Of a stretch of DNA of 64,000 bases, positions 1 through 64,000 are shown one piece after another. The DNA is taken from NCBI GenBank assembly GCA_039802605.1, contig JBDRWW010000002.1:96001-160000 (forward strand), in the 5' to 3' direction. This DNA is from a candidate division WOR-3 bacterium. Lineage in GTDB: Bacteria; Hydrothermota; Hydrothermia; LBFQ01. Position numbers and translations under genes: made by a program. Positions within the stretch are counted from its first letter, which is position 1, and every line of letters begins with the position of its first letter. The notes under the pieces are model-generated. The model was not told the DNA's origin. It ran no database searches and saw nothing but the letters and a program-made list of their open reading frames with translations.

Positions 1-303
1 TCACACCTACCATTTGAGGCGATTCTCCTCGTATTATTCTTCCCCTTTGTCGATACCACATTAACATTCATAAGGAGGGTTGTTAAAGGAAAAAATATAT
101 TTTTAAGGGATGAGGAGCATATACATCATAAAATAACGGATATTTTGGGGGATAGGTTGGGTTTAGCCCTTATCTTCGTATTGAATGTATTGGGTGCGGT
201 TTTATCCTATTTTTATTTAAATGTGGGGAATTACCTAAGTTTGCTTTTTGGATATTTGGTTTGGGTATTTGTGATATTTATGTGTTATCGTTATAAAAGG
301 TAA
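1..303 (+). CDS. WecA/TagO-type (MraY family, GT4) undecaprenyl-phosphate GlcNAc-1-P transferase, 3' part only
   Basis: Manual frame-1 translation: P.VDT..TFIRRVVKGKNIFLRDEEHIHHK plus TM helices; TAA at 301-303; 5' end outside window. Confidence 0.75.
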   Translation, partial: SHLPFEAILLVLFFPFVDTTLTFIRRVVKGKNIFLRDEEHIHHKITDILGDRLGLALIFVLNVLGAVLSYFYLNVGNYLSLLFGYLVWVFVIFMCYRYKR

Positions 304-328
304 TATTTCGGATATAGAATACCTTCTT

Positions 329-2248
329 ATGCTTGTAGTAGCCCTTGAAATAAAAACCGAACCAAACTCTTATATAAAGGTCTTGCCAGAAAATGTGGGT
401 ATATATTCGGATGCTAAGGGTTATGCAAAGGTTCAAGTTAAACCCGGAGAAAAGGCTATAATAATAACCCATATAGCGTACAAGGTTGAAACCACAAAGG
501 TTTTTATCAAAAGGGATACCCTTTTGAAAATCTCCTTAGTCCCAAAATCTTACATATTACCCGAGGTTTTCGTTTCGGCTGAAGATAAAGAATTTAAAGG
601 TAAAACCTTTGAACCTTACAGGATAAACTACGAGGTTTTACAGAATTCTCCCAATTTTATAGAGCCTGATCCCCTAAGGGTTATGGTTAAAATACCTTCC
701 GTAAAATTCGCAAGCGATTTGGGTTTAAAGGTTTCCGTTATGAACTCCCCACCCGAAGAAACACCATTCTTTTTGGACGGTATAAGGATTTTTAATCCCG
801 TACATCTTGGGGGATTATCCTCGGTTTTGGATGTGAATTTGCTCTCATATATGGAGTTTTATCCAATGCCTTATTACTCCAACATTTATGGGTTATCGGG
901 AAGCGTTAATTTAAAGAGTATAAACTTTTTAACAGCACAAAACAAAAACTTTTTAGACCTCAGTTTTATATCGGCAAAAGGAGGATTTATTAGGAATTCG
1001 GGGAATTGGTATTTGACATCATCCCTCCGCGGTTTTCATTTGGGATACATATCCCTTTTGGCGGATAGGAATTTACCTTATATTTTCTACGATGGATTTT
1101 TAAAGGGGGGTTGGAATTTCCGTTGGGGTGAGGTTGGTTTTGCGGCACTGGGTTCAAATGGGATGTTTGATTATAAATCCGAAAGAACGACTATAAGGGC
1201 GGATTGGAAGAACACGATAATATACACATACTTAAATTCCGGAAACTTTTCCTTTAAAACCTATTATGCGGACTATGAAAATAGGATATTTTCATCCCTG
1301 TTGGGTATGAGACCGGAAGGTGAAGATGTTTCCTATAAGGATAACCCTATAAATTTTCTTGGTATAAGGGCGGAATACGACGGTGGGTGGTTGTCCATAG
1401 GTTATAACGGTGAGTATTACAAAACCGAATACTATTCTATAAACCCTTACAGGCTTAGGGAAAGCAAACCTTTTATAAATTGGGCGTATATTCAGATAAC
1501 CTATCCCACATCTTATTTTGTCTTATCAACGGGTTTAAGGGGCAATGGTAAGTATTTTGATCCGAACCTTTCATTAAAAACATTTATTACCGGAACCGTA
1601 TCTTTGCGGGGATTTTTTGCCACATCAACGGATTACTTTTATGGATTTCCAATGGAAAATTCTGGTGGTTTGAGGTTTTATTATTTTATGCCTTCGTTTT
1701 ATACATTTACGGATTTACCCCAGAGGGCATATTTTTGGGGTTTGGAAATCCTAAGGAGAGCGGAAAACTATTCCGCATTTGTACAATTAATATACAGAAA
1801 TTACTTGCGGATTTATGATGATTTCATTCCCAAAACCGGATTCGCTAAGGGGATAAACTTGGGGTATAACGGCAATTTCCTTGGAGGTTCTTCTTCAATT
1901 TGGTATTCATATGTTATAAGGGAACCGAAAACTTTTATGGATTCGCCAAACTCATTTGGTTTTTCGTATGCCCGCAACCTTAGGGGTAAAAGTGTTGGGC
2001 TTTCGTTCTATTACCATACGGGATATCCAAAGGATGGGGAAAGGTATCCCGATTATCACAGGCTTGATGTGTATATAAGCGGAAAGTTAAAGATATTAAA
2101 GGCCGTAGGATATTGGAACTTCACCGTTATAAACCTATACAATCGCAAAAATGTATTCCTGGTTTATTACGATTACAGAGAGGGGGAATACAAAACGGTT
2201 CCACAACTCCCGTTAGCGCCGACTTTAAGCATAGGATTACAATTTTGA
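329..2248 (+). CDS. TonB-dependent receptor-like outer membrane protein
   Basis: N-terminal CarboxypepD_reg-like region, plug motif (FFLDGIRIFNPVHLGGLSS), YHRLD..NLYNRKN, C-terminal Phe. Confidence 0.75.
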   Translation: MLVVALEIKTEPNSYIKVLPENVGIYSDAKGYAKVQVKPGEKAIIITHIAYKVETTKVFIKRDTLLKISLVPKSYILPEVFVSAEDKEFKGKTFEPYRINYEVLQNSPNFIEPDPLRVMVKIPSVKFASDLGLKVSVMNSPPEETPFFLDGIRIFNPVHLGGLSSVLDVNLLSYMEFYPMPYYSNIYGLSGSVNLKSINFLTAQNKNFLDLSFISAKGGFIRNSGNWYLTSSLRGFHLGYISLLADRNLPYIFYDGFLKGGWNFRWGEVGFAALGSNGMFDYKSERTTIRADWKNTIIYTYLNSGNFSFKTYYADYENRIFSSLLGMRPEGEDVSYKDNPINFLGIRAEYDGGWLSIGYNGEYYKTEYYSINPYRLRESKPFINWAYIQITYPTSYFVLSTGLRGNGKYFDPNLSLKTFITGTVSLRGFFATSTDYFYGFPMENSGGLRFYYFMPSFYTFTDLPQRAYFWGLEILRRAENYSAFVQLIYRNYLRIYDDFIPKTGFAKGINLGYNGNFLGGSSSIWYSYVIREPKTFMDSPNSFGFSYARNLRGKSVGLSFYYHTGYPKDGERYPDYHRLDVYISGKLKILKAVGYWNFTVINLYNRKNVFLVYYDYREGEYKTVPQLPLAPTLSIGLQF

Positions 2249-3054
2249 TGAAATACTTTTCGGATTTTCTCGGAAGGTATGTAGAAATTCCGGATAAACC
2301 TAAGAGAATAGTTTCCCTTGCCCCGGATATTACGGAAACGCTTTTCCGTTTAGGGGTTGGCGATAGGGTTGTTGGGATAAGTTTGTATTGCAATAGGCCT
2401 AAGGATAGGTTAAACGGTATCCCAAGGGTTGGGGCATATTTAAATGTTTTGTGGGATAAACTTGAAAGGTTAAACCCCGATCTCGTATTTTTAACAACGG
2501 GGGCACAGAGAAATGTCGCCGAAGGTATGTTAAACAGGGGTTTTCCGGTTGTAGTTTTAAGCGTTCCGAATTCCGTATTCGGCATATTTGAAAACATAAG
2601 AAAGGTTGGCTTGGCCGTTGACGAGGTTAAAAGGGCCGACGAATTGGTTTTTTATCTTATGGGTAAATTGTGGGAATTGTATTCGCATAAAGTTTTTGTG
2701 AGGGTTTATTACGAGGTGGATCTGGGAGGATCAATAACGGCGGGGGGTCCGAGTTATATTACGCAGGCTTTAAGGTTCTTGGGTTTGGAAAACATTTATT
2801 CGCATAAAAGGGATTCGTACTTTAAACCTGACGATAAAGAAACGAAATCTTTGGGTTTTGACTTAATTCTTTTTGAACCAAAACCGGAAAGGAAATATAC
2901 GGAAGAAAAGATCAAAGAGGGTTTAAAGGAGCGTTTTGGCAATGTTCCTATTTTGATATTGGAACCCGATTCATTAGCGCATTACGGACCGGCTTTGATA
3001 GATGAGGTTTTACCGAAATTATGCAAAAAATTGGAGAAGTTTTCCCAAAAATAA
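2248..3054 (+). CDS. BtuF/TroA-superfamily (helical backbone) cobalamin/Fe-siderophore binding protein
   Basis: PKRIVSLAPDITETLF.LG.GDRVVG, LNPDLVF motifs; ATG 2248 overlaps upstream TGA (longer ORF-track start unlikely). Confidence 0.8.
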   Translation: MKYFSDFLGRYVEIPDKPKRIVSLAPDITETLFRLGVGDRVVGISLYCNRPKDRLNGIPRVGAYLNVLWDKLERLNPDLVFLTTGAQRNVAEGMLNRGFPVVVLSVPNSVFGIFENIRKVGLAVDEVKRADELVFYLMGKLWELYSHKVFVRVYYEVDLGGSITAGGPSYITQALRFLGLENIYSHKRDSYFKPDDKETKSLGFDLILFEPKPERKYTEEKIKEGLKERFGNVPILILEPDSLAHYGPALIDEVLPKLCKKLEKFSQK

Positions 3055-3857
3055 GATTTTAAAATCCCTTTTGGTAAAATTTTTGCAAGGTTTTTTATCC
3101 GTTTTGGATACTCCAAGCAATGCACGACATTATTTTTACCCAAACCATAAAAATCGGAACCCGATGCAATTCCACCCTTAAACACCTCGGAAAGGTTAAT
3201 TATGGTATCCGCAATATCATAAATATCAACCCGCCTTTCAAAAAACAAATGACCGTATCCCAAACCCAAAACCCCACCGTTATCGTAAATTGCCTTTGCA
3301 ATCTCATAGTTTAAATTTCTCATATTTTTGGGATCTTTTAAAATTCCACCGTGGGAATATATTGCACCTTTGTATAATTCAACGGTTTGCAAAATTGCAT
3401 CATAAGACGCATGGGCGAGATCAACCAAAACACCTTTTTCCTTTGCCCAATGCAGGAATTCAATGCCAAAGGATGTTAAACCCTTTCCATTTTCACAGGA
3501 CCCGGAAAGTTCAGAAGGTATATTCCAAGTTAATCCGAAAAGTCTAACACCTTCTTTGTAAAGTTTTTCGTAGTGTTTTAAATCGTTTAAGTATCCCCCT
3601 TCAAGCCCTATGATTATGTTTAAGGCACTTTCGTCTAAGCCATGCCAGTCGGTTAAAAGGTTTGTATTTTTATCCATTGCCGCTTTATATTTTTTAACAC
3701 CTTCCAATATATCGTCAAAATCCCAAACCCTCTTCCCCGAAATGGGAAAAACCACCGCCACAACCAACCTATAACCCATTCTATAAAGGTCCTGAAAAAT
3801 CCCTTTTATATCTTCCCCTGAGATTAAAATATCCTGATGTAGATCTGCTATTTTCAA
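2982..3857 (-). CDS. Membrane dipeptidase (peptidase M19) family
   Basis: DLHQD, GLEG, LTWN, VDLAH, SH..RN, GSDF motifs. Confidence 0.85.
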   Translation of the reverse strand: MKIADLHQDILISGEDIKGIFQDLYRMGYRLVVAVVFPISGKRVWDFDDILEGVKKYKAAMDKNTNLLTDWHGLDESALNIIIGLEGGYLNDLKHYEKLYKEGVRLFGLTWNIPSELSGSCENGKGLTSFGIEFLHWAKEKGVLVDLAHASYDAILQTVELYKGAIYSHGGILKDPKNMRNLNYEIAKAIYDNGGVLGLGYGHLFFERRVDIYDIADTIINLSEVFKGGIASGSDFYGLGKNNVVHCLEYPKRIKNLAKILPKGILKSYFWENFSNFLHNFGKTSSIKAGP

Positions 3858-4369
3858 GGTTGGGGTTTTAAGAACAAACTATCGGAAATTTCAACATTTA
3901 ATTTGATATTTTTAAAGTTTATCTCAATCCAATCCGAAAAGTTGTAAATTTTCACCCTTTTGGGTAAATAGTCCTTTGTTATGAACACCACGATAGAATC
4001 AAAACCCACGGTTTCTTCTGAAGTTAGCTTCAATTTCCAACCGTCCCTAATATTTGTTTCCTTAACATCAAAACCTTCATAGTTCCCGCGCAGAAAATCC
4101 GATAGATTATACGGCATGGGTTGGCTCATAACCTCCCCCTTATAAAAAATCCAAGTTGAATCGCCGTTGGATATGACTACATATTTTTCGGGCTCATACA
4201 ATTCCCACCTGAAAAAGGAGGGTTTCTTTATATAAACATTCCCCTTATATACGGTTTTCTGCCCTTGGAAATATGTTGTTTGCACAATTTCAGCTTTAAA
4301 TGTGTTCGTCCCCTCCATTTTCCCCTTGATATTATCAATCACAGAAGCCATAAGAAATACCAACACCAT
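3854..4369 (-). CDS. lolA: Outer-membrane lipoprotein carrier LolA
   Basis: G.VYIKKP..FRWE.YEP...VISNG..TWIF; start placed at ATG 4369, 6 nt after TATAAT. Confidence 0.75.
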   Translation of the reverse strand: MVLVFLMASVIDNIKGKMEGTNTFKAEIVQTTYFQGQKTVYKGNVYIKKPSFFRWELYEPEKYVVISNGDSTWIFYKGEVMSQPMPYNLSDFLRGNYEGFDVKETNIRDGWKLKLTSEETVGFDSIVVFITKDYLPKRVKIYNFSDWIEINFKNIKLNVEISDSLFLKPQP

Positions 4370-4438
4370 CCGGATATTATAAACCTGGAATATTTTCACC
4401 GAAAATAAAGTAATAATTCGGCCTTAGAATAAAAGTGT

Positions 4439-4966
4439 ATGGGGATAACGGTTAAGGAAAAAGTTTGGACATATAGGGATTATTTGAAACTCGAAGATGA
4501 TAAACGCTATGAGGTTATTAACGGGAGGTTGGTAGAGATGCCCGCACCAAACTTTGAACATCAGGAAATTTTAAGGGATATAGGAGGCCTTGTTTGGAAT
4601 TTTGTTAAGAAAATGGACAAAGGAAGCATAGGATACGCCCCTTTTGATGTAATACTATCGGAAAATATCGTAGTTCAGACGGATATAGCTTTTATATCCA
4701 AGGATAACTTGAAAAATATAAGAGAAGGCCGTTTGTTTGGCTCCCCAGACATGGTTGTTGAAATAGTATCGCCGGGAAGTTATATGTATGAGGAGTTTGG
4801 TGTTAAGGAATATTGGATAGTTTTACCCGGTGAAAGGGTAGTGGAGGTATGGGTTTTGGGTGAGAAGGGACAGTATGAACTTTACTCCTTTGCGGAAAAA
4901 GAAGGTAAAGTTAAAAGCAAGGTTTTAGAAGGTTTAGAGGTTGATTTAAAGGAGGTGTTTGGATGA
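4439..4966 (+). CDS. Uma2-family endonuclease-fold protein, copy 1 (internal 9-aa deletion; possibly degenerate)
   Basis: RYEVINGRL, PD..VEIVSP, GVKEYWIV; lacks the D..xK..Y helix present in copy 2. Confidence 0.85.
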   Translation: MGITVKEKVWTYRDYLKLEDDKRYEVINGRLVEMPAPNFEHQEILRDIGGLVWNFVKKMDKGSIGYAPFDVILSENIVVQTDIAFISKDNLKNIREGRLFGSPDMVVEIVSPGSYMYEEFGVKEYWIVLPGERVVEVWVLGEKGQYELYSFAEKEGKVKSKVLEGLEVDLKEVFG

Positions 4967-5472
4967 ATACGGAAGTTAAGGAAAAGATTTGGACTTATGA
5001 GGATTATTTAAAACTTGATGATGATAAACGCTATGAGGTTATTAATGGGAGGTTGGTAGAGATGGCCGCGCATACTCCTTGGCATCAAAAGATTTCGGCA
5101 AGGATATTTCTAATAATCTCAAAATTTCTAAAAGAAGGGGAATTATACTTTTCTCCCATAGATGTTTTATTCAGTGAGGATGTTGTATTACAGCCGGATA
5201 TAGTTTATGTTTCAAAGGAAAGACTTGGCATAATAGGGGAAAAGGCAATAATGGGTGTTCCCGACTTGGTTGTTGAAATAGTTTCGCCATCAACGACTAG
5301 GAGGGATACCGCAGTCAAGAAGGGGATATATGAAAATTTTGGTGTTAAGGAATATTGGATTGTTTATCCCGATGAAAAGGCGATAGAGGTGTGGGTTTTA
5401 AATGAAAGCGGAAAGTATCAACTTTATTCCTTTGCAGAAAAAGAGGGGAAGGTTAAAAGTAAGTTGATTTAA
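4963..5472 (+). CDS. Uma2-family endonuclease-fold protein, copy 2 (C-terminus frameshifted)
   Basis: Tandem paralogue; QPD, VEIVSP..RRD...K..Y intact; 19-nt deletion near 3' end relative to copy 1. Confidence 0.85.
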   Translation: MNTEVKEKIWTYEDYLKLDDDKRYEVINGRLVEMAAHTPWHQKISARIFLIISKFLKEGELYFSPIDVLFSEDVVLQPDIVYVSKERLGIIGEKAIMGVPDLVVEIVSPSTTRRDTAVKKGIYENFGVKEYWIVYPDEKAIEVWVLNESGKYQLYSFAEKEGKVKSKLI

Positions 5473-5503
5473 AGGAGGTGTTCTCCACCCTATAATTCCC
5501 GCT

Positions 5504-5965
5504 ATGGCCCTTGAAATAGGCGTTATGGCTCCTTTGTTTTCTGCCGTAAATCAGGATGGGGATACGATAAGGTTGGAGGATTTTAGGGGAAAGTGGGTTG
5601 TATTATACTTTTATCCAAAGGATGATACCCCGGGTTGTACTATGGAAGCCAAAGGATTTGAACAACTAAGGGAAGAATTTGAAAGGGAAAACGCCGTCAT
5701 ACTGGGTGTTAGCAGGGATGATGTAAAATCTCACAAAAACTTTTGCACAAAATACGGCTTAAACTTCCACCTATTGGCCGATACGGATGGCAAGATAATT
5801 GAATCCTATAAGGCAAAGGGTGGTTTGTTTACGAAAAGGATGACATATCTCATAGATCCCGAAGGGAAAATAGCCTTTGTTTGGAAGAAGGTTAATCCCA
5901 GCGGACACGCAAGGGAGGTTATTGAGAAGTTAAGGGAATTAAAAAATGCCGGTAATAAGGAGTAA
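5504..5965 (+). CDS. bcp: Peroxiredoxin, BCP/PrxQ family
   Basis: [15 protein letters not shown] motif. Confidence 0.92.
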
Positions 5966-7553
5966 TATAAAGACAAATTCACCGGAATTTAAAGAAAATT
6001 ACGAATTCAACAAGGCAAAGGTTGAAGAGTTCAAAAGGATACTTGAAGAGGTTAGACATAAAAGGGATGAAAAGGCTGTAAAATTGCACAGGCAAAGGGG
6101 GAAACTCTTGGCAAGGGAAAGGGTGGAAAAACTAATAGATCCCGGAACCCCCTTCCTTGAACTCTCGCCTTTGGCGGCTTATGGTATGTATAACAATGAG
6201 GTTCCACAGGCCGGTATAATAACGGGTATAGGTATAATAGAGGGTAAAGAAGCCGTGATAGTTGCAAATGATGCAACCGTAAAGGGTGGAACATACTTTC
6301 CGGAAACCATAAAGAAACACATAAGGGCACAGGAAATAGCATTGGAAAACAAATTGCCAATAGTTTATCTCGTTGATTCGGGAGGTGTGTTTTTACCCCT
6401 CCAATCCGAGGTGTTTCCGGATAAGGAACATTTTGGAAGGATTTTTTACAACCAGGCGGTTATGTCTTCCCTAGGTATTCCCCAGATAGCCTGCGTTATG
6501 GGGATGTGTACGGCGGGTGGGGCATATGTGCCCGCAATGTCTGATGAGAACATAATAGTTAAGGGAACGGGTACGATTTACTTAGCAGGTCCCCCTTTGG
6601 TTAAGGCCGCTACGGGTGAGGAGGTTGATGAGCAGAGTTTGGGAGGCGGTGTTATGCACTCAACCATATCGGGCGTAACAGATCATTTAGCCGAAAACGA
6701 CGAGGAGGCCATTGAAATACTCCGCTCTATTTTCAGAAACCTTAACATAACGAAAAAAATACCCTTGGAATTAAGGGAGCCCGAGGAACCCCTGTACGAT
6801 CCGGATGAAATATACGGGATTTTACCAAAAGATTTGAGGAAACCCTTTGACATGAGGGAACTTATAGCAAGGATAGTGGATGGAAGCGAATTTCACGAGT
6901 TTAAGGCGAATTACGGTACAACCTTGGTTTGCGGGTTCGCCCATATAAACGGAATACCCGTGGGAATATTGGCAAATAATGGTGTCCTTTTCAGCGAATC
7001 GGCTCTAAAAGGGGCACACTTCATAATGCTTGCCGACCAGAGAAGGATACCATTGATATTTTTACAAAACATTACGGGCTTTATGGTTGGAAGAAAATAC
7101 GAGGAGGAAGGTATTACAAAACACGGTGCAAAAATGGTTCAGGCCGTATCAACCGCAACCGTTCCAAAAATAACAATAATTGTTGGGGGTTCCCATGGGG
7201 CGGGGAATTATGCTATGTGTGGTAGGGCTTATAATCCCCGGTTTTTGTTTATGTATCCCAACGCGAGGATATCCGTTATGGGGGCGGATCAGGCGGCGAC
7301 GGTAATGGTAATTATCAACGAAAACAAGTACAAGAGGATGGGGAAAGAAATGCCGGAAGAGGAAAAGGAAAGAATAATAAGGGAAATATATGAGGAATAC
7401 GAAAGGGAAGGGAACGCATACTACTCAACCGCAAGGCTTTGGGATGACGGAATAATAGACCCAAAGGAAACGAGGGAAATATTAACCTTTGCTTTGTCCG
7501 TGGCCATAAACAATATCCCTGAGTATAGAGGCTTTCCCGTGTTTAGATTTTGA
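5946..7553 (+). CDS. Acyl-CoA carboxylase beta subunit (methylcrotonyl-CoA carboxylase type)
   Basis: [41 protein letters not shown]. Confidence 0.9.
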
Positions 7554-7583
7554 TATTCCACAAAAGCCTTTAAAATTTGTATT

Positions 7584-8210
7584 TTATAAGGCCGGGAAGT
7601 TTATGCCCTCGTTTTTTAAAAGCAATTGGTCAAATATTCCAAAATGTATATGTTTTCCCACCCTTTTTAACTCCCTTAGGACATCCTTAAGCCTTTCCTT
7701 TTTAATGTAAATCAAAACATTCCTGCAAATTACGGCATCAAAAGATCTGTCCTTAAAGGGCAAGTTTAATATATTTCCCAAAACGAAATCGGTATTGTTT
7801 TGAAGGTTTTGGGGAACCCTCCACAGAGAACCCCACCTTATAAGGAAATTCTCCTTCATACCCCGTAGGGAATATGTCGTGTATATCCCAACCCTTGCGT
7901 TTACAAGATTTTTTAAGGACATATCAAGGCCAACCACATAACAAAATATACCTAGCAAACCGCAAATATACTTAATCGTATAAACCTCCTCCCCCCTACC
8001 ACACCCCACGGACAAAACCCTTATACTCTTCTTAACAGAAAAGTTCTCGTTAAAAAACTTTAACAAACTCTCCTTTTCCCTGAGGAAATATCCCTCTGCT
8101 ACCGATACCTTATTAAGAGCCTCTAATAAGTTATCCGCCTCTATAAGTTTATCTACTTTTAACCCAAAATTCCTTTCCAAAATATCGTTAAATATCACAC
8201 CCTTTCCCAC
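7584..8210 (-). CDS. CheR-like SAM-dependent methyltransferase
   Basis: EGYFLRE, SVGCGRGEE.Y, FDAVICRNVLIY. Confidence 0.7.
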   Translation of the reverse strand: MGKGVIFNDILERNFGLKVDKLIEADNLLEALNKVSVAEGYFLREKESLLKFFNENFSVKKSIRVLSVGCGRGEEVYTIKYICGLLGIFCYVVGLDMSLKNLVNARVGIYTTYSLRGMKENFLIRWGSLWRVPQNLQNNTDFVLGNILNLPFKDRSFDAVICRNVLIYIKKERLKDVLRELKRVGKHIHFGIFDQLLLKNEGINFPAL

Positions 8211-8983
8211 ATATAGTCCAAAATCTCCTTAAAATGCTCCAAAACACCTATACGGTTTAAATTCCATTCCACACCCCATAGGTATTCTTTCGCCCTATCC
8301 TTGGATAATTCCAATGGGTTAGGGAGCCCTATCCTTTTATATATTTGGGGTAATGTGGGTTTTCCCTCATCCTCATAATAATCGTCGCAGTCGTCAAGTA
8401 TTTGAAATGCCAATCCAAACATCCTACCGGCATCCCTTAATTGGGGGTTTTCAAAACCGCTTAAAAGGGCGCCGGTTTCAAAAGCAACCTCGTAAAGCGT
8501 TGCGGTTTTTTTGTATATTATATCAAGGTATATGTGTTCATCGTATTCTTCGGAACTTATTAACTCTTCCCTATACTGACCCAAAGACATATTATAGACG
8601 GCGAAAGAGAGTTTTTGCGAAAACAGGGTATATTTTGATATTAAACTTAAAGCCTTTGTAAAGAGCAAATCCCCCACAATAACGGCTAAATTCGTCGGCA
8701 GAATTTTGTTTAACACCTTACCCCCCCTTCTGGTTTCGGCATTGTCCATTATATCGTCATGTATCAGAGAGGCGGCGTGTATCATTTCCAGAGCATAACC
8801 CGTATTTATTGTGTCTTCTAAGGGTATATCGTAAATCTCCCCACTTATATGAGAAATTATTGCCCTAAGCCTTTTACCCTTTATAAGGTATCTTGGTACT
8901 TTAAAAAAATCGGCCTCTTGTTCCAAAATTTTTTCAAGTGCTTCAAGATAGTACGAAAACTTTTCCTTAAACTTATACATCAA
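8195..8983 (-). CDS. trans-polyprenyl diphosphate synthase
   Basis: GKRLR, HDDIMD..RRG, KTA, FQILDDCDD. Confidence 0.9.
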   Translation of the reverse strand: MMYKFKEKFSYYLEALEKILEQEADFFKVPRYLIKGKRLRAIISHISGEIYDIPLEDTINTGYALEMIHAASLIHDDIMDNAETRRGGKVLNKILPTNLAVIVGDLLFTKALSLISKYTLFSQKLSFAVYNMSLGQYREELISSEEYDEHIYLDIIYKKTATLYEVAFETGALLSGFENPQLRDAGRMFGLAFQILDDCDDYYEDEGKPTLPQIYKRIGLPNPLELSKDRAKEYLWGVEWNLNRIGVLEHFKEILDYMWERV

Positions 8984-9728
8984 CTTTCACCTTTTCCTTT
9001 GTTCCATCGTTATAAGCAACAACATAATATCCTGCGATTAGATTTACTTCAACAACCTTACCCTCACCCCTTTCGGTTTTTATTACCGAGTTTAAACTCG
9101 GAACCCTAGGAGCGGCTTGGTCATAAAAGGGAAGTTCGTAGGTTAGACAGCAAAGCAACCTTCCACAGGCACCGGTAAGTTTATCGGGAGCGGCAAACAA
9201 ATATTGCCTTCTGGCCATATCCTGAGAAACCTTTGGTATATTTTTTAAAAAAACCTTACAACACAGCTCCAGACCGCACCTTCCCAACCAACCCACCTCG
9301 GAGGCATATTTCACATGATCCTTAAACAGGAATTCAACCCTTACATGCAAATGCTTTGTCGAGAATAAAACTATATCCTTAAAATCGTAGCGTTTTTCCG
9401 AAACATATTCAACCCTTAAAATCCCATTTTCCGCATCAAAAGTTGAATTTACGATTTTGACCGGAATTTTGTTTTCCCAAACAATCCCTTTGACCATGTT
9501 GGTCATAATATGTTTAACCTCATTTGGGGAAGTGTATCTGTTAAACTTGGCCCTCCTTAATTTCTCCTCTTTTTTTCCCTTTCTAAACTTCAATATCTTT
9601 ACAAGTATAGGCCTTTCTTCGCCTTCAACATCAAGGAATACATATGGACAGGAACTATCATAATTAAACTCCTCGCATATAAAGTGTTCAAATCCTCCCC
9701 CCACAATGGATGTTTCCACTACGCTCAT
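8973..9728 (-). CDS. PSP1-domain / RicT (YaaT)-like Fe-S protein
   Basis: GRCGLELCC ... [16 protein letters not shown]. Confidence 0.8.
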
Positions 9729-9937
9729 TTCCTCTGAATAATCCTACCCCTACTCAAATCGTAGGGGCTTAGTTCCACCAAGACCCTATCCCCCGGTACG
9801 ATTTTTATATATCTAACCCTCATCTTCCCTCCAAGGTGTGCAAGAACCACTATTCCGTTATCAAGTTTCACCTTAAAAAGCGTGTTTGGTAAAACCTCTA
9901 TAACAGTGCCTTCCATACGGATCATCTTACCGGACAT
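9725..9937 (-). CDS. infA: Translation initiation factor IF-1
   Basis: [36 protein letters not shown]. Confidence 0.97.
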
Positions 9938-10703
9938 CTATATCCTCCGTTAAAATTATAGGGCCTTCGCGCGTTACGAATATGGTGTGTTCGTAATGGG
10001 CGGACCACTTCCCATCCTTTGTTACTATTGTCCAACCATCCCTCTTGGATTTAACATCCCCTTTACCCATATTTATCATCGGCTCTATCGCCAAACCCAT
10101 ACCCACCTTAATCCTCCAATCCGCATCAATATCATCCGGATGGTTGAATATTATCGGATCCTCGTGCAATTCCAAACCTATACCGTGTCCCGTTACCCCC
10201 CTTGCGGGTTCAAAACCGTACTTTTTAACCGTATTGTATATAGCATAGGTTATATCGGAAACCTTGTTGCCCTTATACGCAACATTTATTGAGTTATATA
10301 ATGCCTCTTTGGTAGCCTTCATCAAAAGGATTACCCTTTGTGGAACCTCGCCTAAGGCAAATGTCCAAGCGGTATCCGAATGATAACCGTCATACTCAAC
10401 ACCCACATCCACCTTAACTATCATTGGGGCCTTTAATATCTTACTCTCCTTGGGTAATCCGTGAACCACCTCCTCGTTTATTGATATGCATGTGCTATAA
10501 TTATAAATCTTATTGTCCGTTTCGTATCCCAAAAAGGAAGGCCTCCCACCCCTTGAAAGTATAAAATCCCTTATTTCATCGTCTATATACTTCGCACTAA
10601 CGCCATCTTTTATGAGTTTTTTCGCCAAACGCAACGAATCCGACGCAATTTTTGCCGCCTCCTTCATGCCCAATAGGTCGATATCGTTTTTAAGGATTAT
10701 CAT
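9927..10703 (-). CDS. map: Methionine aminopeptidase type I
   Basis: [33 protein letters not shown]. Confidence 0.96.
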
Positions 10704-11344
10704 AACACCCCCTTAATCCTCTCATAAACCCCCTCATAATCCCCAACACCATCAACCCTTAATAACAACCCCCTTTTATCGTAGAAACTTATGAGAACTT
10801 CCGTGTTTTCCCTATAAACCTTTAACCTATTTCTTACAACCTCCTCCTTATCGTCTTCCCTTTGGATAAGTTTTGATCCACAATAATCGCATATCCCATC
10901 CTCCTTGGGAGGGTTAAAAATAAGGTTATAAACCCTACCGCAATTAACGCACACCCTACGATAAGATATCCTTCTAATTATCTCCTCATCCGGGACATCC
11001 AGCAAAATCACATGGGTTATGTTCAGCCCTTTGCGAGATAGCATTTCATCCAGCGCTTCCGCCTGCGGCATATTCCTCGGGAAGCCGTCAAGTATAAAAT
11101 CCCTATGACCGTTTATCGCCTCTTCTATAATCCCAACTATTATGCTGTCGGGTACCAATTCGCCCCTTTCCATATATTCTTTTGCCCTTTTTCCGAGTTC
11201 CGTACCCTTTGCCACCGCCTCCCTTAAAATGTCCCCTGTTGAAATCTTCTTTATACCCAAATCCCTTGCCAACCTTTCGGCTTGCGTACCTTTCCCCGCA
11301 CCCGGAGGGCCAAGAAAGATTATCCTATACCCATCCCTCTCCAT
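10700..11344 (-). CDS. adk: Adenylate kinase (Zn-lid type)
   Basis: GPPGAGKGTQA, LDGFPR, CVNC/CDYC lid. Confidence 0.97.
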   Translation of the reverse strand: MERDGYRIIFLGPPGAGKGTQAERLARDLGIKKISTGDILREAVAKGTELGKRAKEYMERGELVPDSIIVGIIEEAINGHRDFILDGFPRNMPQAEALDEMLSRKGLNITHVILLDVPDEEIIRRISYRRVCVNCGRVYNLIFNPPKEDGICDYCGSKLIQREDDKEEVVRNRLKVYRENTEVLISFYDKRGLLLRVDGVGDYEGVYERIKGVL

Positions 11345-12651
11345 GACCTAACCTTTGCCCTACCAACCAAGCTTTCGTAGCGGTACATTATGAGATAAGA
11401 GTTTATCCTTTGTAGTAAGTCTAAGGCAACTCCAACGATTATCAGTAGCCTTGTGCCTCCGAAGTATAGGGGTATGTTTAGGGCTGTTGAAACATGATAT
11501 GGGATAATCGCCACGGCGGAGAAAAATAGGGCTCCCGGAAGGAGAATTCTGGTCATTATCCTGTCTATGTATTCCGCCGTCTCATCCCCAGCCCTTATTC
11601 CGGGTATAAAAGCCGAAGCCCTTTGTAAATTATCCGCAACTTCCTTGGGGTTAAAGACAATAGAGGTGTATAAATACGCAAAGAATATTATGAGCAGGGC
11701 GTATGTTATGTCGTGTATTAGGGTTCCGGGCTGGAAATAGGCCGCCAAACCCGAGAAGACACCTTCACCCGTGAATGTAAAGGCCGTTTGTGGGAATAAC
11801 AGTATACTTTGGGCAAATATTATGGGCATAACGCCGGCGGTGTTTATGGTTAAGGGCAAATATCCCATCTGCGCGGTTGGGGACAAACCAACCGTCCTTT
11901 TCGCATAACTTATAGGAACTCTCCTATGAACTTCCGTTGCTATTACCACCAAACCCGTTAAAATCAAAACGAATACGAGCATGAATACGACGGATTGCGT
12001 TGAAACCGCCCCGTTTTTCCAAAGGGTATATGTGCTTATAATTTCGTTGGGAAGGGAATCCAATGAACCTGCGAATATTAAAACGGATGCCCCATTCCCT
12101 ATTCCCCTATCCGTTATCTGCTCCCCCATCCACATAAGGAGTATTGAACCACCCACGAGGGATAACATCGTTGATATTACGAAAAGGGGTCCGGGATTGG
12201 GGACAACGGGCAACCCAGAAGGGCTTGTTAAGGATTGTAAGAAGGATGATATTCCAAAGGATTGTAATGCGGAAATTCCAACGGTTAGCCAGCGGGTATA
12301 TCTATTCAAAATCCTCCTACCGTGTTCTCCTTCCCTTTGCAACCTCTCAAAATAGGGAACCGTTGAAGAGAGGAGCTGGATTATAATGGATGCGGATATG
12401 TAGGGCATTATACCCAAACCAAAAATGGCAGCCCTTGAAAGGGCCCCACCCGCAAAAATATCAAACATGCCAAAGGCGGTATTCGCCAAGGCAACCCTAA
12501 AATACTCGGCAAGGGCGCTAACATTTACTCCGGGAACGGGTATATGCGTTCCAACCCTGTAAAAGAATAGGATTATAAGGGTAAAAACTATCCTTTCCCT
12601 TAATTCTTTAACCTCCCACAACCCGCTTAATATCCGCATCCACCTTTCCAT
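11320..12651 (-). CDS. secY: Preprotein translocase SecY
   Basis: LGIMPYISASII, GIGNG.S, GVMPIIFA, FIPGIR; ~10 TM segments. Confidence 0.97.
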   Translation of the reverse strand: MERWMRILSGLWEVKELRERIVFTLIILFFYRVGTHIPVPGVNVSALAEYFRVALANTAFGMFDIFAGGALSRAAIFGLGIMPYISASIIIQLLSSTVPYFERLQREGEHGRRILNRYTRWLTVGISALQSFGISSFLQSLTSPSGLPVVPNPGPLFVISTMLSLVGGSILLMWMGEQITDRGIGNGASVLIFAGSLDSLPNEIISTYTLWKNGAVSTQSVVFMLVFVLILTGLVVIATEVHRRVPISYAKRTVGLSPTAQMGYLPLTINTAGVMPIIFAQSILLFPQTAFTFTGEGVFSGLAAYFQPGTLIHDITYALLIIFFAYLYTSIVFNPKEVADNLQRASAFIPGIRAGDETAEYIDRIMTRILLPGALFFSAVAIIPYHVSTALNIPLYFGGTRLLIIVGVALDLLQRINSYLIMYRYESLVGRAKVRSWRGMGIG

Positions 12652-13101
12652 TTACTCTATCCTCCCACCAACACTTTCTATGATTTCCTTAGCCTTTTTT
12701 GAAAATGCATGTATCCCTTTAAAAACCAAAGGCTTGGTTAATTCTCCTTTTGCAAGGATTTTTATAAGTTTGCCTTCCAGTTTTCCCTTTATTAGCCCCC
12801 TTTCCTTTAATGTTTCCGGACTTACAACCTCGTTTGCCTCAAACTTTTTTTCCAACTGGAACAGATTAACTATTTCGTAATCCTTTGAGAAGGGGTTTTT
12901 GAAACCTCTCTTGGGAATTCTGCGGTAAATAGGCGTTTGTCCCCCTTCAAACCATATGGGTTTCGTCCCTCCGCTTCTGGACTTTTGCCCTTTATGTCCC
13001 CTTCCGGCGGTTTTTCCGAGTCCCGAACCAATGCCCCTTCCAACCCTTTTCTTTTCCTTTTTTGCCCCCGGATTATGCGAAAGGTTTGAAAGCGTTATCA
13101 T
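12652..13101 (-). CDS. rplO: 50S ribosomal protein L15
   Basis: [30 protein letters not shown]. Confidence 0.97.
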
Positions 13102-13104
13102 AAG

Positions 13105-13130
13105 GTGGGAATTATACCCCCGTTTGATTT
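13105..13130 (-). promoter_or_regulatory. Putative promoter AAATCAAACGGGGGTATAATTCCCAC upstream of rplO
   Basis: TATAAT (13111-13116) 9 nt before ATG; identical 26-mer at 26073-26098. Confidence 0.65.
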
Positions 13131-13234
13131 GTATATGGGGAAGTTAAGGTAGTGAGTTTGCAATCTTCAAAGTCTTCTCAACACCCCGAATTTTTTTGTC
13201 TATTTGCTTTCCCATGGATTGGGAATAGGCCGGT

Positions 13235-13813
13235 TTATTTAAGTTTTTTGAGCGCTTCGTCTATTTCCCGAATTTCCTCATACCTTCCAAGAGTTTCAAG
13301 CATGGTTTTCGCCATATTTAAATCCTTTTTCGCCTCGCCAAACTTACCTTTATATGTCAACGCTATTCCCCTATATTTGTAGGCATAGCCTAGGGTTGCG
13401 GCATCGGGGTAGTTCTCTATAAAGTGGCTCATAATTTGTATCACCTCGTCAAACCTCTTCATTTGTAATAAGGAATAACCCAAGAACCTATAAGCATCTT
13501 CAACCTTAGCACTGCTCGGGAATTGCTGAACAAACTCGCCACACCTCTCAACGGTTTTGGGATAGTTAAAGGATGCGTATGCCCAGTTGCATGCATAGAA
13601 AAGCGCGTCTTTTCTACCCTTACTGTCCGGATGGTTCTTGTAAAAGGCATAAAGGGAATCCGAAAGGGCGCTTAAACCAGCCGTATCCCCTCCAACTTCT
13701 TCAAACATCTGTTGAACCTTGGGGAGGTATTCATCCCATGGGTCCTTCTTTTCTTCCTTTTTTCCACCGCAATAAATCAAAAAAATTATGAAAAAAGGTG
13801 TAAGCCTTTTCAT
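13235..13813 (-). CDS. TPR-containing lipoprotein (BamD/YbgF-like)
   Basis: Basic n-region, hydrophobic core, Cys (LIYC-GG); TPR-like helices (F...FP.S...EDA). Confidence 0.65.
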   Translation of the reverse strand: MKRLTPFFIIFLIYCGGKKEEKKDPWDEYLPKVQQMFEEVGGDTAGLSALSDSLYAFYKNHPDSKGRKDALFYACNWAYASFNYPKTVERCGEFVQQFPSSAKVEDAYRFLGYSLLQMKRFDEVIQIMSHFIENYPDAATLGYAYKYRGIALTYKGKFGEAKKDLNMAKTMLETLGRYEEIREIDEALKKLK

Positions 13814-14337
13814 GGTCTAACCTTTAATATTTCACATATAACCTTTTTGCCGTCCACCCTCAAAATCAAACACTCAACGGTTCCCTTTTTCAAATCCTTA
13901 ATCGGGTATTTGATAGCGGGTCCTATCCTGTTCCTAGGCACATAACACTTTTTACCCTGTATATTTACCATCAATCCCCCATCCGGTAAAACCTTTAAAA
14001 CCTTTCCAATAAACACCTTTCCGGGTTCAAACTTGCCAATTTTGCCCTCCGGGACATAAAGTTTTGTTCTAAACTTTTTTGTGGTGTAATCGGCTAAGAC
14101 AACTTTTACCTTTACCCTTTCCCCTATTTCGTGTTTTTTGGGGGATTTTAACAGACCCTTTACGGTGTCCTCAAATAGTATCTCGTAAATATCATCCCTA
14201 ACATGGCGGTTTATAACCACCTCAACGGGTTCTCCATTATCCTTTGCCTTAAAAATTTTTTCCCAAACCTCAGCCCTTTTTATAACCTCTTCCGGATTTA
14301 AAGGTTTTTCGTATATCAGCAGGGGGAGCCTTCGCAT
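13810..14337 (-). CDS. S1 RNA-binding domain protein (two OB-fold-like repeats)
   Basis: G.VF.GKV.KV..GG.V.I.G...YVP; too short for ribosomal protein S1. Confidence 0.55.
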   Translation of the reverse strand: MRRLPLLIYEKPLNPEEVIKRAEVWEKIFKAKDNGEPVEVVINRHVRDDIYEILFEDTVKGLLKSPKKHEIGERVKVKVVLADYTTKKFRTKLYVPEGKIGKFEPGKVFIGKVLKVLPDGGLMVNIQGKKCYVPRNRIGPAIKYPIKDLKKGTVECLILRVDGKKVICEILKVRP

Positions 14338-14780
14338 GTATCCTTTAAGAGTTCCTTAACCTTTTTTTCAAAAAGTCTCGCATGACCTTCTGAAAAACCG
14401 CTCCTTTTCATAACCACATTCCCGTTTTTATCAATTATTATGGTCGTGGGTATGGAAAACACATTGTAGAGATCGGATACCAGGTTATCTTTATCCAGGA
14501 GGATTAAATACTCTAAATTCTTGTCCTTTACAAATCTCTTAACCGCCCTTTCGCTAATATCCACGCTTATACCTATGACCACCAAACCGCTATCCTTATA
14601 AGTTTTATGCAGCTCGTTAAAAAACGGCACGGACGCCCTACAAGGGGGACACCATGTGGCCCAAAAGTCCAAAACCACAACCTTACCCTTAAAATCGGAA
14701 AGCCTGTATTCTTTCCCGTTTATGTCCTTTAAAGCAAAGTCTTTGGCCTTCTCAAAGGATAACAAATACAGCATTAACAT
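14316..14780 (-). CDS. TlpA/ResA-family thiol-disulfide oxidoreductase
   Basis: DFWATWCPPC, IPTT. Confidence 0.92.
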   Translation of the reverse strand: MLMLYLLSFEKAKDFALKDINGKEYRLSDFKGKVVVLDFWATWCPPCRASVPFFNELHKTYKDSGLVVIGISVDISERAVKRFVKDKNLEYLILLDKDNLVSDLYNVFSIPTTIIIDKNGNVVMKRSGFSEGHARLFEKKVKELLKDTCEGSPC

Positions 14781-14846
14781 TGTTTGGGAATTATAAAGGC
14801 GAATGTTTTATTCCATAACATAAGGTTTCCCACATAGAATTATCGC

Positions 14847-15692
14847 TTGTTAAACAAAGAGGTAAAGAAAAAATTAACGATAACCCTTTTAAAGGTTTCA
14901 ACCTTTGCCTGTTATAGCATCGGATATGATACTATGTGCGATATTATGAAGTTTATAGGTCTTTTACAACAAAAGATTAGTCCGAAAAGGGCAAACATTG
15001 TAAGGAAAAATTTCTTAATGATAAGGGGAAATACGGATGGCTGGGAGAAAACTTTTATAAACTTTTGGGGTTGCACCACGGATACTTTATACCTCCCTTA
15101 TATGACGGCTGAGGAAATCCTTGGGAAGTTGAAACTGGTTGAAAATATCGAAGTTTTAAGATGGTTTAAAATTAAGGGGAAACCCTTAATAGTAACAACG
15201 GCACATATTGGGATACCCGAAATGTTGGCGAATTTTGCTTCGTTATTGGGTTTTCCGGGTATAGCGGTTGCGGAGGTTCCATCCGATGAGTGGTTTAGAG
15301 AGTTTTTAAAATTTAGGAGTAGATTCGGTATGAGGATAATACCGATGGGTAATTCTTACCCAATTTTGGTTGAAGCCGTAAAAAACGGAGAATTTGTATA
15401 TTTGGTTTCCGATAGGGATATAAAGCGCAAGGGTATAGCAATACCCTTTGGCAGGGGTAAAAAGTTTTTTCCTACGGGATTTGCAAATTTATCCGTTGAA
15501 ACAAAAACCCCAGTTGTTTTTGGTTGTGGTGTTCCCCTACAACCCTGTGGCAAATATTACGGATTTTTAACGGAACCCTATTACCCAAAGGATGTTTATG
15601 ATGCCCTTGAATGGTATGCCTCAACCCTTTACCATGCGGTATATAAATGGACGGATATGTGGTTTGTATTTCAAGATGAATGGGTTTCGTAA
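14847..15692 (+). CDS. Lipid A / lysophospholipid acyltransferase (LpxL/PatA family)
   Basis: TAHIG.PE (HxxxxE), LVSDRD, W..FQ..W. Confidence 0.75.
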   Translation: MLNKEVKKKLTITLLKVSTFACYSIGYDTMCDIMKFIGLLQQKISPKRANIVRKNFLMIRGNTDGWEKTFINFWGCTTDTLYLPYMTAEEILGKLKLVENIEVLRWFKIKGKPLIVTTAHIGIPEMLANFASLLGFPGIAVAEVPSDEWFREFLKFRSRFGMRIIPMGNSYPILVEAVKNGEFVYLVSDRDIKRKGIAIPFGRGKKFFPTGFANLSVETKTPVVFGCGVPLQPCGKYYGFLTEPYYPKDVYDALEWYASTLYHAVYKWTDMWFVFQDEWVS

Positions 15693-16219
15693 AACCAACT
15701 TTCAACCGTTAATGCCCTATCCCTTTTTTCCCCGTTCATCAAAATAAACTTTATAAACCAGAATTTCCCATAAATTTTGGGTAGAATAGAGAAACCCTTA
15801 AACTCCGATTTGTTTATCTCAACCCCACCCTCCCCCACAACTTCAAACCTTAAACCCCCGTCTATAACTATCCTAACCCTTCCCCCTACCCTCTTTGTGT
15901 ATTTTAACGGTGTAAATCCCGGATAATCCCCCCCTTCTATAAACCTCTTACAGTTTTCATAATCCGGAGGTATTCCAACCTTATAAAGGTGGTGTATGCT
16001 ATCCGAAAAAAATCCCGAATCGGATATGAATATGGGGCCCGTTTCAAGTTCCCCGTACCTAAGGATAACCCCCTTAAATCCGTAAATATAACCCCCCAAT
16101 TCCTTATATACTACCGTCCTTTCACCCAATAATATGTATTCTTTTGGTTTCGGTAATAAAGATGCAAAGGACATATCAACGCCAAAGGCATCCTCCCTGT
16201 AATATCCGAAAACATTCAT
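15671..16219 (-). CDS. Hypothetical protein
   Basis: 182-aa ORF coupled (ATGA) to the upstream gene, host-like composition. Confidence 0.55.
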   Translation of the reverse strand: MNVFGYYREDAFGVDMSFASLLPKPKEYILLGERTVVYKELGGYIYGFKGVILRYGELETGPIFISDSGFFSDSIHHLYKVGIPPDYENCKRFIEGGDYPGFTPLKYTKRVGGRVRIVIDGGLRFEVVGEGGVEINKSEFKGFSILPKIYGKFWFIKFILMNGEKRDRALTVESWFYETHSS

Positions 16220-16968
16220 CTTGGAAGGAATATTATGTTATCGTACAAGGGCACCTCTTCGTAATTCTTAATTTCAACGATTTGCGATGGGAAGTTTTTA
16301 TTAATGCTAAACTTAAAAGGGCGGTACCCGAGACTTATGAGGTAATCGTATCCGATGATAAATAAAGGACCCTTCTCCACAATTAGTATAGGCCTGTACC
16401 CCCTTAATGTTTCTTTCATTCCCTTCAAAACCTCATTCTCCCATCCCTCAACATCTATCTTTACCATATCAACCCCCTTTATATCAATCCCTTTAAGGAT
16501 ACTATCCAAAGGCTTAACGGCGACTTTAACACCTTTCTCAACATTTAAAACCGTAGCCTCACTTTTGGACCTACCCTTTGGAATATGCAAAAACGAAAAC
16601 CCCTCTACACTTCCAAGGGCGATATTAAAAACGGAAATGTTATCGCAACGGTTTAATTTTATGTTTTCCAAGAGGATTTTGTGCGCTTGGGGATTGGGTT
16701 CAAAGGCTAAAACCTTGCCATTTTTACCAACAATCTTTGAAGCAAATATACTGAAAAAACCCACATATGCCCCAACATCCACAAAGACCTGACCTTCTTT
16801 GAGGTTATCCCTTATAAAAGTCAAAGTGCCCAACTCTCCGTTTTTCATAAAGTATTCCGCCCCAAACCCCCTATAAAAAACCATACGAGCACCATAAACA
16901 TTTTTGAACTTAAACTTTACACCCATAAGGGACAGGGTTTTTATGATTAATGTCCTATAACTTATCAA
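16216..16968 (-). CDS. FkbM-family methyltransferase
   Basis: VDVGAYVG, AFEP, KIDVEG.E..VL.G. Confidence 0.9.
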   Translation of the reverse strand: MISYRTLIIKTLSLMGVKFKFKNVYGARMVFYRGFGAEYFMKNGELGTLTFIRDNLKEGQVFVDVGAYVGFFSIFASKIVGKNGKVLAFEPNPQAHKILLENIKLNRCDNISVFNIALGSVEGFSFLHIPKGRSKSEATVLNVEKGVKVAVKPLDSILKGIDIKGVDMVKIDVEGWENEVLKGMKETLRGYRPILIVEKGPLFIIGYDYLISLGYRPFKFSINKNFPSQIVEIKNYEEVPLYDNIIFLPR

Positions 16969-17902
16969 TTTTAACGCTTTTTAACACCTCGTTTATTACA
17001 TCGTTAATCCCTATCCCCTCCGCCTCCGCCCGGAAGTGCAATATAATCCTATGTTTTACAATATATGGGAAGAGTTCTTTAATTTCTTCTCCCGTTGGCG
17101 TAGGTTTATCCCTTATGAAGGCCAAGGATTTTGAGGCCCAAACCAAAAATTGGGATGCCCTTGGGCCTGCACCGTACCTGACAAATTCTTTAACTATTTT
17201 TGGGGAATCCGGGTTTTCGGGTCTGGTGTTCCTAACGAGGGAAACCGCATACCTTACAACATGCTCCGGGACTGGGATTTTACTAACCTCATCCCGAAAC
17301 CTTTCAATATCTTCTTTGTTTAATACGGTGTTTATGTCCTCCAATTTCCTAAAACCTTCCAAATTCGCTATTTTTATCTCATCCTCATAAGAGGGATACG
17401 ATACATTAACTTCCATTAAGAATCTGTCAAGTTGGGCTTCCGGCAATGGATATGTTCCCTCCTGCTCTATGGGGTTTTGGGTGGCCAAAACGAAAAAGGG
17501 CTTTGGAACCTCATAAACCTTCCCCCCGTAGGTAACCCTCCTCTCCTGCATAACCTCTAACAATGCAGACTGTGTTTTTGGCGGTGCCCTGTTTATTTCA
17601 TCCGCCAAGATGACATTTGCAAAGACGGGACCCTTGGAAAATATAAAATTGCCATCCCTTAGGATTTCGGTACCGGTTATATCCGTGGGCATAAGGTCCG
17701 GGGTAAATTGTATTCTACTAAACGATAACCCGAGGGTTTTGGAAAAAGCCCTTACCATAAGAGTCTTTGCTAGTCCTGGCACGCCCACTATCAAAACATG
17801 CCCGTCGGATAGGATTGAAACCAAAAACTTCTCAATTATGTCGTCGTTTCCAACGACCGCCTTATGTATCTCCTCAAATACCCTTTTAAACTCGGTTTTC
17901 AA
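16955..17902 (-). CDS. MoxR-family AAA+ ATPase
   Basis: GVPGLAKT, RIQFTPDLMP, DEINRAPPKTQSALLE, ATQNPIEQEGTYPLPEAQLDRF. Confidence 0.95.
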   Translation of the reverse strand: MKTEFKRVFEEIHKAVVGNDDIIEKFLVSILSDGHVLIVGVPGLAKTLMVRAFSKTLGLSFSRIQFTPDLMPTDITGTEILRDGNFIFSKGPVFANVILADEINRAPPKTQSALLEVMQERRVTYGGKVYEVPKPFFVLATQNPIEQEGTYPLPEAQLDRFLMEVNVSYPSYEDEIKIANLEGFRKLEDINTVLNKEDIERFRDEVSKIPVPEHVVRYAVSLVRNTRPENPDSPKIVKEFVRYGAGPRASQFLVWASKSLAFIRDKPTPTGEEIKELFPYIVKHRIILHFRAEAEGIGINDVINEVLKSVKIDKL

Positions 17903-18524
17903 CTTCCAACTCCCCTTTAAACTCCTCCAACATCAAATTGTAAGCCCTTTCAAGTCTGACCTTTAAGTCGTTGTTTAAAATGAAATTCCTCCCCTTATCA
18001 ACAAATACCATACCACCCCATACGCTTTCGTCCTCAACCACCTTCCAGGTACCCATATCAACATCCCAGACGGATAAGGTTTTTGGGGGGTTAATTACCC
18101 ATTCGCTGGGAAGTTCCCTTATGACGCTTTCGGCTATTTCCTTATCCCGAGGATTTACCCTAACTTCCACATTGTTCTTCATATATTTTAAGGCTTCCTC
18201 TACGAGATTTTTCATTATATCGGCATACCTTTCCCTGTCCTCTACGATTTCCTTTAATATTTTTTCGGCCTTTTCCCTTGCAAGGTTGAGTATTTCCCTT
18301 TGAACCTCTAAAATCTTTTTAGAACCTTCCCTTTGGGCTCGGGATATTATTGAAATGTATTCCCTATTGAAAACCTCTTCCGCCCTGGGTTTGTAGGTTT
18401 GTAAAATTTCCTCTTTTTTCCTTTCGGCCGATTTTAGTATTTCGGAGGCCCGCCCCTCGGCAATGGATATTATTTCTAGAACTTTGGAGCGGACCTCCCT
18501 CCCTAAGAGCTCCCTTATTTCCAC
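17886..18524 (-). CDS. A/V-type ATP synthase subunit E
   Basis: Coiled-coil N-terminus, V.V.P.D, GG.....G...NN.L..RL; follows subunit K. Confidence 0.8.
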   Translation of the reverse strand: MEIRELLGREVRSKVLEIISIAEGRASEILKSAERKKEEILQTYKPRAEEVFNREYISIISRAQREGSKKILEVQREILNLAREKAEKILKEIVEDRERYADIMKNLVEEALKYMKNNVEVRVNPRDKEIAESVIRELPSEWVINPPKTLSVWDVDMGTWKVVEDESVWGGMVFVDKGRNFILNNDLKVRLERAYNLMLEEFKGELEVENRV

Positions 18525-18525
18525 C

Positions 18526-18828
18526 TTACAGCACCAATATCAGTATTGATATAACGAATCCCAATATTACGATGGTTTCGGGGAGTGCCAAGAGTATCAG
18601 AATGGGGGTTTGTAGGGTCTTATCTTCGGCCAAAGCGCCCGCACCCGCGGAACCTATTTTTGCCTGAGCGTATGCGGTGGCTATAGCCGATAGTCCCATA
18701 GCCAAACCAGAACCCAAATAGACCGCCCAACTCTTACCCGCGGGGGCCTCCGCGGCCATCAAGAAACCGACGCTAAGAACCAACAAAGCCGTAATGCCAA
18801 AAAACGCCGTTAGAACCCTTTTCATCAT
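18526..18828 (-). CDS. A/V-type ATP synthase proteolipid subunit K/c
   Basis: GLAMGLSA.A..AQAKIG, LPETIVILGF ion-binding Glu. Confidence 0.9.
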   Translation of the reverse strand: MMKRVLTAFFGITALLVLSVGFLMAAEAPAGKSWAVYLGSGLAMGLSAIATAYAQAKIGSAGAGALAEDKTLQTPILILLALPETIVILGFVISILILVL

Positions 18829-20657
18829 ATTCCACCTCCTTTTTTCAAAGGTTTAAACATTTTAATTGCCGGAACATAAAACTTTGTGAAGAATTCAACA
18901 AATTGCAAACGCATCCCCTGAATCGTGGGATCCACTATACCCAATACGAACGCCAACGCGTGAAATACAAATGCGACCAATATGGCGAAAGCGGGTATCG
19001 GAACCAATTCTATAAATTTGTTTGCTATCTCGGCCAATATGGCTGATGCCAAACCCACCGCCGCCAACCGTGCATAAGATAGAACATTTCCAAAAGCGGA
19101 GAATATCTCTATAACTCCCAAGGGGCCTTCGGCAATAAGTGTGAGTATTACACCCAAGGATAGGGAAAACCAACCCACTAAACCGATATAAGGAGGAATG
19201 CCATACATCCATTCCGGTGTTATACCCGGTAGTCTAACATACGATACTACAGCCAACAATATACCTAGTATTGCAAAAAACCTACCCAACTCAAATAATG
19301 AGTGCTTTTTGTGTTCAAGTATCCAATAGTTATATACGCCGAGGAGCATACCGAGGAGCATTTGTAAAAATCCAAAACCTACGGCTATAAGGATTAGGTC
19401 TATAACCTCGTGCGTTCTATGAAACAGCGGTTGAATTATACCCATTTTTATACCGAAATCCCCAAATATCTCCCCGAATATTATACCAAAAATGGTGGCA
19501 AAGATGGAGTTTATGAAATACACCATTGAGAGGTTATAACCCATAGAATTGGGTTTAAAGGCGTTTGAGAGTAGCCAGAATAGAAGCATACCCACTATAC
19601 CATAACCCGCATCCCCAAGCATAAAACCGTAATATATGGGGAAAAATATGGCTATAAAAACGGAAGGATCTACCGTCTTATAAACGGGAGGGGCATACAA
19701 ATCCAAGAAGGATTGGTAATAAGATGCGGGCGGGGAGTTTTTAAGAACCACCGGAACATTTTCAAACTCGTAATTTTTAGGTTTTGAAAATTTTACAACC
19801 GCACCTTCATCAATGTTTTTAATTATCCTTAAAAACTCCCCTTTCAAGTGGGCGGGTATCCATCCCTTAATGGAAGTTAAAAATTTGGAAAAGGCTAAAT
19901 ACTTTTCTTTTGAATCCAAGTAAAATAGAATATCCTCGGCTATATACTTTTGCCTTTCCAAAAACACCCTAACGCTTTCAAAGGAAGCCTTTGCCTCTTC
20001 CTTCAAACCCTTTAAAGCCGAAGGTATATCCTCTTCAAGGGCTTTTTTAACTTCTTCCAAGGTTTTATACCCCTTTGGTGGTCTTACCAACGGGAAGGCA
20101 CTTTCTTCTAAAAATTTTCTGACACCTTCCGCGTTTTCCCTCTTTGTCTTCAAAAACAGCAAAACCCTATCCCCTTTAACGCTCTCCACAACCTCAACAC
20201 CCCTTTCCAAAGCCCACTTCTTCAAAATCTCCTTAGAAGCCGCTTCCCCTTTACCCAAAACCACGGCAAAAACCTCTTCCCCTTCCCCCTTTATTCTATC
20301 AACGGCATTTGCGATTTCAAAATAATCCGAAATCCTTTTCAACTCCTCTTCAAAAGTATTTATATCCCTTATAAAACCTTGCAAACCCTCCCTTATCCTT
20401 TTCACACCTTCGTAATCCAAATCCCCCTTATTGGGAAGTGGGGTTATCTCCCCGAAAAAACCCTCTATCTCGGCAATGTATGAAATAATCCTTTTTGCCT
20501 TTGCCCTTAATTCGCTTTCTTCCTCTTCCAACTTAGCCTTATTCCCCCCGTTATACACCTCTGGATGAAAGTGTCCCCAACTTTCAAGAACTTCAAGGAG
20601 TTCCTTCCATTTGTTTCTCGGTAATGCCACATCAACCTTTAACATGGGGATGTGCAT
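18825..20657 (-). CDS. A/V-type ATP synthase subunit I
   Basis: GFMLGDAGYG, NVLSYARLAA (essential Arg), RLQFVEFFTKFY. Confidence 0.92.
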   Translation of the reverse strand: MHIPMLKVDVALPRNKWKELLEVLESWGHFHPEVYNGGNKAKLEEEESELRAKAKRIISYIAEIEGFFGEITPLPNKGDLDYEGVKRIREGLQGFIRDINTFEEELKRISDYFEIANAVDRIKGEGEEVFAVVLGKGEAASKEILKKWALERGVEVVESVKGDRVLLFLKTKRENAEGVRKFLEESAFPLVRPPKGYKTLEEVKKALEEDIPSALKGLKEEAKASFESVRVFLERQKYIAEDILFYLDSKEKYLAFSKFLTSIKGWIPAHLKGEFLRIIKNIDEGAVVKFSKPKNYEFENVPVVLKNSPPASYYQSFLDLYAPPVYKTVDPSVFIAIFFPIYYGFMLGDAGYGIVGMLLFWLLSNAFKPNSMGYNLSMVYFINSIFATIFGIIFGEIFGDFGIKMGIIQPLFHRTHEVIDLILIAVGFGFLQMLLGMLLGVYNYWILEHKKHSLFELGRFFAILGILLAVVSYVRLPGITPEWMYGIPPYIGLVGWFSLSLGVILTLIAEGPLGVIEIFSAFGNVLSYARLAAVGLASAILAEIANKFIELVPIPAFAILVAFVFHALAFVLGIVDPTIQGMRLQFVEFFTKFYVPAIKMFKPLKKGGGI

Positions 20658-20679
20658 AAAGCGGGTATTATATAGGGGT

Positions 20680-21057
20680 TTATGTTTTACAAAATAGGCT
20701 TAGAAAATCCTCCAAAATCAGCTCCTCCAAACCTTCCATTTCTTTAACCTTGGTTTTAACCTTGTGGTCATAACCAAGGGCGTGTAATATACCATGTATT
20801 ATTCTCTTTGCCACTTCAACCTCGTCAAAATTCAAGTATTCCGGGCATACAACCACCTCCTTTACGCCATCATACACAAAGGTTAATACATCGGATAACT
20901 CCTCTTTTCCGAAAAAAGTTTTTTTCAAACCCTTCATATATTCACCATCAACCAAAATTACCCTTATCCCCCTCGTATTTATACCCCTCAACGCCGCTTC
21001 CAGGGACCTCCAAAATCCCCTACGGGGTTTCCAACCGCTTAGGTTAAGCCTTTTCAT
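20680..21057 (-). CDS. ybeY: rRNA maturation endoribonuclease YbeY
   Basis: SDVLTF, IHGILHALGYDH. Confidence 0.85.
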   Translation of the reverse strand: MKRLNLSGWKPRRGFWRSLEAALRGINTRGIRVILVDGEYMKGLKKTFFGKEELSDVLTFVYDGVKEVVVCPEYLNFDEVEVAKRIIHGILHALGYDHKVKTKVKEMEGLEELILEDFLSLFCKT

Positions 21058-22196
21058 ATTTTCCCCTTTATCTTATTTATCCATAAGCTCCTCAAAAGTG
21101 CCGCCCCGGGTACAGCCAATATAACGCCAAGGGCGCCAAAAAGGGAAGCACCGGCTATTAACGCTACTATAACCAAAACCGGGTGCAACCCCACGCTCTT
21201 TCCGATAATCCTCGGCGTTAAGATTAAGGTTTCAAGGAGTTGATCCAGGATTAACACCATTGCAAACTTTAAGAATGGAACTATCCCGGTTTCACTGATC
21301 AGTAGAATTACACTTCCCAGAAATACCGTCATGGCAAAGCCCACATTTGGTATCAAATTCATCAAACCCGCTATAAAACCAATAAGTATTCCGTATTTTA
21401 TTCCGAGGACTTGGAGGGATAAACCCACAAATACACCAACTATCGTGGCCACCGTTAATTGACCGCGAAAGTATTGGGATAGAATTGAGTAGGATTCCTC
21501 TATTATGGGCTTGAACCTCTCGGGTAATAGTCCCTCAATTTCGTTTGCTATCGCCTTTGTATCCTTTAAGGCATAAAAACCCATAACCAAACCTATAAGC
21601 GTGGAAAATACGAGTTCAATGGATGATGTTAAAAGGTTTTTCAGCGCCGGAATGTAATTGGTTATATCGTATTCGGAAATGCCTTTAAAAATTTCCGAGT
21701 ATGCATTTACCAAAAGGTTTATTAATTCTTCGTTTTTCACATAACTTCTTATAAAAACCTCAAACTCCTGTGGCTTCATGTAATATGCCTCAAAGGTTTT
21801 AAGGAGCTGGTATCCTTGATTATATACATTGTACGCCAACAAAAAGCCGGCGGTGGATATGAAGAGAAACATACCCAATATTATTACCAAAGAAGATAGC
21901 CAACGGGGGATTTTATACCTCTCCAAGAAAGATACCACGGGCAAAAATACAAACGCTATAACCAATGCCAAACCTATGGGCAAAAGAATATAGGAAACCA
22001 TGCGCAAAATTATTATAAGCAACAATCCGAGCGTTATTGAACCCATCAAACCATCCCTCCCGTGATAAAAGGAAACGGATGCTATGAGGAGTAGTATAAG
22101 GGAACCCCATTTCTCCCCAAATGCCAAATATATCCCAAGTATAAGCGATATATATCCCCCCACAAGGGCCAATTTTCTCAATGTATTATCTTTCAA
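21054..22196 (-). CDS. AI-2E family transporter
   Basis: YFRGQL, NLIPNVG, P.IIGKSVGLHP, GVILAVP. Confidence 0.88.
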   Translation of the reverse strand: MKDNTLRKLALVGGYISLILGIYLAFGEKWGSLILLLIASVSFYHGRDGLMGSITLGLLLIIILRMVSYILLPIGLALVIAFVFLPVVSFLERYKIPRWLSSLVIILGMFLFISTAGFLLAYNVYNQGYQLLKTFEAYYMKPQEFEVFIRSYVKNEELINLLVNAYSEIFKGISEYDITNYIPALKNLLTSSIELVFSTLIGLVMGFYALKDTKAIANEIEGLLPERFKPIIEESYSILSQYFRGQLTVATIVGVFVGLSLQVLGIKYGILIGFIAGLMNLIPNVGFAMTVFLGSVILLISETGIVPFLKFAMVLILDQLLETLILTPRIIGKSVGLHPVLVIVALIAGASLFGALGVILAVPGAALLRSLWINKIKGKI

Positions 22197-24190
22197 CTTA
22201 CCTCACTACCTTCCGGGACATCCCCTTCCGGTGTTATGAGTATTGGTTTTCCATCGCCATCGGTCGCGGCAAGAAGCATGCCATCGGATTCTATACCCCT
22301 TATTTTCTTCTTTTGTAGGTTTGATACCACTACGATTTTTTTCCCAACAACATCTTCCGGTCTATATTTTTCCGCTATACCAGCCACAATTGTTCTAACC
22401 TCCTTACCCAAATCAACTTTTAGTTTTAAGAGTTTATCCGCACCTTTAACCCTTTCCGCATCCAAAACCTTACCCACTACGAGTTTAACCTTTTTAAACT
22501 CCTCATAAGTAATCCTTTCATCCTTTTCTTCAACACCTGCAACCCTTTGATTTAGGATTTCAACCCAACCATCAATTACGCTTTTATCCACCTTTTTGTA
22601 CAAGGGTTGGCTTTTCTTTACGGTATTACCGGATAATTCGGGTGATATCCCCGTTAAATCGTCAAAATTCCCCGATATGTTCATATAATCCCACAAAATT
22701 TTAACGGATGAAGGGACATAGGGGTAAAACAAAGCGGATGCCACCTTTAAGCCCTGATATGCTACATACAGAACCGTTTTAGCCCTTTCGGGGTTCTCCT
22801 TTACGAGTTTCCAAGGTCTTTGGTGCTCAAAATATCTGTTGAGTTCGTTGCTAACCTCAACAGCATCCTTTAATGCCAAACGGAAGTTGAAGTTTATCAA
22901 ATTTTCCTCGTAAGATTTGACCTTCTCGGAAATGTAATTGAAAATCTGTTCATCTTCCGATAATATCTTGTCGGGGTGTGGAACGCTACCCGAAAAGTGT
23001 CCGTTTATAAATGTTAGAACCCTTTGGGCCAAATTGCCAAAACTATCAACCAATTCGGCGTTTGTGCGGTTAAAGGCGTCTATAACATTGAAATCGGAAT
23101 CATCCTTCTCCGGTATGTACAGGGCTATTGAATACCTCGCTATGTCTTGACCAACGGTTTTTGCCAACTCATCCGCCCATATGGCATATCCCCTGGATGT
23201 TGATAACTTTCTGCCCATAAGGTTTAAAAAGGCGTTTGCCGGAACATCCGATGGAAGATTGTATTCCCCGTGGGCCATCAACATCGCCGGCCATATTACC
23301 GTATGAAACACGATGTTGTCCTTCCCTATGAAGTGTATTATTTTCGTATCGGGGTTTTTCCAATAATCCTGCCATTTATCGGGTAAGAATTCCACCGTAG
23401 CGCTTATATAACCTATCGGGGCGTCAAACCAAACATACAAAACCTTCCCTTTGGCATCCGGGTCATCCAAGGGAACGGGGACTCCCCAATCCAAATCCCG
23501 GGTTATGGCCCTATCCTCCAATTCCTTAACCCATGAGAGCGCAAACTCCTTGACAAAGGGTTTCCAATTCCCTTTCCCATTTAACCATTCTTCAAGTTTA
23601 TCCTTCAAAAGTGAGAGCTTAAAAAACCAATGCACCGTTTCCCTCAACTCCAAATTAACACCGCTTATTGCGGATCTCGGGTTTATGAGTTGCGTGGGTT
23701 CCAATTGCCTCCCACATTTTTCACACTGATCCCCCCTTGCCTCTTCATACCCGCAATAGGGGCATTTACCCACTATATACCTATCGGGTAGGAATTTCCC
23801 CTCGGCCGGGCTATAAAACTGCTTCATCTTCCTTTTTTCCAAATATCCGTTTTTGTGAAGGGTTAGGAAAAACTCTTGGGAAACCTTGTAATGTATGGGG
23901 TTTGTTGTCCTTGAAAAGTGATCAAACTCTATTCCCATAAGCTTGAAATCGTTTTTTATCCTCTCGTGGTACTTATCAACCAGCTCCTTTGGCGCAACCC
24001 CCTCTTTGTAAGCCGCCAAAGTTATCGCAACCCCATGCTCATCCGTTCCGCAAATGTGTATGGCATCAAAACCCTTGAACTTTAAAAATCTCGTGTATAT
24101 ATCTGCCGGGAGGTATGCACCGGCCAAGTGCCCGATATGTATAGGCCCGTTTGCATAGGGCAAAGCACTCGTTATCAAGTACCTTTTCAC
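22193..24190 (-). CDS. metG: Methionine--tRNA ligase with C-terminal tRNA-binding domain
   Basis: ALPYANG..HIGH, Zn knuckle, YVWFDA, KLSTS, C-terminal OB fold. Confidence 0.97.
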   Translation of the reverse strand: MKRYLITSALPYANGPIHIGHLAGAYLPADIYTRFLKFKGFDAIHICGTDEHGVAITLAAYKEGVAPKELVDKYHERIKNDFKLMGIEFDHFSRTTNPIHYKVSQEFFLTLHKNGYLEKRKMKQFYSPAEGKFLPDRYIVGKCPYCGYEEARGDQCEKCGRQLEPTQLINPRSAISGVNLELRETVHWFFKLSLLKDKLEEWLNGKGNWKPFVKEFALSWVKELEDRAITRDLDWGVPVPLDDPDAKGKVLYVWFDAPIGYISATVEFLPDKWQDYWKNPDTKIIHFIGKDNIVFHTVIWPAMLMAHGEYNLPSDVPANAFLNLMGRKLSTSRGYAIWADELAKTVGQDIARYSIALYIPEKDDSDFNVIDAFNRTNAELVDSFGNLAQRVLTFINGHFSGSVPHPDKILSEDEQIFNYISEKVKSYEENLINFNFRLALKDAVEVSNELNRYFEHQRPWKLVKENPERAKTVLYVAYQGLKVASALFYPYVPSSVKILWDYMNISGNFDDLTGISPELSGNTVKKSQPLYKKVDKSVIDGWVEILNQRVAGVEEKDERITYEEFKKVKLVVGKVLDAERVKGADKLLKLKVDLGKEVRTIVAGIAEKYRPEDVVGKKIVVVSNLQKKKIRGIESDGMLLAATDGDGKPILITPEGDVPEGSEVS

Positions 24191-24198
24191 GAGTTGGT

Positions 24199-24233
24199 AT
24201 TTTACTACCGTTTGGTTTTTTCATTGGTATAAT
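24199..24233. promoter_or_regulatory. Back-to-back -10 boxes for metG (-) and M20 peptidase (+)
   Basis: TAAAAT on - (24199-24204) 8 nt from GTG; TATAAT on + (24228-24233) 8 nt from ATG. Confidence 0.6.
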
Positions 24234-24241
24234 ACACGCTT

Positions 24242-25333
24242 ATGGAGTCGCTTAAACAATTGTTAAAAAATCTAATACAGTTTAGGACAACGGCGGAAAA
24301 CCCGGAGCAACTTTTGGCGATAATAGATTATGTGGAAAAGTTTTTGGAATCGCCCAGCCTTGTAATGGAAAGGTATATGAGGAACGGGAAACCCTCTTTG
24401 GTGGTTAAGTTTTCAAAACATGCCAAGTCCAAACACTTTAAGGTGATATTTGCGGGGCATCTGGATGTGGTACCGGCAAGGGATGAGCAGTTCATACCCT
24501 TGGAGAAAGATGGAAAGATATTCGGTAGGGGTGCCCTTGATATGAAGGGGCCTTCCGCCGTTATGATAAAACTCTTTAAGGATTTGGCGGATATGGGTGA
24601 AGATAAAAACATAGCACTTATGCTAACTACGGATGAAGAGGTTGGAAGTTATGACGGTGTTAGGTATCTGGTGGAAGATGAGGGTTATACCTGCGATTTG
24701 GCCGTTATTCCGGATTCGGGGGAAAACTTCACCATTATAACGAATGAGAAGGGGGCATTCCATTTTGCGGTGGAGTTTAGGGGGAAACCGGCCCACGGTT
24801 CCATGCCTTGGCTTGGTGATAGCGCAATAGAAAAGGTTTTAAAGTTTTACGAAGATTTAAAAAGATTTATCCTTTACGAATCGGATGACCCCGAACACTG
24901 GCACAATACGGTTGTTATGGGTACTTTCAAAGGCGGAAATAAGGTGAATCAGATACCCCCTTATGCCCGTGCGGAGTTTGATTTAAGGTTTGTTTCACCC
25001 TTTACCCTTGACGAAATAAAGTATGGGGTTTCATATCTGGTTAAAAAGTACGGGGGAAAAATGGAGGTTCTGTCCGAAGGACATCCCTTCTCAACTGATA
25101 TAAACAACCCCTTGGTTAAAACCTTTATCAATAGTGTAAGGGAGGTTATAGGTGATGTAAAGTTTGGGAAGACGCACGGGGCGACGGATGGAAGGTTTTT
25201 TGCGGCAAAGGATATACCCGTTGTTATGATATATCCACAAGGAGGGGATATACACGGGGATAACGAGTGGGTTTCCTTTGATTCCCTAATAAAACTTTAC
25301 AAAATATTTGAAAATTTTGTCGGGAAGATTTGA
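24242..25333 (+). CDS. M20-family metallopeptidase (ArgE/DapE-like)
   Basis: GHLDVV, GRGALDMKG, DEE, H..NE. Confidence 0.9.
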   Translation: MESLKQLLKNLIQFRTTAENPEQLLAIIDYVEKFLESPSLVMERYMRNGKPSLVVKFSKHAKSKHFKVIFAGHLDVVPARDEQFIPLEKDGKIFGRGALDMKGPSAVMIKLFKDLADMGEDKNIALMLTTDEEVGSYDGVRYLVEDEGYTCDLAVIPDSGENFTIITNEKGAFHFAVEFRGKPAHGSMPWLGDSAIEKVLKFYEDLKRFILYESDDPEHWHNTVVMGTFKGGNKVNQIPPYARAEFDLRFVSPFTLDEIKYGVSYLVKKYGGKMEVLSEGHPFSTDINNPLVKTFINSVREVIGDVKFGKTHGATDGRFFAAKDIPVVMIYPQGGDIHGDNEWVSFDSLIKLYKIFENFVGKI

Positions 25334-25725
25334 TGGGAAAACCGATAGAGGTTAAGGAGGATGTAAGGTACGCGGACCTCGATACCTTGGGGCATGTAAA
25401 TAACGCCGTATATCTGTCGTATTTTGAGCACGCGAGGGTAAAGATGTTTGCGGAATACTACCAAAAATACGGTAATTTTCATTTCGTAATAGCGCACGCG
25501 GAAGTGGATTACATAAAACCCATATACTTGGAAACTATAACCATAAGGGCTTGGGTTAGCAGAATAGGTAAAACGAGTTTTACAATAGATTACGAGATTT
25601 ACAACGAAAAGGGGGAACTTTGCGCCCAAGGGAAAACCGTTCAGGTTGGATACGACCCGGAGAAGAAAACGAAAAGGGAAATAGAAGGGGAATTTTTAAG
25701 GTATATAGAGAGGTATTATGTTTGA
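25333..25725 (+). CDS. Acyl-CoA thioesterase (4HBT/YbgC family)
   Basis: VRYADLDTLGHVNNAVY. Confidence 0.9.
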   Translation: MGKPIEVKEDVRYADLDTLGHVNNAVYLSYFEHARVKMFAEYYQKYGNFHFVIAHAEVDYIKPIYLETITIRAWVSRIGKTSFTIDYEIYNEKGELCAQGKTVQVGYDPEKKTKREIEGEFLRYIERYYV

Positions 25726-26069
25726 TTACACTCGCAACTCCTCAAAACCATAACCTCAATATCTTCGGGAACAATGTCCGTGTTGGATCCCCTGCAAACC
25801 ACCAACATCTTTGAGACTATTTCCACCCCCTCTTCTTTTAGTTTTTCGGCAAATTCGTACAGCTTCTTTATATGTTCCTCGGTTATCTTGCAGTCGGGTA
25901 CAACCTCAACCACGGCCCTTTCAATAAAACCCTTTCTCCTCCTATCAACCACAAAATCCGGGTTGTTCTTCTCCCTATCAAGTTTTCTTATAATCCAGCC
26001 GTCATCGTAAGGATACCTTTTCCTCAAATTAGCCTTTACATAGGGATATAAATCAATAGCCCTGTGCAT
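25716..26069 (-). CDS. Hypothetical protein, possible PD-(D/E)xK restriction-endonuclease-like fold
   Basis: PDFVV...AVVEV; own -10 box. Confidence 0.5.
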   Translation of the reverse strand: MHRAIDLYPYVKANLRKRYPYDDGWIIRKLDREKNNPDFVVDRRRKGFIERAVVEVVPDCKITEEHIKKLYEFAEKLKEEGVEIVSKMLVVCRGSNTDIVPEDIEVMVLRSCECNQT

Positions 26070-26072
26070 AAA

Positions 26073-26098
26073 GTGGGAATTATACCCCCGTTTGATTT
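26073..26098 (-). promoter_or_regulatory. Second copy of the rplO 26-bp promoter
   Basis: Identical to 13105-13130; TATAAT 9 nt before ATG 26069. Confidence 0.65.
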
Positions 26099-26140
26099 TT
26101 GAGGTTGAAGGCTATGGTAATCACCTTTAAAATATCCGAT

Positions 26141-28423
26141 ATGCTCGGAATAATAGCCTTTGGCGATATGGAGTTTTTAGGGCCAGAGGGATTGGAGGAA
26201 AGGGCGAGGTTAAAGGGTGAATGGGTTAATGTGGGGAGCGTATTTTCGGCGAATATAAATTATTCAACAACCATTAGGTTTATAGGGCCAAAACCAATTT
26301 ATGGGGTGGGCTTTTCCGATGGCAAGGCTAGCGGTAGGGTATCTTTTGTTTTACCGCACCCTACGGATACGGCGGTTGCATATATATCTTCTGCGGGAGG
26401 GGGTGTTTGGAAAACCACGGATGGGGGAAACACATGGATACCCCTAACGGATAACCTACCGGTTTTAACGGGTGGGGCGTTGGCCTTTAACCCCTTAAAT
26501 ACAAATGTAATATGGTACGGCTCGGGTGAATTGCATTATTGTGCCGTATGTTTCCCGGGGGATGGCCTATTTAAATCAACGGATGGGGGTATAACCTGGG
26601 TAAAGGTTGCACCGGCAAATGTGGTGGGATATTACATATCCCGGATAATAGTTATGCCAAACGATACGAACACAATACTTGTCGCAAGTGATAGGGGTGT
26701 GGTTAAATCAACGGATGGGGGAAGCACTTGGGTGAACGTTTTCTCCGGCGATCATGCAAACGATTTGGTTTATAGGAGCGATAATCCGAATGTTCTCTTT
26801 GTGGCTACCCTGTATTCGGGTATTTATAAATCAACGGATGGGGGAAATACGTGGACGAGGATTACATCCCTACCAACCTATGGCTATTTTAGGGCGCAAA
26901 TTGGTATTTCCCCAAGCAACCCGGATGTCATATATGTTGGTTTTGGGGATTCAGATTATTCCTTGAAGGCCTTTTATAAATCGACCGATGGAGGTTTAAC
27001 ATGGGTGCAACTAACAAACACACCCAATTACTTGGGTTTTCAAGGGTTTTATAACCATACCATAGTTGTGCATCCCAACGATCCCAATGTTGTATTTGCC
27101 GGGGGGCAATACCCTTATAACTCCTCAACCTATGGTATAGTTAGGAGTACCGATGGCGGAAGCACATGGGAGGATATAACCAACAGGGGTTCAAGCGGCC
27201 ATGTACATCCGGATATACACCATATGGCCTTTGGTGCTGGAAATATTTTATGGGTTGCGTGTGATGGCGGTGTTTGGAAGAGTTATGATAACGGAAACTC
27301 TTGGGTAAATCTAAACGAGGACTTGGAATTAACGCAGTTTTATACGATTGATGCCCATCCATTGGATACCCTTTTGGTGGTTGGCGGTACCCAGGACAAC
27401 GGAACCCCGATGTTTTCCGGAAGCATAAATTGGGATGAGGTTTCCGGAGGAGATGGGGGTCCGGTGCTTTGGAGACCCGATAACCCCATATACTTTTATA
27501 CATCCCAAATTTACACAAATCCCCTTTACATGTTCAGATGGACGGGGAGTTCCGTTATCCTTGAAAGAATCGTAAATTCACCTTGGAGATTTGACAGGGT
27601 TTCTTGGGCCAACGGACCCTTAGAGGGTCACAGGAGTGGTCCCGTTATTATAGCGGGTTCTCATAGGTTGTGGAAATCAACGGACGGGGGAAATACATGG
27701 ACAGCCATCAGCGGGGATTTAACGGGTGGAAGCGGTTATTTACTCTCGGCGGCCTTTTCATATACAAGCACCGATACGATATATACGGGTTCAAATACGG
27801 GTAGGTTTTACTTCACACCCGATGGGGGAAACACATGGATCGCAAGAATTTTACCATCTACCGGATCTATAACGGACATATGGGTTAATCCGAATAACGG
27901 TTCCGAGGTTTATATAACTTTGAGGAGGACAAGCGGTCCAAGGGTTTTGCGCTCATCGGATGCCGGACAAACTTGGCAAGACATAAGTGGGGATTTACCA
28001 ACCGGAAGGAATGTTAGGGCATTGGCAATAGACTTCACGGTTAACCCTTACATTATTTTCGTTGGTACGGATGATGGGGTTTATTATACTTTGGATCAGG
28101 TTAATTATACAAAGGTCTTGGGATTGCCAAACGCCATAGTGTTTAACCTTGATGTTAATACCGTATATAACAAGTTATATGTTGCGACCCACGGGAGGGG
28201 TGTATGGATGATTGATTATTCATCCGTTGTTGAAATCGCGGAAGGTCATAAACGGGAGAAGGGTATAAATTACCTAAAAGGTGGAATAAGGAGCGATGGC
28301 TTTGTTGAGGTTTATGGGATAAACGGTCAAAGGGTTGCCAGCGGAAAGGGTTTTATCCCCTTAAAGAGGGGGATATACTTCGTTTTGCAAAAGGGTAAAT
28401 ACAAAAAGGTCTTGATTAAGTAA
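26141..28423 (+). CDS. Secreted BNR/Asp-box (VPS10/GH74-like) beta-propeller protein with T9SS-like C-terminal domain
   Basis: About 10 S/T-x-D-x-G-x-T/S-W repeats, GGTQDNG, ATHGRG; CTD ending L..GIYFV....KKVLIK; start moved to ATG 26141 after TAAAAT. Confidence 0.8.
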   Translation: MLGIIAFGDMEFLGPEGLEERARLKGEWVNVGSVFSANINYSTTIRFIGPKPIYGVGFSDGKASGRVSFVLPHPTDTAVAYISSAGGGVWKTTDGGNTWIPLTDNLPVLTGGALAFNPLNTNVIWYGSGELHYCAVCFPGDGLFKSTDGGITWVKVAPANVVGYYISRIIVMPNDTNTILVASDRGVVKSTDGGSTWVNVFSGDHANDLVYRSDNPNVLFVATLYSGIYKSTDGGNTWTRITSLPTYGYFRAQIGISPSNPDVIYVGFGDSDYSLKAFYKSTDGGLTWVQLTNTPNYLGFQGFYNHTIVVHPNDPNVVFAGGQYPYNSSTYGIVRSTDGGSTWEDITNRGSSGHVHPDIHHMAFGAGNILWVACDGGVWKSYDNGNSWVNLNEDLELTQFYTIDAHPLDTLLVVGGTQDNGTPMFSGSINWDEVSGGDGGPVLWRPDNPIYFYTSQIYTNPLYMFRWTGSSVILERIVNSPWRFDRVSWANGPLEGHRSGPVIIAGSHRLWKSTDGGNTWTAISGDLTGGSGYLLSAAFSYTSTDTIYTGSNTGRFYFTPDGGNTWIARILPSTGSITDIWVNPNNGSEVYITLRRTSGPRVLRSSDAGQTWQDISGDLPTGRNVRALAIDFTVNPYIIFVGTDDGVYYTLDQVNYTKVLGLPNAIVFNLDVNTVYNKLYVATHGRGVWMIDYSSVVEIAEGHKREKGINYLKGGIRSDGFVEVYGINGQRVASGKGFIPLKRGIYFVLQKGKYKKVLIK

Positions 28424-29383
<960 letters not shown>

Positions 29384-29547
29384 GGCCTATAAAATAGCCC
29401 CTAAATCTTACCCATTTCCTCTGATCCATAGTCCCCCATCATCCTAACAATTGGGTTCTCGTTCTTTGAGGGTAGTAGTTTTATTTAAGGCCGCCAACAT
29501 GCCTTTTGAAAGACTATAAAATTTTTGCCAACCTTAGAATACCCTTT

Positions 29548-30588
29548 ATGACTTCAAAGAAGGCTTTGGATATCCTAAGGGCAATAGAAATAAACGGAAA
29601 AAACCTCGTTAGTGGGGGCTTCTTGGGTAATTTGACCGTTGAAGGTGGAAGGGTTGAGGTAGTTTTAAACATACCCGAGGATATGGAGGATAAGGCTCTC
29701 GATTTGCAAGATAAAGTTAGGGATGAACTCCTAAAAGGGGGGTTCCAAGAAGTTGTTATAAAAACCAAATTGAAAAAAACTCCACCCCCACCAAAAGTTC
29801 AACCCCAAGCGCCCTTTAAAAAGGGCGAAATACCCGGGGTTAAAAATATTATTGCGGTTGCAAGTGGTAAAGGGGGGGTTGGAAAATCCACCTTTGCGGT
29901 GAATTTGGCGTACGCCTTTAAGAGACTCGGTTATAAAGTGGGTTTATTTGATGCGGATATTTACGGACCAACAATAACCGTTATGCTGGGTTTAAAGGAA
30001 GAGAGAATGAGGGTTGCACCAGACAAAAACAAGTTCCTACCCCCTGAAAGGTTTGGAGTTAAGGTGGTATCCTTCGGAATACTCGTAGATGAAAAAACCC
30101 CAATACTCTGGCGAGGGGCTATGTTTCACAAGGCTTACGAGGAACTTATGCTACAAACGGACTGGGGCGAATTGGACTTTTTGGTGGTTGATCTGCCACC
30201 CGGAACGGGTGATGCCCAGTTATCCTTGGCGCAATTATTTGATGTTAAGGGTGTGTTAATGATAACAACACCCCAATTGGTGGCCATTGCCGATGTTTTG
30301 AGGGCTATAAATGGGTTTGAAAAGTTAGAGGTAAAGGTTCTCGGCATTGTTGAAAACATGGCCTATTTCGTATGTCCGGATAGTGGGAAAAAGTATTACA
30401 TATTCGGGCAAGGGGGTGGTAAAAGGTTATCGGAAATAACGGGGGTACCATTGCTTGCAAGCATACCAATAGACGAATACATATCCACAAGCGGGGATAA
30501 CGGAATACCCGTTGTTGAAGCCTATCCCGACGCCCCGAGTTCAAAGTCCATTATTAAAGTTGCCGAAAGTATAATAAAGGGTTTATGA
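29548..30588 (+). CDS. Mrp/NBP35 (ApbC) Fe-S cluster carrier ATPase
   Basis: ASGKGGVGKST, DADIYGP, DLPPGTGD, VENM; start moved to ATG 29548 after TAGAAT. Confidence 0.93.
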   Translation: MTSKKALDILRAIEINGKNLVSGGFLGNLTVEGGRVEVVLNIPEDMEDKALDLQDKVRDELLKGGFQEVVIKTKLKKTPPPPKVQPQAPFKKGEIPGVKNIIAVASGKGGVGKSTFAVNLAYAFKRLGYKVGLFDADIYGPTITVMLGLKEERMRVAPDKNKFLPPERFGVKVVSFGILVDEKTPILWRGAMFHKAYEELMLQTDWGELDFLVVDLPPGTGDAQLSLAQLFDVKGVLMITTPQLVAIADVLRAINGFEKLEVKVLGIVENMAYFVCPDSGKKYYIFGQGGGKRLSEITGVPLLASIPIDEYISTSGDNGIPVVEAYPDAPSSKSIIKVAESIIKGL

Positions 30589-31310
30589 ATTCGGTTTTGA
30601 GGACGGAGAACCTCGTAAAGATTTACAAAAAAAGAAAGGTTGTTAACGGTGTTTCGGTATTTGTGAAGCAGGGGGAGATAGTGGGGCTTTTGGGGCCAAA
30701 CGGTGCCGGTAAAACTACAACATTTTATATGGTGGTTGGGGCCATAAAACCCAACGGTGGTAAGGTTTATTTGGACGGAAAGGATATTACGAAATTACCC
30801 ATGTTTAAGCGCGCCCGCTTGGGGATAGGATATTTGCCGCAGGAACCTTCCGTATTCAGGTACCTATCCGTTTGGGATAATATATACGGCGTTCTTGAAA
30901 TGAGGGGTGTTAAGAGAAGTGAAGCAAAAAGGAAAACGGAAGAGGTTATAGAATTGTTAAATTTAAAAAAAGTGGTGAAGAGTTTGGGAATCCAACTTTC
31001 TGGTGGGGAAAGGAGGAGGGTTGAGGTTGCAAGGGCAATTGTTTTAAATCCCAAATTCCTGCTCCTTGACGAACCCTTTGCCGCCGTTGATCCGAAAACA
31101 AGGGAAGAAATACAAGAAATCGTATTAAAGTTGAAGAACATGGGTATAGGTGTAATAATAACGGACCACAATGTAAGGGAGACATTGGAAATTACCGACA
31201 GGGCTTATATAATTTACGATGGGAAAATATTGCTTGAAGGTTCAACACAGGATTTGATAAACGACCCGAAGGCAAGGGAGATATATCTCGGAGAAAAGTT
31301 TAGGATGTAA
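30585..31310 (+). CDS. lptB: LPS export ABC transporter ATP-binding protein
   Basis: GLLGPNGAGKTTTF, GYLPQE, LSGGERRRVE, ITDHNVRETL, YLGE.F. Confidence 0.93.
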   Translation: MNSVLRTENLVKIYKKRKVVNGVSVFVKQGEIVGLLGPNGAGKTTTFYMVVGAIKPNGGKVYLDGKDITKLPMFKRARLGIGYLPQEPSVFRYLSVWDNIYGVLEMRGVKRSEAKRKTEEVIELLNLKKVVKSLGIQLSGGERRRVEVARAIVLNPKFLLLDEPFAAVDPKTREEIQEIVLKLKNMGIGVIITDHNVRETLEITDRAYIIYDGKILLEGSTQDLINDPKAREIYLGEKFRM

Positions 31311-31354
31311 GGATTTTTAGCCAAAAAATTCTTCGGGCTTAAAATTCCACACCT

Positions 31355-32089
31355 ATGGTATCCATCATTTCCTTTTTTGTCCATCCCGAAACCGCGTTAT
31401 GGGTTGGAGATAAAATATTCGTAAGCGATATAGGTGAGTTTAATAAGAGGGACGGAAAGGTTTATGTTAGGATTGGAAGTAATTGGGAGGTATATGCATC
31501 GTATTTAAATGACCCTAAGGGTTTGGCACACTGCAAGGGAGTATTGTATGTGGCAGATGTTGATAGGATATGGGCCATAAAAGACAAATCGGCCGTTTTC
31601 CTTTTTGTGGGTCCGAAGGATTTCAAGGCGGAATTTTTAAACGGCATAACCTGCCGCAGAGGCGAAAAACTTTATGTTAGCGACACATATGGGAATGCGA
31701 TTTACGAGGTTGATATAAGCACAAAAACCGTGAAAAAGGTTTTGGAAGTTGAAAAACCCAACGGCCTAGCCCTTGACATCTCCGGAAACCTGTATATAAT
31801 AACATTCACAAAACCCGGAATGATTTTAAGGTGGGATGGCAACAAAATTGATACGCTCCTTGTAAGCGAGGATATAAACGGGGGGGATGGAATAGTTTAT
31901 GACGAAGATAGTAGAGCCATAATAGCATCGGGGTTTGAATCCGGTAAGGTTATCCAATTAACACCGGACGGTAAGTACGAGGTTATAGCAAAGGATTTGA
32001 AAACGCCCGCAGGCATAGGCTTTGATGGGAAAACCCTTTATATTCCCTTGCTTGAAAGCGGTAAGGTTATAACCAAAAGAATACGATAA
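31355..32089 (+). CDS. SMP-30/gluconolactonase-like beta-propeller protein
   Basis: PE, DPKGL, FLNGI, PNGL, DGI repeats. Confidence 0.7.
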   Translation: MVSIISFFVHPETALWVGDKIFVSDIGEFNKRDGKVYVRIGSNWEVYASYLNDPKGLAHCKGVLYVADVDRIWAIKDKSAVFLFVGPKDFKAEFLNGITCRRGEKLYVSDTYGNAIYEVDISTKTVKKVLEVEKPNGLALDISGNLYIITFTKPGMILRWDGNKIDTLLVSEDINGGDGIVYDEDSRAIIASGFESGKVIQLTPDGKYEVIAKDLKTPAGIGFDGKTLYIPLLESGKVITKRIR

Positions 32090-32102
32090 ACGGGGGTATA
32101 AT
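32088..32102 (+). promoter_or_regulatory. AAACGGGGGTATAAT promoter upstream of nuoM
   Basis: Same 15-mer as in the rplO and 26069 promoters; 8 nt before ATG. Confidence 0.6.
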
Positions 32103-32110
32103 ACCCGCTT

Positions 32111-33571
32111 ATGCTCAGCCTGATAGTTTTCTTCCCCTTATTGGCCGCAATACCCGTATTATTCTTTGATCCCTCGTGGAACAGGAGGGTATGGGCTTAT
32201 GGAACCGTGGTCGCACTTTTTGAATTCGTTTTATCCCTCTTTCTCGTGTATTATTTTGATTTCGGAAGGGCTTCGGAATTTCAGTTTTTGGAAAAATATG
32301 TTTTCTTGGGTTTAGAAAACGCCCCGTATTATGTGGGAATAGACGGATTGGCCTTAGTGCTAATAGTTTTAACCACATTCCTAACCTTTCTCGGTATAGT
32401 TTCTTCTTACAACTACATCAAACATCAGATAAGGGAATATGTAGTTTCAATGCTCGTACTTGAAACGGCCATGTTGGGAGTGTTCGCAAGTTTAAACCTT
32501 ATACAATTCTTCATATTTTGGGAGGCTCAGTTAATACCCATGTTTATCCTCATAGCCTTGTGGGGACACGAAAACAGGGTTTATGCGGCCTTTAAGTTCC
32601 TTATATATACCGCCATAGGCTCCGTACCGATGTTGGTGGCCCTTATATGGCTGTTTTTGAACTATGGAACCTTTGATTACACATATCTCGTCAATGAAAC
32701 CCCAAAACTCGCCTTATATACGCAGAATTTGTTGTTTTTGGCCTTTTCATTTGGATTTGCGATAAAGGTTCCCATGTTTCCATTCCATACCTGGCTTCCC
32801 GATGCCCATGTTGAGGCCCCCACGGCTGGCTCCGTAATCCTCGCCGGCATTCTTTTAAAGATGGGTGTATTCGGCTTTATGAGGTATTCCATTCCAATGT
32901 TTCCAGATGCCTTTGAAACCTTCCGCACCCTTATAGCCGTCTTGGCGATCATTGGAATAATATACGGAGGTCTTATGGCATGGGTGCAGTCCGATATGAA
33001 AAAACTCGTAGCATACTCATCCGTAGCCCATATGGGTTTTGCGATGCTGGGGTTGGCATCCGGAAATCCGATCGGTTTTCAGGGTGCGGTAATAGTTATG
33101 ATAAGCCACGGTTTGGTGACGGGGGCGTTGTTCTTTTTGGTCGGGATGCTTTACGAGAGGAGGCATACAAGGCTTATAAGGGAGTATTCGGGTATAGGGA
33201 AGTCCGTACCCAATTTATCCACATTCTTTGTAATAATGTCGTTGGCATCCATCGGTTTGCCCGGGCTTTCCGGATTTGTCGGGGAGTTTATGTGTTTAAT
33301 GGGTGCATACCAATACGATCCTTTGTGGGGTTATTTTGCGGTTCCGGGTGTAATAGTGGCGGCCGTTTATATGCTCTCACTGGTTAAAAGGGTTATATTT
33401 GGGGAATTGGACCCCGAGAGCGCAAAAATGCCGGATCTATCGTATAGGGAACTGTTTATACTCGTATTGCTTATAATCTTTGTTATTTGGATAGGCGTTT
33501 ATCCCAAAACATTTTTAGATTTTACAAACGGCGTATCCGAAACCCTTTACACCATCCTCTATATGAAATGA
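32111..33571 (+). CDS. nuoM: NADH-quinone oxidoreductase subunit M
   Basis: FWE..LIPM, KVPMFPFHTWLPDAHVEAP, LLKMG, AYSSVAHMG, GFVGE. Confidence 0.9.
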   Translation: MLSLIVFFPLLAAIPVLFFDPSWNRRVWAYGTVVALFEFVLSLFLVYYFDFGRASEFQFLEKYVFLGLENAPYYVGIDGLALVLIVLTTFLTFLGIVSSYNYIKHQIREYVVSMLVLETAMLGVFASLNLIQFFIFWEAQLIPMFILIALWGHENRVYAAFKFLIYTAIGSVPMLVALIWLFLNYGTFDYTYLVNETPKLALYTQNLLFLAFSFGFAIKVPMFPFHTWLPDAHVEAPTAGSVILAGILLKMGVFGFMRYSIPMFPDAFETFRTLIAVLAIIGIIYGGLMAWVQSDMKKLVAYSSVAHMGFAMLGLASGNPIGFQGAVIVMISHGLVTGALFFLVGMLYERRHTRLIREYSGIGKSVPNLSTFFVIMSLASIGLPGLSGFVGEFMCLMGAYQYDPLWGYFAVPGVIVAAVYMLSLVKRVIFGELDPESAKMPDLSYRELFILVLLIIFVIWIGVYPKTFLDFTNGVSETLYTILYMK

Positions 33572-34302
33572 ACCCCTTTGAGGCTCAGGCCTATATAATG
33601 GGGAATATAAAAAAAACCGAAGAGATGGAGATACCTTTGGGTGAAGCCTTGGGTTTTTATACATCAAAACCCGTAATTTCAAGCGATGGGAGTATAGTCC
33701 TTGAAAAGGGGGAGAGGATAGATAGCAGGAGGTTGATATTTGCAAGGATGTTTAACATTAAAAGGTTAAGCGTTCATAGGAAACCCGTAGTTCGTATAGA
33801 TTTGGAAGACGATAATATAAGGAAACTTTTAACCCTTATAGTCGTTGAAGAGGGTTTTAAGTTGGGATACGGTAAAGTGGATTTCATAATAACCTCCAAC
33901 AAGCCCCAAAAGGTGGAGTTTTTGGTTTCAAAGGTGGAACAAAAACCCGCCTCAAACCTCGCCTTTTTTGTGGACAATCAAGGAACGGCCGGGTTTTATA
34001 TAGGTGGCTCTATACCGGATATAATAGTAGCCACATATGTCTTTATACTTCCGGCATTGAGATCCGCCTTCGGTTCGGCAAATCCTTATCAGAAAAAGAT
34101 GTATTTACCGTCGGCAAATTCATACCAAAGAACCCTTGGAGGCAAAAGCCTTTTTTTACCCGCAAGGATAACGGATGATAGTTTGGTTGAAATCCTAAAT
34201 CCAGATGAAGAGAACTACCTTTTATGCGATGCTTTAATACATATAACACCGGATATGTTTGGAATTCAGGAAGAACAGGAAATAGAGGTTTATCTCTTAT
34301 AA
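33568..34302 (+). CDS. Truncated/degenerate MoeA-like protein
   Basis: E.IPL.EALG...S, L.KGERI, V.QKP, F.PA, DALI..; much shorter than MoeA; ATG 33568 overlaps nuoM stop. Confidence 0.5.
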   Translation: MNPFEAQAYIMGNIKKTEEMEIPLGEALGFYTSKPVISSDGSIVLEKGERIDSRRLIFARMFNIKRLSVHRKPVVRIDLEDDNIRKLLTLIVVEEGFKLGYGKVDFIITSNKPQKVEFLVSKVEQKPASNLAFFVDNQGTAGFYIGGSIPDIIVATYVFILPALRSAFGSANPYQKKMYLPSANSYQRTLGGKSLFLPARITDDSLVEILNPDEENYLLCDALIHITPDMFGIQEEQEIEVYLL

Positions 34303-34856
34303 TGAAAAAACGCATAATTTTGGTAATATCATCCCCTTCGGGTGGTGGTAAAACTACGATAGCAAGGGAATTAAAAAGGTTTGGTTTTGAACACATAACG
34401 ACGGCAACCACGAGGCCGAAAAGACCCAATGAATGGGAAGGGGTGGATTATTACTTTGTTAGTAGGGAAACATTTATCAAATGGATTGATGAGGGTAAAT
34501 TGTTTGAATGGGCGGAGATTTATGGGAACTACTACGGTGTTCCAAAAGAAAACCTTTATAAAAACCTTGAAATGGGGAAAAATGTGGTTTTAACCCTTGA
34601 TGTAAACGGTAAAAGGGCATTGGAGAGGGTTTTTAAGGGGGATAATAATTACAGGTTTATAAGCGTTTTCCTTATTCCACCTTCCTTAGAGGAACTGGAA
34701 AGGAGGCTTAAAGAGAGGGGGGAAAGCGGTGAAAGGTTAAAGCTGCGATTGTCAAAGGCCAAAGAGGAAATGGATTATGCAGGGGAATACGATTATAAAC
34801 TAATAAACGACAGGGTGGATAGGGTGGTAAGGTTTATCCTGTGTAAAATTATATAA
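34302..34856 (+). CDS. gmk: Guanylate kinase
   Basis: SSPSGGGKTT, TTRPKR..E..GVDYYF, GNYYG, PPS.EEL..RL..RG. Confidence 0.95.
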   Translation: MKKRIILVISSPSGGGKTTIARELKRFGFEHITTATTRPKRPNEWEGVDYYFVSRETFIKWIDEGKLFEWAEIYGNYYGVPKENLYKNLEMGKNVVLTLDVNGKRALERVFKGDNNYRFISVFLIPPSLEELERRLKERGESGERLKLRLSKAKEEMDYAGEYDYKLINDRVDRVVRFILCKII

Positions 34857-36354
34857 ACTTCTTGGCGTTTTCCTCTATAAGCCCCTTTATCCTTTTGGCG
34901 TTTTCTATATACCTATCCCTATCGTTCCAACCGTTTATAGGCATTAAAATCTTATCGGGAATACCATCAACCCTCTTGGGTATCAAGAAGCCAAATATTT
35001 CATCCCTTACAAACTCCCGTATTTCACCCTTTAAGGCCGCCGAAATCAACCTACGGGTATAATTTATGTCTATCCTATGCCCAACACCGTAAGGTCCCTC
35101 TATCCACCCCGTATTTACCAACCAAACATTTACATTATGCTCTTTAACCTTCTCCACAAGCATATTGGCATAGACTTTTGGATTCAATGGTAAAAACGGG
35201 GCCCCGAAACAGGCGGAGAATGTCGGTTGGGGTTCGTTTATACCCCTTTCCGTTCCCGCTATTTTTGAAGTATATCCCGCTAAGAAATATGTTCTTATCT
35301 GCTCCGGTTCAAGTTTTGCTATTGGGGGTAATACGCCGTACGCGTCAAGGGCCAAAAAGAATATATTTTTTGGATGCCCTCCCCTACCCTCGGGAACTAT
35401 GTTATCCAAAAAGTTTATAGGGTAGGAAGACCTGGTATTCTCGGTCTTTTCTGCGGAATCAAAATCAACCTCCCTTGTATAGGGGTCAAAAACAACGTTT
35501 TCCAATATTGTACCAAACCTTGTGGATGCCTTATATATTCCCTCTTCCTTTTCGGGATTTATCCTTATAACCTTTGCATAACACCCGCCTTCAAAGTTAA
35601 AAACCCCATCTTCCGCCCATCCGTGCTCGTCATCCCCTATTAAAGGCCTTTCCGGATCGGTTGAAAGGGATGTTTTTCCGGTACCGGATAAGCCGAAGAA
35701 AAGGGCAACATCCCCTTCCTTTCCCATGTTGGCCCCGCAATGCATGGATAACACGCCGTTTAGGGGATAGTAATAGTTTAAAAACGTGAAAACGGACTTT
35801 TTTATCTCGCCGGCGTACGGAGTACCCCCTATTATTATCTCACCTTTTGTAAGGTTTAGGATTATGAAAACCTCACTCCTTGTACCATCCTCTTCGGGTT
35901 TGGCCTTTAAGAATGGTGCATGGTAGATTTTTATAAAGGGTTGGAAATCTCTCAACTCTTCCTTCTTAGGCCTTATGAACATATTCCTTGCAAAAAGGGC
36001 ATGCCAAGGACTTTCGGTTATAACCCGAACACCGAGTTTGTAATTGGGATGGTTCCCCACAAAGAGGTTTTCAACATACACCTCCCTTTCGGACAAATAA
36101 TTTATGACCTTTTCCTTTAACCTCTCAAACCTATCCGGGTCAAAAGGTTGATTCAAATCTCCCCACCATACAAGGTTTTCGGTATTTTCATCCCTAACGA
36201 CGAATTTGTCTTTCGGAGACCTACCGGTATAGGGTGTGGTATCCACTATTAAAGCCCCGTTGTTTGCGAGGTATCCCAACCCCTTCCTTATGGTCTCTTC
36301 GTAGAGCAAGGCCTCCTTTAAATCTTCATAAACCTCCTTAAATGCGCTTATCAT
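34849..36354 (-). CDS. pckA: Phosphoenolpyruvate carboxykinase (ATP)
   Basis: TGRSPKDK, YAGEIKK, GLSGTGKT, IGDDEHGW, NFEGGCYAK. Confidence 0.96.
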   Translation of the reverse strand: MISAFKEVYEDLKEALLYEETIRKGLGYLANNGALIVDTTPYTGRSPKDKFVVRDENTENLVWWGDLNQPFDPDRFERLKEKVINYLSEREVYVENLFVGNHPNYKLGVRVITESPWHALFARNMFIRPKKEELRDFQPFIKIYHAPFLKAKPEEDGTRSEVFIILNLTKGEIIIGGTPYAGEIKKSVFTFLNYYYPLNGVLSMHCGANMGKEGDVALFFGLSGTGKTSLSTDPERPLIGDDEHGWAEDGVFNFEGGCYAKVIRINPEKEEGIYKASTRFGTILENVVFDPYTREVDFDSAEKTENTRSSYPINFLDNIVPEGRGGHPKNIFFLALDAYGVLPPIAKLEPEQIRTYFLAGYTSKIAGTERGINEPQPTFSACFGAPFLPLNPKVYANMLVEKVKEHNVNVWLVNTGWIEGPYGVGHRIDINYTRRLISAALKGEIREFVRDEIFGFLIPKRVDGIPDKILMPINGWNDRDRYIENAKRIKGLIEENAKKFI

Positions 36355-36381
36355 AAGTTGTGTATTTTACGGATGATTACA

Positions 36382-37728
36382 CTACAATTTTTCCCAATCT
36401 TTACGAATGCTTTCAAATATATCCATCAACTTCCTCTCTTCAATTTTCCTAACCTGAACATTTACTTCCTTTACCCCAAAGGCTTCTTTTAAAAGCTCCA
36501 AACCGTTCTCTATTTTATTTTTAACCACATTATCCGGAGCGACAATTTTTAAAACCCCATCCTCAACGGAATAATTACAACCCTCTAAGTATGCGGCCAA
36601 AGAGGGGCTTTTGCCCCTCAACACCTCTAAGGGTTCCAAATTTACGGGTTCCGCTTTTGTTTCCTTCCCTTCATATTCCGGAATACCGAATAACTTACTA
36701 ACCTCGTTTATATTAACCACCCTCTTAAAGGAACACATTCTCGCAAGGTCATACACTATCCAGGAGTGTGGGGAAAATGTATCCCTTAAATGGTATTCCA
36801 TATCCAGGGCCATCCTCAAAAGTATAGTCTTTTCCTCAAAGGTCAAATTTTCATCCCTTCTTAACAACGATTCTTCCAAAAACTTTACAAAACCGCTTGC
36901 AAACTCTTGGGGTGAGAACTCCTCTAAAATTTTATCAACCTTTGATATTGCGGACTTAAAATCACCCTTTGAAATATCTTCCAAGAGTTGTGAATACCTC
37001 TCATTTGGAACAACCCCAAGCATTTGGGAAACCTCATCCTCGGTTATATGCTTGTCCGAAAATATCGCCGCCTGCTCCAATAAAACGAGGGCATCCCTGA
37101 GGCTTCCCTCAGACCTTTGGGCTATCATGCGTAAAGCCTGATCCGTTGCAAATATACCCTCCTTTGAACAAACCTGTTTTAACCTGCTGACTATTGCGCT
37201 TGTGGAATGAGGTTTTAGGGCAAACTTTTGAAGCCTTGACATAACAGTTGCTGGAATTTTGTTGGGTTCCGTTGTTGCTAAGATAAATACTATATAAGGT
37301 GGCGGTTCTTCAAGGATTTTTAACAAAGAGTTAAAGGCCTCATTTGTTAGCATATGCGCCTCATCTATGATATAAACCTTATACCTCGCCAAAGGTAAAA
37401 ACCTCGCCTGGTTTTGTATCTCCCTTATGTTCTCTATACCGCGATTGGAAGCGGCGTCTATTTCTATAATATCCGGACTTTTACCTTCGTTAAACTCATT
37501 GCAAAATCTACACCTATTACAGGGTTTTGATGTTGGTCCCAATTCGCAGTTTAAACCCTTTGCGAAAAGCCTCGCTATTGTGGTCTTCCCTATACCCCTA
37601 GGTCCGGCCAAAAGGATTGAATGGGGAATTTCCTTTTTATCCAAAGCCCTCATCAAAACTCTAACTATTAACTCTTGACCAACAACCTCCGAAAAATCCT
37701 TTGGCCGGTATTTATTCGCAAGGCTCAT
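36382..37728 (-). CDS. dnaX: DNA polymerase III subunit gamma/tau
   Basis: KYRP..F.EVVGQ, GPRGIGKTT, Zn Cys cluster, EIDAASN, IIDEAHML; start moved to ATG 37728. Confidence 0.95.
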   Translation of the reverse strand: MSLANKYRPKDFSEVVGQELIVRVLMRALDKKEIPHSILLAGPRGIGKTTIARLFAKGLNCELGPTSKPCNRCRFCNEFNEGKSPDIIEIDAASNRGIENIREIQNQARFLPLARYKVYIIDEAHMLTNEAFNSLLKILEEPPPYIVFILATTEPNKIPATVMSRLQKFALKPHSTSAIVSRLKQVCSKEGIFATDQALRMIAQRSEGSLRDALVLLEQAAIFSDKHITEDEVSQMLGVVPNERYSQLLEDISKGDFKSAISKVDKILEEFSPQEFASGFVKFLEESLLRRDENLTFEEKTILLRMALDMEYHLRDTFSPHSWIVYDLARMCSFKRVVNINEVSKLFGIPEYEGKETKAEPVNLEPLEVLRGKSPSLAAYLEGCNYSVEDGVLKIVAPDNVVKNKIENGLELLKEAFGVKEVNVQVRKIEERKLMDIFESIRKDWEKL

Positions 37729-37897
37729 CTTCCTTAAACCCCTCGGCCTCCTCAACCAACAGGATTGGTATATCGTCCTCTATACGGTATTTAAGATTGC
37801 ACTTTGGACATCTCAACTCGTTCATTTTTGGACAATAAACCAGATCCCCTTTACACTTTGGACAAGCGATAACTTCCAAAAGCTCTTTACTCAACAT
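37712..37897 (-). CDS. Trm112/YcaR-family protein
   Basis: LLEVIACPKCKG.L...L.C..C...Y.I.DDIP.LL. Confidence 0.88.
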   Translation of the reverse strand: MLSKELLEVIACPKCKGDLVYCPKMNELRCPKCNLKYRIEDDIPILLVEEAEGFKEDEPCE

Positions 37898-38717
37898 TTT
37901 TCAAATTGGGTAAAATATCAACAAACCTCCTTACCTCATCCTCGGATGAAAACCTAAGCTCCAACGAAAGATACCTTTTAGCCCTTTTTATTTTGGCGTT
38001 TAAACCCTTTTCCTTAATTCTATTGGCTATATCCATTACAAAATCCTCATCGGTATTGGTTTTCTTTTGGGAAGGGGATATAAGGTTTTCCAAATCCCTA
38101 ACGCTTAAATTCTCCTCCACTACCCTCTTAGCCCACATTATCATTTCCGAGGGGGATTTTAACCTCAAAAGGACCCTTGCGTGCCCCTCGCTTATCTTTC
38201 CCTCGGCTAACATATCAAGGACCTCAAGGGGTAGGTTTAAAATCCTCAAAATGTTTGTAATTGCACTCCTACTTTTTCCGATATATTTTGCTATCTCTTC
38301 ATCCGTTAGGTTTAATTCCTCTTTCAGTATCTTTATAGCCCTCGCCCTCTCAACGGGATTCAAGTCCTCCCTTTGCAGGTTTTCAACCAATGAAATCAAT
38401 AAAACCTCTTCATCGGAAAAATCCTTAACTATTGCGGGAATTCTCGTTAAGCCCGCTATTTTTGCCGCCCTCCACCTCCTCTCCCCGGCAACTATTTCGT
38501 ATTTACCATCCTTTTCCCTAACCAAAATGGGCTGCAATACGCCATACCTTTTTATTGATTCCGCCAATTCATATATTTCGTTTTCAGAAAACCTCTTCCT
38601 CGGCTGATTGGGGTTGGGAACTATATCTTCAATTGGAATAAGCCTTTGAATGTCAATATCCTCGTTTATTGAGAGTATTGAGGCCAATCCCTTACCCAAT
38701 CTTCCCGCTCTTTTCAT
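37887..38717 (-). CDS. parB: Chromosome partitioning protein ParB/Spo0J
   Basis: LGKGL, PNPNQPR, GVLQPI, AGERRWRA, ENLQREDL, HTH. Confidence 0.95.
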   Translation of the reverse strand: MKRAGRLGKGLASILSINEDIDIQRLIPIEDIVPNPNQPRKRFSENEIYELAESIKRYGVLQPILVREKDGKYEIVAGERRWRAAKIAGLTRIPAIVKDFSDEEVLLISLVENLQREDLNPVERARAIKILKEELNLTDEEIAKYIGKSRSAITNILRILNLPLEVLDMLAEGKISEGHARVLLRLKSPSEMIMWAKRVVEENLSVRDLENLISPSQKKTNTDEDFVMDIANRIKEKGLNAKIKRAKRYLSLELRFSSEDEVRRFVDILPNLKNVE

Positions 38718-39468
38718 TCTTCAACAATTCAACTATTTCCTTTGCCAAATCCATATACGCATAGGATCCTAGGGAATCTGGGGCATAGAATATGGCCGGA
38801 AGGCCAAAACTCGGAGCCTCGGCCAACTTTATATTTCTCGGTATCACCGTTTTAAAAACCTTATCTTCAAAGTGCTTATATATGTCCTCATAAACCTCTT
38901 GGGAAAGCCTAACCCTCTTATCGTACATAGTAACGAGGATCCCCAATATTCCGAGTTTGGGATTAACAGTCCCCTGAATATACCTGACCGTTTGCAAGAG
39001 TTGTCCCAAACCTTCAAGGGCATAGTATTCCGCCTGAACGGGTATAATTATGTTATCCGCCGCTACCAAGGAGATAACCGTAAGGGTTCCCAAAGATGGG
39101 GGTGTATCTATAATTATCCAGTCGTATTGCAATCCCCTTAAAATTTCCTTTAAGGAGTACTCCCAGTCCTTCTTCCCTTTGAAAACCCCGTCTATACCTA
39201 TGAGGTCGGGAGTAGAGGGTATGCAATCCAAGCCGTTAAACCTCGTCCTGTATATTACGCTTTTTACACTTACATTCCCAACGAGGGCATCGTACAGGTT
39301 TGGTTCCTTCCTATCCAAACCCAAGCCAATGCTCGCGTTCGCCTGGGAATCGGCATCCACAAGTAAAACCCTATAACCCATCAATGCCCAAGCCGCGGCC
39401 AAATTAACCGCCGTTGTCGTTTTCCCAACCCCACCCTTCTGGTTAGTTATCGCTATCTTCACTACCAC
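38692..39468 (-). CDS. parA: Chromosome partitioning ATPase ParA/Soj
   Basis: [35 protein letters not shown]. Confidence 0.95.
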
Positions 39469-40343
39469 CCCCTTGTTTGCAGGAGTTCTTTTTCCTCCAA
39501 TTCCCTTATATCTATTCCCCTCATTGGTTCTCCAAGGCCTGCGGATATCCTGGCCAACACCTTAGGGTTATCGTAGTATGCAACGGCCTCAACGATGGCG
39601 GAGGCCATCCTTTCGGGATTCGAGGATTTGAATATTCCGCTACCCACAAAAACCGCCTCCGCACCCAACTGCATCATTAATGCCGCATCCGCGGGGGTTG
39701 CTATGCCGCCCGCTGCAAAGTTTGGTACCGGTAATCTCCCATGCTCTGCGACATATTTTACCAATTCGTAAGGGGCTTGGAGGTTTTTGGCCTCCGCGTA
39801 AAGCTCATCATCCCTCAAAGAGGTTAGCCTCCTTATCTCCTTTTGGATTAACCTCATATGCCTTACGGCCTCAACCACATTTCCCGTACCCGCCTCCCCT
39901 TTTGTCCTTATCATAGCGGCACCCTCTGAAATCCTCCTCAAAGCCTCTCCGAGATTCCTCGCCCCGCAAACAAAGGGAACCTTAAATTTGTGTTTGTCTA
40001 TGTGGTTTTCCTCATCAGCCGGTGTTAAAACCTCACTCTCGTCTATGAAATCAACCCCCAATTCCTCCAATATTTGCGCCTCAACAAAATGCCCTATTCT
40101 TACCTTTGCCATAACCGGGATGCTTACGGCATCCATTATCCTTAGTATTATCTCAGGATCGGCCATCCTAGCGACGCCACCCTGTTTTCTTATATCTGCG
40201 GGAACCCTTTCAAGGGCCATAACGGCAACAGCCCCCGCCCTTTCCGCAATTTTTGCCTGCTCGGGGGAGGTAACATCCATTATAACCCCTCCCTTCAACA
40301 TCTGCGCCAAACCCACCTTTACCCTCCAAGTGCCCGTAATCAT
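39462..40343 (-). CDS. pdxS: Pyridoxal 5'-phosphate synthase lyase subunit
   Basis: [40 protein letters not shown]. Confidence 0.96.
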
Positions 40344-40377
40344 AATCGTTGGGTATTTTAAAGTTGAAAACGATTAT

Positions 40378-41151
40378 TTATGCACCCATAGCGGAATACC
40401 TTTTCAAACCCGCCTTCCACACAAGTCTATTAACGATCCAAAAGAACACCGTCCAAGCCAAGAGTATAAAAATCCCCATGGTATCAACCCCTTTACCGGT
40501 TAGTATATTAACCGGCAGGTAAATCATATACGGAAATGGCGTTAGATACGCCAAATCCTTGGCGAATTTTGGGAATACATCAAGGGGGGCAAAGTATCCG
40601 GATAGAAACATGTATATTGCAAAGTTTATATTTTCAAGTTGGCTAACCCTTTCCGTCCAAAAGGCCAAAAATGACAATGTGTATTGTATCAAAAACCTAA
40701 GTATGAATACCAAAATTACCACGGGTATGTATATGAGAATATCAAGCAACTTTGGTACCCAAAAAGCCGACGGATAAATCGCAAAGAATGCCGCTATTAA
40801 CCCCAACATAAAGGGCAACCTTGACAACCTCTCGGATATGTGCTGGGCGATAAACCTCCAAGCGGGATCCAAGGGTTGCAATAAATACGGGGATAAGGTT
40901 CCGTTTAAAACCGCCGATTCAAACTCCCATATAACCCATACAACAACGAGTTCGTGCGTTATAAAAACCGATAAAAAATACCTCGCGAAATCCACCCCGT
41001 CCATTTTCGTAAAGCCCAAGTTTGCGAGTTTTATCCATATACCCATAAGGATGAAGGGCAATATACCCGCAAGCATCCACAAAACTATTTCCGCCCTGTA
41101 TTCAAGCATGTACGCGTAATAAACCCTCGTCAATGTGATAAACTTCCTCAT
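40378..41151 (-). CDS. ABC-2 family transporter permease
   Basis: G.LS.YLLQP, LAFW.E, LSG...PL..FP, TPF.Y....P, GLKRYSAMG. Confidence 0.8.
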   Translation of the reverse strand: MRKFITLTRVYYAYMLEYRAEIVLWMLAGILPFILMGIWIKLANLGFTKMDGVDFARYFLSVFITHELVVVWVIWEFESAVLNGTLSPYLLQPLDPAWRFIAQHISERLSRLPFMLGLIAAFFAIYPSAFWVPKLLDILIYIPVVILVFILRFLIQYTLSFLAFWTERVSQLENINFAIYMFLSGYFAPLDVFPKFAKDLAYLTPFPYMIYLPVNILTGKGVDTMGIFILLAWTVFFWIVNRLVWKAGLKRYSAMGA

Positions 41152-41489
41152 TTAAAAATCTTTGAATAAATCCATCTAAAAGTAAAGGCAAAAACCACAA
41201 AAAAGGCAAACATCACGAATACGAATATTGGTGATATCGTTCGTTGGAGCAGATAAGACCTTATGGTTATTGACCAGGGTATTGTTATAAGGGATGCCAA
41301 GAGTATGCCTTTGGGGTCAAAGGGTTTTTTTATCAAAGAAGACATTTTCGCGGACAACATCCAAAAGGCCAATGTTCCAAAGTATGTTATGAAAAAGCGG
41401 TATATGGCATCAAAGCCGAGGGTTGAGTGAAAAAGAAAGCCCGTCAATACAAATAGGAATATCCAAAAGGCGTCGTATATGTATATCAT
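41148..41489 (-). CDS. Small membrane protein (DUF3054-like)
   Basis: Four TM segments; D.....FV..G...H motif. Confidence 0.55.
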   Translation of the reverse strand: MIYIYDAFWIFLFVLTGFLFHSTLGFDAIYRFFITYFGTLAFWMLSAKMSSLIKKPFDPKGILLASLITIPWSITIRSYLLQRTISPIFVFVMFAFFVVFAFTFRWIYSKIFK

Positions 41490-42097
41490 TTCGGCTTTTG
41501 CCTTATTTTTTCCCTCTCCTCCTTCTTTCTTTGGCCTTCAAAGAATTCCTGTTCCGATTCGGGTCCGTAAAACACATACAAAATCCCCCTTACCATAACC
41601 CCGCTGTTCATGTTTAAGGTTATGGCGGGAACCCCCGATATTTCGGGCATAATCTCAAAACTCCCAAACCTCATGCTAAAAGCCGCCCTTACGGGGAATT
41701 CCAAAACCGGCGCTTGATTTTTTTCCTCACCGGGGAAGGGTAATCCATCATCACCCCAAGAGTAATAACCGCCGAGAATTCCTATACCGAGGTGAAAGGC
41801 AAATCTACCCCCAAACCTCGTGGTCCTTCGCTCGTAAAGTAATCCTCCGCTTGCGTGCCAAAAATTGGATGTGAAACTGTAAGCCCCTCCTCCCAAAATT
41901 GTAAAGTATGCCCTCGGGTCATCCGTGCGGATTATCCTTATTCCCACAAAACCCACGGGAGCGTTGGGATTTTTACCCGTTATAAAATACTCATACCCCG
42001 CCCCAAAAACCACATAACTACCCCTTTTGCTCATCTCTTCGTAATAAATATCTCTATCCTCGTAATCGTACTGCGACAAAAGTAGTGGGATTAGCAT
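41486..42097 (-). CDS. Hypothetical, probable outer-membrane beta-barrel protein
   Basis: Alternating Gly/aromatic beta-strands; short hydrophobic N-terminus. Confidence 0.55.
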   Translation of the reverse strand: MLIPLLLSQYDYEDRDIYYEEMSKRGSYVVFGAGYEYFITGKNPNAPVGFVGIRIIRTDDPRAYFTILGGGAYSFTSNFWHASGGLLYERRTTRFGGRFAFHLGIGILGGYYSWGDDGLPFPGEEKNQAPVLEFPVRAAFSMRFGSFEIMPEISGVPAITLNMNSGVMVRGILYVFYGPESEQEFFEGQRKKEEREKIRQKPK

Positions 42098-42104
42098 AAC
42101 GGGA

Positions 42105-42140
42105 ATTATAAGCCCGTATTAAACTTTCCAAGCGTATAAT
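42105..42140. promoter_or_regulatory. Back-to-back TATAAT boxes
   Basis: - strand 42105-42110 (7 nt to ATG 42097); + strand 42135-42140 (6 nt to ATG 42147). Confidence 0.6.
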
Positions 42141-42146
42141 ATCACG

Positions 42147-43964
42147 ATGCCTTTAAGGTTTATAGCAACGGATTGCGGAAGTACAACGACAAAGGCCATA
42201 ATGGTTGAGAAGAGGGAGGAGGGTTGGAGGCTTATAGCAAGGGGTGAGGCGCCAACCACCGTAGAAAAGCCCTTTGAGGATGTTACGGTTGGTGTTAGGA
42301 ATGCGATAAGGGAATTGGAAGAGATAACGGGGGTTAAACTCCTTGATGAAAACGGGGAAATAATAAAAATGGAAAACCCAACGGAGGATATGGGTACAAA
42401 TGCCTATGTTTCAACATCTTCGGCGGGTGGTGGCTTACAAATGTTGGTGGTAGGTGTTGTTAAGAGCATGACGGCAGAATCCGCCGCAAGGGCGGCTTTG
42501 GGTGCGGGTGCGATAGTTATGGAGATTATTTCAATAGATGACGGGAGAAAACCTTACGAAAAGGTTGAACTTATAAGAAAACTAAGGCCAGATATGATTC
42601 TGCTCGCCGGTGGGGTTGAAGGGGGTACGATTAAACATGTGGTTGAATTGGCGGAACTAATAGCCGCGGCCAATCCGAAACCCAGATTCGGTTCAACCTA
42701 CAAAATGCCCGTAATTTATGCGGGGAATTCGAAGGCGAAGGAAGAGGTTAAAAAAATCCTCGGGGAAAAAACCGCCCTTTATATCGTTGATAATATAAGG
42801 CCTTCCCTTGATACGGAAAATTTACACCCGGCAAGGGAGAAAATACACGACCTGTTTTTGGAACATGTGATGCAACAGGCACCGGGATATTCCAAACTTA
42901 TGGGGATGACCGATGCCCCGATAGTGCCAACACCTGGGGCGGTTGGTATGCTTATAGAAAGGGTTGCCAAGATGGAGGGTATAGAGGTTCTCGGTGTGGA
43001 TATAGGTGGTGCAACAACGGATGTTTTTAGCGTGTTTAAGGGTATATTCAACAGGACGGTTTCCGCAAACCTGGGGATGAGTTATTCGATATCAAATGTA
43101 ATGGTTGAGGCGGGCATAGAAAACATAATGAGGTGGCTACCCTTCAAAATAAATCCTTCATCCTTAAAAAACAGGATTCGAAATAAGATGATTAGGCCAA
43201 CAACAATACCGCAGACGTTGGAAAGCTTAATAGTTGAGCAGGCAATAGCGCGTGAGGCTTTGAGGCTTTCCCTTGAGCAGCACAAAATGTTTGCCACCGA
43301 GTTAAAAGGGGTTCAAAGGGGCGGCGATATATCAAGGGCCATTGAGGATGTCGGGGAATACACCCTCGTTAATATGATGACATTAAATTTAATAATAGGT
43401 TCCGGAGGGGTTTTATCCCATGCCCCCAGGAGGGTTCAATCCGCCCTAATGATGATAGACGCCTTCCAACCCAGGGGTATAACCAAGTTGGCCGTGGATA
43501 GCATATTCATGATGCCCCATTTGGGTGTTATATCAACCATAAACGAAGAGGCCGCATGGCAGGTTTTTGATAAGGATTGCCTTATAAGGCTGGGAACGGT
43601 TATAGCCCCGGTTGTCGTTGAAAAACCCGGGAAAACCGTTTTAAGGGCTAAGGTTGAGTATCCCGATGGGAGGGTTGAAGGGGTGGATTTAAAGTTTGGC
43701 GATATAATAAAACTTGAACTCCCCCTTGGGGTTAAGGCCAAGGTTTACCTTGAACCCATTAGGGGTGCGGATGTTGGGGAGGGAAGGGGAAAGAAGTATA
43801 TGGCGGAGGTTGAAGGGGGTGTTGTGGGTCTAATATTTGATGGTAGGGGAAGGCCTTTGTACATTCCCGAAAACGACGACGAAAGAATTGAGAGTTTGAT
43901 AAAGTGGTACGAATCCCTGGATGTATATCCGAGGATACTTGAAACCGTGGTAAGCGGTGTATGA
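42147..43964 (+). CDS. GlmL/MutL-like (glutamate mutase accessory) actin-fold ATPase
   Basis: DCGSTTTK, SSAGGGL, LLAGG.EGG, VDIGGATTDV.S, IIGSGGVL. Confidence 0.8.
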   Translation: MPLRFIATDCGSTTTKAIMVEKREEGWRLIARGEAPTTVEKPFEDVTVGVRNAIRELEEITGVKLLDENGEIIKMENPTEDMGTNAYVSTSSAGGGLQMLVVGVVKSMTAESAARAALGAGAIVMEIISIDDGRKPYEKVELIRKLRPDMILLAGGVEGGTIKHVVELAELIAAANPKPRFGSTYKMPVIYAGNSKAKEEVKKILGEKTALYIVDNIRPSLDTENLHPAREKIHDLFLEHVMQQAPGYSKLMGMTDAPIVPTPGAVGMLIERVAKMEGIEVLGVDIGGATTDVFSVFKGIFNRTVSANLGMSYSISNVMVEAGIENIMRWLPFKINPSSLKNRIRNKMIRPTTIPQTLESLIVEQAIAREALRLSLEQHKMFATELKGVQRGGDISRAIEDVGEYTLVNMMTLNLIIGSGGVLSHAPRRVQSALMMIDAFQPRGITKLAVDSIFMMPHLGVISTINEEAAWQVFDKDCLIRLGTVIAPVVVEKPGKTVLRAKVEYPDGRVEGVDLKFGDIIKLELPLGVKAKVYLEPIRGADVGEGRGKKYMAEVEGGVVGLIFDGRGRPLYIPENDDERIESLIKWYESLDVYPRILETVVSGV

Positions 43965-44887
43965 GGGTTTTAAACCTTTCAAGGAGATTAAGGGTTAAGG
44001 AATACGAGCAGGTTTTTGATCTATCCCACATGCCCGATATAGTTATAGCGGATAAAACAACGCCAAAAGATTACCTAAATGCCATTTCTCAGCACTTTAT
44101 AACCGCATTTGTCGGTAAAACGGATATACCCACGGTTGATTATAGGTTTTCAAGTGAGAAGGATTTAATTGAATTCCTTGAAGAATATTCTTCAAAAGGC
44201 ATAAGGAGGAGGCTGAAAGACCTATACAATTCGGTTTATGAATTAAAGGACGACGAGGTTGTCCCGTATGTAATATATTTTGGGTATTCGGCTTATATTT
44301 ATGAGAGGATAAAGACCGTTTTACTCCACCCGTTAAAGCCTTGGATAGTAATATACGGCCCGGTTGGTTCCGGAAAGTTGGCCCTTGTGAAATCCATTCT
44401 CGGGGATAATTATATAGACATCTTTCACATATCCGAAAAGCATAAGATAGGATTTAGGGTTGAGGATAAACCGGAAGAGATTAACGGTGTTGTAATAAAC
44501 ACTTCCCTTTTGGAAGGTGAATCCGAAATAAAGGAGATTATGGATTTCCTTTATTCAAGGGGTTATCAGGCAACCTTTATAGTTGAAAGTAAGAAAATAC
44601 CGCAGATATTAAAAACAATCCCATCCTTTTACATTCCGGCGTTAATAGAAAGACCCATAAAGGAGAGGCTTTTAATACTTGAGCACCTTTTGAGGAACCT
44701 TTCAAAAATCGTTAAAAAGGATGTTGAGGTTGACGAGGACTTTATAAGGGTATATTTCTCATACGATTGGCCTAAGAATTTCAGCGAGCTTGAAAACGCC
44801 ATAAGGTTTGCCCTGTCTATAAACGACGGGGTTCTTAAAGCGGAAAATTTGCCCGAACACATAAAAGGGTTTTCCGGCATAGAATAG
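43961..44887 (+). CDS. Degenerate sigma54-activator-like AAA protein
   Basis: GPVGSGK, IPAL.ER, YDWPKNFSELENAI; no GAFTGA, no clear Walker B or Fis HTH. Confidence 0.55.
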   Translation: MRVLNLSRRLRVKEYEQVFDLSHMPDIVIADKTTPKDYLNAISQHFITAFVGKTDIPTVDYRFSSEKDLIEFLEEYSSKGIRRRLKDLYNSVYELKDDEVVPYVIYFGYSAYIYERIKTVLLHPLKPWIVIYGPVGSGKLALVKSILGDNYIDIFHISEKHKIGFRVEDKPEEINGVVINTSLLEGESEIKEIMDFLYSRGYQATFIVESKKIPQILKTIPSFYIPALIERPIKERLLILEHLLRNLSKIVKKDVEVDEDFIRVYFSYDWPKNFSELENAIRFALSINDGVLKAENLPEHIKGFSGIE

Positions 44888-44893
44888 ATGATT

Positions 44894-45925
44894 ATGAAAA
44901 GGGGCATTTTGTTGATTTTGTTTGCACAATGGTTGTACGCAATACCCTTCTTTTCAAGAAAGTTTAATATATCCTGTACAGAATGCCATGCGGGTTATCC
45001 AAAACTGACATATGAGGGAGAAAAATTAAAGGAAAACCTATATTTACCGCAAAATTTCAACCCAAGGCTTCAAACGATGGATTTAAAGGGTGATAGGAAG
45101 ATATACCTACAAAGGGATATTCCGATTTCCGGGAGGATAAGGACACTAATGGGTTTAGTGGCCATGGAAAAAAAGTTTTACGGGCATACTTCAACATACG
45201 CAACGGTTTATGCGTCATCAAATATGAGCTCAAACTCTTCCTTTTTTGTGGCCGTGGAGGGTGGAAAGGATACATTTTATATAAGGGAGGCCTTTTTTAG
45301 GATAAATTTACCCCTTAATTCTTCCGCCTTTATCGGAAAAACAGACCTTTCGGAGTTTTTCTTCAAGAGATATAACAGGATAACTTATGAGGATTACTCG
45401 GTTTATGATTTTGCGGGATTAAACGGAACAGGAATAACTTTAAGGTTTTCACCGTATATATGGCTTGGGTTTATCGATGTGGAAAGGGGAATATGGTTTG
45501 GTAGAGCCGGCTTAAACTCAAAATACTTTTCCTTTGGGGTTTTCGGAATACCCAAAAATAACGCCCAAAGGTACGGTTCGGATATAAGGTTTAGGTTTGG
45601 GCCTTTTGATTTTATCACAAGTGTTGTGTTCGGCTTTGATCAGGAATTGGGGAGCTTTGAAAGAAACGAAAATTCATTCGTAGCCGGATACTCGGCCCTT
45701 GATATGGTTTTTGGGTATAACTTTTTCATATCTTTACTTTACAACTACATAGGCTCATTTCACGAACCCCATAATAAAGACTTTCACAAAAGTATAATAA
45801 CCCTCGCCTTCGGGCACTACCCTTTGAGGAATTTAAGGGCTGGGATAGAAGTGGGTTATAACACCGCGGCAAAATATCCGGCAAATGGGACATACGGGGG
45901 TATAACCCTTGACTGGGCTTTCTAA
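44894..45925 (+). CDS. Outer-membrane beta-barrel with N-terminal c-type heme motif
   Basis: Signal peptide ending YA/IP, CTECH (44975-44989), beta-strand-rich remainder, C-terminal LDWAF. Confidence 0.65.
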   Translation: MKRGILLILFAQWLYAIPFFSRKFNISCTECHAGYPKLTYEGEKLKENLYLPQNFNPRLQTMDLKGDRKIYLQRDIPISGRIRTLMGLVAMEKKFYGHTSTYATVYASSNMSSNSSFFVAVEGGKDTFYIREAFFRINLPLNSSAFIGKTDLSEFFFKRYNRITYEDYSVYDFAGLNGTGITLRFSPYIWLGFIDVERGIWFGRAGLNSKYFSFGVFGIPKNNAQRYGSDIRFRFGPFDFITSVVFGFDQELGSFERNENSFVAGYSALDMVFGYNFFISLLYNYIGSFHEPHNKDFHKSIITLAFGHYPLRNLRAGIEVGYNTAAKYPANGTYGGITLDWAF

Positions 45926-46799
45926 GGAGGTTAAGGAAAAGTGGGATTATTATGTTGAACTGATAAACACGGCCTTGGATATATTTTTACCCTGCGAGAA
46001 GGAAGAACCCACGGAACTGTATAAGGCGATAAGATATGCCGTATTTTCGGGGGGTAAGAGGTTAAGGCCTACCTTATCCTTGGCAACGGCTGAGGCCTTT
46101 GGGGCGGATCCAAAGGCCATATTACCCCAAGCGGCGGCCATAGAGATGATACACACATTTACATTGGTTCATGACGACTTACCGGATATAGATAACGACG
46201 ATTTCAGAAGGGGTAAACCCACCGTACATAAGGTTTTTGGAAACGACATAGCAATATTGGCGGGCGATGCCCTATTCGCCTGCGCCTTTAAGACGGCCCT
46301 AAGGGGTTCTTTATCCGATGATAAAAAGATAAAGATTTTAAAGGAGATAACAAACGCGCTATGTTATAAGGGGGTTATAGAAGGGCAGGTTGCGGATATA
46401 AAATCCACAAAAAGGAAATCCACATACGAAGATATGATCTTTATACACACCCACAAGACGGGAAAGTTAATAGAATGCTCTGTAATGGTTGGCGTAATAG
46501 GTGCGGATGCCCCATTAGAAGTGCATGGTTATATGAGGAAATTCGGTCAAAATTTGGGTCTGGCATTTCAAATAAAGGACGACCTTCTGGATGCATTTGG
46601 AGACGAAGAAAAGGTTGGGAAGAAGCTGAGGAAGGACTACAATAAGGCCTCTGCCGCCGCAATACTCGGTAAGGAGAAGGCCGAGAAGATGATGAGGGAA
46701 TTAATAGACGAGGCAAAGAAAAATCTGAGGAAAGCGGTGGGTGATAATGGGAAATTCTTGGAAGAACTTGCGGAGTATATAATAACACGAGAAGAATGA
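45909..46799 (+). CDS. ispA: Short-chain polyprenyl diphosphate synthase (IspA/GGPPS)
   Basis: GGKRLRP, HDDLPDIDNDDFRRGKPT, KTG, FQIKDDLLD. Confidence 0.88.
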   Translation: MTGLSKEVKEKWDYYVELINTALDIFLPCEKEEPTELYKAIRYAVFSGGKRLRPTLSLATAEAFGADPKAILPQAAAIEMIHTFTLVHDDLPDIDNDDFRRGKPTVHKVFGNDIAILAGDALFACAFKTALRGSLSDDKKIKILKEITNALCYKGVIEGQVADIKSTKRKSTYEDMIFIHTHKTGKLIECSVMVGVIGADAPLEVHGYMRKFGQNLGLAFQIKDDLLDAFGDEEKVGKKLRKDYNKASAAAILGKEKAEKMMRELIDEAKKNLRKAVGDNGKFLEELAEYIITREE

Positions 46800-48058
46800 T
46801 AAAACTCAGCGTATCGGGTTTAAGGGGCATTGTAGGGAAAGGTTTAACGCATAAGGAGGTTTTAGACTATTCCTTAGCATACGGCATCATTTATGAGGGT
46901 GGGAAATTGGCCGTTGGTATGGATACTAGGGAAAGCGGTTTTGCCTTAAAAAGCCTTGTAAAAGGCGCTTTAATGCTTTGTGGAAGCGATGTTTATGATT
47001 TTGGAATAATACCAACACCGGCGTTTTTAAGGATGATAAAGGTTTTAAACCTTGACGGTGGAATAATCATAACGGCGAGCCACAACCCGCCACAATGGAA
47101 TGCGTTAAAATTTGCTTTTGGGGATAGGTTGAGTAGGGATTCCGAGGTTGAAAAGGTTAGGAATAATCTGGGAAAGGAACCAAAATACGCAACATTCGGT
47201 AAGGAATATAGCGTAGAGGTGCTGAACATATACCTTACAAACTTTCCGAAGTTTGACCTAAGCGGCCTGAAAGTCGTTTTGGACTTTCAAAACGGGGCAA
47301 CATCGGGGTGGGTTGATAGGGTTTTTGAGAAACTCGGCGCGGAAGTATTTACGATAAGGGGAAGTGGGAAATTACCCGAAGACCCGGAACCGAAAAGGGA
47401 AAAGTTTTTTTTAATGGATGAAGTTTTAAGGGAAGGGTATGCGGATGTGGGGTTTGGATTTGATCCGGATGGGGATAGGGTTATATGCGGTTTAAAGGGA
47501 TTGGGTATGCTTTCCGAAGAGCAAACCACAGCCTTAGCGCTATACTCGGCGGCAAAAACTTTTAATATTCCCAAAAAAGCCGTTTTAAACCTATCAACAT
47601 CGGTTCTATCGGAGAGGGTTTTGAGGGATTTGGGGTATGAGGTTTCGAGGTGGAAGGTTGGGGAACCCAACATAATTGAATATATGGAAAGCATTGGCGC
47701 AAAATTGGGGGGTGAGGGAAATGGTGGTTTGATATATTACGATTTCACAAAGGGTAGGGATGGGATATTGGCATCGGTTTTAATAGGTAAGTTGGTAAAA
47801 GAAGGGGACATTCCCGATTTTATTCTAAAAAACCCTTACGATATGGTAAAATTGAAGTTTTCGGGAGAAATTGAAGACATTATGGAAAGGGTAAAAGTTT
47901 TGATAGATGGCTGGGATTTTGTGGGAATTGACGGTTATTATTTTAGGAATGGTGATAATTGGCTTCATATAAGGCCCTCAAATACCGAACCCGTAATAAG
48001 GGTTGTTGTTGAAGGGGATGAAAAGTTTGTGAAGGGTATCCTAAAAGTTTTAGAGTAA
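46796..48058 (+). CDS. Alpha-D-phosphohexomutase (PMM/PGM/GlmM family)
   Basis: TASHNP, DPDGDR, GGEGNGG, RPSNTEP. Confidence 0.92.
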   Translation: MIKLSVSGLRGIVGKGLTHKEVLDYSLAYGIIYEGGKLAVGMDTRESGFALKSLVKGALMLCGSDVYDFGIIPTPAFLRMIKVLNLDGGIIITASHNPPQWNALKFAFGDRLSRDSEVEKVRNNLGKEPKYATFGKEYSVEVLNIYLTNFPKFDLSGLKVVLDFQNGATSGWVDRVFEKLGAEVFTIRGSGKLPEDPEPKREKFFLMDEVLREGYADVGFGFDPDGDRVICGLKGLGMLSEEQTTALALYSAAKTFNIPKKAVLNLSTSVLSERVLRDLGYEVSRWKVGEPNIIEYMESIGAKLGGEGNGGLIYYDFTKGRDGILASVLIGKLVKEGDIPDFILKNPYDMVKLKFSGEIEDIMERVKVLIDGWDFVGIDGYYFRNGDNWLHIRPSNTEPVIRVVVEGDEKFVKGILKVLE

Positions 48059-48084
48059 TATTTTCTTATAAATTTATTTGTCGC

Positions 48085-48114
48085 TTGACTTTGAAAACAC
48101 TACACTCTTAGAAT
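48085..48114 (+). promoter_or_regulatory. sigma70-like promoter TTGACT-N18-TAGAAT
   Basis: -10 box 9 nt before ATG 48124. Confidence 0.55.
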
Positions 48115-48123
48115 TGCAGCATC

Positions 48124-49206
48124 ATGAAAAGGTTTATAGTTTTGTTTATCCTGCCGTTTGTGCCCCTGTTTGGAGAAGCTCCAATCGGAATGTGTGGGAA
48201 AACCCCCTTTACCCCTGTGGATGTTTCACCTATGGCAACCCCGTTTTTCCAACTTTACAGGGAAGTTGTCAACGGCGATTTCGTCGCAGGAGGTTGTGCC
48301 CTTAGTTCCGGAGGTTCTTGTTCTATAACGATAAGCGGAATTCCCGCGGGTTCATCCGTCGTTAAAGCTTATCTGTTTTGGGTCACACAGGGTTCCGTCA
48401 CATCTGGTGTTTTCAACGGAACACCCATAACGGGAACATTGGCCGGAAGCGATTGCTCAAGTTGTTGGGGCGGATATCCCACAAATGTATATTACGCGGA
48501 TGTAACGCCATATGTATCGGGCAACGGTACATACAGCCTTTCTAGTTTTGGGTCTATAACCTGCGGGGGCCCCGGGCCGGAAGGTGCGGCTCTCATCGTG
48601 GTGTATGGCAACGGTGCGGAAACCAAAAGAACTATAACCGTATATACGGGTGCTTGGGAGTGGGTCTGTTCAGGGAATTACACATGGACACATACCGGTT
48701 TTACCGCCACAAATCCCGTAACATCGGCTAAGTATTTGGTAGCATTTGGCAATGGACAAAACTTTGGAGAAGTTGGAGGAGAATATGTATATCTTAACGG
48801 AAACCTGATAACCACTGACATAGACGGTTTAACCGGTCCGGGTTCCGGTCCCTGTGGAAACGGTTCCCTTTGGGATGTATTCCAGGGAAGCGCGACCAGC
48901 TGGATACCCGGAGGGGCAACGAGTGCAACTTTTTCTTTTAATAATTCGGAGGCTGCCGATTGTTGGCATATTACTGTGAGTGTTTTATCGGTTTCCTCGG
49001 ATGATGCTTTAACATATACCTGTGCTGCGGGTTATGATGATCCGGTTCTCGTTGATGAAAGCAAAGGCGTATATTACGAAGGGGATATGACGGTTTATAG
49101 TATAGGCGGCTCGGTGATTTACAAGGGTAAAGGGTTTGTAAAATTGCCCAAGGGGGTTTATTTCATAAGGTATAAGGATGGGGTTAAGAAGGTGTTAGTC
49201 CGTTAA
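48124..49206 (+). CDS. Secreted Cys/Gly/Ser/Thr-rich protein (DUF3344-like) with T9SS-like CTD
   Basis: Signal peptide; VVKAYLFW, YYADVTPYV, ALIVVY; CTD LPKGVYFIR...KKVLVR. Confidence 0.65.
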   Translation: MKRFIVLFILPFVPLFGEAPIGMCGKTPFTPVDVSPMATPFFQLYREVVNGDFVAGGCALSSGGSCSITISGIPAGSSVVKAYLFWVTQGSVTSGVFNGTPITGTLAGSDCSSCWGGYPTNVYYADVTPYVSGNGTYSLSSFGSITCGGPGPEGAALIVVYGNGAETKRTITVYTGAWEWVCSGNYTWTHTGFTATNPVTSAKYLVAFGNGQNFGEVGGEYVYLNGNLITTDIDGLTGPGSGPCGNGSLWDVFQGSATSWIPGGATSATFSFNNSEAADCWHITVSVLSVSSDDALTYTCAAGYDDPVLVDESKGVYYEGDMTVYSIGGSVIYKGKGFVKLPKGVYFIRYKDGVKKVLVR

Positions 49207-51314
49207 ATTACAGACAAGGGGTCTATATTGAATATTCGCTTGCCCCGTAGTTTTAGGTTATTCAATGTTTGGAACAACCGACCGATTTTTCTGTAATCAT
49301 CGCCTATCAAAACCAACCTTATGCGGTATTTACCGTATAACTTTGAAATCGGAGGGGGTGAGGGGCCCCATACCTTTACATCCCCTTTATAGTTATTCAC
49401 AAATTCGCTTAAAACCTTAAAATTAAATCCGTTGTTTTCCTCGGAAGATGTTCTAACCTCAAAAAATGCCATCCTTGTAAACGGTGGGAAACCGAGCCTT
49501 TTCCTTTCATTGTATAACATTTGATAAACATCATCAAAATTCCCATCAATCAAAGCCTTAAAAACCCTATGTGTTGGATTGTATGTTTGTATTAATGTTA
49601 GACCCCCTTTCCTTATCCTTCCCGAAACCTGGGCCAAATATTGCAAGGCCCTCTCTTCCGCGCGGAAGTCGTTCCCCCTATACAGAAACTCATCGGCGTT
49701 TAAAACCCCAACAAAACCAACATTCTCAAAATCCAAACCCTTTATAACCATTTTTGTACCCACCAAAACCCTAACCTTACCCTCACCAAATTCCTTTAAA
49801 ATCTTTAAGGCTTCACCCCTTTTCCTAATAACATCCGAATCCATTCTAAAAACTTCAACCTTTAACATTTCCCTTAAATACCTTTCTACCCTTTGCGTCC
49901 CGAACCCAACACCCCTTAAATTCGTTCCCCCGCAGTACTCGCATGTTAAAGGTATATCCTGAGAAAACCCGCAGATATGACACTTTAAGTATTCCCCCTT
50001 TTGCCCTTTGTGAAGGGCTAAGACAACATCACAGTTTTCACACCTTACGGGGTTTCCGCAATCACCGCAGAAGAAATAGGGCAAATATCCCCTTCGGTTT
50101 ATGTATATTATAGCATTTTTCCCCTTTTCCAATGTGGAATTTAATTCTTCTAAAAACTTCTTGGAAAACACCCCGTTTATCAACTTTTGTTTTCTCAAAT
50201 CCACGATTTCTATTTTTGGGTTTTCGTATTCATAAATCCTCTTGGTTAAAATCAATCGCTTGTATTTCCCGAGTTTCATATTGTGAAAGCTTTCCAAAGA
50301 GGGAGTGGCACTCCCAAGAATAACGGGGATTCCCAAGAGTTTAGCCCTATAAACCCCCAAGTCTCTGGCGTTAAAAAACGGTAGCCTTTCCTCCTCCTTA
50401 AAACTCTCTTCAAATTCCTCATCAACAATGATTATCCCCAAGTCTTTAAAGGGTAAAAAAACCGCATTTCTCGTTCCCATAACAACGGTTATATTACCGT
50501 CAAGAACCCCTTTCCAAACGCTCAACCTATAACCCTCCGGCATGCCGCTATGGTATAGGGCAAACCTATTACCGAAAGCGTTTTGAAAAACCTTCGCAAG
50601 GTGATAGGATAAAAATATTTCCGGAACCAGTATTAATACACTTTTGCCGGAATTAACAACCTTTTCGGCGGATTTCAGATATACATAAGTCTTTCCCGAA
50701 CCCGTTGGTCCCCATAAGTAAAAAGGCGAAAACCCATCTCTTTCAATGGCGGAATAAATTGAATTTAAAACCCTCATCTGTTCAGGTGTGGGTGTGTTGG
50801 GTATGTTAAAGCTTCCAAATTCATAAATCTTAGGGGGTTTGAAATTGGGAAATTTGAAATCTTCAAATCGTTTAACCAAACCCATCCTTTCCCATTTTTT
50901 GAGGTAATAGGTCAAATCCCTACCGAATTTTTTCTTAATTGAGGACCTAGTCCTCGGCTCTTTAATGTAATCCCAAAGTTCCAGCATTTTGGTTTTTGGG
51001 GGTTTATCCCCCACCCTGAGGTAATATACCCTTATAGCCTTATGGAAAGCACCGGGAAGTATTAGGTTCAAAAAAAGGTTTAACGGGTTGTGATAGTATT
51101 CGGATGCAAACTCTACCAATTTTAAAACATCCTCCGGAAGCGTTATGTTTAGGTTTTCTGCCCTTTTTAAACCGTTTGTATTAATGCCTTCATCAACCGA
51201 CCATACAACGCCTATATTGGTGTTGTTCCTTACATCAACCCTTACAACATCCCCTATCCTTCCATCCCCCTTATACTGGAACAAACCCGCCTTTGTTAAT
51301 ACGTTTAGTTTCAA
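49203..51314 (-). CDS. priA: Primosomal protein N'
   Basis: GPTGSGKT, VDEE, GSATPS, four CxxC, KGLDF, Q.SGR. Confidence 0.93.
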   Translation of the reverse strand: MKLNVLTKAGLFQYKGDGRIGDVVRVDVRNNTNIGVVWSVDEGINTNGLKRAENLNITLPEDVLKLVEFASEYYHNPLNLFLNLILPGAFHKAIRVYYLRVGDKPPKTKMLELWDYIKEPRTRSSIKKKFGRDLTYYLKKWERMGLVKRFEDFKFPNFKPPKIYEFGSFNIPNTPTPEQMRVLNSIYSAIERDGFSPFYLWGPTGSGKTYVYLKSAEKVVNSGKSVLILVPEIFLSYHLAKVFQNAFGNRFALYHSGMPEGYRLSVWKGVLDGNITVVMGTRNAVFLPFKDLGIIIVDEEFEESFKEEERLPFFNARDLGVYRAKLLGIPVILGSATPSLESFHNMKLGKYKRLILTKRIYEYENPKIEIVDLRKQKLINGVFSKKFLEELNSTLEKGKNAIIYINRRGYLPYFFCGDCGNPVRCENCDVVLALHKGQKGEYLKCHICGFSQDIPLTCEYCGGTNLRGVGFGTQRVERYLREMLKVEVFRMDSDVIRKRGEALKILKEFGEGKVRVLVGTKMVIKGLDFENVGFVGVLNADEFLYRGNDFRAEERALQYLAQVSGRIRKGGLTLIQTYNPTHRVFKALIDGNFDDVYQMLYNERKRLGFPPFTRMAFFEVRTSSEENNGFNFKVLSEFVNNYKGDVKVWGPSPPPISKLYGKYRIRLVLIGDDYRKIGRLFQTLNNLKLRGKRIFNIDPLSVI

Positions 51315-53668
51315 TCCCTTTCCACCCGAACCTCCTCAAATACTTCCTTTAACACATCCCCAACGGTTTCGACAAAGACGAATTCAAGCCTGTTTTTCAC
51401 CGTTTGGGGAACATCTTCAAGGTCCTTTTTGTTCCAAGATGGCATTATAACCTTCTTAATACCAGCCCTGTCGGCCGCCAAAACCTTTTCCTTTATACCA
51501 CCAACGGGTAATATCTTCCCCCTTAATGTTATTTCCCCGGTCATCGCAATGTCCGCGGGTACGGGTATGTTTAAGGCCAAGGAGTAAAGGGCAACAAACA
51601 TGGTTATACCGGCGGATGGGCCATCCTTAGGTATTGCCCCGGAAGGTACATGTAGGTGTATAAACCCCTTATCCCAGAATTCCGGCGGAACACCCCTTTC
51701 GGCGGAATACTTTCGGGCCAATGTTAAAGCCGCTTCTGCGGATTCCCTCATAACCTCACCCAACTTACCCGTAAGTTTAAACCCCTTTTCACCCGGTACC
51801 CTTATCGCCTCAACAAAGAGGACCGAACCACCCACGGGTGTCCACGCCAATCCCGTAGCCACACCTACCTTTGCTTCCCTTTCGGCCAGTTCGGGGAAGT
51901 ATTCCGGTTTTCCTAAGAATTCTTCAACATTTTCCGGGGTTATGACAAAATCGCAGGCCTCCCCCTCCTCCGTAACCTTCAGGGCTATCCTCCTAAAAAT
52001 CCTGTTAATCTTTCTCTGCAACTCCCTAACACCCGCTTCCCTCGTGTATTCCTCTATTATCCTCGTCAAAGCCCTCTCATTAAATTCAACCCTACAATCC
52101 TTTAAACCGGTTTCTTCCTTTTGTTTGGGTATTATGAAGTTTAAGGCTATTTGGATCTTTTCCTCTAAGACATATCCGGGTATCTCTATGACTTCCATCC
52201 TATCAAGCAACGGTGCGGGAATGGTTAATGTCGTATTTGCGGTGGTTATAAAGAAAACCTTTGAGAGGTCAAAGGGGAGGTCCAAATAATGGTCTTTAAA
52301 GGAATGGTTTTGCTCCGGGTCTAAAACTTCAAGTAAAGCGGAGGCCGGATCTCCCCTCCAATCGGTGCCGAGTTTGTCTATTTCGTCGAGCATCATAACG
52401 GGATTATTACTACCCGCTTCCTTCAAGGCCATAATTATCCTTCCCGGCAAGGCGCCCACATATGTCCTCCTGTGCCCCCTTATTTCGGCCTCATCCCTAA
52501 CACCCCCAAGGCTCAACCTAACAAACTTTTTATTCAAGGCCCTCGCTATTGACCTACCCAAACTCGTCTTTCCGACACCCGGAGGACCTACAAAGCAAAG
52601 GATGGGGGCTTTACCCGTAGGGTTTAACTTTTTTATTGCTATATACTCTAAAATCCTCTCCTTAACCCTTTCAAGGTCGTAATGGTCTTCGTCCAAAACC
52701 CTCCTCGCGTTGGCCACATCCATGTTATCCTCTGTGCTTTCAAGCCATGGGAGGTCTAATATCCATTCCAAATATGTTCTTATAACATGGTATTCCGGGG
52801 ATGCGGATGGCACCCTTTGGAGCCTCCTCAACTCCGTTTCCGCAGCCTTTCTAACATAATCCGGTAGGGGCTTCTCCTTTAACCTCTTTTCAAGCTCCGC
52901 TATTTCGGACTGTTCATCGGATATTCCCAATTCCTTTTGTATTGCTTTTAGTTGCTCCCTTAGGAAGTATTCCCTCTGCGCCTTCTCCATTTCCTCCTGA
53001 ACGCTCCTTTGTATCTTCTGAGATAACTCTTGCAATTCAACCTCACGAGTGGCGTATTTTAAAACCAATTCCAAGCGCTTCTTTACATCCAATGTTTCCA
53101 AAATCTCATACCTCTCTTCCGGTTTAAGGTTCTGTAAAAGCGACGCCGAAACATCCGCCAACATAGATGGTTTGGGTAAATTTGAAAGGGCTCCAACGGC
53201 TTCCTGAGGTATCTTTTGGTAATCCGCCAACTTCCTCATGGTTTGTAGTAATGCCTCCTTTAAGGGTAGGAGTTCATCATCCGGGTAGTCTATTTCGTGT
53301 AATTCTTCAACCTCGGCCATTATGTAAGGTTCGAGTTGTACCTGTCTTAAAATCTTTATCCTCTTTACGCCGCTTAGGATTATACGGATGTTTCCATCGG
53401 GCAACCTGTTCATCCTCATAAGGATGGATGCCGTTCCTACCGGATATAAATCTTCTATACCCTGAACATCCCTTTCCGGGTCTTTTTGCATAAAGGCGCC
53501 TATGATTTTCGGCTCGGTGGGTGTGGAAAGTACGGAATTTACAAGCCTCTTAGACCTTTCAACCCCAACCAAAACTGGAACCGTTGAAAAGGGGAATATG
53601 ACCCCCCCCTTAACGGGTAAAATTGGCAATTCCCTTGGTACATCAATTTGCTCAAAAGGCACTTGCAT
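51311..53668 (-). CDS. lon: Lon protease
   Basis: GPPGVGKTS, DEAEIRGHRRTY, PKDGPSAG, GGIKEK. Confidence 0.97.
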   Translation of the reverse strand: MQVPFEQIDVPRELPILPVKGGVIFPFSTVPVLVGVERSKRLVNSVLSTPTEPKIIGAFMQKDPERDVQGIEDLYPVGTASILMRMNRLPDGNIRIILSGVKRIKILRQVQLEPYIMAEVEELHEIDYPDDELLPLKEALLQTMRKLADYQKIPQEAVGALSNLPKPSMLADVSASLLQNLKPEERYEILETLDVKKRLELVLKYATREVELQELSQKIQRSVQEEMEKAQREYFLREQLKAIQKELGISDEQSEIAELEKRLKEKPLPDYVRKAAETELRRLQRVPSASPEYHVIRTYLEWILDLPWLESTEDNMDVANARRVLDEDHYDLERVKERILEYIAIKKLNPTGKAPILCFVGPPGVGKTSLGRSIARALNKKFVRLSLGGVRDEAEIRGHRRTYVGALPGRIIMALKEAGSNNPVMMLDEIDKLGTDWRGDPASALLEVLDPEQNHSFKDHYLDLPFDLSKVFFITTANTTLTIPAPLLDRMEVIEIPGYVLEEKIQIALNFIIPKQKEETGLKDCRVEFNERALTRIIEEYTREAGVRELQRKINRIFRRIALKVTEEGEACDFVITPENVEEFLGKPEYFPELAEREAKVGVATGLAWTPVGGSVLFVEAIRVPGEKGFKLTGKLGEVMRESAEAALTLARKYSAERGVPPEFWDKGFIHLHVPSGAIPKDGPSAGITMFVALYSLALNIPVPADIAMTGEITLRGKILPVGGIKEKVLAADRAGIKKVIMPSWNKKDLEDVPQTVKNRLEFVFVETVGDVLKEVFEEVRVERD

Positions 53669-53669
53669 T

Positions 53670-54053
53670 TTACTTTACCTCTATTTGTATTGTCCTCTTT
53701 TTCTTTGGTATCCTAATTTCCAAAAGCCCGTTTTCGTATTTACTCGTTATCCCATCCACATCTATATCCGCGTTTAAATATAGCCTCCTTTCAAAGGGTC
53801 CGAAATATATTTCCGCTATGTGGTAAATCCTGTTTCCCGGACCTTCCGGTTCCGGTCTTTTGCCGGAAATTATCAATGTCCCGTTATCGTATAAAACTTT
53901 TAAAGAGTTTTTATCCGCCCCTCCAACGGCCATATATACCACAAATTCGTCATCCGTTTCGTAGGCGCTTATGGGAGGTTTATAAACCCTATACCCAACC
54001 CTTGATATGTTTCCAAAAAACTCTTCAAACTCTTCAAAGGGGTCCTTAAACAT
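53670..54053 (-). CDS. Small heat-shock protein Hsp20
   Basis: YETDDE, L.ISGKR, E..FG.FER, YENGLLEIRIPK. Confidence 0.9.
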   Translation of the reverse strand: MFKDPFEEFEEFFGNISRVGYRVYKPPISAYETDDEFVVYMAVGGADKNSLKVLYDNGTLIISGKRPEPEGPGNRIYHIAEIYFGPFERRLYLNADIDVDGITSKYENGLLEIRIPKKKRTIQIEVK

Positions 54054-54244
54054 TACTTTAACCCCAAACCCGCCAAAACCTTTATTGCGTCCCCTTTCTT
54101 TAAGTATGCGGCTTTCCTTAGTCTCCTCTTTCTCGCCTTACTCTTTTTAGGCCCCAAATTGTGCCTCCTACCGCTCCTCTGGTGTTTCACCTTGCCATTT
54201 GCGGTAATTTTAAACCTCTTTGCTATGGACTTCTTGGTTTTCAT
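54053..54244 (-). CDS. rpmI: 50S ribosomal protein L35
   Basis: KTKKSIAKRFKITANGK, RH, K..RRL. Confidence 0.93.
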   Translation of the reverse strand: MKTKKSIAKRFKITANGKVKHQRSGRRHNLGPKKSKARKRRLRKAAYLKKGDAIKVLAGLGLK

Positions 54245-54252
54245 AAACGGTA

Positions 54253-54284
54253 ATTCTAAGGCCGGAAAAAAACCGTTATATAAT
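54253..54284. promoter_or_regulatory. Divergent -10 boxes for rpmI (-) and Argonaute (+)
   Basis: TAGAAT on - (54253-54258) 8 nt from rpmI ATG; TATAAT on + (54279-54284) 9 nt from ATG 54294. Confidence 0.6.
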
Positions 54285-54293
54285 ACCCCGTTT

Positions 54294-56327
54294 ATGCCGA
54301 GAATTAACGCTTTTAAGATTGATATTTCAAAAATCCCGAGTATAAATTATTACAGGCTTAACGAGGGGTTTCAGAATGATGCGGAAATGTTTTCATTTTC
54401 GTGGAGAAACGGTGGAATTTTTTGGGAGGATTATTTTTTAACACCCTTAGAGTATAGTGAAATACCCGATAAAGACCGTTTAAAACAAGTTAAAAGTTTT
54501 CCCTTTCTTTCCAAAGATTTGAACACGGAAACCCGCATAGATTTACTGCACCGTTATACCTCCTTTAAACTCAAAAAATTGGGCGTTTTGAAAAAGATAA
54601 AAAACAATATAAAACAAAGCCTTTTAGAAAGGGGGATAAAGGAGGTTATAGGTAGGTTTGTCTGGGATGTTGAGGTCCTTGACGATGTAATATTTAACGG
54701 CGAATTTTACTATGTCCTGAATTTTAGAATTAGAATATTCTTTAACCAAAACCTATGGGATTATGTGGGGAGAAATCCGGAAAGGTTAAACGGTTTAAAA
54801 GGCAAGGGTTTTAGGTTTAAATTGAACCCAAAGTATATATACTACATTGAAAAAGTTTATAAGGATGAGGCGAAAAGCAAGGAAATATTAGATTACCTAC
54901 ACTTTAAGTATCCGAAATATATGCAAAAAGTTAATCTTGACGAAAATCAGCCGATAATATTGGGTTCCCGGGGTTATCGCAAATACCCGTATTTACCCCA
55001 GCTGTGTTATTTATCCGCTAAAATGGATGAAATTGATGGATGGGAGATAAGGGAATTTAAGAATCTATGGATTTTAACGAATCAACATAGGTTTGAGATT
55101 ATAAGATCTGCATTTGAAAATAGCACGAATAAACGACCCGAGATTTTAGAGGTTAATAGCAGGATATACCCAAAGCCGGAAATTTTGGTAAATCAGAAGG
55201 ATGGGAAGATATTGGGGGAAGGTTTTAGACCTTACTATGTTCCCAAAATCCTACCAAAGGAATTGGATACATACATACTTATTGATAAAAATCTGGGCTA
55301 TAACTCCGTAAAAGATTTCGTTGAGGATTTCTTAAAAGCCTTTAATTCAATTTCCCAAATCCCAAGGTTAAGGGTTGTAAAAAGGATAGAATTCTCCCCG
55401 GAAAAAATAATAGATGCGGATAAAGAAACGGAAGTACGCGATCCCCTGGCGTTTTCATTAATCATATTCCGCATTAAATACACATCAAACAACGGGGAAA
55501 AACCCTATGAAAGTATTAAAAGGTTGCTATTCAACAAAAACATAATTTCGCAGACCTTGATATACTCCAACATAAAAGAAAACAACATGGAAATAATCCT
55601 TAAAAACCTCATCGTTCAGAGTATGTCAAAGTTGGGTATAAGGGCTTTTACATTAAAAAGCGAAATCCCCTACGATTATACTATTGGGGTTGATGTTGGG
55701 AGGACTTGGAGGGGAAATTTGGGAGTGGGTGGTTGTTCGGTTGTGATAACGGGCGACGGTGTGGTCAAAAGGATAGTTCCGATTCCTCAACCCACAACCG
55801 GAGATACTTTAAAAATCTCGTGGTTTTTGGGAAGGATACATGCAAAGGATAGGCTTTCGGGTAAAAGGGTTTTGGTTTTGAGGGATGGGAATTTGAGGAA
55901 GGAAGAATTGGATGATTTGTATCATTTTGTTAAGGATTACGGGGTTGAAGTTTTAACATATATGAATGTTGTAAAAAGGCATAGGGTTTTTATGGTTTCG
56001 GAGGAAAACGGGGAAGGGGTTGTATTTGGCGATGGTTCAGGGCTTTTATTACCGCACGGAAGGGACTATAAGGAGGTTGGTCCAAAGCCCATAAGGATAA
56101 AGGACAAGTATGTATTTGATAAAGGGGGATTTCAAAAGGTTGAAGTACTCTATCAGGATTTAAAGGTTTTGAACGATTTGACATATTTGGTATTTTCAAT
56201 GCTTCCCTTAAAAAAGACCAAACTGCCCGCACCCATAGGCCTTGCGGATAAGTTCGTTAAGGCGTTGGGTAAAAACTGGTCGATAAGGGAGGAACTTTTG
56301 GAAAACGGGTTGCTTTATTTCCTGTAA
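54294..56327 (+). CDS. ago: Long prokaryotic Argonaute (PAZ-MID-PIWI), MjAgo-like, 677 aa
   Basis: PAZ (DENQPII..YPYLPQLC), MID Y..IK/SQ/KLG, PIWI YDYTIGVDVG, VLRDG, PAPIGLADKFVK, C-terminal LYFL; ORF-track start 54159 overlaps rpmI and is unlikely. Confidence 0.9.
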   Translation: MPRINAFKIDISKIPSINYYRLNEGFQNDAEMFSFSWRNGGIFWEDYFLTPLEYSEIPDKDRLKQVKSFPFLSKDLNTETRIDLLHRYTSFKLKKLGVLKKIKNNIKQSLLERGIKEVIGRFVWDVEVLDDVIFNGEFYYVLNFRIRIFFNQNLWDYVGRNPERLNGLKGKGFRFKLNPKYIYYIEKVYKDEAKSKEILDYLHFKYPKYMQKVNLDENQPIILGSRGYRKYPYLPQLCYLSAKMDEIDGWEIREFKNLWILTNQHRFEIIRSAFENSTNKRPEILEVNSRIYPKPEILVNQKDGKILGEGFRPYYVPKILPKELDTYILIDKNLGYNSVKDFVEDFLKAFNSISQIPRLRVVKRIEFSPEKIIDADKETEVRDPLAFSLIIFRIKYTSNNGEKPYESIKRLLFNKNIISQTLIYSNIKENNMEIILKNLIVQSMSKLGIRAFTLKSEIPYDYTIGVDVGRTWRGNLGVGGCSVVITGDGVVKRIVPIPQPTTGDTLKISWFLGRIHAKDRLSGKRVLVLRDGNLRKEELDDLYHFVKDYGVEVLTYMNVVKRHRVFMVSEENGEGVVFGDGSGLLLPHGRDYKEVGPKPIRIKDKYVFDKGGFQKVEVLYQDLKVLNDLTYLVFSMLPLKKTKLPAPIGLADKFVKALGKNWSIREELLENGLLYFL

Positions 56328-56388
56328 TTTATGTAGTGAAAAAATATTTACACTACAAAATTTGAATCAACCTTATAATACCCGTACT

Positions 56389-58074
56389 ATGGAACCGAGG
56401 TTTTTGAAGGCTTATGAAATGCTGTTCGCAAATTTTGGGGAGAGCGAATTTACATATGAGGATGCGGAAAGCGTGCTCGGAAAGGATTTCGCCAATATTA
56501 GAGAAGTTATATCCCAACTAAAACGGGAAAAATTAATAAAGTATTTGGGGAGATACGAAAACGATAACAGAATAAAGAGGTTTAAACTGGTACCCTTAGC
56601 CAAGGTGGTAAATTCCAGAGGGGAACTTATAAGCATACTTAAACAATCCGCCGATCTTATAAGGACAAGGGTGGATTATAGGGTTTTGTTAATCCTCCTA
56701 TTCTACAAGTCCATAAGCGACAAGTGGTATAAAACCGTTGAGTATTATAAAAGGCAGGGATATAACGAGAATACCGCCAAGGATCTGGCCGATGCGGATG
56801 TTTTACGCCTACGGGATAAAAACGGGGACGAAATAACATGGCATAGTGCGGGAAATAATTCCCAAAAATTGGTTGAAAACCTTTCAAAGTTGGAAGACCT
56901 AAACGGTGATGAACTGAAAGGGTTTAAGAGTTTGCTCCAAATAACTCAAATCGCCGATCTGGTGAATAACTCCGGTAATATCTCCATATTTTCGCAAATA
57001 ATACAACTTTTCGGCAATATTGACTTTTCCAATTATCCTTACGATGTTCTTGGAGATGGATACGAGTGGATACTCGGATATTTTGCCCCTCAGAAAGCCA
57101 AAGAGGGGGAAGTTTATACACCCAAAGAGGTCAGTAGGCTGTTGGCCGAAATCCTTGATCCAGAAACCAATTACGATATACTTGACCCCGCAAGTGGTTC
57201 CGGTTCTTTATTAATAGAGATGTATAAAAAGATGGCGGAAAAAGGCGAACCCAATGGTATGCTTTACGGTCAAGAGGTAAATAGCGTTATGGCGATTATT
57301 TCAAGGTTAAACTTTAAACTCCATAATATTACCAACTTCAAGATATATGAAGGCGATTCCTTATTATCTCCCCAGTTTGAACATGCGGATATAGTGGTTG
57401 CAAATCCGCCTTGGAATCAGGACGGATATAACGAGAAAAATCTCGGAAATATAAGGGATATATACTATTATGGCTTTACAAATAAAAAATCCGCCGATTG
57501 GGCTTGGATACAGTTGATAACTTACTACGCCAAGAAAAGGGCGGGTGTTATCATAGATACCGGGGCGCTTACAAGGGGTGGAAGGGAAGGAAAGATAAGA
57601 AGGAAATTTATAGAATCCGGGATAATAGACGCTGTAATCCTTTTACCTGAAAAGTTGTTTTATAACACCCAAGCACCCGCATGCATAATAATTTTTAACA
57701 AGGAGAAACCTAAGGACAAAAACGATAAAATTCTGTTCATAAATGCGAGTTATCTATACAAATCCCACCCAGATGTTAAAAAATTAAACATATTGGGTGA
57801 GGATAACATAGAGGAAATAGTGGATGCTTATAACGGTTATTATGAGGGAAGGGAACTTCCGGAATTTGCAAGGGTTGTATCAATTGATGAAATCGCAAAT
57901 AACAACTATAACCTTAATGTTTCCCTATATGTTCATTTGGGTGAAGAAAATGAAAGGGTTGATATTTTTGAAGAGTTTATGAACCTTATGAGTTTAAACG
58001 AAGAGTACGAGGCACTGTTTAATAGGATAAGCGGGTATATGGAGGAAATAAAGAAATTGGAGGGTGAGATATGA
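56389..58074 (+). CDS. hsdM: Type I R-M methyltransferase HsdM with N-terminal wHTH-like extension
   Basis: GDGYE, GEVYTP, DPASGSG, YGQE, NPPW, LFYNT; TATAAT 56374-56379 9 nt before ATG. Confidence 0.92.
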   Translation: MEPRFLKAYEMLFANFGESEFTYEDAESVLGKDFANIREVISQLKREKLIKYLGRYENDNRIKRFKLVPLAKVVNSRGELISILKQSADLIRTRVDYRVLLILLFYKSISDKWYKTVEYYKRQGYNENTAKDLADADVLRLRDKNGDEITWHSAGNNSQKLVENLSKLEDLNGDELKGFKSLLQITQIADLVNNSGNISIFSQIIQLFGNIDFSNYPYDVLGDGYEWILGYFAPQKAKEGEVYTPKEVSRLLAEILDPETNYDILDPASGSGSLLIEMYKKMAEKGEPNGMLYGQEVNSVMAIISRLNFKLHNITNFKIYEGDSLLSPQFEHADIVVANPPWNQDGYNEKNLGNIRDIYYYGFTNKKSADWAWIQLITYYAKKRAGVIIDTGALTRGGREGKIRRKFIESGIIDAVILLPEKLFYNTQAPACIIIFNKEKPKDKNDKILFINASYLYKSHPDVKKLNILGEDNIEEIVDAYNGYYEGRELPEFARVVSIDEIANNNYNLNVSLYVHLGEENERVDIFEEFMNLMSLNEEYEALFNRISGYMEEIKKLEGEI

Positions 58075-58334
58075 GGGTATCCAAAATTAAGGAAAACAAT
58101 TACTCCGAGGCTTATGTAGGAAGAACGAGCAATGTTAATAGGAGAATAAACCAAATCCGACGAAGTATTGGAAAGTTTAAAGATGTGTATATAGTTTATG
58201 CAACCAAAAATTTAGAACATGCCAAAAGTATGGAAGGCGAGATGAGATCGTTATCCATTCTAAACCAATCAGATGGTTCCGATGGTTCAAAAGGCCAACC
58301 ACCTTATTATGTATATGTCGCTTTTAGGAGGTAA
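58071..58334 (+). CDS. Small GIY-YIG-like protein (apparently circularly permuted)
   Basis: YVGRTSNVNRR, AKSME, LN, C-terminal YYVYV; SD GGAGGG and ATGA overlap with hsdM. Confidence 0.55.
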   Translation: MRVSKIKENNYSEAYVGRTSNVNRRINQIRRSIGKFKDVYIVYATKNLEHAKSMEGEMRSLSILNQSDGSDGSKGQPPYYVYVAFRR

Positions 58335-58337
58335 AGT

Positions 58338-59543
58338 ATGAATGGGATAAGGTTTTATAAGGAATTGGATTTTAAGGATACGGAAGTTGGGAGGATACCG
58401 AAGGATTGGGAGGTTAGGAGGTTGGGGGAGGTGGCAGAAATAAAAAATGGAAAATCAGATGTAAAGGATGCGGTTCCGGGTGGGTTATATCCCTTCTTTG
58501 ATCGTTCAACCGTAGTAAAAAAGAGTAACAGATACCTTTTTGATACGGAAGCCGTAATAATACCGGGTGAAGGGTATAAATTCATACCAAAGTATTATAA
58601 CGGTAAATTTGATTTACACCAAAGGGCTTATGCTTTATTTAACTTTGATATATCAACTTATGCCCCATATGTCTTTTACGCTTTACAATGGGATAAAATT
58701 CAAAACATCCTAATACGCCGAGCGGTTGGATTTACAGCATTATCGCTAAGAAAACCTATTATTCAAAACTTCCCCATCCCCCTCCCCCCTCTCCCAGAAC
58801 AGAAAGCCATCGCTAAGGTTTTGAGCGATTTTGATAAGCTTATTGAGGTTATAGACAGGAAAATAAAGGCTTTGGAAAGGATAAAGAAGGGTATGATGGA
58901 TATTTACTTTACGAGGGGAGTGTTTGAACACAAAGAATTTATTTACAGCAAGGAACTGGGGCATGAGATACCGAAGGATTGGGAGGTTAAAAAATTAACA
59001 GATTTGGCCGATCTGGAAAGGGGTAAAGAGGTGGGTTCTAAAAATTACAATAGGAAAGGGGAGGGAATAAGGTTTATAAGGGTTGTTGATCTTTCGGGTG
59101 CCCGTGATGATGTAGTTTATACGACTTCAAAAGATGTAAAAATTTGTAAAAAAGACGACATTTTAATAACCCTTGATGGGAGTGTAGGGATTGTAAGAAT
59201 GGGATTTGAAGGGGCTTATTCTTCGGGTATAAGGAAGGTGGTAATAAAGGATAAGGAGAAAGTTTTAAAGGATTTCCTATTCTTCGCTTTACAGGGCGAT
59301 TTGGTTCAATATGTTATAAAATCCTATTCTCGTGGAACTACAATTCAACATGCCGGCGAATCCGTTAAACATATTCCCATCCCCCTCCCCCCTCTCCCCG
59401 AACAGAAAGCCATAGCCGACAGGTTAAAATCTATTGATGATTTGATTGAAAACCGCAAAAGAATGAGGGAAAGTTTGGAGAGGATGAAAAAGTGGTTTAT
59501 GGGGAAATTGCTTATGGGTGAAATAAGGGTTAAGGAGGTGTAA
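58338..59543 (+). CDS. hsdS: Type I R-M specificity subunit HsdS (two TRDs)
   Basis: IPKDWEV x2, PIPLPPLPEQKAIA x2, K..M..LL.G.IRV. Confidence 0.95.
   Translation: MNGIRFYKELDFKDTEVGRIPKDWEVRRLGEVAEIKNGKSDVKDAVPGGLYPFFDRSTVVKKSNRYLFDTEAVIIPGEGYKFIPKYYNGKFDLHQRAYALFNFDISTYAPYVFYALQWDKIQNILIRRAVGFTALSLRKPIIQNFPIPLPPLPEQKAIAKVLSDFDKLIEVIDRKIKALERIKKGMMDIYFTRGVFEHKEFIYSKELGHEIPKDWEVKKLTDLADLERGKEVGSKNYNRKGEGIRFIRVVDLSGARDDVVYTTSKDVKICKKDDILITLDGSVGIVRMGFEGAYSSGIRKVVIKDKEKVLKDFLFFALQGDLVQYVIKSYSRGTTIQHAGESVKHIPIPLPPLPEQKAIADRLKSIDDLIENRKRMRESLERMKKWFMGKLLMGEIRVKEV
58394..58989 (+). repeat. 23-bp direct repeat GATACCGAAGGATTGGGAGGTTA at 58394-58416 and 58967-58989, preceding each TRD
   Basis: Identical copies read by eye. 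Confidence 0.85.
58773..59413 (+). repeat. 38-bp C-rich direct repeat (1 mismatch) at 58773-58810 and 59376-59413, following each TRD
   Basis: CCCATCCCCCTCCCCCCTCTCCC(A/C)GAACAGAAAGCCAT. Confidence 0.85.
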
Positions 59544-59545
59544 AG

Positions 59546-62500
59546 GTGTATAAGGAGAGGTATGATTACAAACATATAAAGGAAGAGTTGAAAAAACTGG
59601 GTTGGCAGGAGAATGTTGGGGAAAAGGAGGGCTTGTTTATAGATAATGATTTAAGGCAGATATGCAAAATCAACGGGGTTTATGAGCATTGCGATAAACT
59701 TTTAGATGAGATAAAAAAGGCGTTTGAAAATAGTGATGATAATGGGTTTTTGCTTATGCTTCAAATGGGCTTTAATTCCAAGGTTTTAAACAACAGGGTT
59801 ATAAAACTCATAGATTTTGATGATTGGAGGGAAAACATTTTTAGGTTTTCACAAGAGCATAAGTTTGAGGGCTATCCGAGAAATATAATTCCGGATTTTG
59901 CGCTTTTTATAAACGGGATACCGGTGGTAATAATAGAGGTTAAGAAAACCAGAGGAGAGGATAAAGTTGAAGAGGCCGAGGATCAAATTGAAAGGTATGA
60001 GATGTATTCGCCAAAACTGTTTAAAAGCGTTTTCTTGGGTATAGCATATTCAAAAACAAAGAGATATGCCGCCACATACCCAAACCATACCCAGAAACCT
60101 TTTAATAAACCCTTTCAGGAGTGGAAGGATGAGATAAGCAAAAATTCTAATATATTTGAGATTTTAGAACCCACCAGACTTTTAAGAATCCTCAGGTATT
60201 ATACAATACCTTTAAAAAACGGCACAAGGGTGGTTCCCAGATATATGCAATTTTACGCGGTTGAAAAGGTGGTGAATGAAAGGATTATCCCATATCTAAA
60301 CGGTAATAATTATAAAAATAAAGGCTTGATATGGCACTGGCAGGGAAGCGGAAAGAGTTGGGAAATCGTATTTTTAAGCCGTATATTTTTACAAGATTAC
60401 AGGGAAAAATATACGGATGTTTTTATCGTGGTTGATAGGTTGGAACTGGAAAGCCAAATACTTGATGAATACTTCAATAACATTTATGGCGGAATTATCC
60501 CATACGAGAGAATTGATAATAGGTATAGTTTGAACAGAATTTTACAAAGGTTAAAGGAAAAAGAAGAGGGTAAAAGTATAACGGAATCCAAGGTTTGGAT
60601 TGTCATGCTTCACAAATTTGGAGGAGAAGGAATCGGGAATATTACAGAAATTCGGCGGAAGCACATATTAATACTTAGGGATGAGGTTCATCGCTCCGAA
60701 TACGGCATACTTGCGGATAACCTACACGGCATTTTCCCAAATGCTATAAAGGTAGGTTTCACCGGAACTCCAAACACCAAAAACGATAAAAACACATTTG
60801 AAGCATACTCTTATCCAAATGAAGGGGAATTCTATCTCCACAAATATTTTGTGGGGGATTCAATTGGAGATGGATATACATTACCAATAGTTTGGATGTC
60901 GGTGGAAAACGAGAATATAAAATTACCGGAAGAAAAAACAAGGGAAATCGTTAGGAAAATAATAATCGGGGATATACCCGAAGAATCTTATGAAGAACCC
61001 GCAAACATAACCTTAAAGGATTACCTAACCTCACCCAAAAGAATACAAAAAGCGGCTGATTACATATTACAAAGGATAGAAGAAGATACGGAAAAATTTA
61101 AATTCAAAGCCTTTGTTGTGGCTCAAAACAGGTATGCGGCCGTTATGTTTTGTAGAATGTTAAGGGAAAAACTCGGACATGAAAAGGTAGGAGTGGTATT
61201 TACCGGTTCCGGAAGCGTTAAAGTTGCCGATTGGCAAAGGGAAATAGATGAGTTTATAAATCAAGAGGAAAAAACCAACGGAAAAAAGTGGGATGAGATA
61301 ATAAGGGATAGAAAAAGGAGTTTTAAGGATGAAAACAGTCCGTTAAAGGTTTTAGTGGTTTCGGATATGCTATTACAGGGATACGATGCGCCAATATTAA
61401 AGGTTATGTATATTCATAAGGTTATGAGTGGGCACACACTATTACAGGCCACCGCCCGGGTGAATAGACCGTATAAAGGCAAAAATAAATCCTTTGGTTT
61501 GGTGGTAGATTTAACCGGAATACTTTTAAGTGAATACATTGATACCCTCAGGAATTATGAACTTTACAAAGAGGACATAAGCGAGGACATACTTAAAAAC
61601 CTGTTTATTAGTTCTGACGAAAAGTTTAACGAATTTCTCGGTAGTTTTGAAAACTTAAAAAAGGAGTTAAACGATATATTAGCGCCCATCGGCTATAATT
61701 ACGAAAAACTAAAAAGTGAATGGAATAATTTGGATGAGAAAGAGGTTAAGCGATTGGTATTTTGGATTTTTTCAAATTATTGGGAAATTTTTGCAAACAT
61801 TAAGGAAACTTTAAGGACTTACAAATCCATAGGCGCATATCCCAAAAAGAGGGAATACGCAAGGGATGTAGAATTTTTGGAAGAACTGTTTAATGAATTA
61901 AGAGGCTTACTTAACTCCAAGAAGAGAAGGAGAATAAAAAACTTAAAGTTAGAAATTCTTGAAATACTAGAAACCGAACTCAAACCGGGGGGATTGGCCT
62001 ATATTGATGAAAGCATAGACAAAATCCTAACGCCCAAGTTCCCCGAAAAAATCATAATAGCCAATTTCTTATTAGTGGAAATGGAAAAATATCAAAGGGA
62101 AAAAGTGAAAACTCCGCTTCACTACGAAGTGATTAGAAACCTCAAATCTTTAATAAAAAGGATCCAAACCCTTCAAGAGGAAAACGCCAGACTCATCCTT
62201 GAAATCATTCTATCAAAAAGCGAAAAAAGATTAATAAGTCAATTAAAACAAACCCAAGATAAGAATTTGAGGGGGATTTTAATGCGGATAAGAAACATAT
62301 GGTTTTATGGAAAACTTATTCAAAAGGGAAATATATCCGAAGCGGAAGCCCTTGCATATACTATAGTTAGGAAATTTATAGGGAGAAAAGCCAAAAAAGT
62401 AATGAAAGATTTAATTTTAATATGCGAAAAAATCCATAAAAGGCGGGATAAAGCGGAAAAGATAACCCCAGAAATAAAAAAGCAATTGGAAAGGCTTTTA

Positions 62501-62611
62501 ATAATATCGGGATACAAACAAAATAGAAACGAGATTTTACAAAACATTGAGCAATATATAACTGATTTTTATGGATGGAAAAGCTTTAAGAAAACTCTTG
62601 GAGGAAGTTAA
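59546..62611 (+). CDS. hsdR: Type I R-M restriction subunit HsdR
   Basis: PD...INGIP..IEVK nuclease, QIERY, WHWQGSGKS, DEVH, FTGTP, QATARVNR. Confidence 0.93.
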   Translation: MYKERYDYKHIKEELKKLGWQENVGEKEGLFIDNDLRQICKINGVYEHCDKLLDEIKKAFENSDDNGFLLMLQMGFNSKVLNNRVIKLIDFDDWRENIFRFSQEHKFEGYPRNIIPDFALFINGIPVVIIEVKKTRGEDKVEEAEDQIERYEMYSPKLFKSVFLGIAYSKTKRYAATYPNHTQKPFNKPFQEWKDEISKNSNIFEILEPTRLLRILRYYTIPLKNGTRVVPRYMQFYAVEKVVNERIIPYLNGNNYKNKGLIWHWQGSGKSWEIVFLSRIFLQDYREKYTDVFIVVDRLELESQILDEYFNNIYGGIIPYERIDNRYSLNRILQRLKEKEEGKSITESKVWIVMLHKFGGEGIGNITEIRRKHILILRDEVHRSEYGILADNLHGIFPNAIKVGFTGTPNTKNDKNTFEAYSYPNEGEFYLHKYFVGDSIGDGYTLPIVWMSVENENIKLPEEKTREIVRKIIIGDIPEESYEEPANITLKDYLTSPKRIQKAADYILQRIEEDTEKFKFKAFVVAQNRYAAVMFCRMLREKLGHEKVGVVFTGSGSVKVADWQREIDEFINQEEKTNGKKWDEIIRDRKRSFKDENSPLKVLVVSDMLLQGYDAPILKVMYIHKVMSGHTLLQATARVNRPYKGKNKSFGLVVDLTGILLSEYIDTLRNYELYKEDISEDILKNLFISSDEKFNEFLGSFENLKKELNDILAPIGYNYEKLKSEWNNLDEKEVKRLVFWIFSNYWEIFANIKETLRTYKSIGAYPKKREYARDVEFLEELFNELRGLLNSKKRRRIKNLKLEILEILETELKPGGLAYIDESIDKILTPKFPEKIIIANFLLVEMEKYQREKVKTPLHYEVIRNLKSLIKRIQTLQEENARLILEIILSKSEKRLISQLKQTQDKNLRGILMRIRNIWFYGKLIQKGNISEAEALAYTIVRKFIGRKAKKVMKDLILICEKIHKRRDKAEKITPEIKKQLERLLIISGYKQNRNEILQNIEQYITDFYGWKSFKKTLGGS

Positions 62612-62894
62612 GGAAAAACTGGGATTAAAGGATAAGGTTTATTTGAGGGTAAAACCTTTAAAAAGATCAATAGCAATTATATCGCTTAAAACCAAGAGAA
62701 TAACGATAAACAAAAACATATTGAACATATTCACAAAGGACGAAATAAAATACATCTTGGCGCACGAACTATTACACCTCAAATACGGGAAAACCCACAC
62801 CTTGGAGATGGATCGGGAACTTGAAAACCTCTTTGGAAAAGATGTAAAACCGTCAATATTAAAGAAAATCAAATCGTTAATCCAATCCTCTTAG
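62571..62894 (+). CDS. YgjP/DUF45-like zinc metallopeptidase
   Basis: I.IN..L......YILAHELLHL...H; typical position after hsdR. Confidence 0.8.
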   Translation: MDGKALRKLLEEVKEKLGLKDKVYLRVKPLKRSIAIISLKTKRITINKNILNIFTKDEIKYILAHELLHLKYGKTHTLEMDRELENLFGKDVKPSILKKIKSLIQSS

Positions 62895-64000
62895 AAAAAT
62901 CCGAATATATCAAACCCTGAGGATCATACTTAGCCCTTATTTCCATCCACCTCTTTGCGTTTGGATACATATCAAAAAACCTTTCCTTGGTTAAAACCGC
63001 ATCCTTTGTTAAATAAACCCTTCCCCCAAACTTTATTACCTTATCCGTTAAAGCCTTTAAAAATTCAAACAAACCACCCCTTATCGGGAAATCAAGGGCA
63101 AGGGTCCAACCCTCCATACCAAAGGCCAAATAACCATCCTGCTTACCCATCTTCTTTAAAACCGCCAAAAAGGAATTCCCTCCAAAGCCCACAATATCGG
63201 AGAATATTTCCTTTAAACCCGCATCGTCGGGGACGACAAACTGAAATTGGACAAAACCCCTCTTCCCATAAGCCCTATTCCAATTTAAAACGGAATCCAA
63301 GGGATAAAAAAACCTTTCGTAATCAACAACCCCCCAACAATCCGGATGGGTTAAGTAATAAAACTGGTTAAAAGCCTTTACCGTCCAATCGCTTAAAACA
63401 AAGTCCGGAAGATAAAAGGGTACATTTATCTTAGTCTTACCCAAAAACATTAAAGGATTGCTTTTTAAATCTTTGGGTAAATCCGAGAGTTTTGCATGCT
63501 CGCCAAACATAACAACACCCCTACCAAAGTTTTTACCCCTTGAAAGGCAGTCTATCCAAGCAACGGAATATGTGTATTTTGGATCGTTTTCCTCAAAGGT
63601 TGCCAACATATGGTCTAAATCCTTAACCCTAACACTCCTATAAAGGATATAAGAGGTTTCAACCCTTCTGAGTTTTATTTTTGCATCCAATATAAAACCC
63701 GTTAAACCCATACCCCCAAGGGTAATGTAAAACAATTCGGCATTTTCGTCCCTAGTGCAATAAACCCTTTCCCCACTCGGAATGATTAGATTAAAACCCA
63801 AAACATAGTTTGATATTGAACCCTCCTTGTGGTGGTTTTTCCCATGTACATCGCTCGCAATCGCGCCACCTATGCTAACAAACTTTGTGCCGGGTGTTAT
63901 GTAGGGAAACCAACCCCTTGGTAAAAAGTATCTCAGAATATCCTCAAATGTAGCACCGGACTCAACCCATAGTATTCCGTTTTCCTCATCAAAATCCAAA
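62869..64000 (-). CDS. FAD-linked oxidoreductase, DprE1-like (5' end outside window)
   Basis: PGTKFVSIGGAIASDVHGKNHH, GGMGLTG, YSVAWID, WNRAYG..GF.Q.Q, GGRVYLTKD. Confidence 0.88.
   Translation of the reverse strand, partial: LDFDEENGILWVESGATFEDILRYFLPRGWFPYITPGTKFVSIGGAIASDVHGKNHHKEGSISNYVLGFNLIIPSGERVYCTRDENAELFYITLGGMGLTGFILDAKIKLRRVETSYILYRSVRVKDLDHMLATFEENDPKYTYSVAWIDCLSRGKNFGRGVVMFGEHAKLSDLPKDLKSNPLMFLGKTKINVPFYLPDFVLSDWTVKAFNQFYYLTHPDCWGVVDYERFFYPLDSVLNWNRAYGKRGFVQFQFVVPDDAGLKEIFSDIVGFGGNSFLAVLKKMGKQDGYLAFGMEGWTLALDFPIRGGLFEFLKALTDKVIKFGGRVYLTKDAVLTKERFFDMYPNAKRWMEIRAKYDPQGLIYSDFSKRIGLTI

Follow-up and report, generated by a model that had tools for sequence, protein, structure and literature searches.

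An Argonaute gene and a type I restriction–modification operon form one presence/absence island in a candidate division WOR-3 bacterium

A long prokaryotic Argonaute (pAgo) and a type I restriction–modification (R-M) system lie side by side in an 8.6-kb island of an uncultured hot-spring bacterium of candidate division WOR-3, and the island is present or absent as a whole. The window analysed was a 64,000-nt stretch of GenBank assembly GCA_039802605.1 (contig JBDRWW010000002.1, positions 96,001–160,000 of the forward strand); all coordinates below are those of the window. The reading we favour, and hold with some reserve to be probable, is that the island comprises two stacked, co-transferred immune systems that act as independent layers. 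The pairing of Argonaute and R-M is real and fairly ordinary. Co-location of pAgo and R-M genes as such is already in print, and passages in PMC6299218 and PMC5995195 describe pAgo neighbourhoods as enriched in defence genes, including HsdS. New here are the presence or absence of the whole block, close Ago and HsdM homologues on 4,298-nt contigs, and a host promoter motif before both ago and hsdM. The locus is a compact natural test case in which an Argonaute is tied to a break-making, methylation-aware enzyme, and it also offers coexisting island-plus and island-minus cells within the same springs, together with a glutamate finger naturally changed from Glu to Asp.

As originally predicted, six co-directional genes stand between housekeeping genes. 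The plus-strand ORFs ago, hsdM, an 87-aa ORF, hsdS, hsdR and a 107-aa HExxH ORF were found between rpmI and an FAD-oxidase gene; the flanking housekeeping genes are all on the minus strand, namely rpmI, hsp20, lon and priA on the left and an FAD_binding_4/ALO oxidase gene on the right. The borders of the island are defined by natural variation. In contigs of three runs (X1, X9 and X11, from studies P1, P3 and P4), position 54264 is joined straight to position 62868, with 18 other letters between. This joint, recurring in contigs from three studies, indicates that the whole 8,603-nt block (54265–62867, no strand assigned) is one presence/absence unit, as in a mobile or variable genomic island. 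No joint separating ago from the R-M genes occurred among the joints listed. Filled and empty forms of the site coexist in X1, X9 and X11, and an X1 contig of 8,670 nt spans 54235–62904 with 0 differences, representing the filled form. The X1 depths (10.9 for the island contig, about 15 for the flanks and 6.6 for the empty joint) are suggestive of a mixed population, contig depth not being equal to share of cells. Joints within hsdM, hsdS and hsdR in X9 (for example, 57107 to 60322 and 58434 to 59382) were considered as island variants and set aside; given their short sides of 24–38 letters, far greater depths and a likeness of 80%, they were treated as conserved hsd segments of other organisms.

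A domain profile search of the island found no integrase or transposase, and no sequence was common to both sides of the 54264/62868 joint (‘both’ = 0). The GC content of the island is 36.8%, compared to 41.3 ± 1.8% for the genome, placing it in the lowest 1.4% of the genome's 8.6-kb windows. The slot between the stop codon of the FAD-oxidase gene and rpmI is variable. In two sister genomes (G001 and G004) ArgRS stands beside rpmI, while in a third (G003) nuoC is found there and the FAD gene is on another contig. In G002, the closest species genome, contigs end exactly at both island borders, and the left one closes with ATGCC, preceded by the promoter motif that also stands before ago.

That promoter motif is TATAATACCC, judged from the genome sequence to be the host's own leaderless promoter motif. 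One plus-strand copy (54279–54288) lies 9 nt before the ago ATG and a second (56374–56383, plus strand) lies 9 nt before the hsdM ATG. Genome-wide there are 91 copies compared to 5.5 expected, and 46 of the 91 have the start codon of an ORF of ≥60 aa within 5–12 nt downstream; a general promoter-like scan gave 29 sites with 29.2 expected. With the ago stop ending at 56327 and the hsdM ATG at 56389, the 61-nt spacing given previously is confirmed, and a terminator scan called no terminator-like site in this 61-nt spacer. The prediction that hsdM has its own promoter was confirmed, and is strengthened by the TATAATACCC copy 9 nt before the ATG and by the genome-wide enrichment.

The ago gene (54294–56327, plus strand) encodes a 677-aa long pAgo of the MjAgo clade, identified by Piwi, PAZ and pAgo models and by structure matches. 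The Piwi domain PF02171 was matched with E = 1.6e-15, archaeal PAZ with 6.6e-5 and PADLOC pAgo models with values down to 1.4e-47. The nearest solved structure by sequence is MjAgo (5g5t/5g5s; HMMER, E = 4.5e-69), aligned end-to-end over MjAgo residues 9–713. The AF2 model (pLDDT 86.9) gave a TMq of 0.78 to 5g5t_A and of 0.80–0.81 to TtdAgo and PfAgo. From the alignment, the PAZ and Piwi matches and the AF2 model, the full N-PAZ-MID-PIWI architecture of long-A pAgos is present. The MID motif Y405-K409-Q420-K446 is also kept, its columns being conserved in 21, 20, 21 and 21, respectively, of 21 aligned sequences, and we take these columns to be the 5'-phosphate-binding motif. That assignment is consistent with a passage in PMC6299218, and the motif suggests that the island Ago would load 5'-phosphorylated small guides.

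The catalytic positions read D467-D504-D531-D652, which differs from the canonical DEDX tetrad. The glutamate finger (E541 in MjAgo, a number counted off the alignment of the island Ago with MjAgo) is Asp in the island Ago and in its closest homologue, P0002, and Glu in the other 19 of the 21 aligned clade members. If the Asp finger still functions, the island Ago would be expected to cleave complementary DNA. The PIWI region had been thought to match MjAgo nearly motif for motif. This holds for the C-terminal motifs, which are very alike (one is near-identical), and for the placing of MjAgo (PDB 5G5S, 5G5T), nearest by sequence and ranked nearest by fold; the two proteins also share the full-length architecture, the Y-K-Q-K MID motif and three of the four catalytic positions. 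It does not hold throughout, however, as identity is 28–32%, GDTL replaces GE[TRK], and GLADK replaces HYADK. A further difference from MjAgo is that the host of the island Ago is a bacterium.

The R-M genes have the domains expected of a type I system. HsdM (561 aa; 56389–58074, plus strand) has an N6-adenine methylase domain (N6_Mtase, 1.4e-95) with the catalytic motifs DPASGSGS and NPPW. HsdS (58338–59543, plus strand) has two target-recognition halves, matched by Methylase_S in two stretches (1.4e-50) and by PADLOC Specificity_I models, and two direct repeats, D1 and D2, lie within its gene. HsdR (1021 aa; 59546–62611, plus strand) combines an N-terminal nuclease domain with an SF2 ATPase translocase and a domain 3 (HSDR_N 1.7e-22; SWI2_SNF2 9.6e-41; ResIII; T1R_D3; PADLOC REase_I 2.4e-63). 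From this gene content, the system would be expected to methylate its own sites and to cleave incoming DNA that is unmethylated. The two small ORFs, counted as accessories of the system, are less clear. The 87-aa ORF (58071–58334, plus strand) starts 4 nt inside the hsdM end; it had been called nuclease-like, for which there is a weak, partial T5orf172 match just over its cut-off (20.4 bits compared to 20; E = 7.8e-4) and a GIY-YIG match under its own cut-off. The 107-aa HExxH metallopeptidase-like ORF (62571–62894, plus strand; HELLH) starts inside the 3' end of hsdR and runs 27 nt past the island border. It had been called YgjP-like; weak M56, SprT, M48 and YgjP-like matches were obtained, YgjP scoring 23.1 bits, under the cut-off of 26. 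YgjP-like genes occupy the equivalent place after hsdR in two other loci, G011 (58.6 bits) and L020 (204.5 bits).

The island Ago was found in five of 272 genomes of the phylum and not in the other 267. Across 40 related genomes, no HsdR exceeds 36% identity to that of the island. The Ago clade includes a Methanocaldococcus fervens protein and contigs with archaeal markers, and HsdM relatives at 44–48% identity, among the matches listed, come from Thermocladium, Nitrososphaeria, Aquifex, Methanocaldococcus indicus and Bathyarchaeota. Horizontal acquisition from, or sharing with, thermophilic archaea, as first proposed, is thus upheld in general terms by the few carrier genomes, the divergent HsdR, the low GC content and the archaeal relatives, which point to a thermophile gene pool that includes archaea but single out neither a donor nor the way in which the genes moved. 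A full HMMER scan returned 63 Ago relatives and a word-index search six, so that the family is small, though larger than the latter search implied; a 44-residue match to Trabulsiella from a single-protein scan of the genome collection was spurious and was discarded.

Ago has a single close homologue, P0002 (75.4% identity), and HsdM likewise has one among the 120 HsdM matches listed, P0069 (82.0% identity); each is known from one contig, of 4,298 nt in both cases. Six other Ago representatives are on contigs of 4736, 5194, 18141, 7642, 47978 and 3152 nt, none of which equals the longest contig of any of the 120 HsdM matches listed. Because P0002 and P0069 are both on single 4,298-nt contigs, ENA is among the sources of both, and the two genes would nearly fill 4,298 nt, they appear to share a contig, and the ago–hsdM adjacency is very probably kept in this only close relative.

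A survey of the neighbourhoods of MjAgo-clade homologues, suggested with the original prediction, gave a divided answer: two further Ago lineages, G011 and L020, adjoin type I R-M operons, but most relatives have other neighbours. In G011 the gene order is hsdM, ago, a 128-aa ORF, hsdS, DarT-Macro, hsdR and ygjP, and the ago ATG, preceded by AGGAGG, overlaps the end of hsdM by 11 nt. In L020, ago and ygjP-hsdR converge. Both G011 and L020 have a disrupted ago frame. Housekeeping neighbours were found in the UbiA/COX15 locus lineage (G014, G015 and L024, and by layout L026, L028, L029 and L031), in L015/L041, in L037 and in L014. Resolvase or transposase genes neighbour Ago in L032–L036, L023 and L038, BrxL is beside Ago in L021, and a DUF1156/DUF499/SNF2 system is found in L019 and L040. 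The neighbours of the sister Agos L020 and L019 are unlike. The R-M systems of the three R-M-linked Agos are also unlike one another: the HsdR proteins of the island and of G011 share 34% identity, the genes are ordered differently, and HsdM_N was detected in the G011 HsdM and is absent from the matches of the island HsdM. In the tree, the G011 Ago is on a long branch at an unresolved fork. Since the R-M partners and gene orders are unlike, we regard these as cases of independent docking of Ago on R-M; the tree alone is not the basis for this.

The gene prrC in EcoprrI is the classic defence gene docked in a type I R-M operon. The island resembles such loci in that another immune gene lies linked to hsdM, hsdS and hsdR and is co-inherited with them, and G011 is the truly embedded form. 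In the island, unlike the prrC type, ago is outside the operon, upstream of hsdM and with its own promoter motif separate from that of hsdM. A further difference is that the island Ago is a long pAgo, possibly self-sufficient, rather than one of the short or inactive pAgos that work through a partner effector.

Under the explanation that we prefer, the 8.6-kb segment would be an accessory defence island of two complete DNA-targeting systems, each of a kind known to work alone and each probably transcribed from its own host-type leaderless promoter. The block is likely to have moved by recombination between the conserved flanks, and the two systems would be gained and lost together because both lie in the one block that moves in this way. 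The two layers of immunity would then act independently, with foreign DNA as their sole common target. Arguing for independence are the separate TATAATACCC promoters, the non-conserved neighbours within the clade and the unlike partner R-M systems. Against plain stacking, the linkage of ago and hsdM is tighter than stacking in islands predicts, as seen in P0002/P0069; the G002 borders, the R-M-adjoining Agos of G011 and L020, and the failure to find RecC, PDDEXK_1 or histone families in the host genome also count against it.

This tight linkage bears on the coupling put forward in the original prediction, in which HsdR translocates on and breaks unmethylated invader DNA, the ends serve as entry points for making small DNA guides, and methylation gives Ago an indirect self/non-self filter. 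We consider such coupling unlikely, but it best survives among the alternatives. How catalytic long Argonautes pick out foreign DNA and obtain their guides is an open question, and neither of the published answers, RecBCD for CbAgo and histones for MjAgo, was found in the host genome. RecC, PDDEXK_1 (the RecB/AddAB-type nuclease) and archaeal histone families were searched for in this 90%-complete genome and none was detected, so that both a guide-making helper of the CbAgo type and self-protection of the MjAgo type may be missing. Parts of bioRxiv 10.1101/2020.03.01.971358 report that CbAgo draws its guides preferentially from DNA on either side of engineered double-strand breaks (I-SceI or a palindrome), with RecBCD shaping the guides. 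A passage in the review PMC5995195 states that histones shield M. jannaschii DNA from chopping by MjAgo, and another that MjAgo cleavage is unaffected by methylation. Coupling would fit the ago–hsdM adjacency in the only close relative, the gain or loss of the block as a whole, with tight linkage in this lineage, and the docking of same-clade Agos on type I R-M at least two more times, once with translational coupling (G011). Against this, the ago and hsdM promoters are separate, R-M neighbours are missing from most lineages of the clade and sister Agos differ in their neighbours, the partner R-M systems are unlike, and the ago frame is broken in both of the other R-M-linked cases; co-location of defence genes is, moreover, expected even without a functional link.

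CbAgo is the precedent for breaks feeding guides, and like the island Ago it is of the long-A type with a 5'-phosphate guide pocket. The island Ago is, however, distant from it (15% identity to 6qzk), RecC and PDDEXK_1 went undetected in its host genome, and the published CbAgo model includes no R-M enzyme, ‘restriction’ occurring 0 times in bioRxiv 10.1101/2020.03.01.971358. A more specific form of the coupling, which we regard as rather doubtful, is that the type I enzyme supplies the breaks that feed guides to an MjAgo-type Argonaute while the Glu-to-Asp finger may damp guide-free ‘chopping’, with methylation again as the self/non-self filter. Such a scheme would explain both the inheritance of the 8.6 kb as one unit and the adjacency kept by the one close relative. 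Coupling, if true, would be a parallel to the known stimulation of CRISPR adaptation by restriction cuts; if it is false, the locus adds one more case of stacked defence systems in a hot spot.

The finger substitution could alternatively mean that the island Ago is catalytically weakened or dead and, once loaded with a guide, senses or binds while HsdR or the GIY-YIG-like ORF does the cutting, as in partner-effector pAgos. Asp in place of Glu in the island Ago and P0002 fits this idea, as do the long branch that the pair shares (1.37 changes per column in the tree) and the altered HYADK position, which reads GLADK in the island Ago or YLADR. Operon nucleases are, according to a passage in PMC6299218, somewhat commoner with substituted-tetrad long-A pAgos (53% compared to 45%). 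Yet Asp is a conservative change that is still acidic, the three other acidic positions are intact, domain and PADLOC searches found no SIR2, TIR, DUF4365, HNH or membrane-protein effector in the island, and the 87-aa ORF is a partial, weak GIY-YIG-like match, making a weakened Ago improbable in our judgement.

A housekeeping role for Ago, such as finishing replication as reported for TtAgo, with the R-M adjacency incidental, would suit the host-type promoter and the chromosome decatenation role that a published abstract mentions for some long pAgos, but is most improbable for a gene that is dispensable in nature (the empty site occurs in the same samples), was not found in 267 of the 272 genomes of the phylum and sits in a low-GC block.

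ORF, Pfam and PADLOC analysis recovered six co-directional plus-strand genes, including the 61-nt gap between the ago stop and the hsdM ATG, as in the original prediction. Pfam and PADLOC scores were strong for ago (54294-56327), hsdM (from its ATG, 56389-58074), hsdS (58338-59543) and hsdR (59546-62611), and these four labels stand; the other two rest on weak matches. The 87-aa ORF (58071-58334), which overlaps the hsdM stop and had been called nuclease-like, matched part of T5orf172 (20.4 bits) and, below cut-off, GIY-YIG. The 107-aa ORF (62571-62894), proposed to be a YgjP-like peptidase, carries HELLH and weakly matches the M56, SprT, M48 and YgjP-like families. The minus-strand genes rpmI, hsp20, lon and priA flank the island on the left, and an FAD-linked oxidase gene flanks it on the right.

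Contigs of four metagenome runs were compared with positions 48000-64000. In X1, X9 and X11, runs from three studies, an empty form was present in which 54264 is joined to 62868, skipping 8,603 nt, with 18 other letters between. The filled form was also present in these runs; in X1 a single 8,670-nt contig spans 54235-62904 with 0 differences, and in X9 a contig crosses the ago-hsdM junction (55953-56702). The flanks of the contigs bridging the joint are strain-like, with 0 differences over 639 letters in X11 and 2 over 733 in X9. The borders lie 20 nt upstream of the rpmI start and 1 base past the FAD gene stop codon. The defence island is genuine and intact, comprises two systems and moves as a single unit; its presence or absence as a whole block at the population level merits specialist attention. 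Because a family search found no integrase or transposase inside the island and no sequence is shared at the 54264/62868 joint, we infer that the block is most likely exchanged through recombination in its flanks. In the closest species (G002; Lon 96% and FAD protein 93% identical), contigs end exactly at both borders (L057, the end of contig C26, and L043, the start of C10). The left contig end has a different 17 nt followed by the TATAATACCC motif and ATGCC, which hints that the slot is filled there by a related, unassembled cassette.

The TATAATACCC motif occurs 91 times in the host genome (5.5 expected from base composition) and four times in the window (0.47 expected), at 20663-20672 on the minus strand and at 32097-32106, 54279-54288 and 56374-56383 on the plus strand, each time with the ATG of a long ORF 8-9 nt downstream. 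This distribution suggests a genome-wide promoter-like motif, and since about half of the copies (46 of 91) have an ORF of 60 aa or more starting within 5-12 nt downstream, leaderless mRNAs may be common in this organism. As the motif stands exactly 9 nt before the ATG of both ago and hsdM, the two appear to be transcribed as separate leaderless units in the host's style, in agreement with the earlier claim that hsdM has its own -10 box. Read-through from ago into hsdM could still occur, because a terminator scan called no terminator-like site in the spacer. Four copies of the motif at contig ends are preceded by a −35 of the TTGACA type and could belong to rRNA or repeat promoters.

The best-supported reading is independent layered defence with co-transfer, which we regard as somewhat probable. 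Break-fed loading of Ago with guides is a reasonable hypothesis to which we give a rather low probability. In an excerpt of a study of CbAgo (bioRxiv 10.1101/2020.03.01.971358), guides originate preferentially around double-strand breaks with RecBCD involved; excerpts of a review (PMC5995195) describe MjAgo cleavage as unaffected by methylation and M. jannaschii DNA as protected by histones. RecC (PF04257), PDDEXK_1 (PF12705) and archaeal histone (PF00808) were not found in the 90%-complete host genome, while control genomes were positive, and this apparent absence of the partners that normally make guides and protect the host's own DNA is also worth specialist attention. HsdS-type proteins and methyltransferases occur in pAgo operons, and some archaeal pAgos adjoin entire R-M systems, according to parts of two articles (PMC6299218; PMC5995195); a literature search by titles and abstract openings found no publication on functional Ago/R-M coupling.

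Signs of a conserved link between Ago and R-M are present in some relatives. The closest homologues of the window Ago (P0002; 75.4% identity, 678 aa, starting MPR as the window protein does) and of its HsdM (P0069; 82.0% identity, 564 aa) both have ENA among their sources. Each is known from one contig of the same size, 4,298 nt, into which the two genes and a spacer would fit (about 3.8 kb), so they are very probably neighbours. The next best among the matches listed are an Ago at 35% and an HsdM at 52% identity. Also in favour of a link, G011, a genome of the same family and another genus, has an Ago relative in two pieces (30-36% identical) inside a type I operon ordered hsdM, ago, 128-aa ORF, hsdS, DarT-Macro, hsdR and ygjP-like, the ago ATG overlapping the hsdM end behind AGGAGG; and at metagenome locus L020 ago is convergent with ygjP-hsdR-AAA_15-GmrSD, downstream of McrBC. 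However, most neighbours are of other kinds. Among 29 metagenome loci, 13 had one flank of roughly 3 kb or more and 16 were too short to tell; type I R-M genes lay beside Ago in one of the 13 (L020), a DUF1156/DUF499/SNF2 R-M-like system in two (L019, L040), and housekeeping or mobile-element genes in the other 10 (L026, L028, L029 and L031 being judged by ORF layout identical to the Pfam-scanned L024, G014 and G015). The L020 and L019 Agos are close sisters in the tree with unlike neighbours, the R-M partners are dissimilar (HsdR 34% identical), and both G011 and L020 have a disrupted ago reading frame close to an A6 run, for which assembly error, decay or slippage may be responsible.

Several of these loci have further features. 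The frame change in L011 (contig C145 of G011; ~2500-2520) and L020 (~10820-10860) splits Ago into N/PAZ and MID/PIWI parts at a similar protein position. Between hsdS and hsdR, L011 encodes a 410-aa fusion of DarT, an ssDNA ADP-ribosyltransferase toxin, with a Macro domain (5564-6796), giving three defence modules in one operon: type I R-M, Ago relative and DarT-Macro. In L019 (1-5932 and 8633-18355) and L040 (1-7947) the Ago relatives adjoin a DUF1156 methylase/DUF499/SNF2-NOV_C helicase system, and the L019 Ago directly follows a HerA-Mre11-Rad50-NurA end-resection operon. In the L032-L036 sub-clade (e.g. L036, 4255-6897) a 171-aa ORF without a family comes after Ago in every case, and resolvase, HEPN, Toprim or IS605 OrfB genes flank it, a setting that points to carriage by a small mobile element.

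The likeness of the Ago to MjAgo was upheld in overall fold and less so in detail. Its best solved relatives are the M. jannaschii structures 5g5t/5g5s (E 4.5e-69, aligned end to end), followed by 8jsi and PfAgo and, distantly, TtAgo. For an AlphaFold2 model (21 aligned sequences, pLDDT 86.9, pTM 0.84), the top fold match by E-value was 5g5t_A (3.4e-53, TMq 0.78), at 28% identity, with TtdAgo and PfAgo next. The family is small, with 63 matches at E ≤ 1e-3 and 27 at E ≤ 1e-30 among 1.84 billion representative proteins, one being a Piwi-domain protein of Methanocaldococcus fervens (P0012). A fast maximum-likelihood tree of 56 rows, with SH-aLRT as its only support measure, placed the window Ago and P0002 together on a long branch (1.37), sister to another family member, P0003 (support 96). 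In the 21-member alignment Y405, K409, Q420 and K446 are conserved and the acidic D467, D531 and D652 are retained; GLADK replaces HYADK, and where MjAgo has its glutamate finger, the window Ago and P0002 carry Asp, against Glu in the remaining 19. Because the catalytic tetrad is defined as DEDX, with X = D, H or K, in a part of PMC6299218, the window Ago departs from the canonical form. The Asp finger, a further point for specialists, is still acidic, and the protein is a long pAgo that may be catalytic. A weakened Ago acting as a sensor is a minor alternative that we consider quite improbable.

As to origin, Ago was detected (E ≤ 1e-10) in five of 272 species genomes of the phylum, all within two families, at 33-38% identity to the window copy, and the window HsdR is at most 36% identical to any relative in 40 related genomes. 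Island GC is 36.8%, against 41.3 ± 1.8% for the genome's 8.6-kb windows (lowest 1.4%). Among the matches listed, the HsdM relatives that bear an organism name and share 44-48% identity belong to thermophilic archaea and Aquificales. Ago-clade contigs carry archaeal markers (HerA-Mre11-Rad50-NurA in L019, Cdc6 in L039) or bacterial ones (MlaC and BamD-like in L015, TonB/ExbD in L037), and the runs containing the stretch are labelled 'hot springs metagenome'. The predicted sharing with thermophilic archaea would fit a gene pool common to hot-spring archaea and bacteria, given this rarity, GC and set of relatives; the donor and direction of transfer do not follow from it. In the same-genus genome G003, a 38-residue match to the extreme Ago C-terminus (L013, contig C20, 422-535; 47% identity, E 1.3e-5) falls within a 51-codon open frame that has unrelated genes on both sides, and may be a vestige of an Ago since lost. 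In G006 a contig starts with the coding sequence for the last 150 residues of an Ago relative, 38% identical (L012, contig C69, 1-453), directly upstream of argS, a gene that adjoins rpmI in two same-genus genomes.
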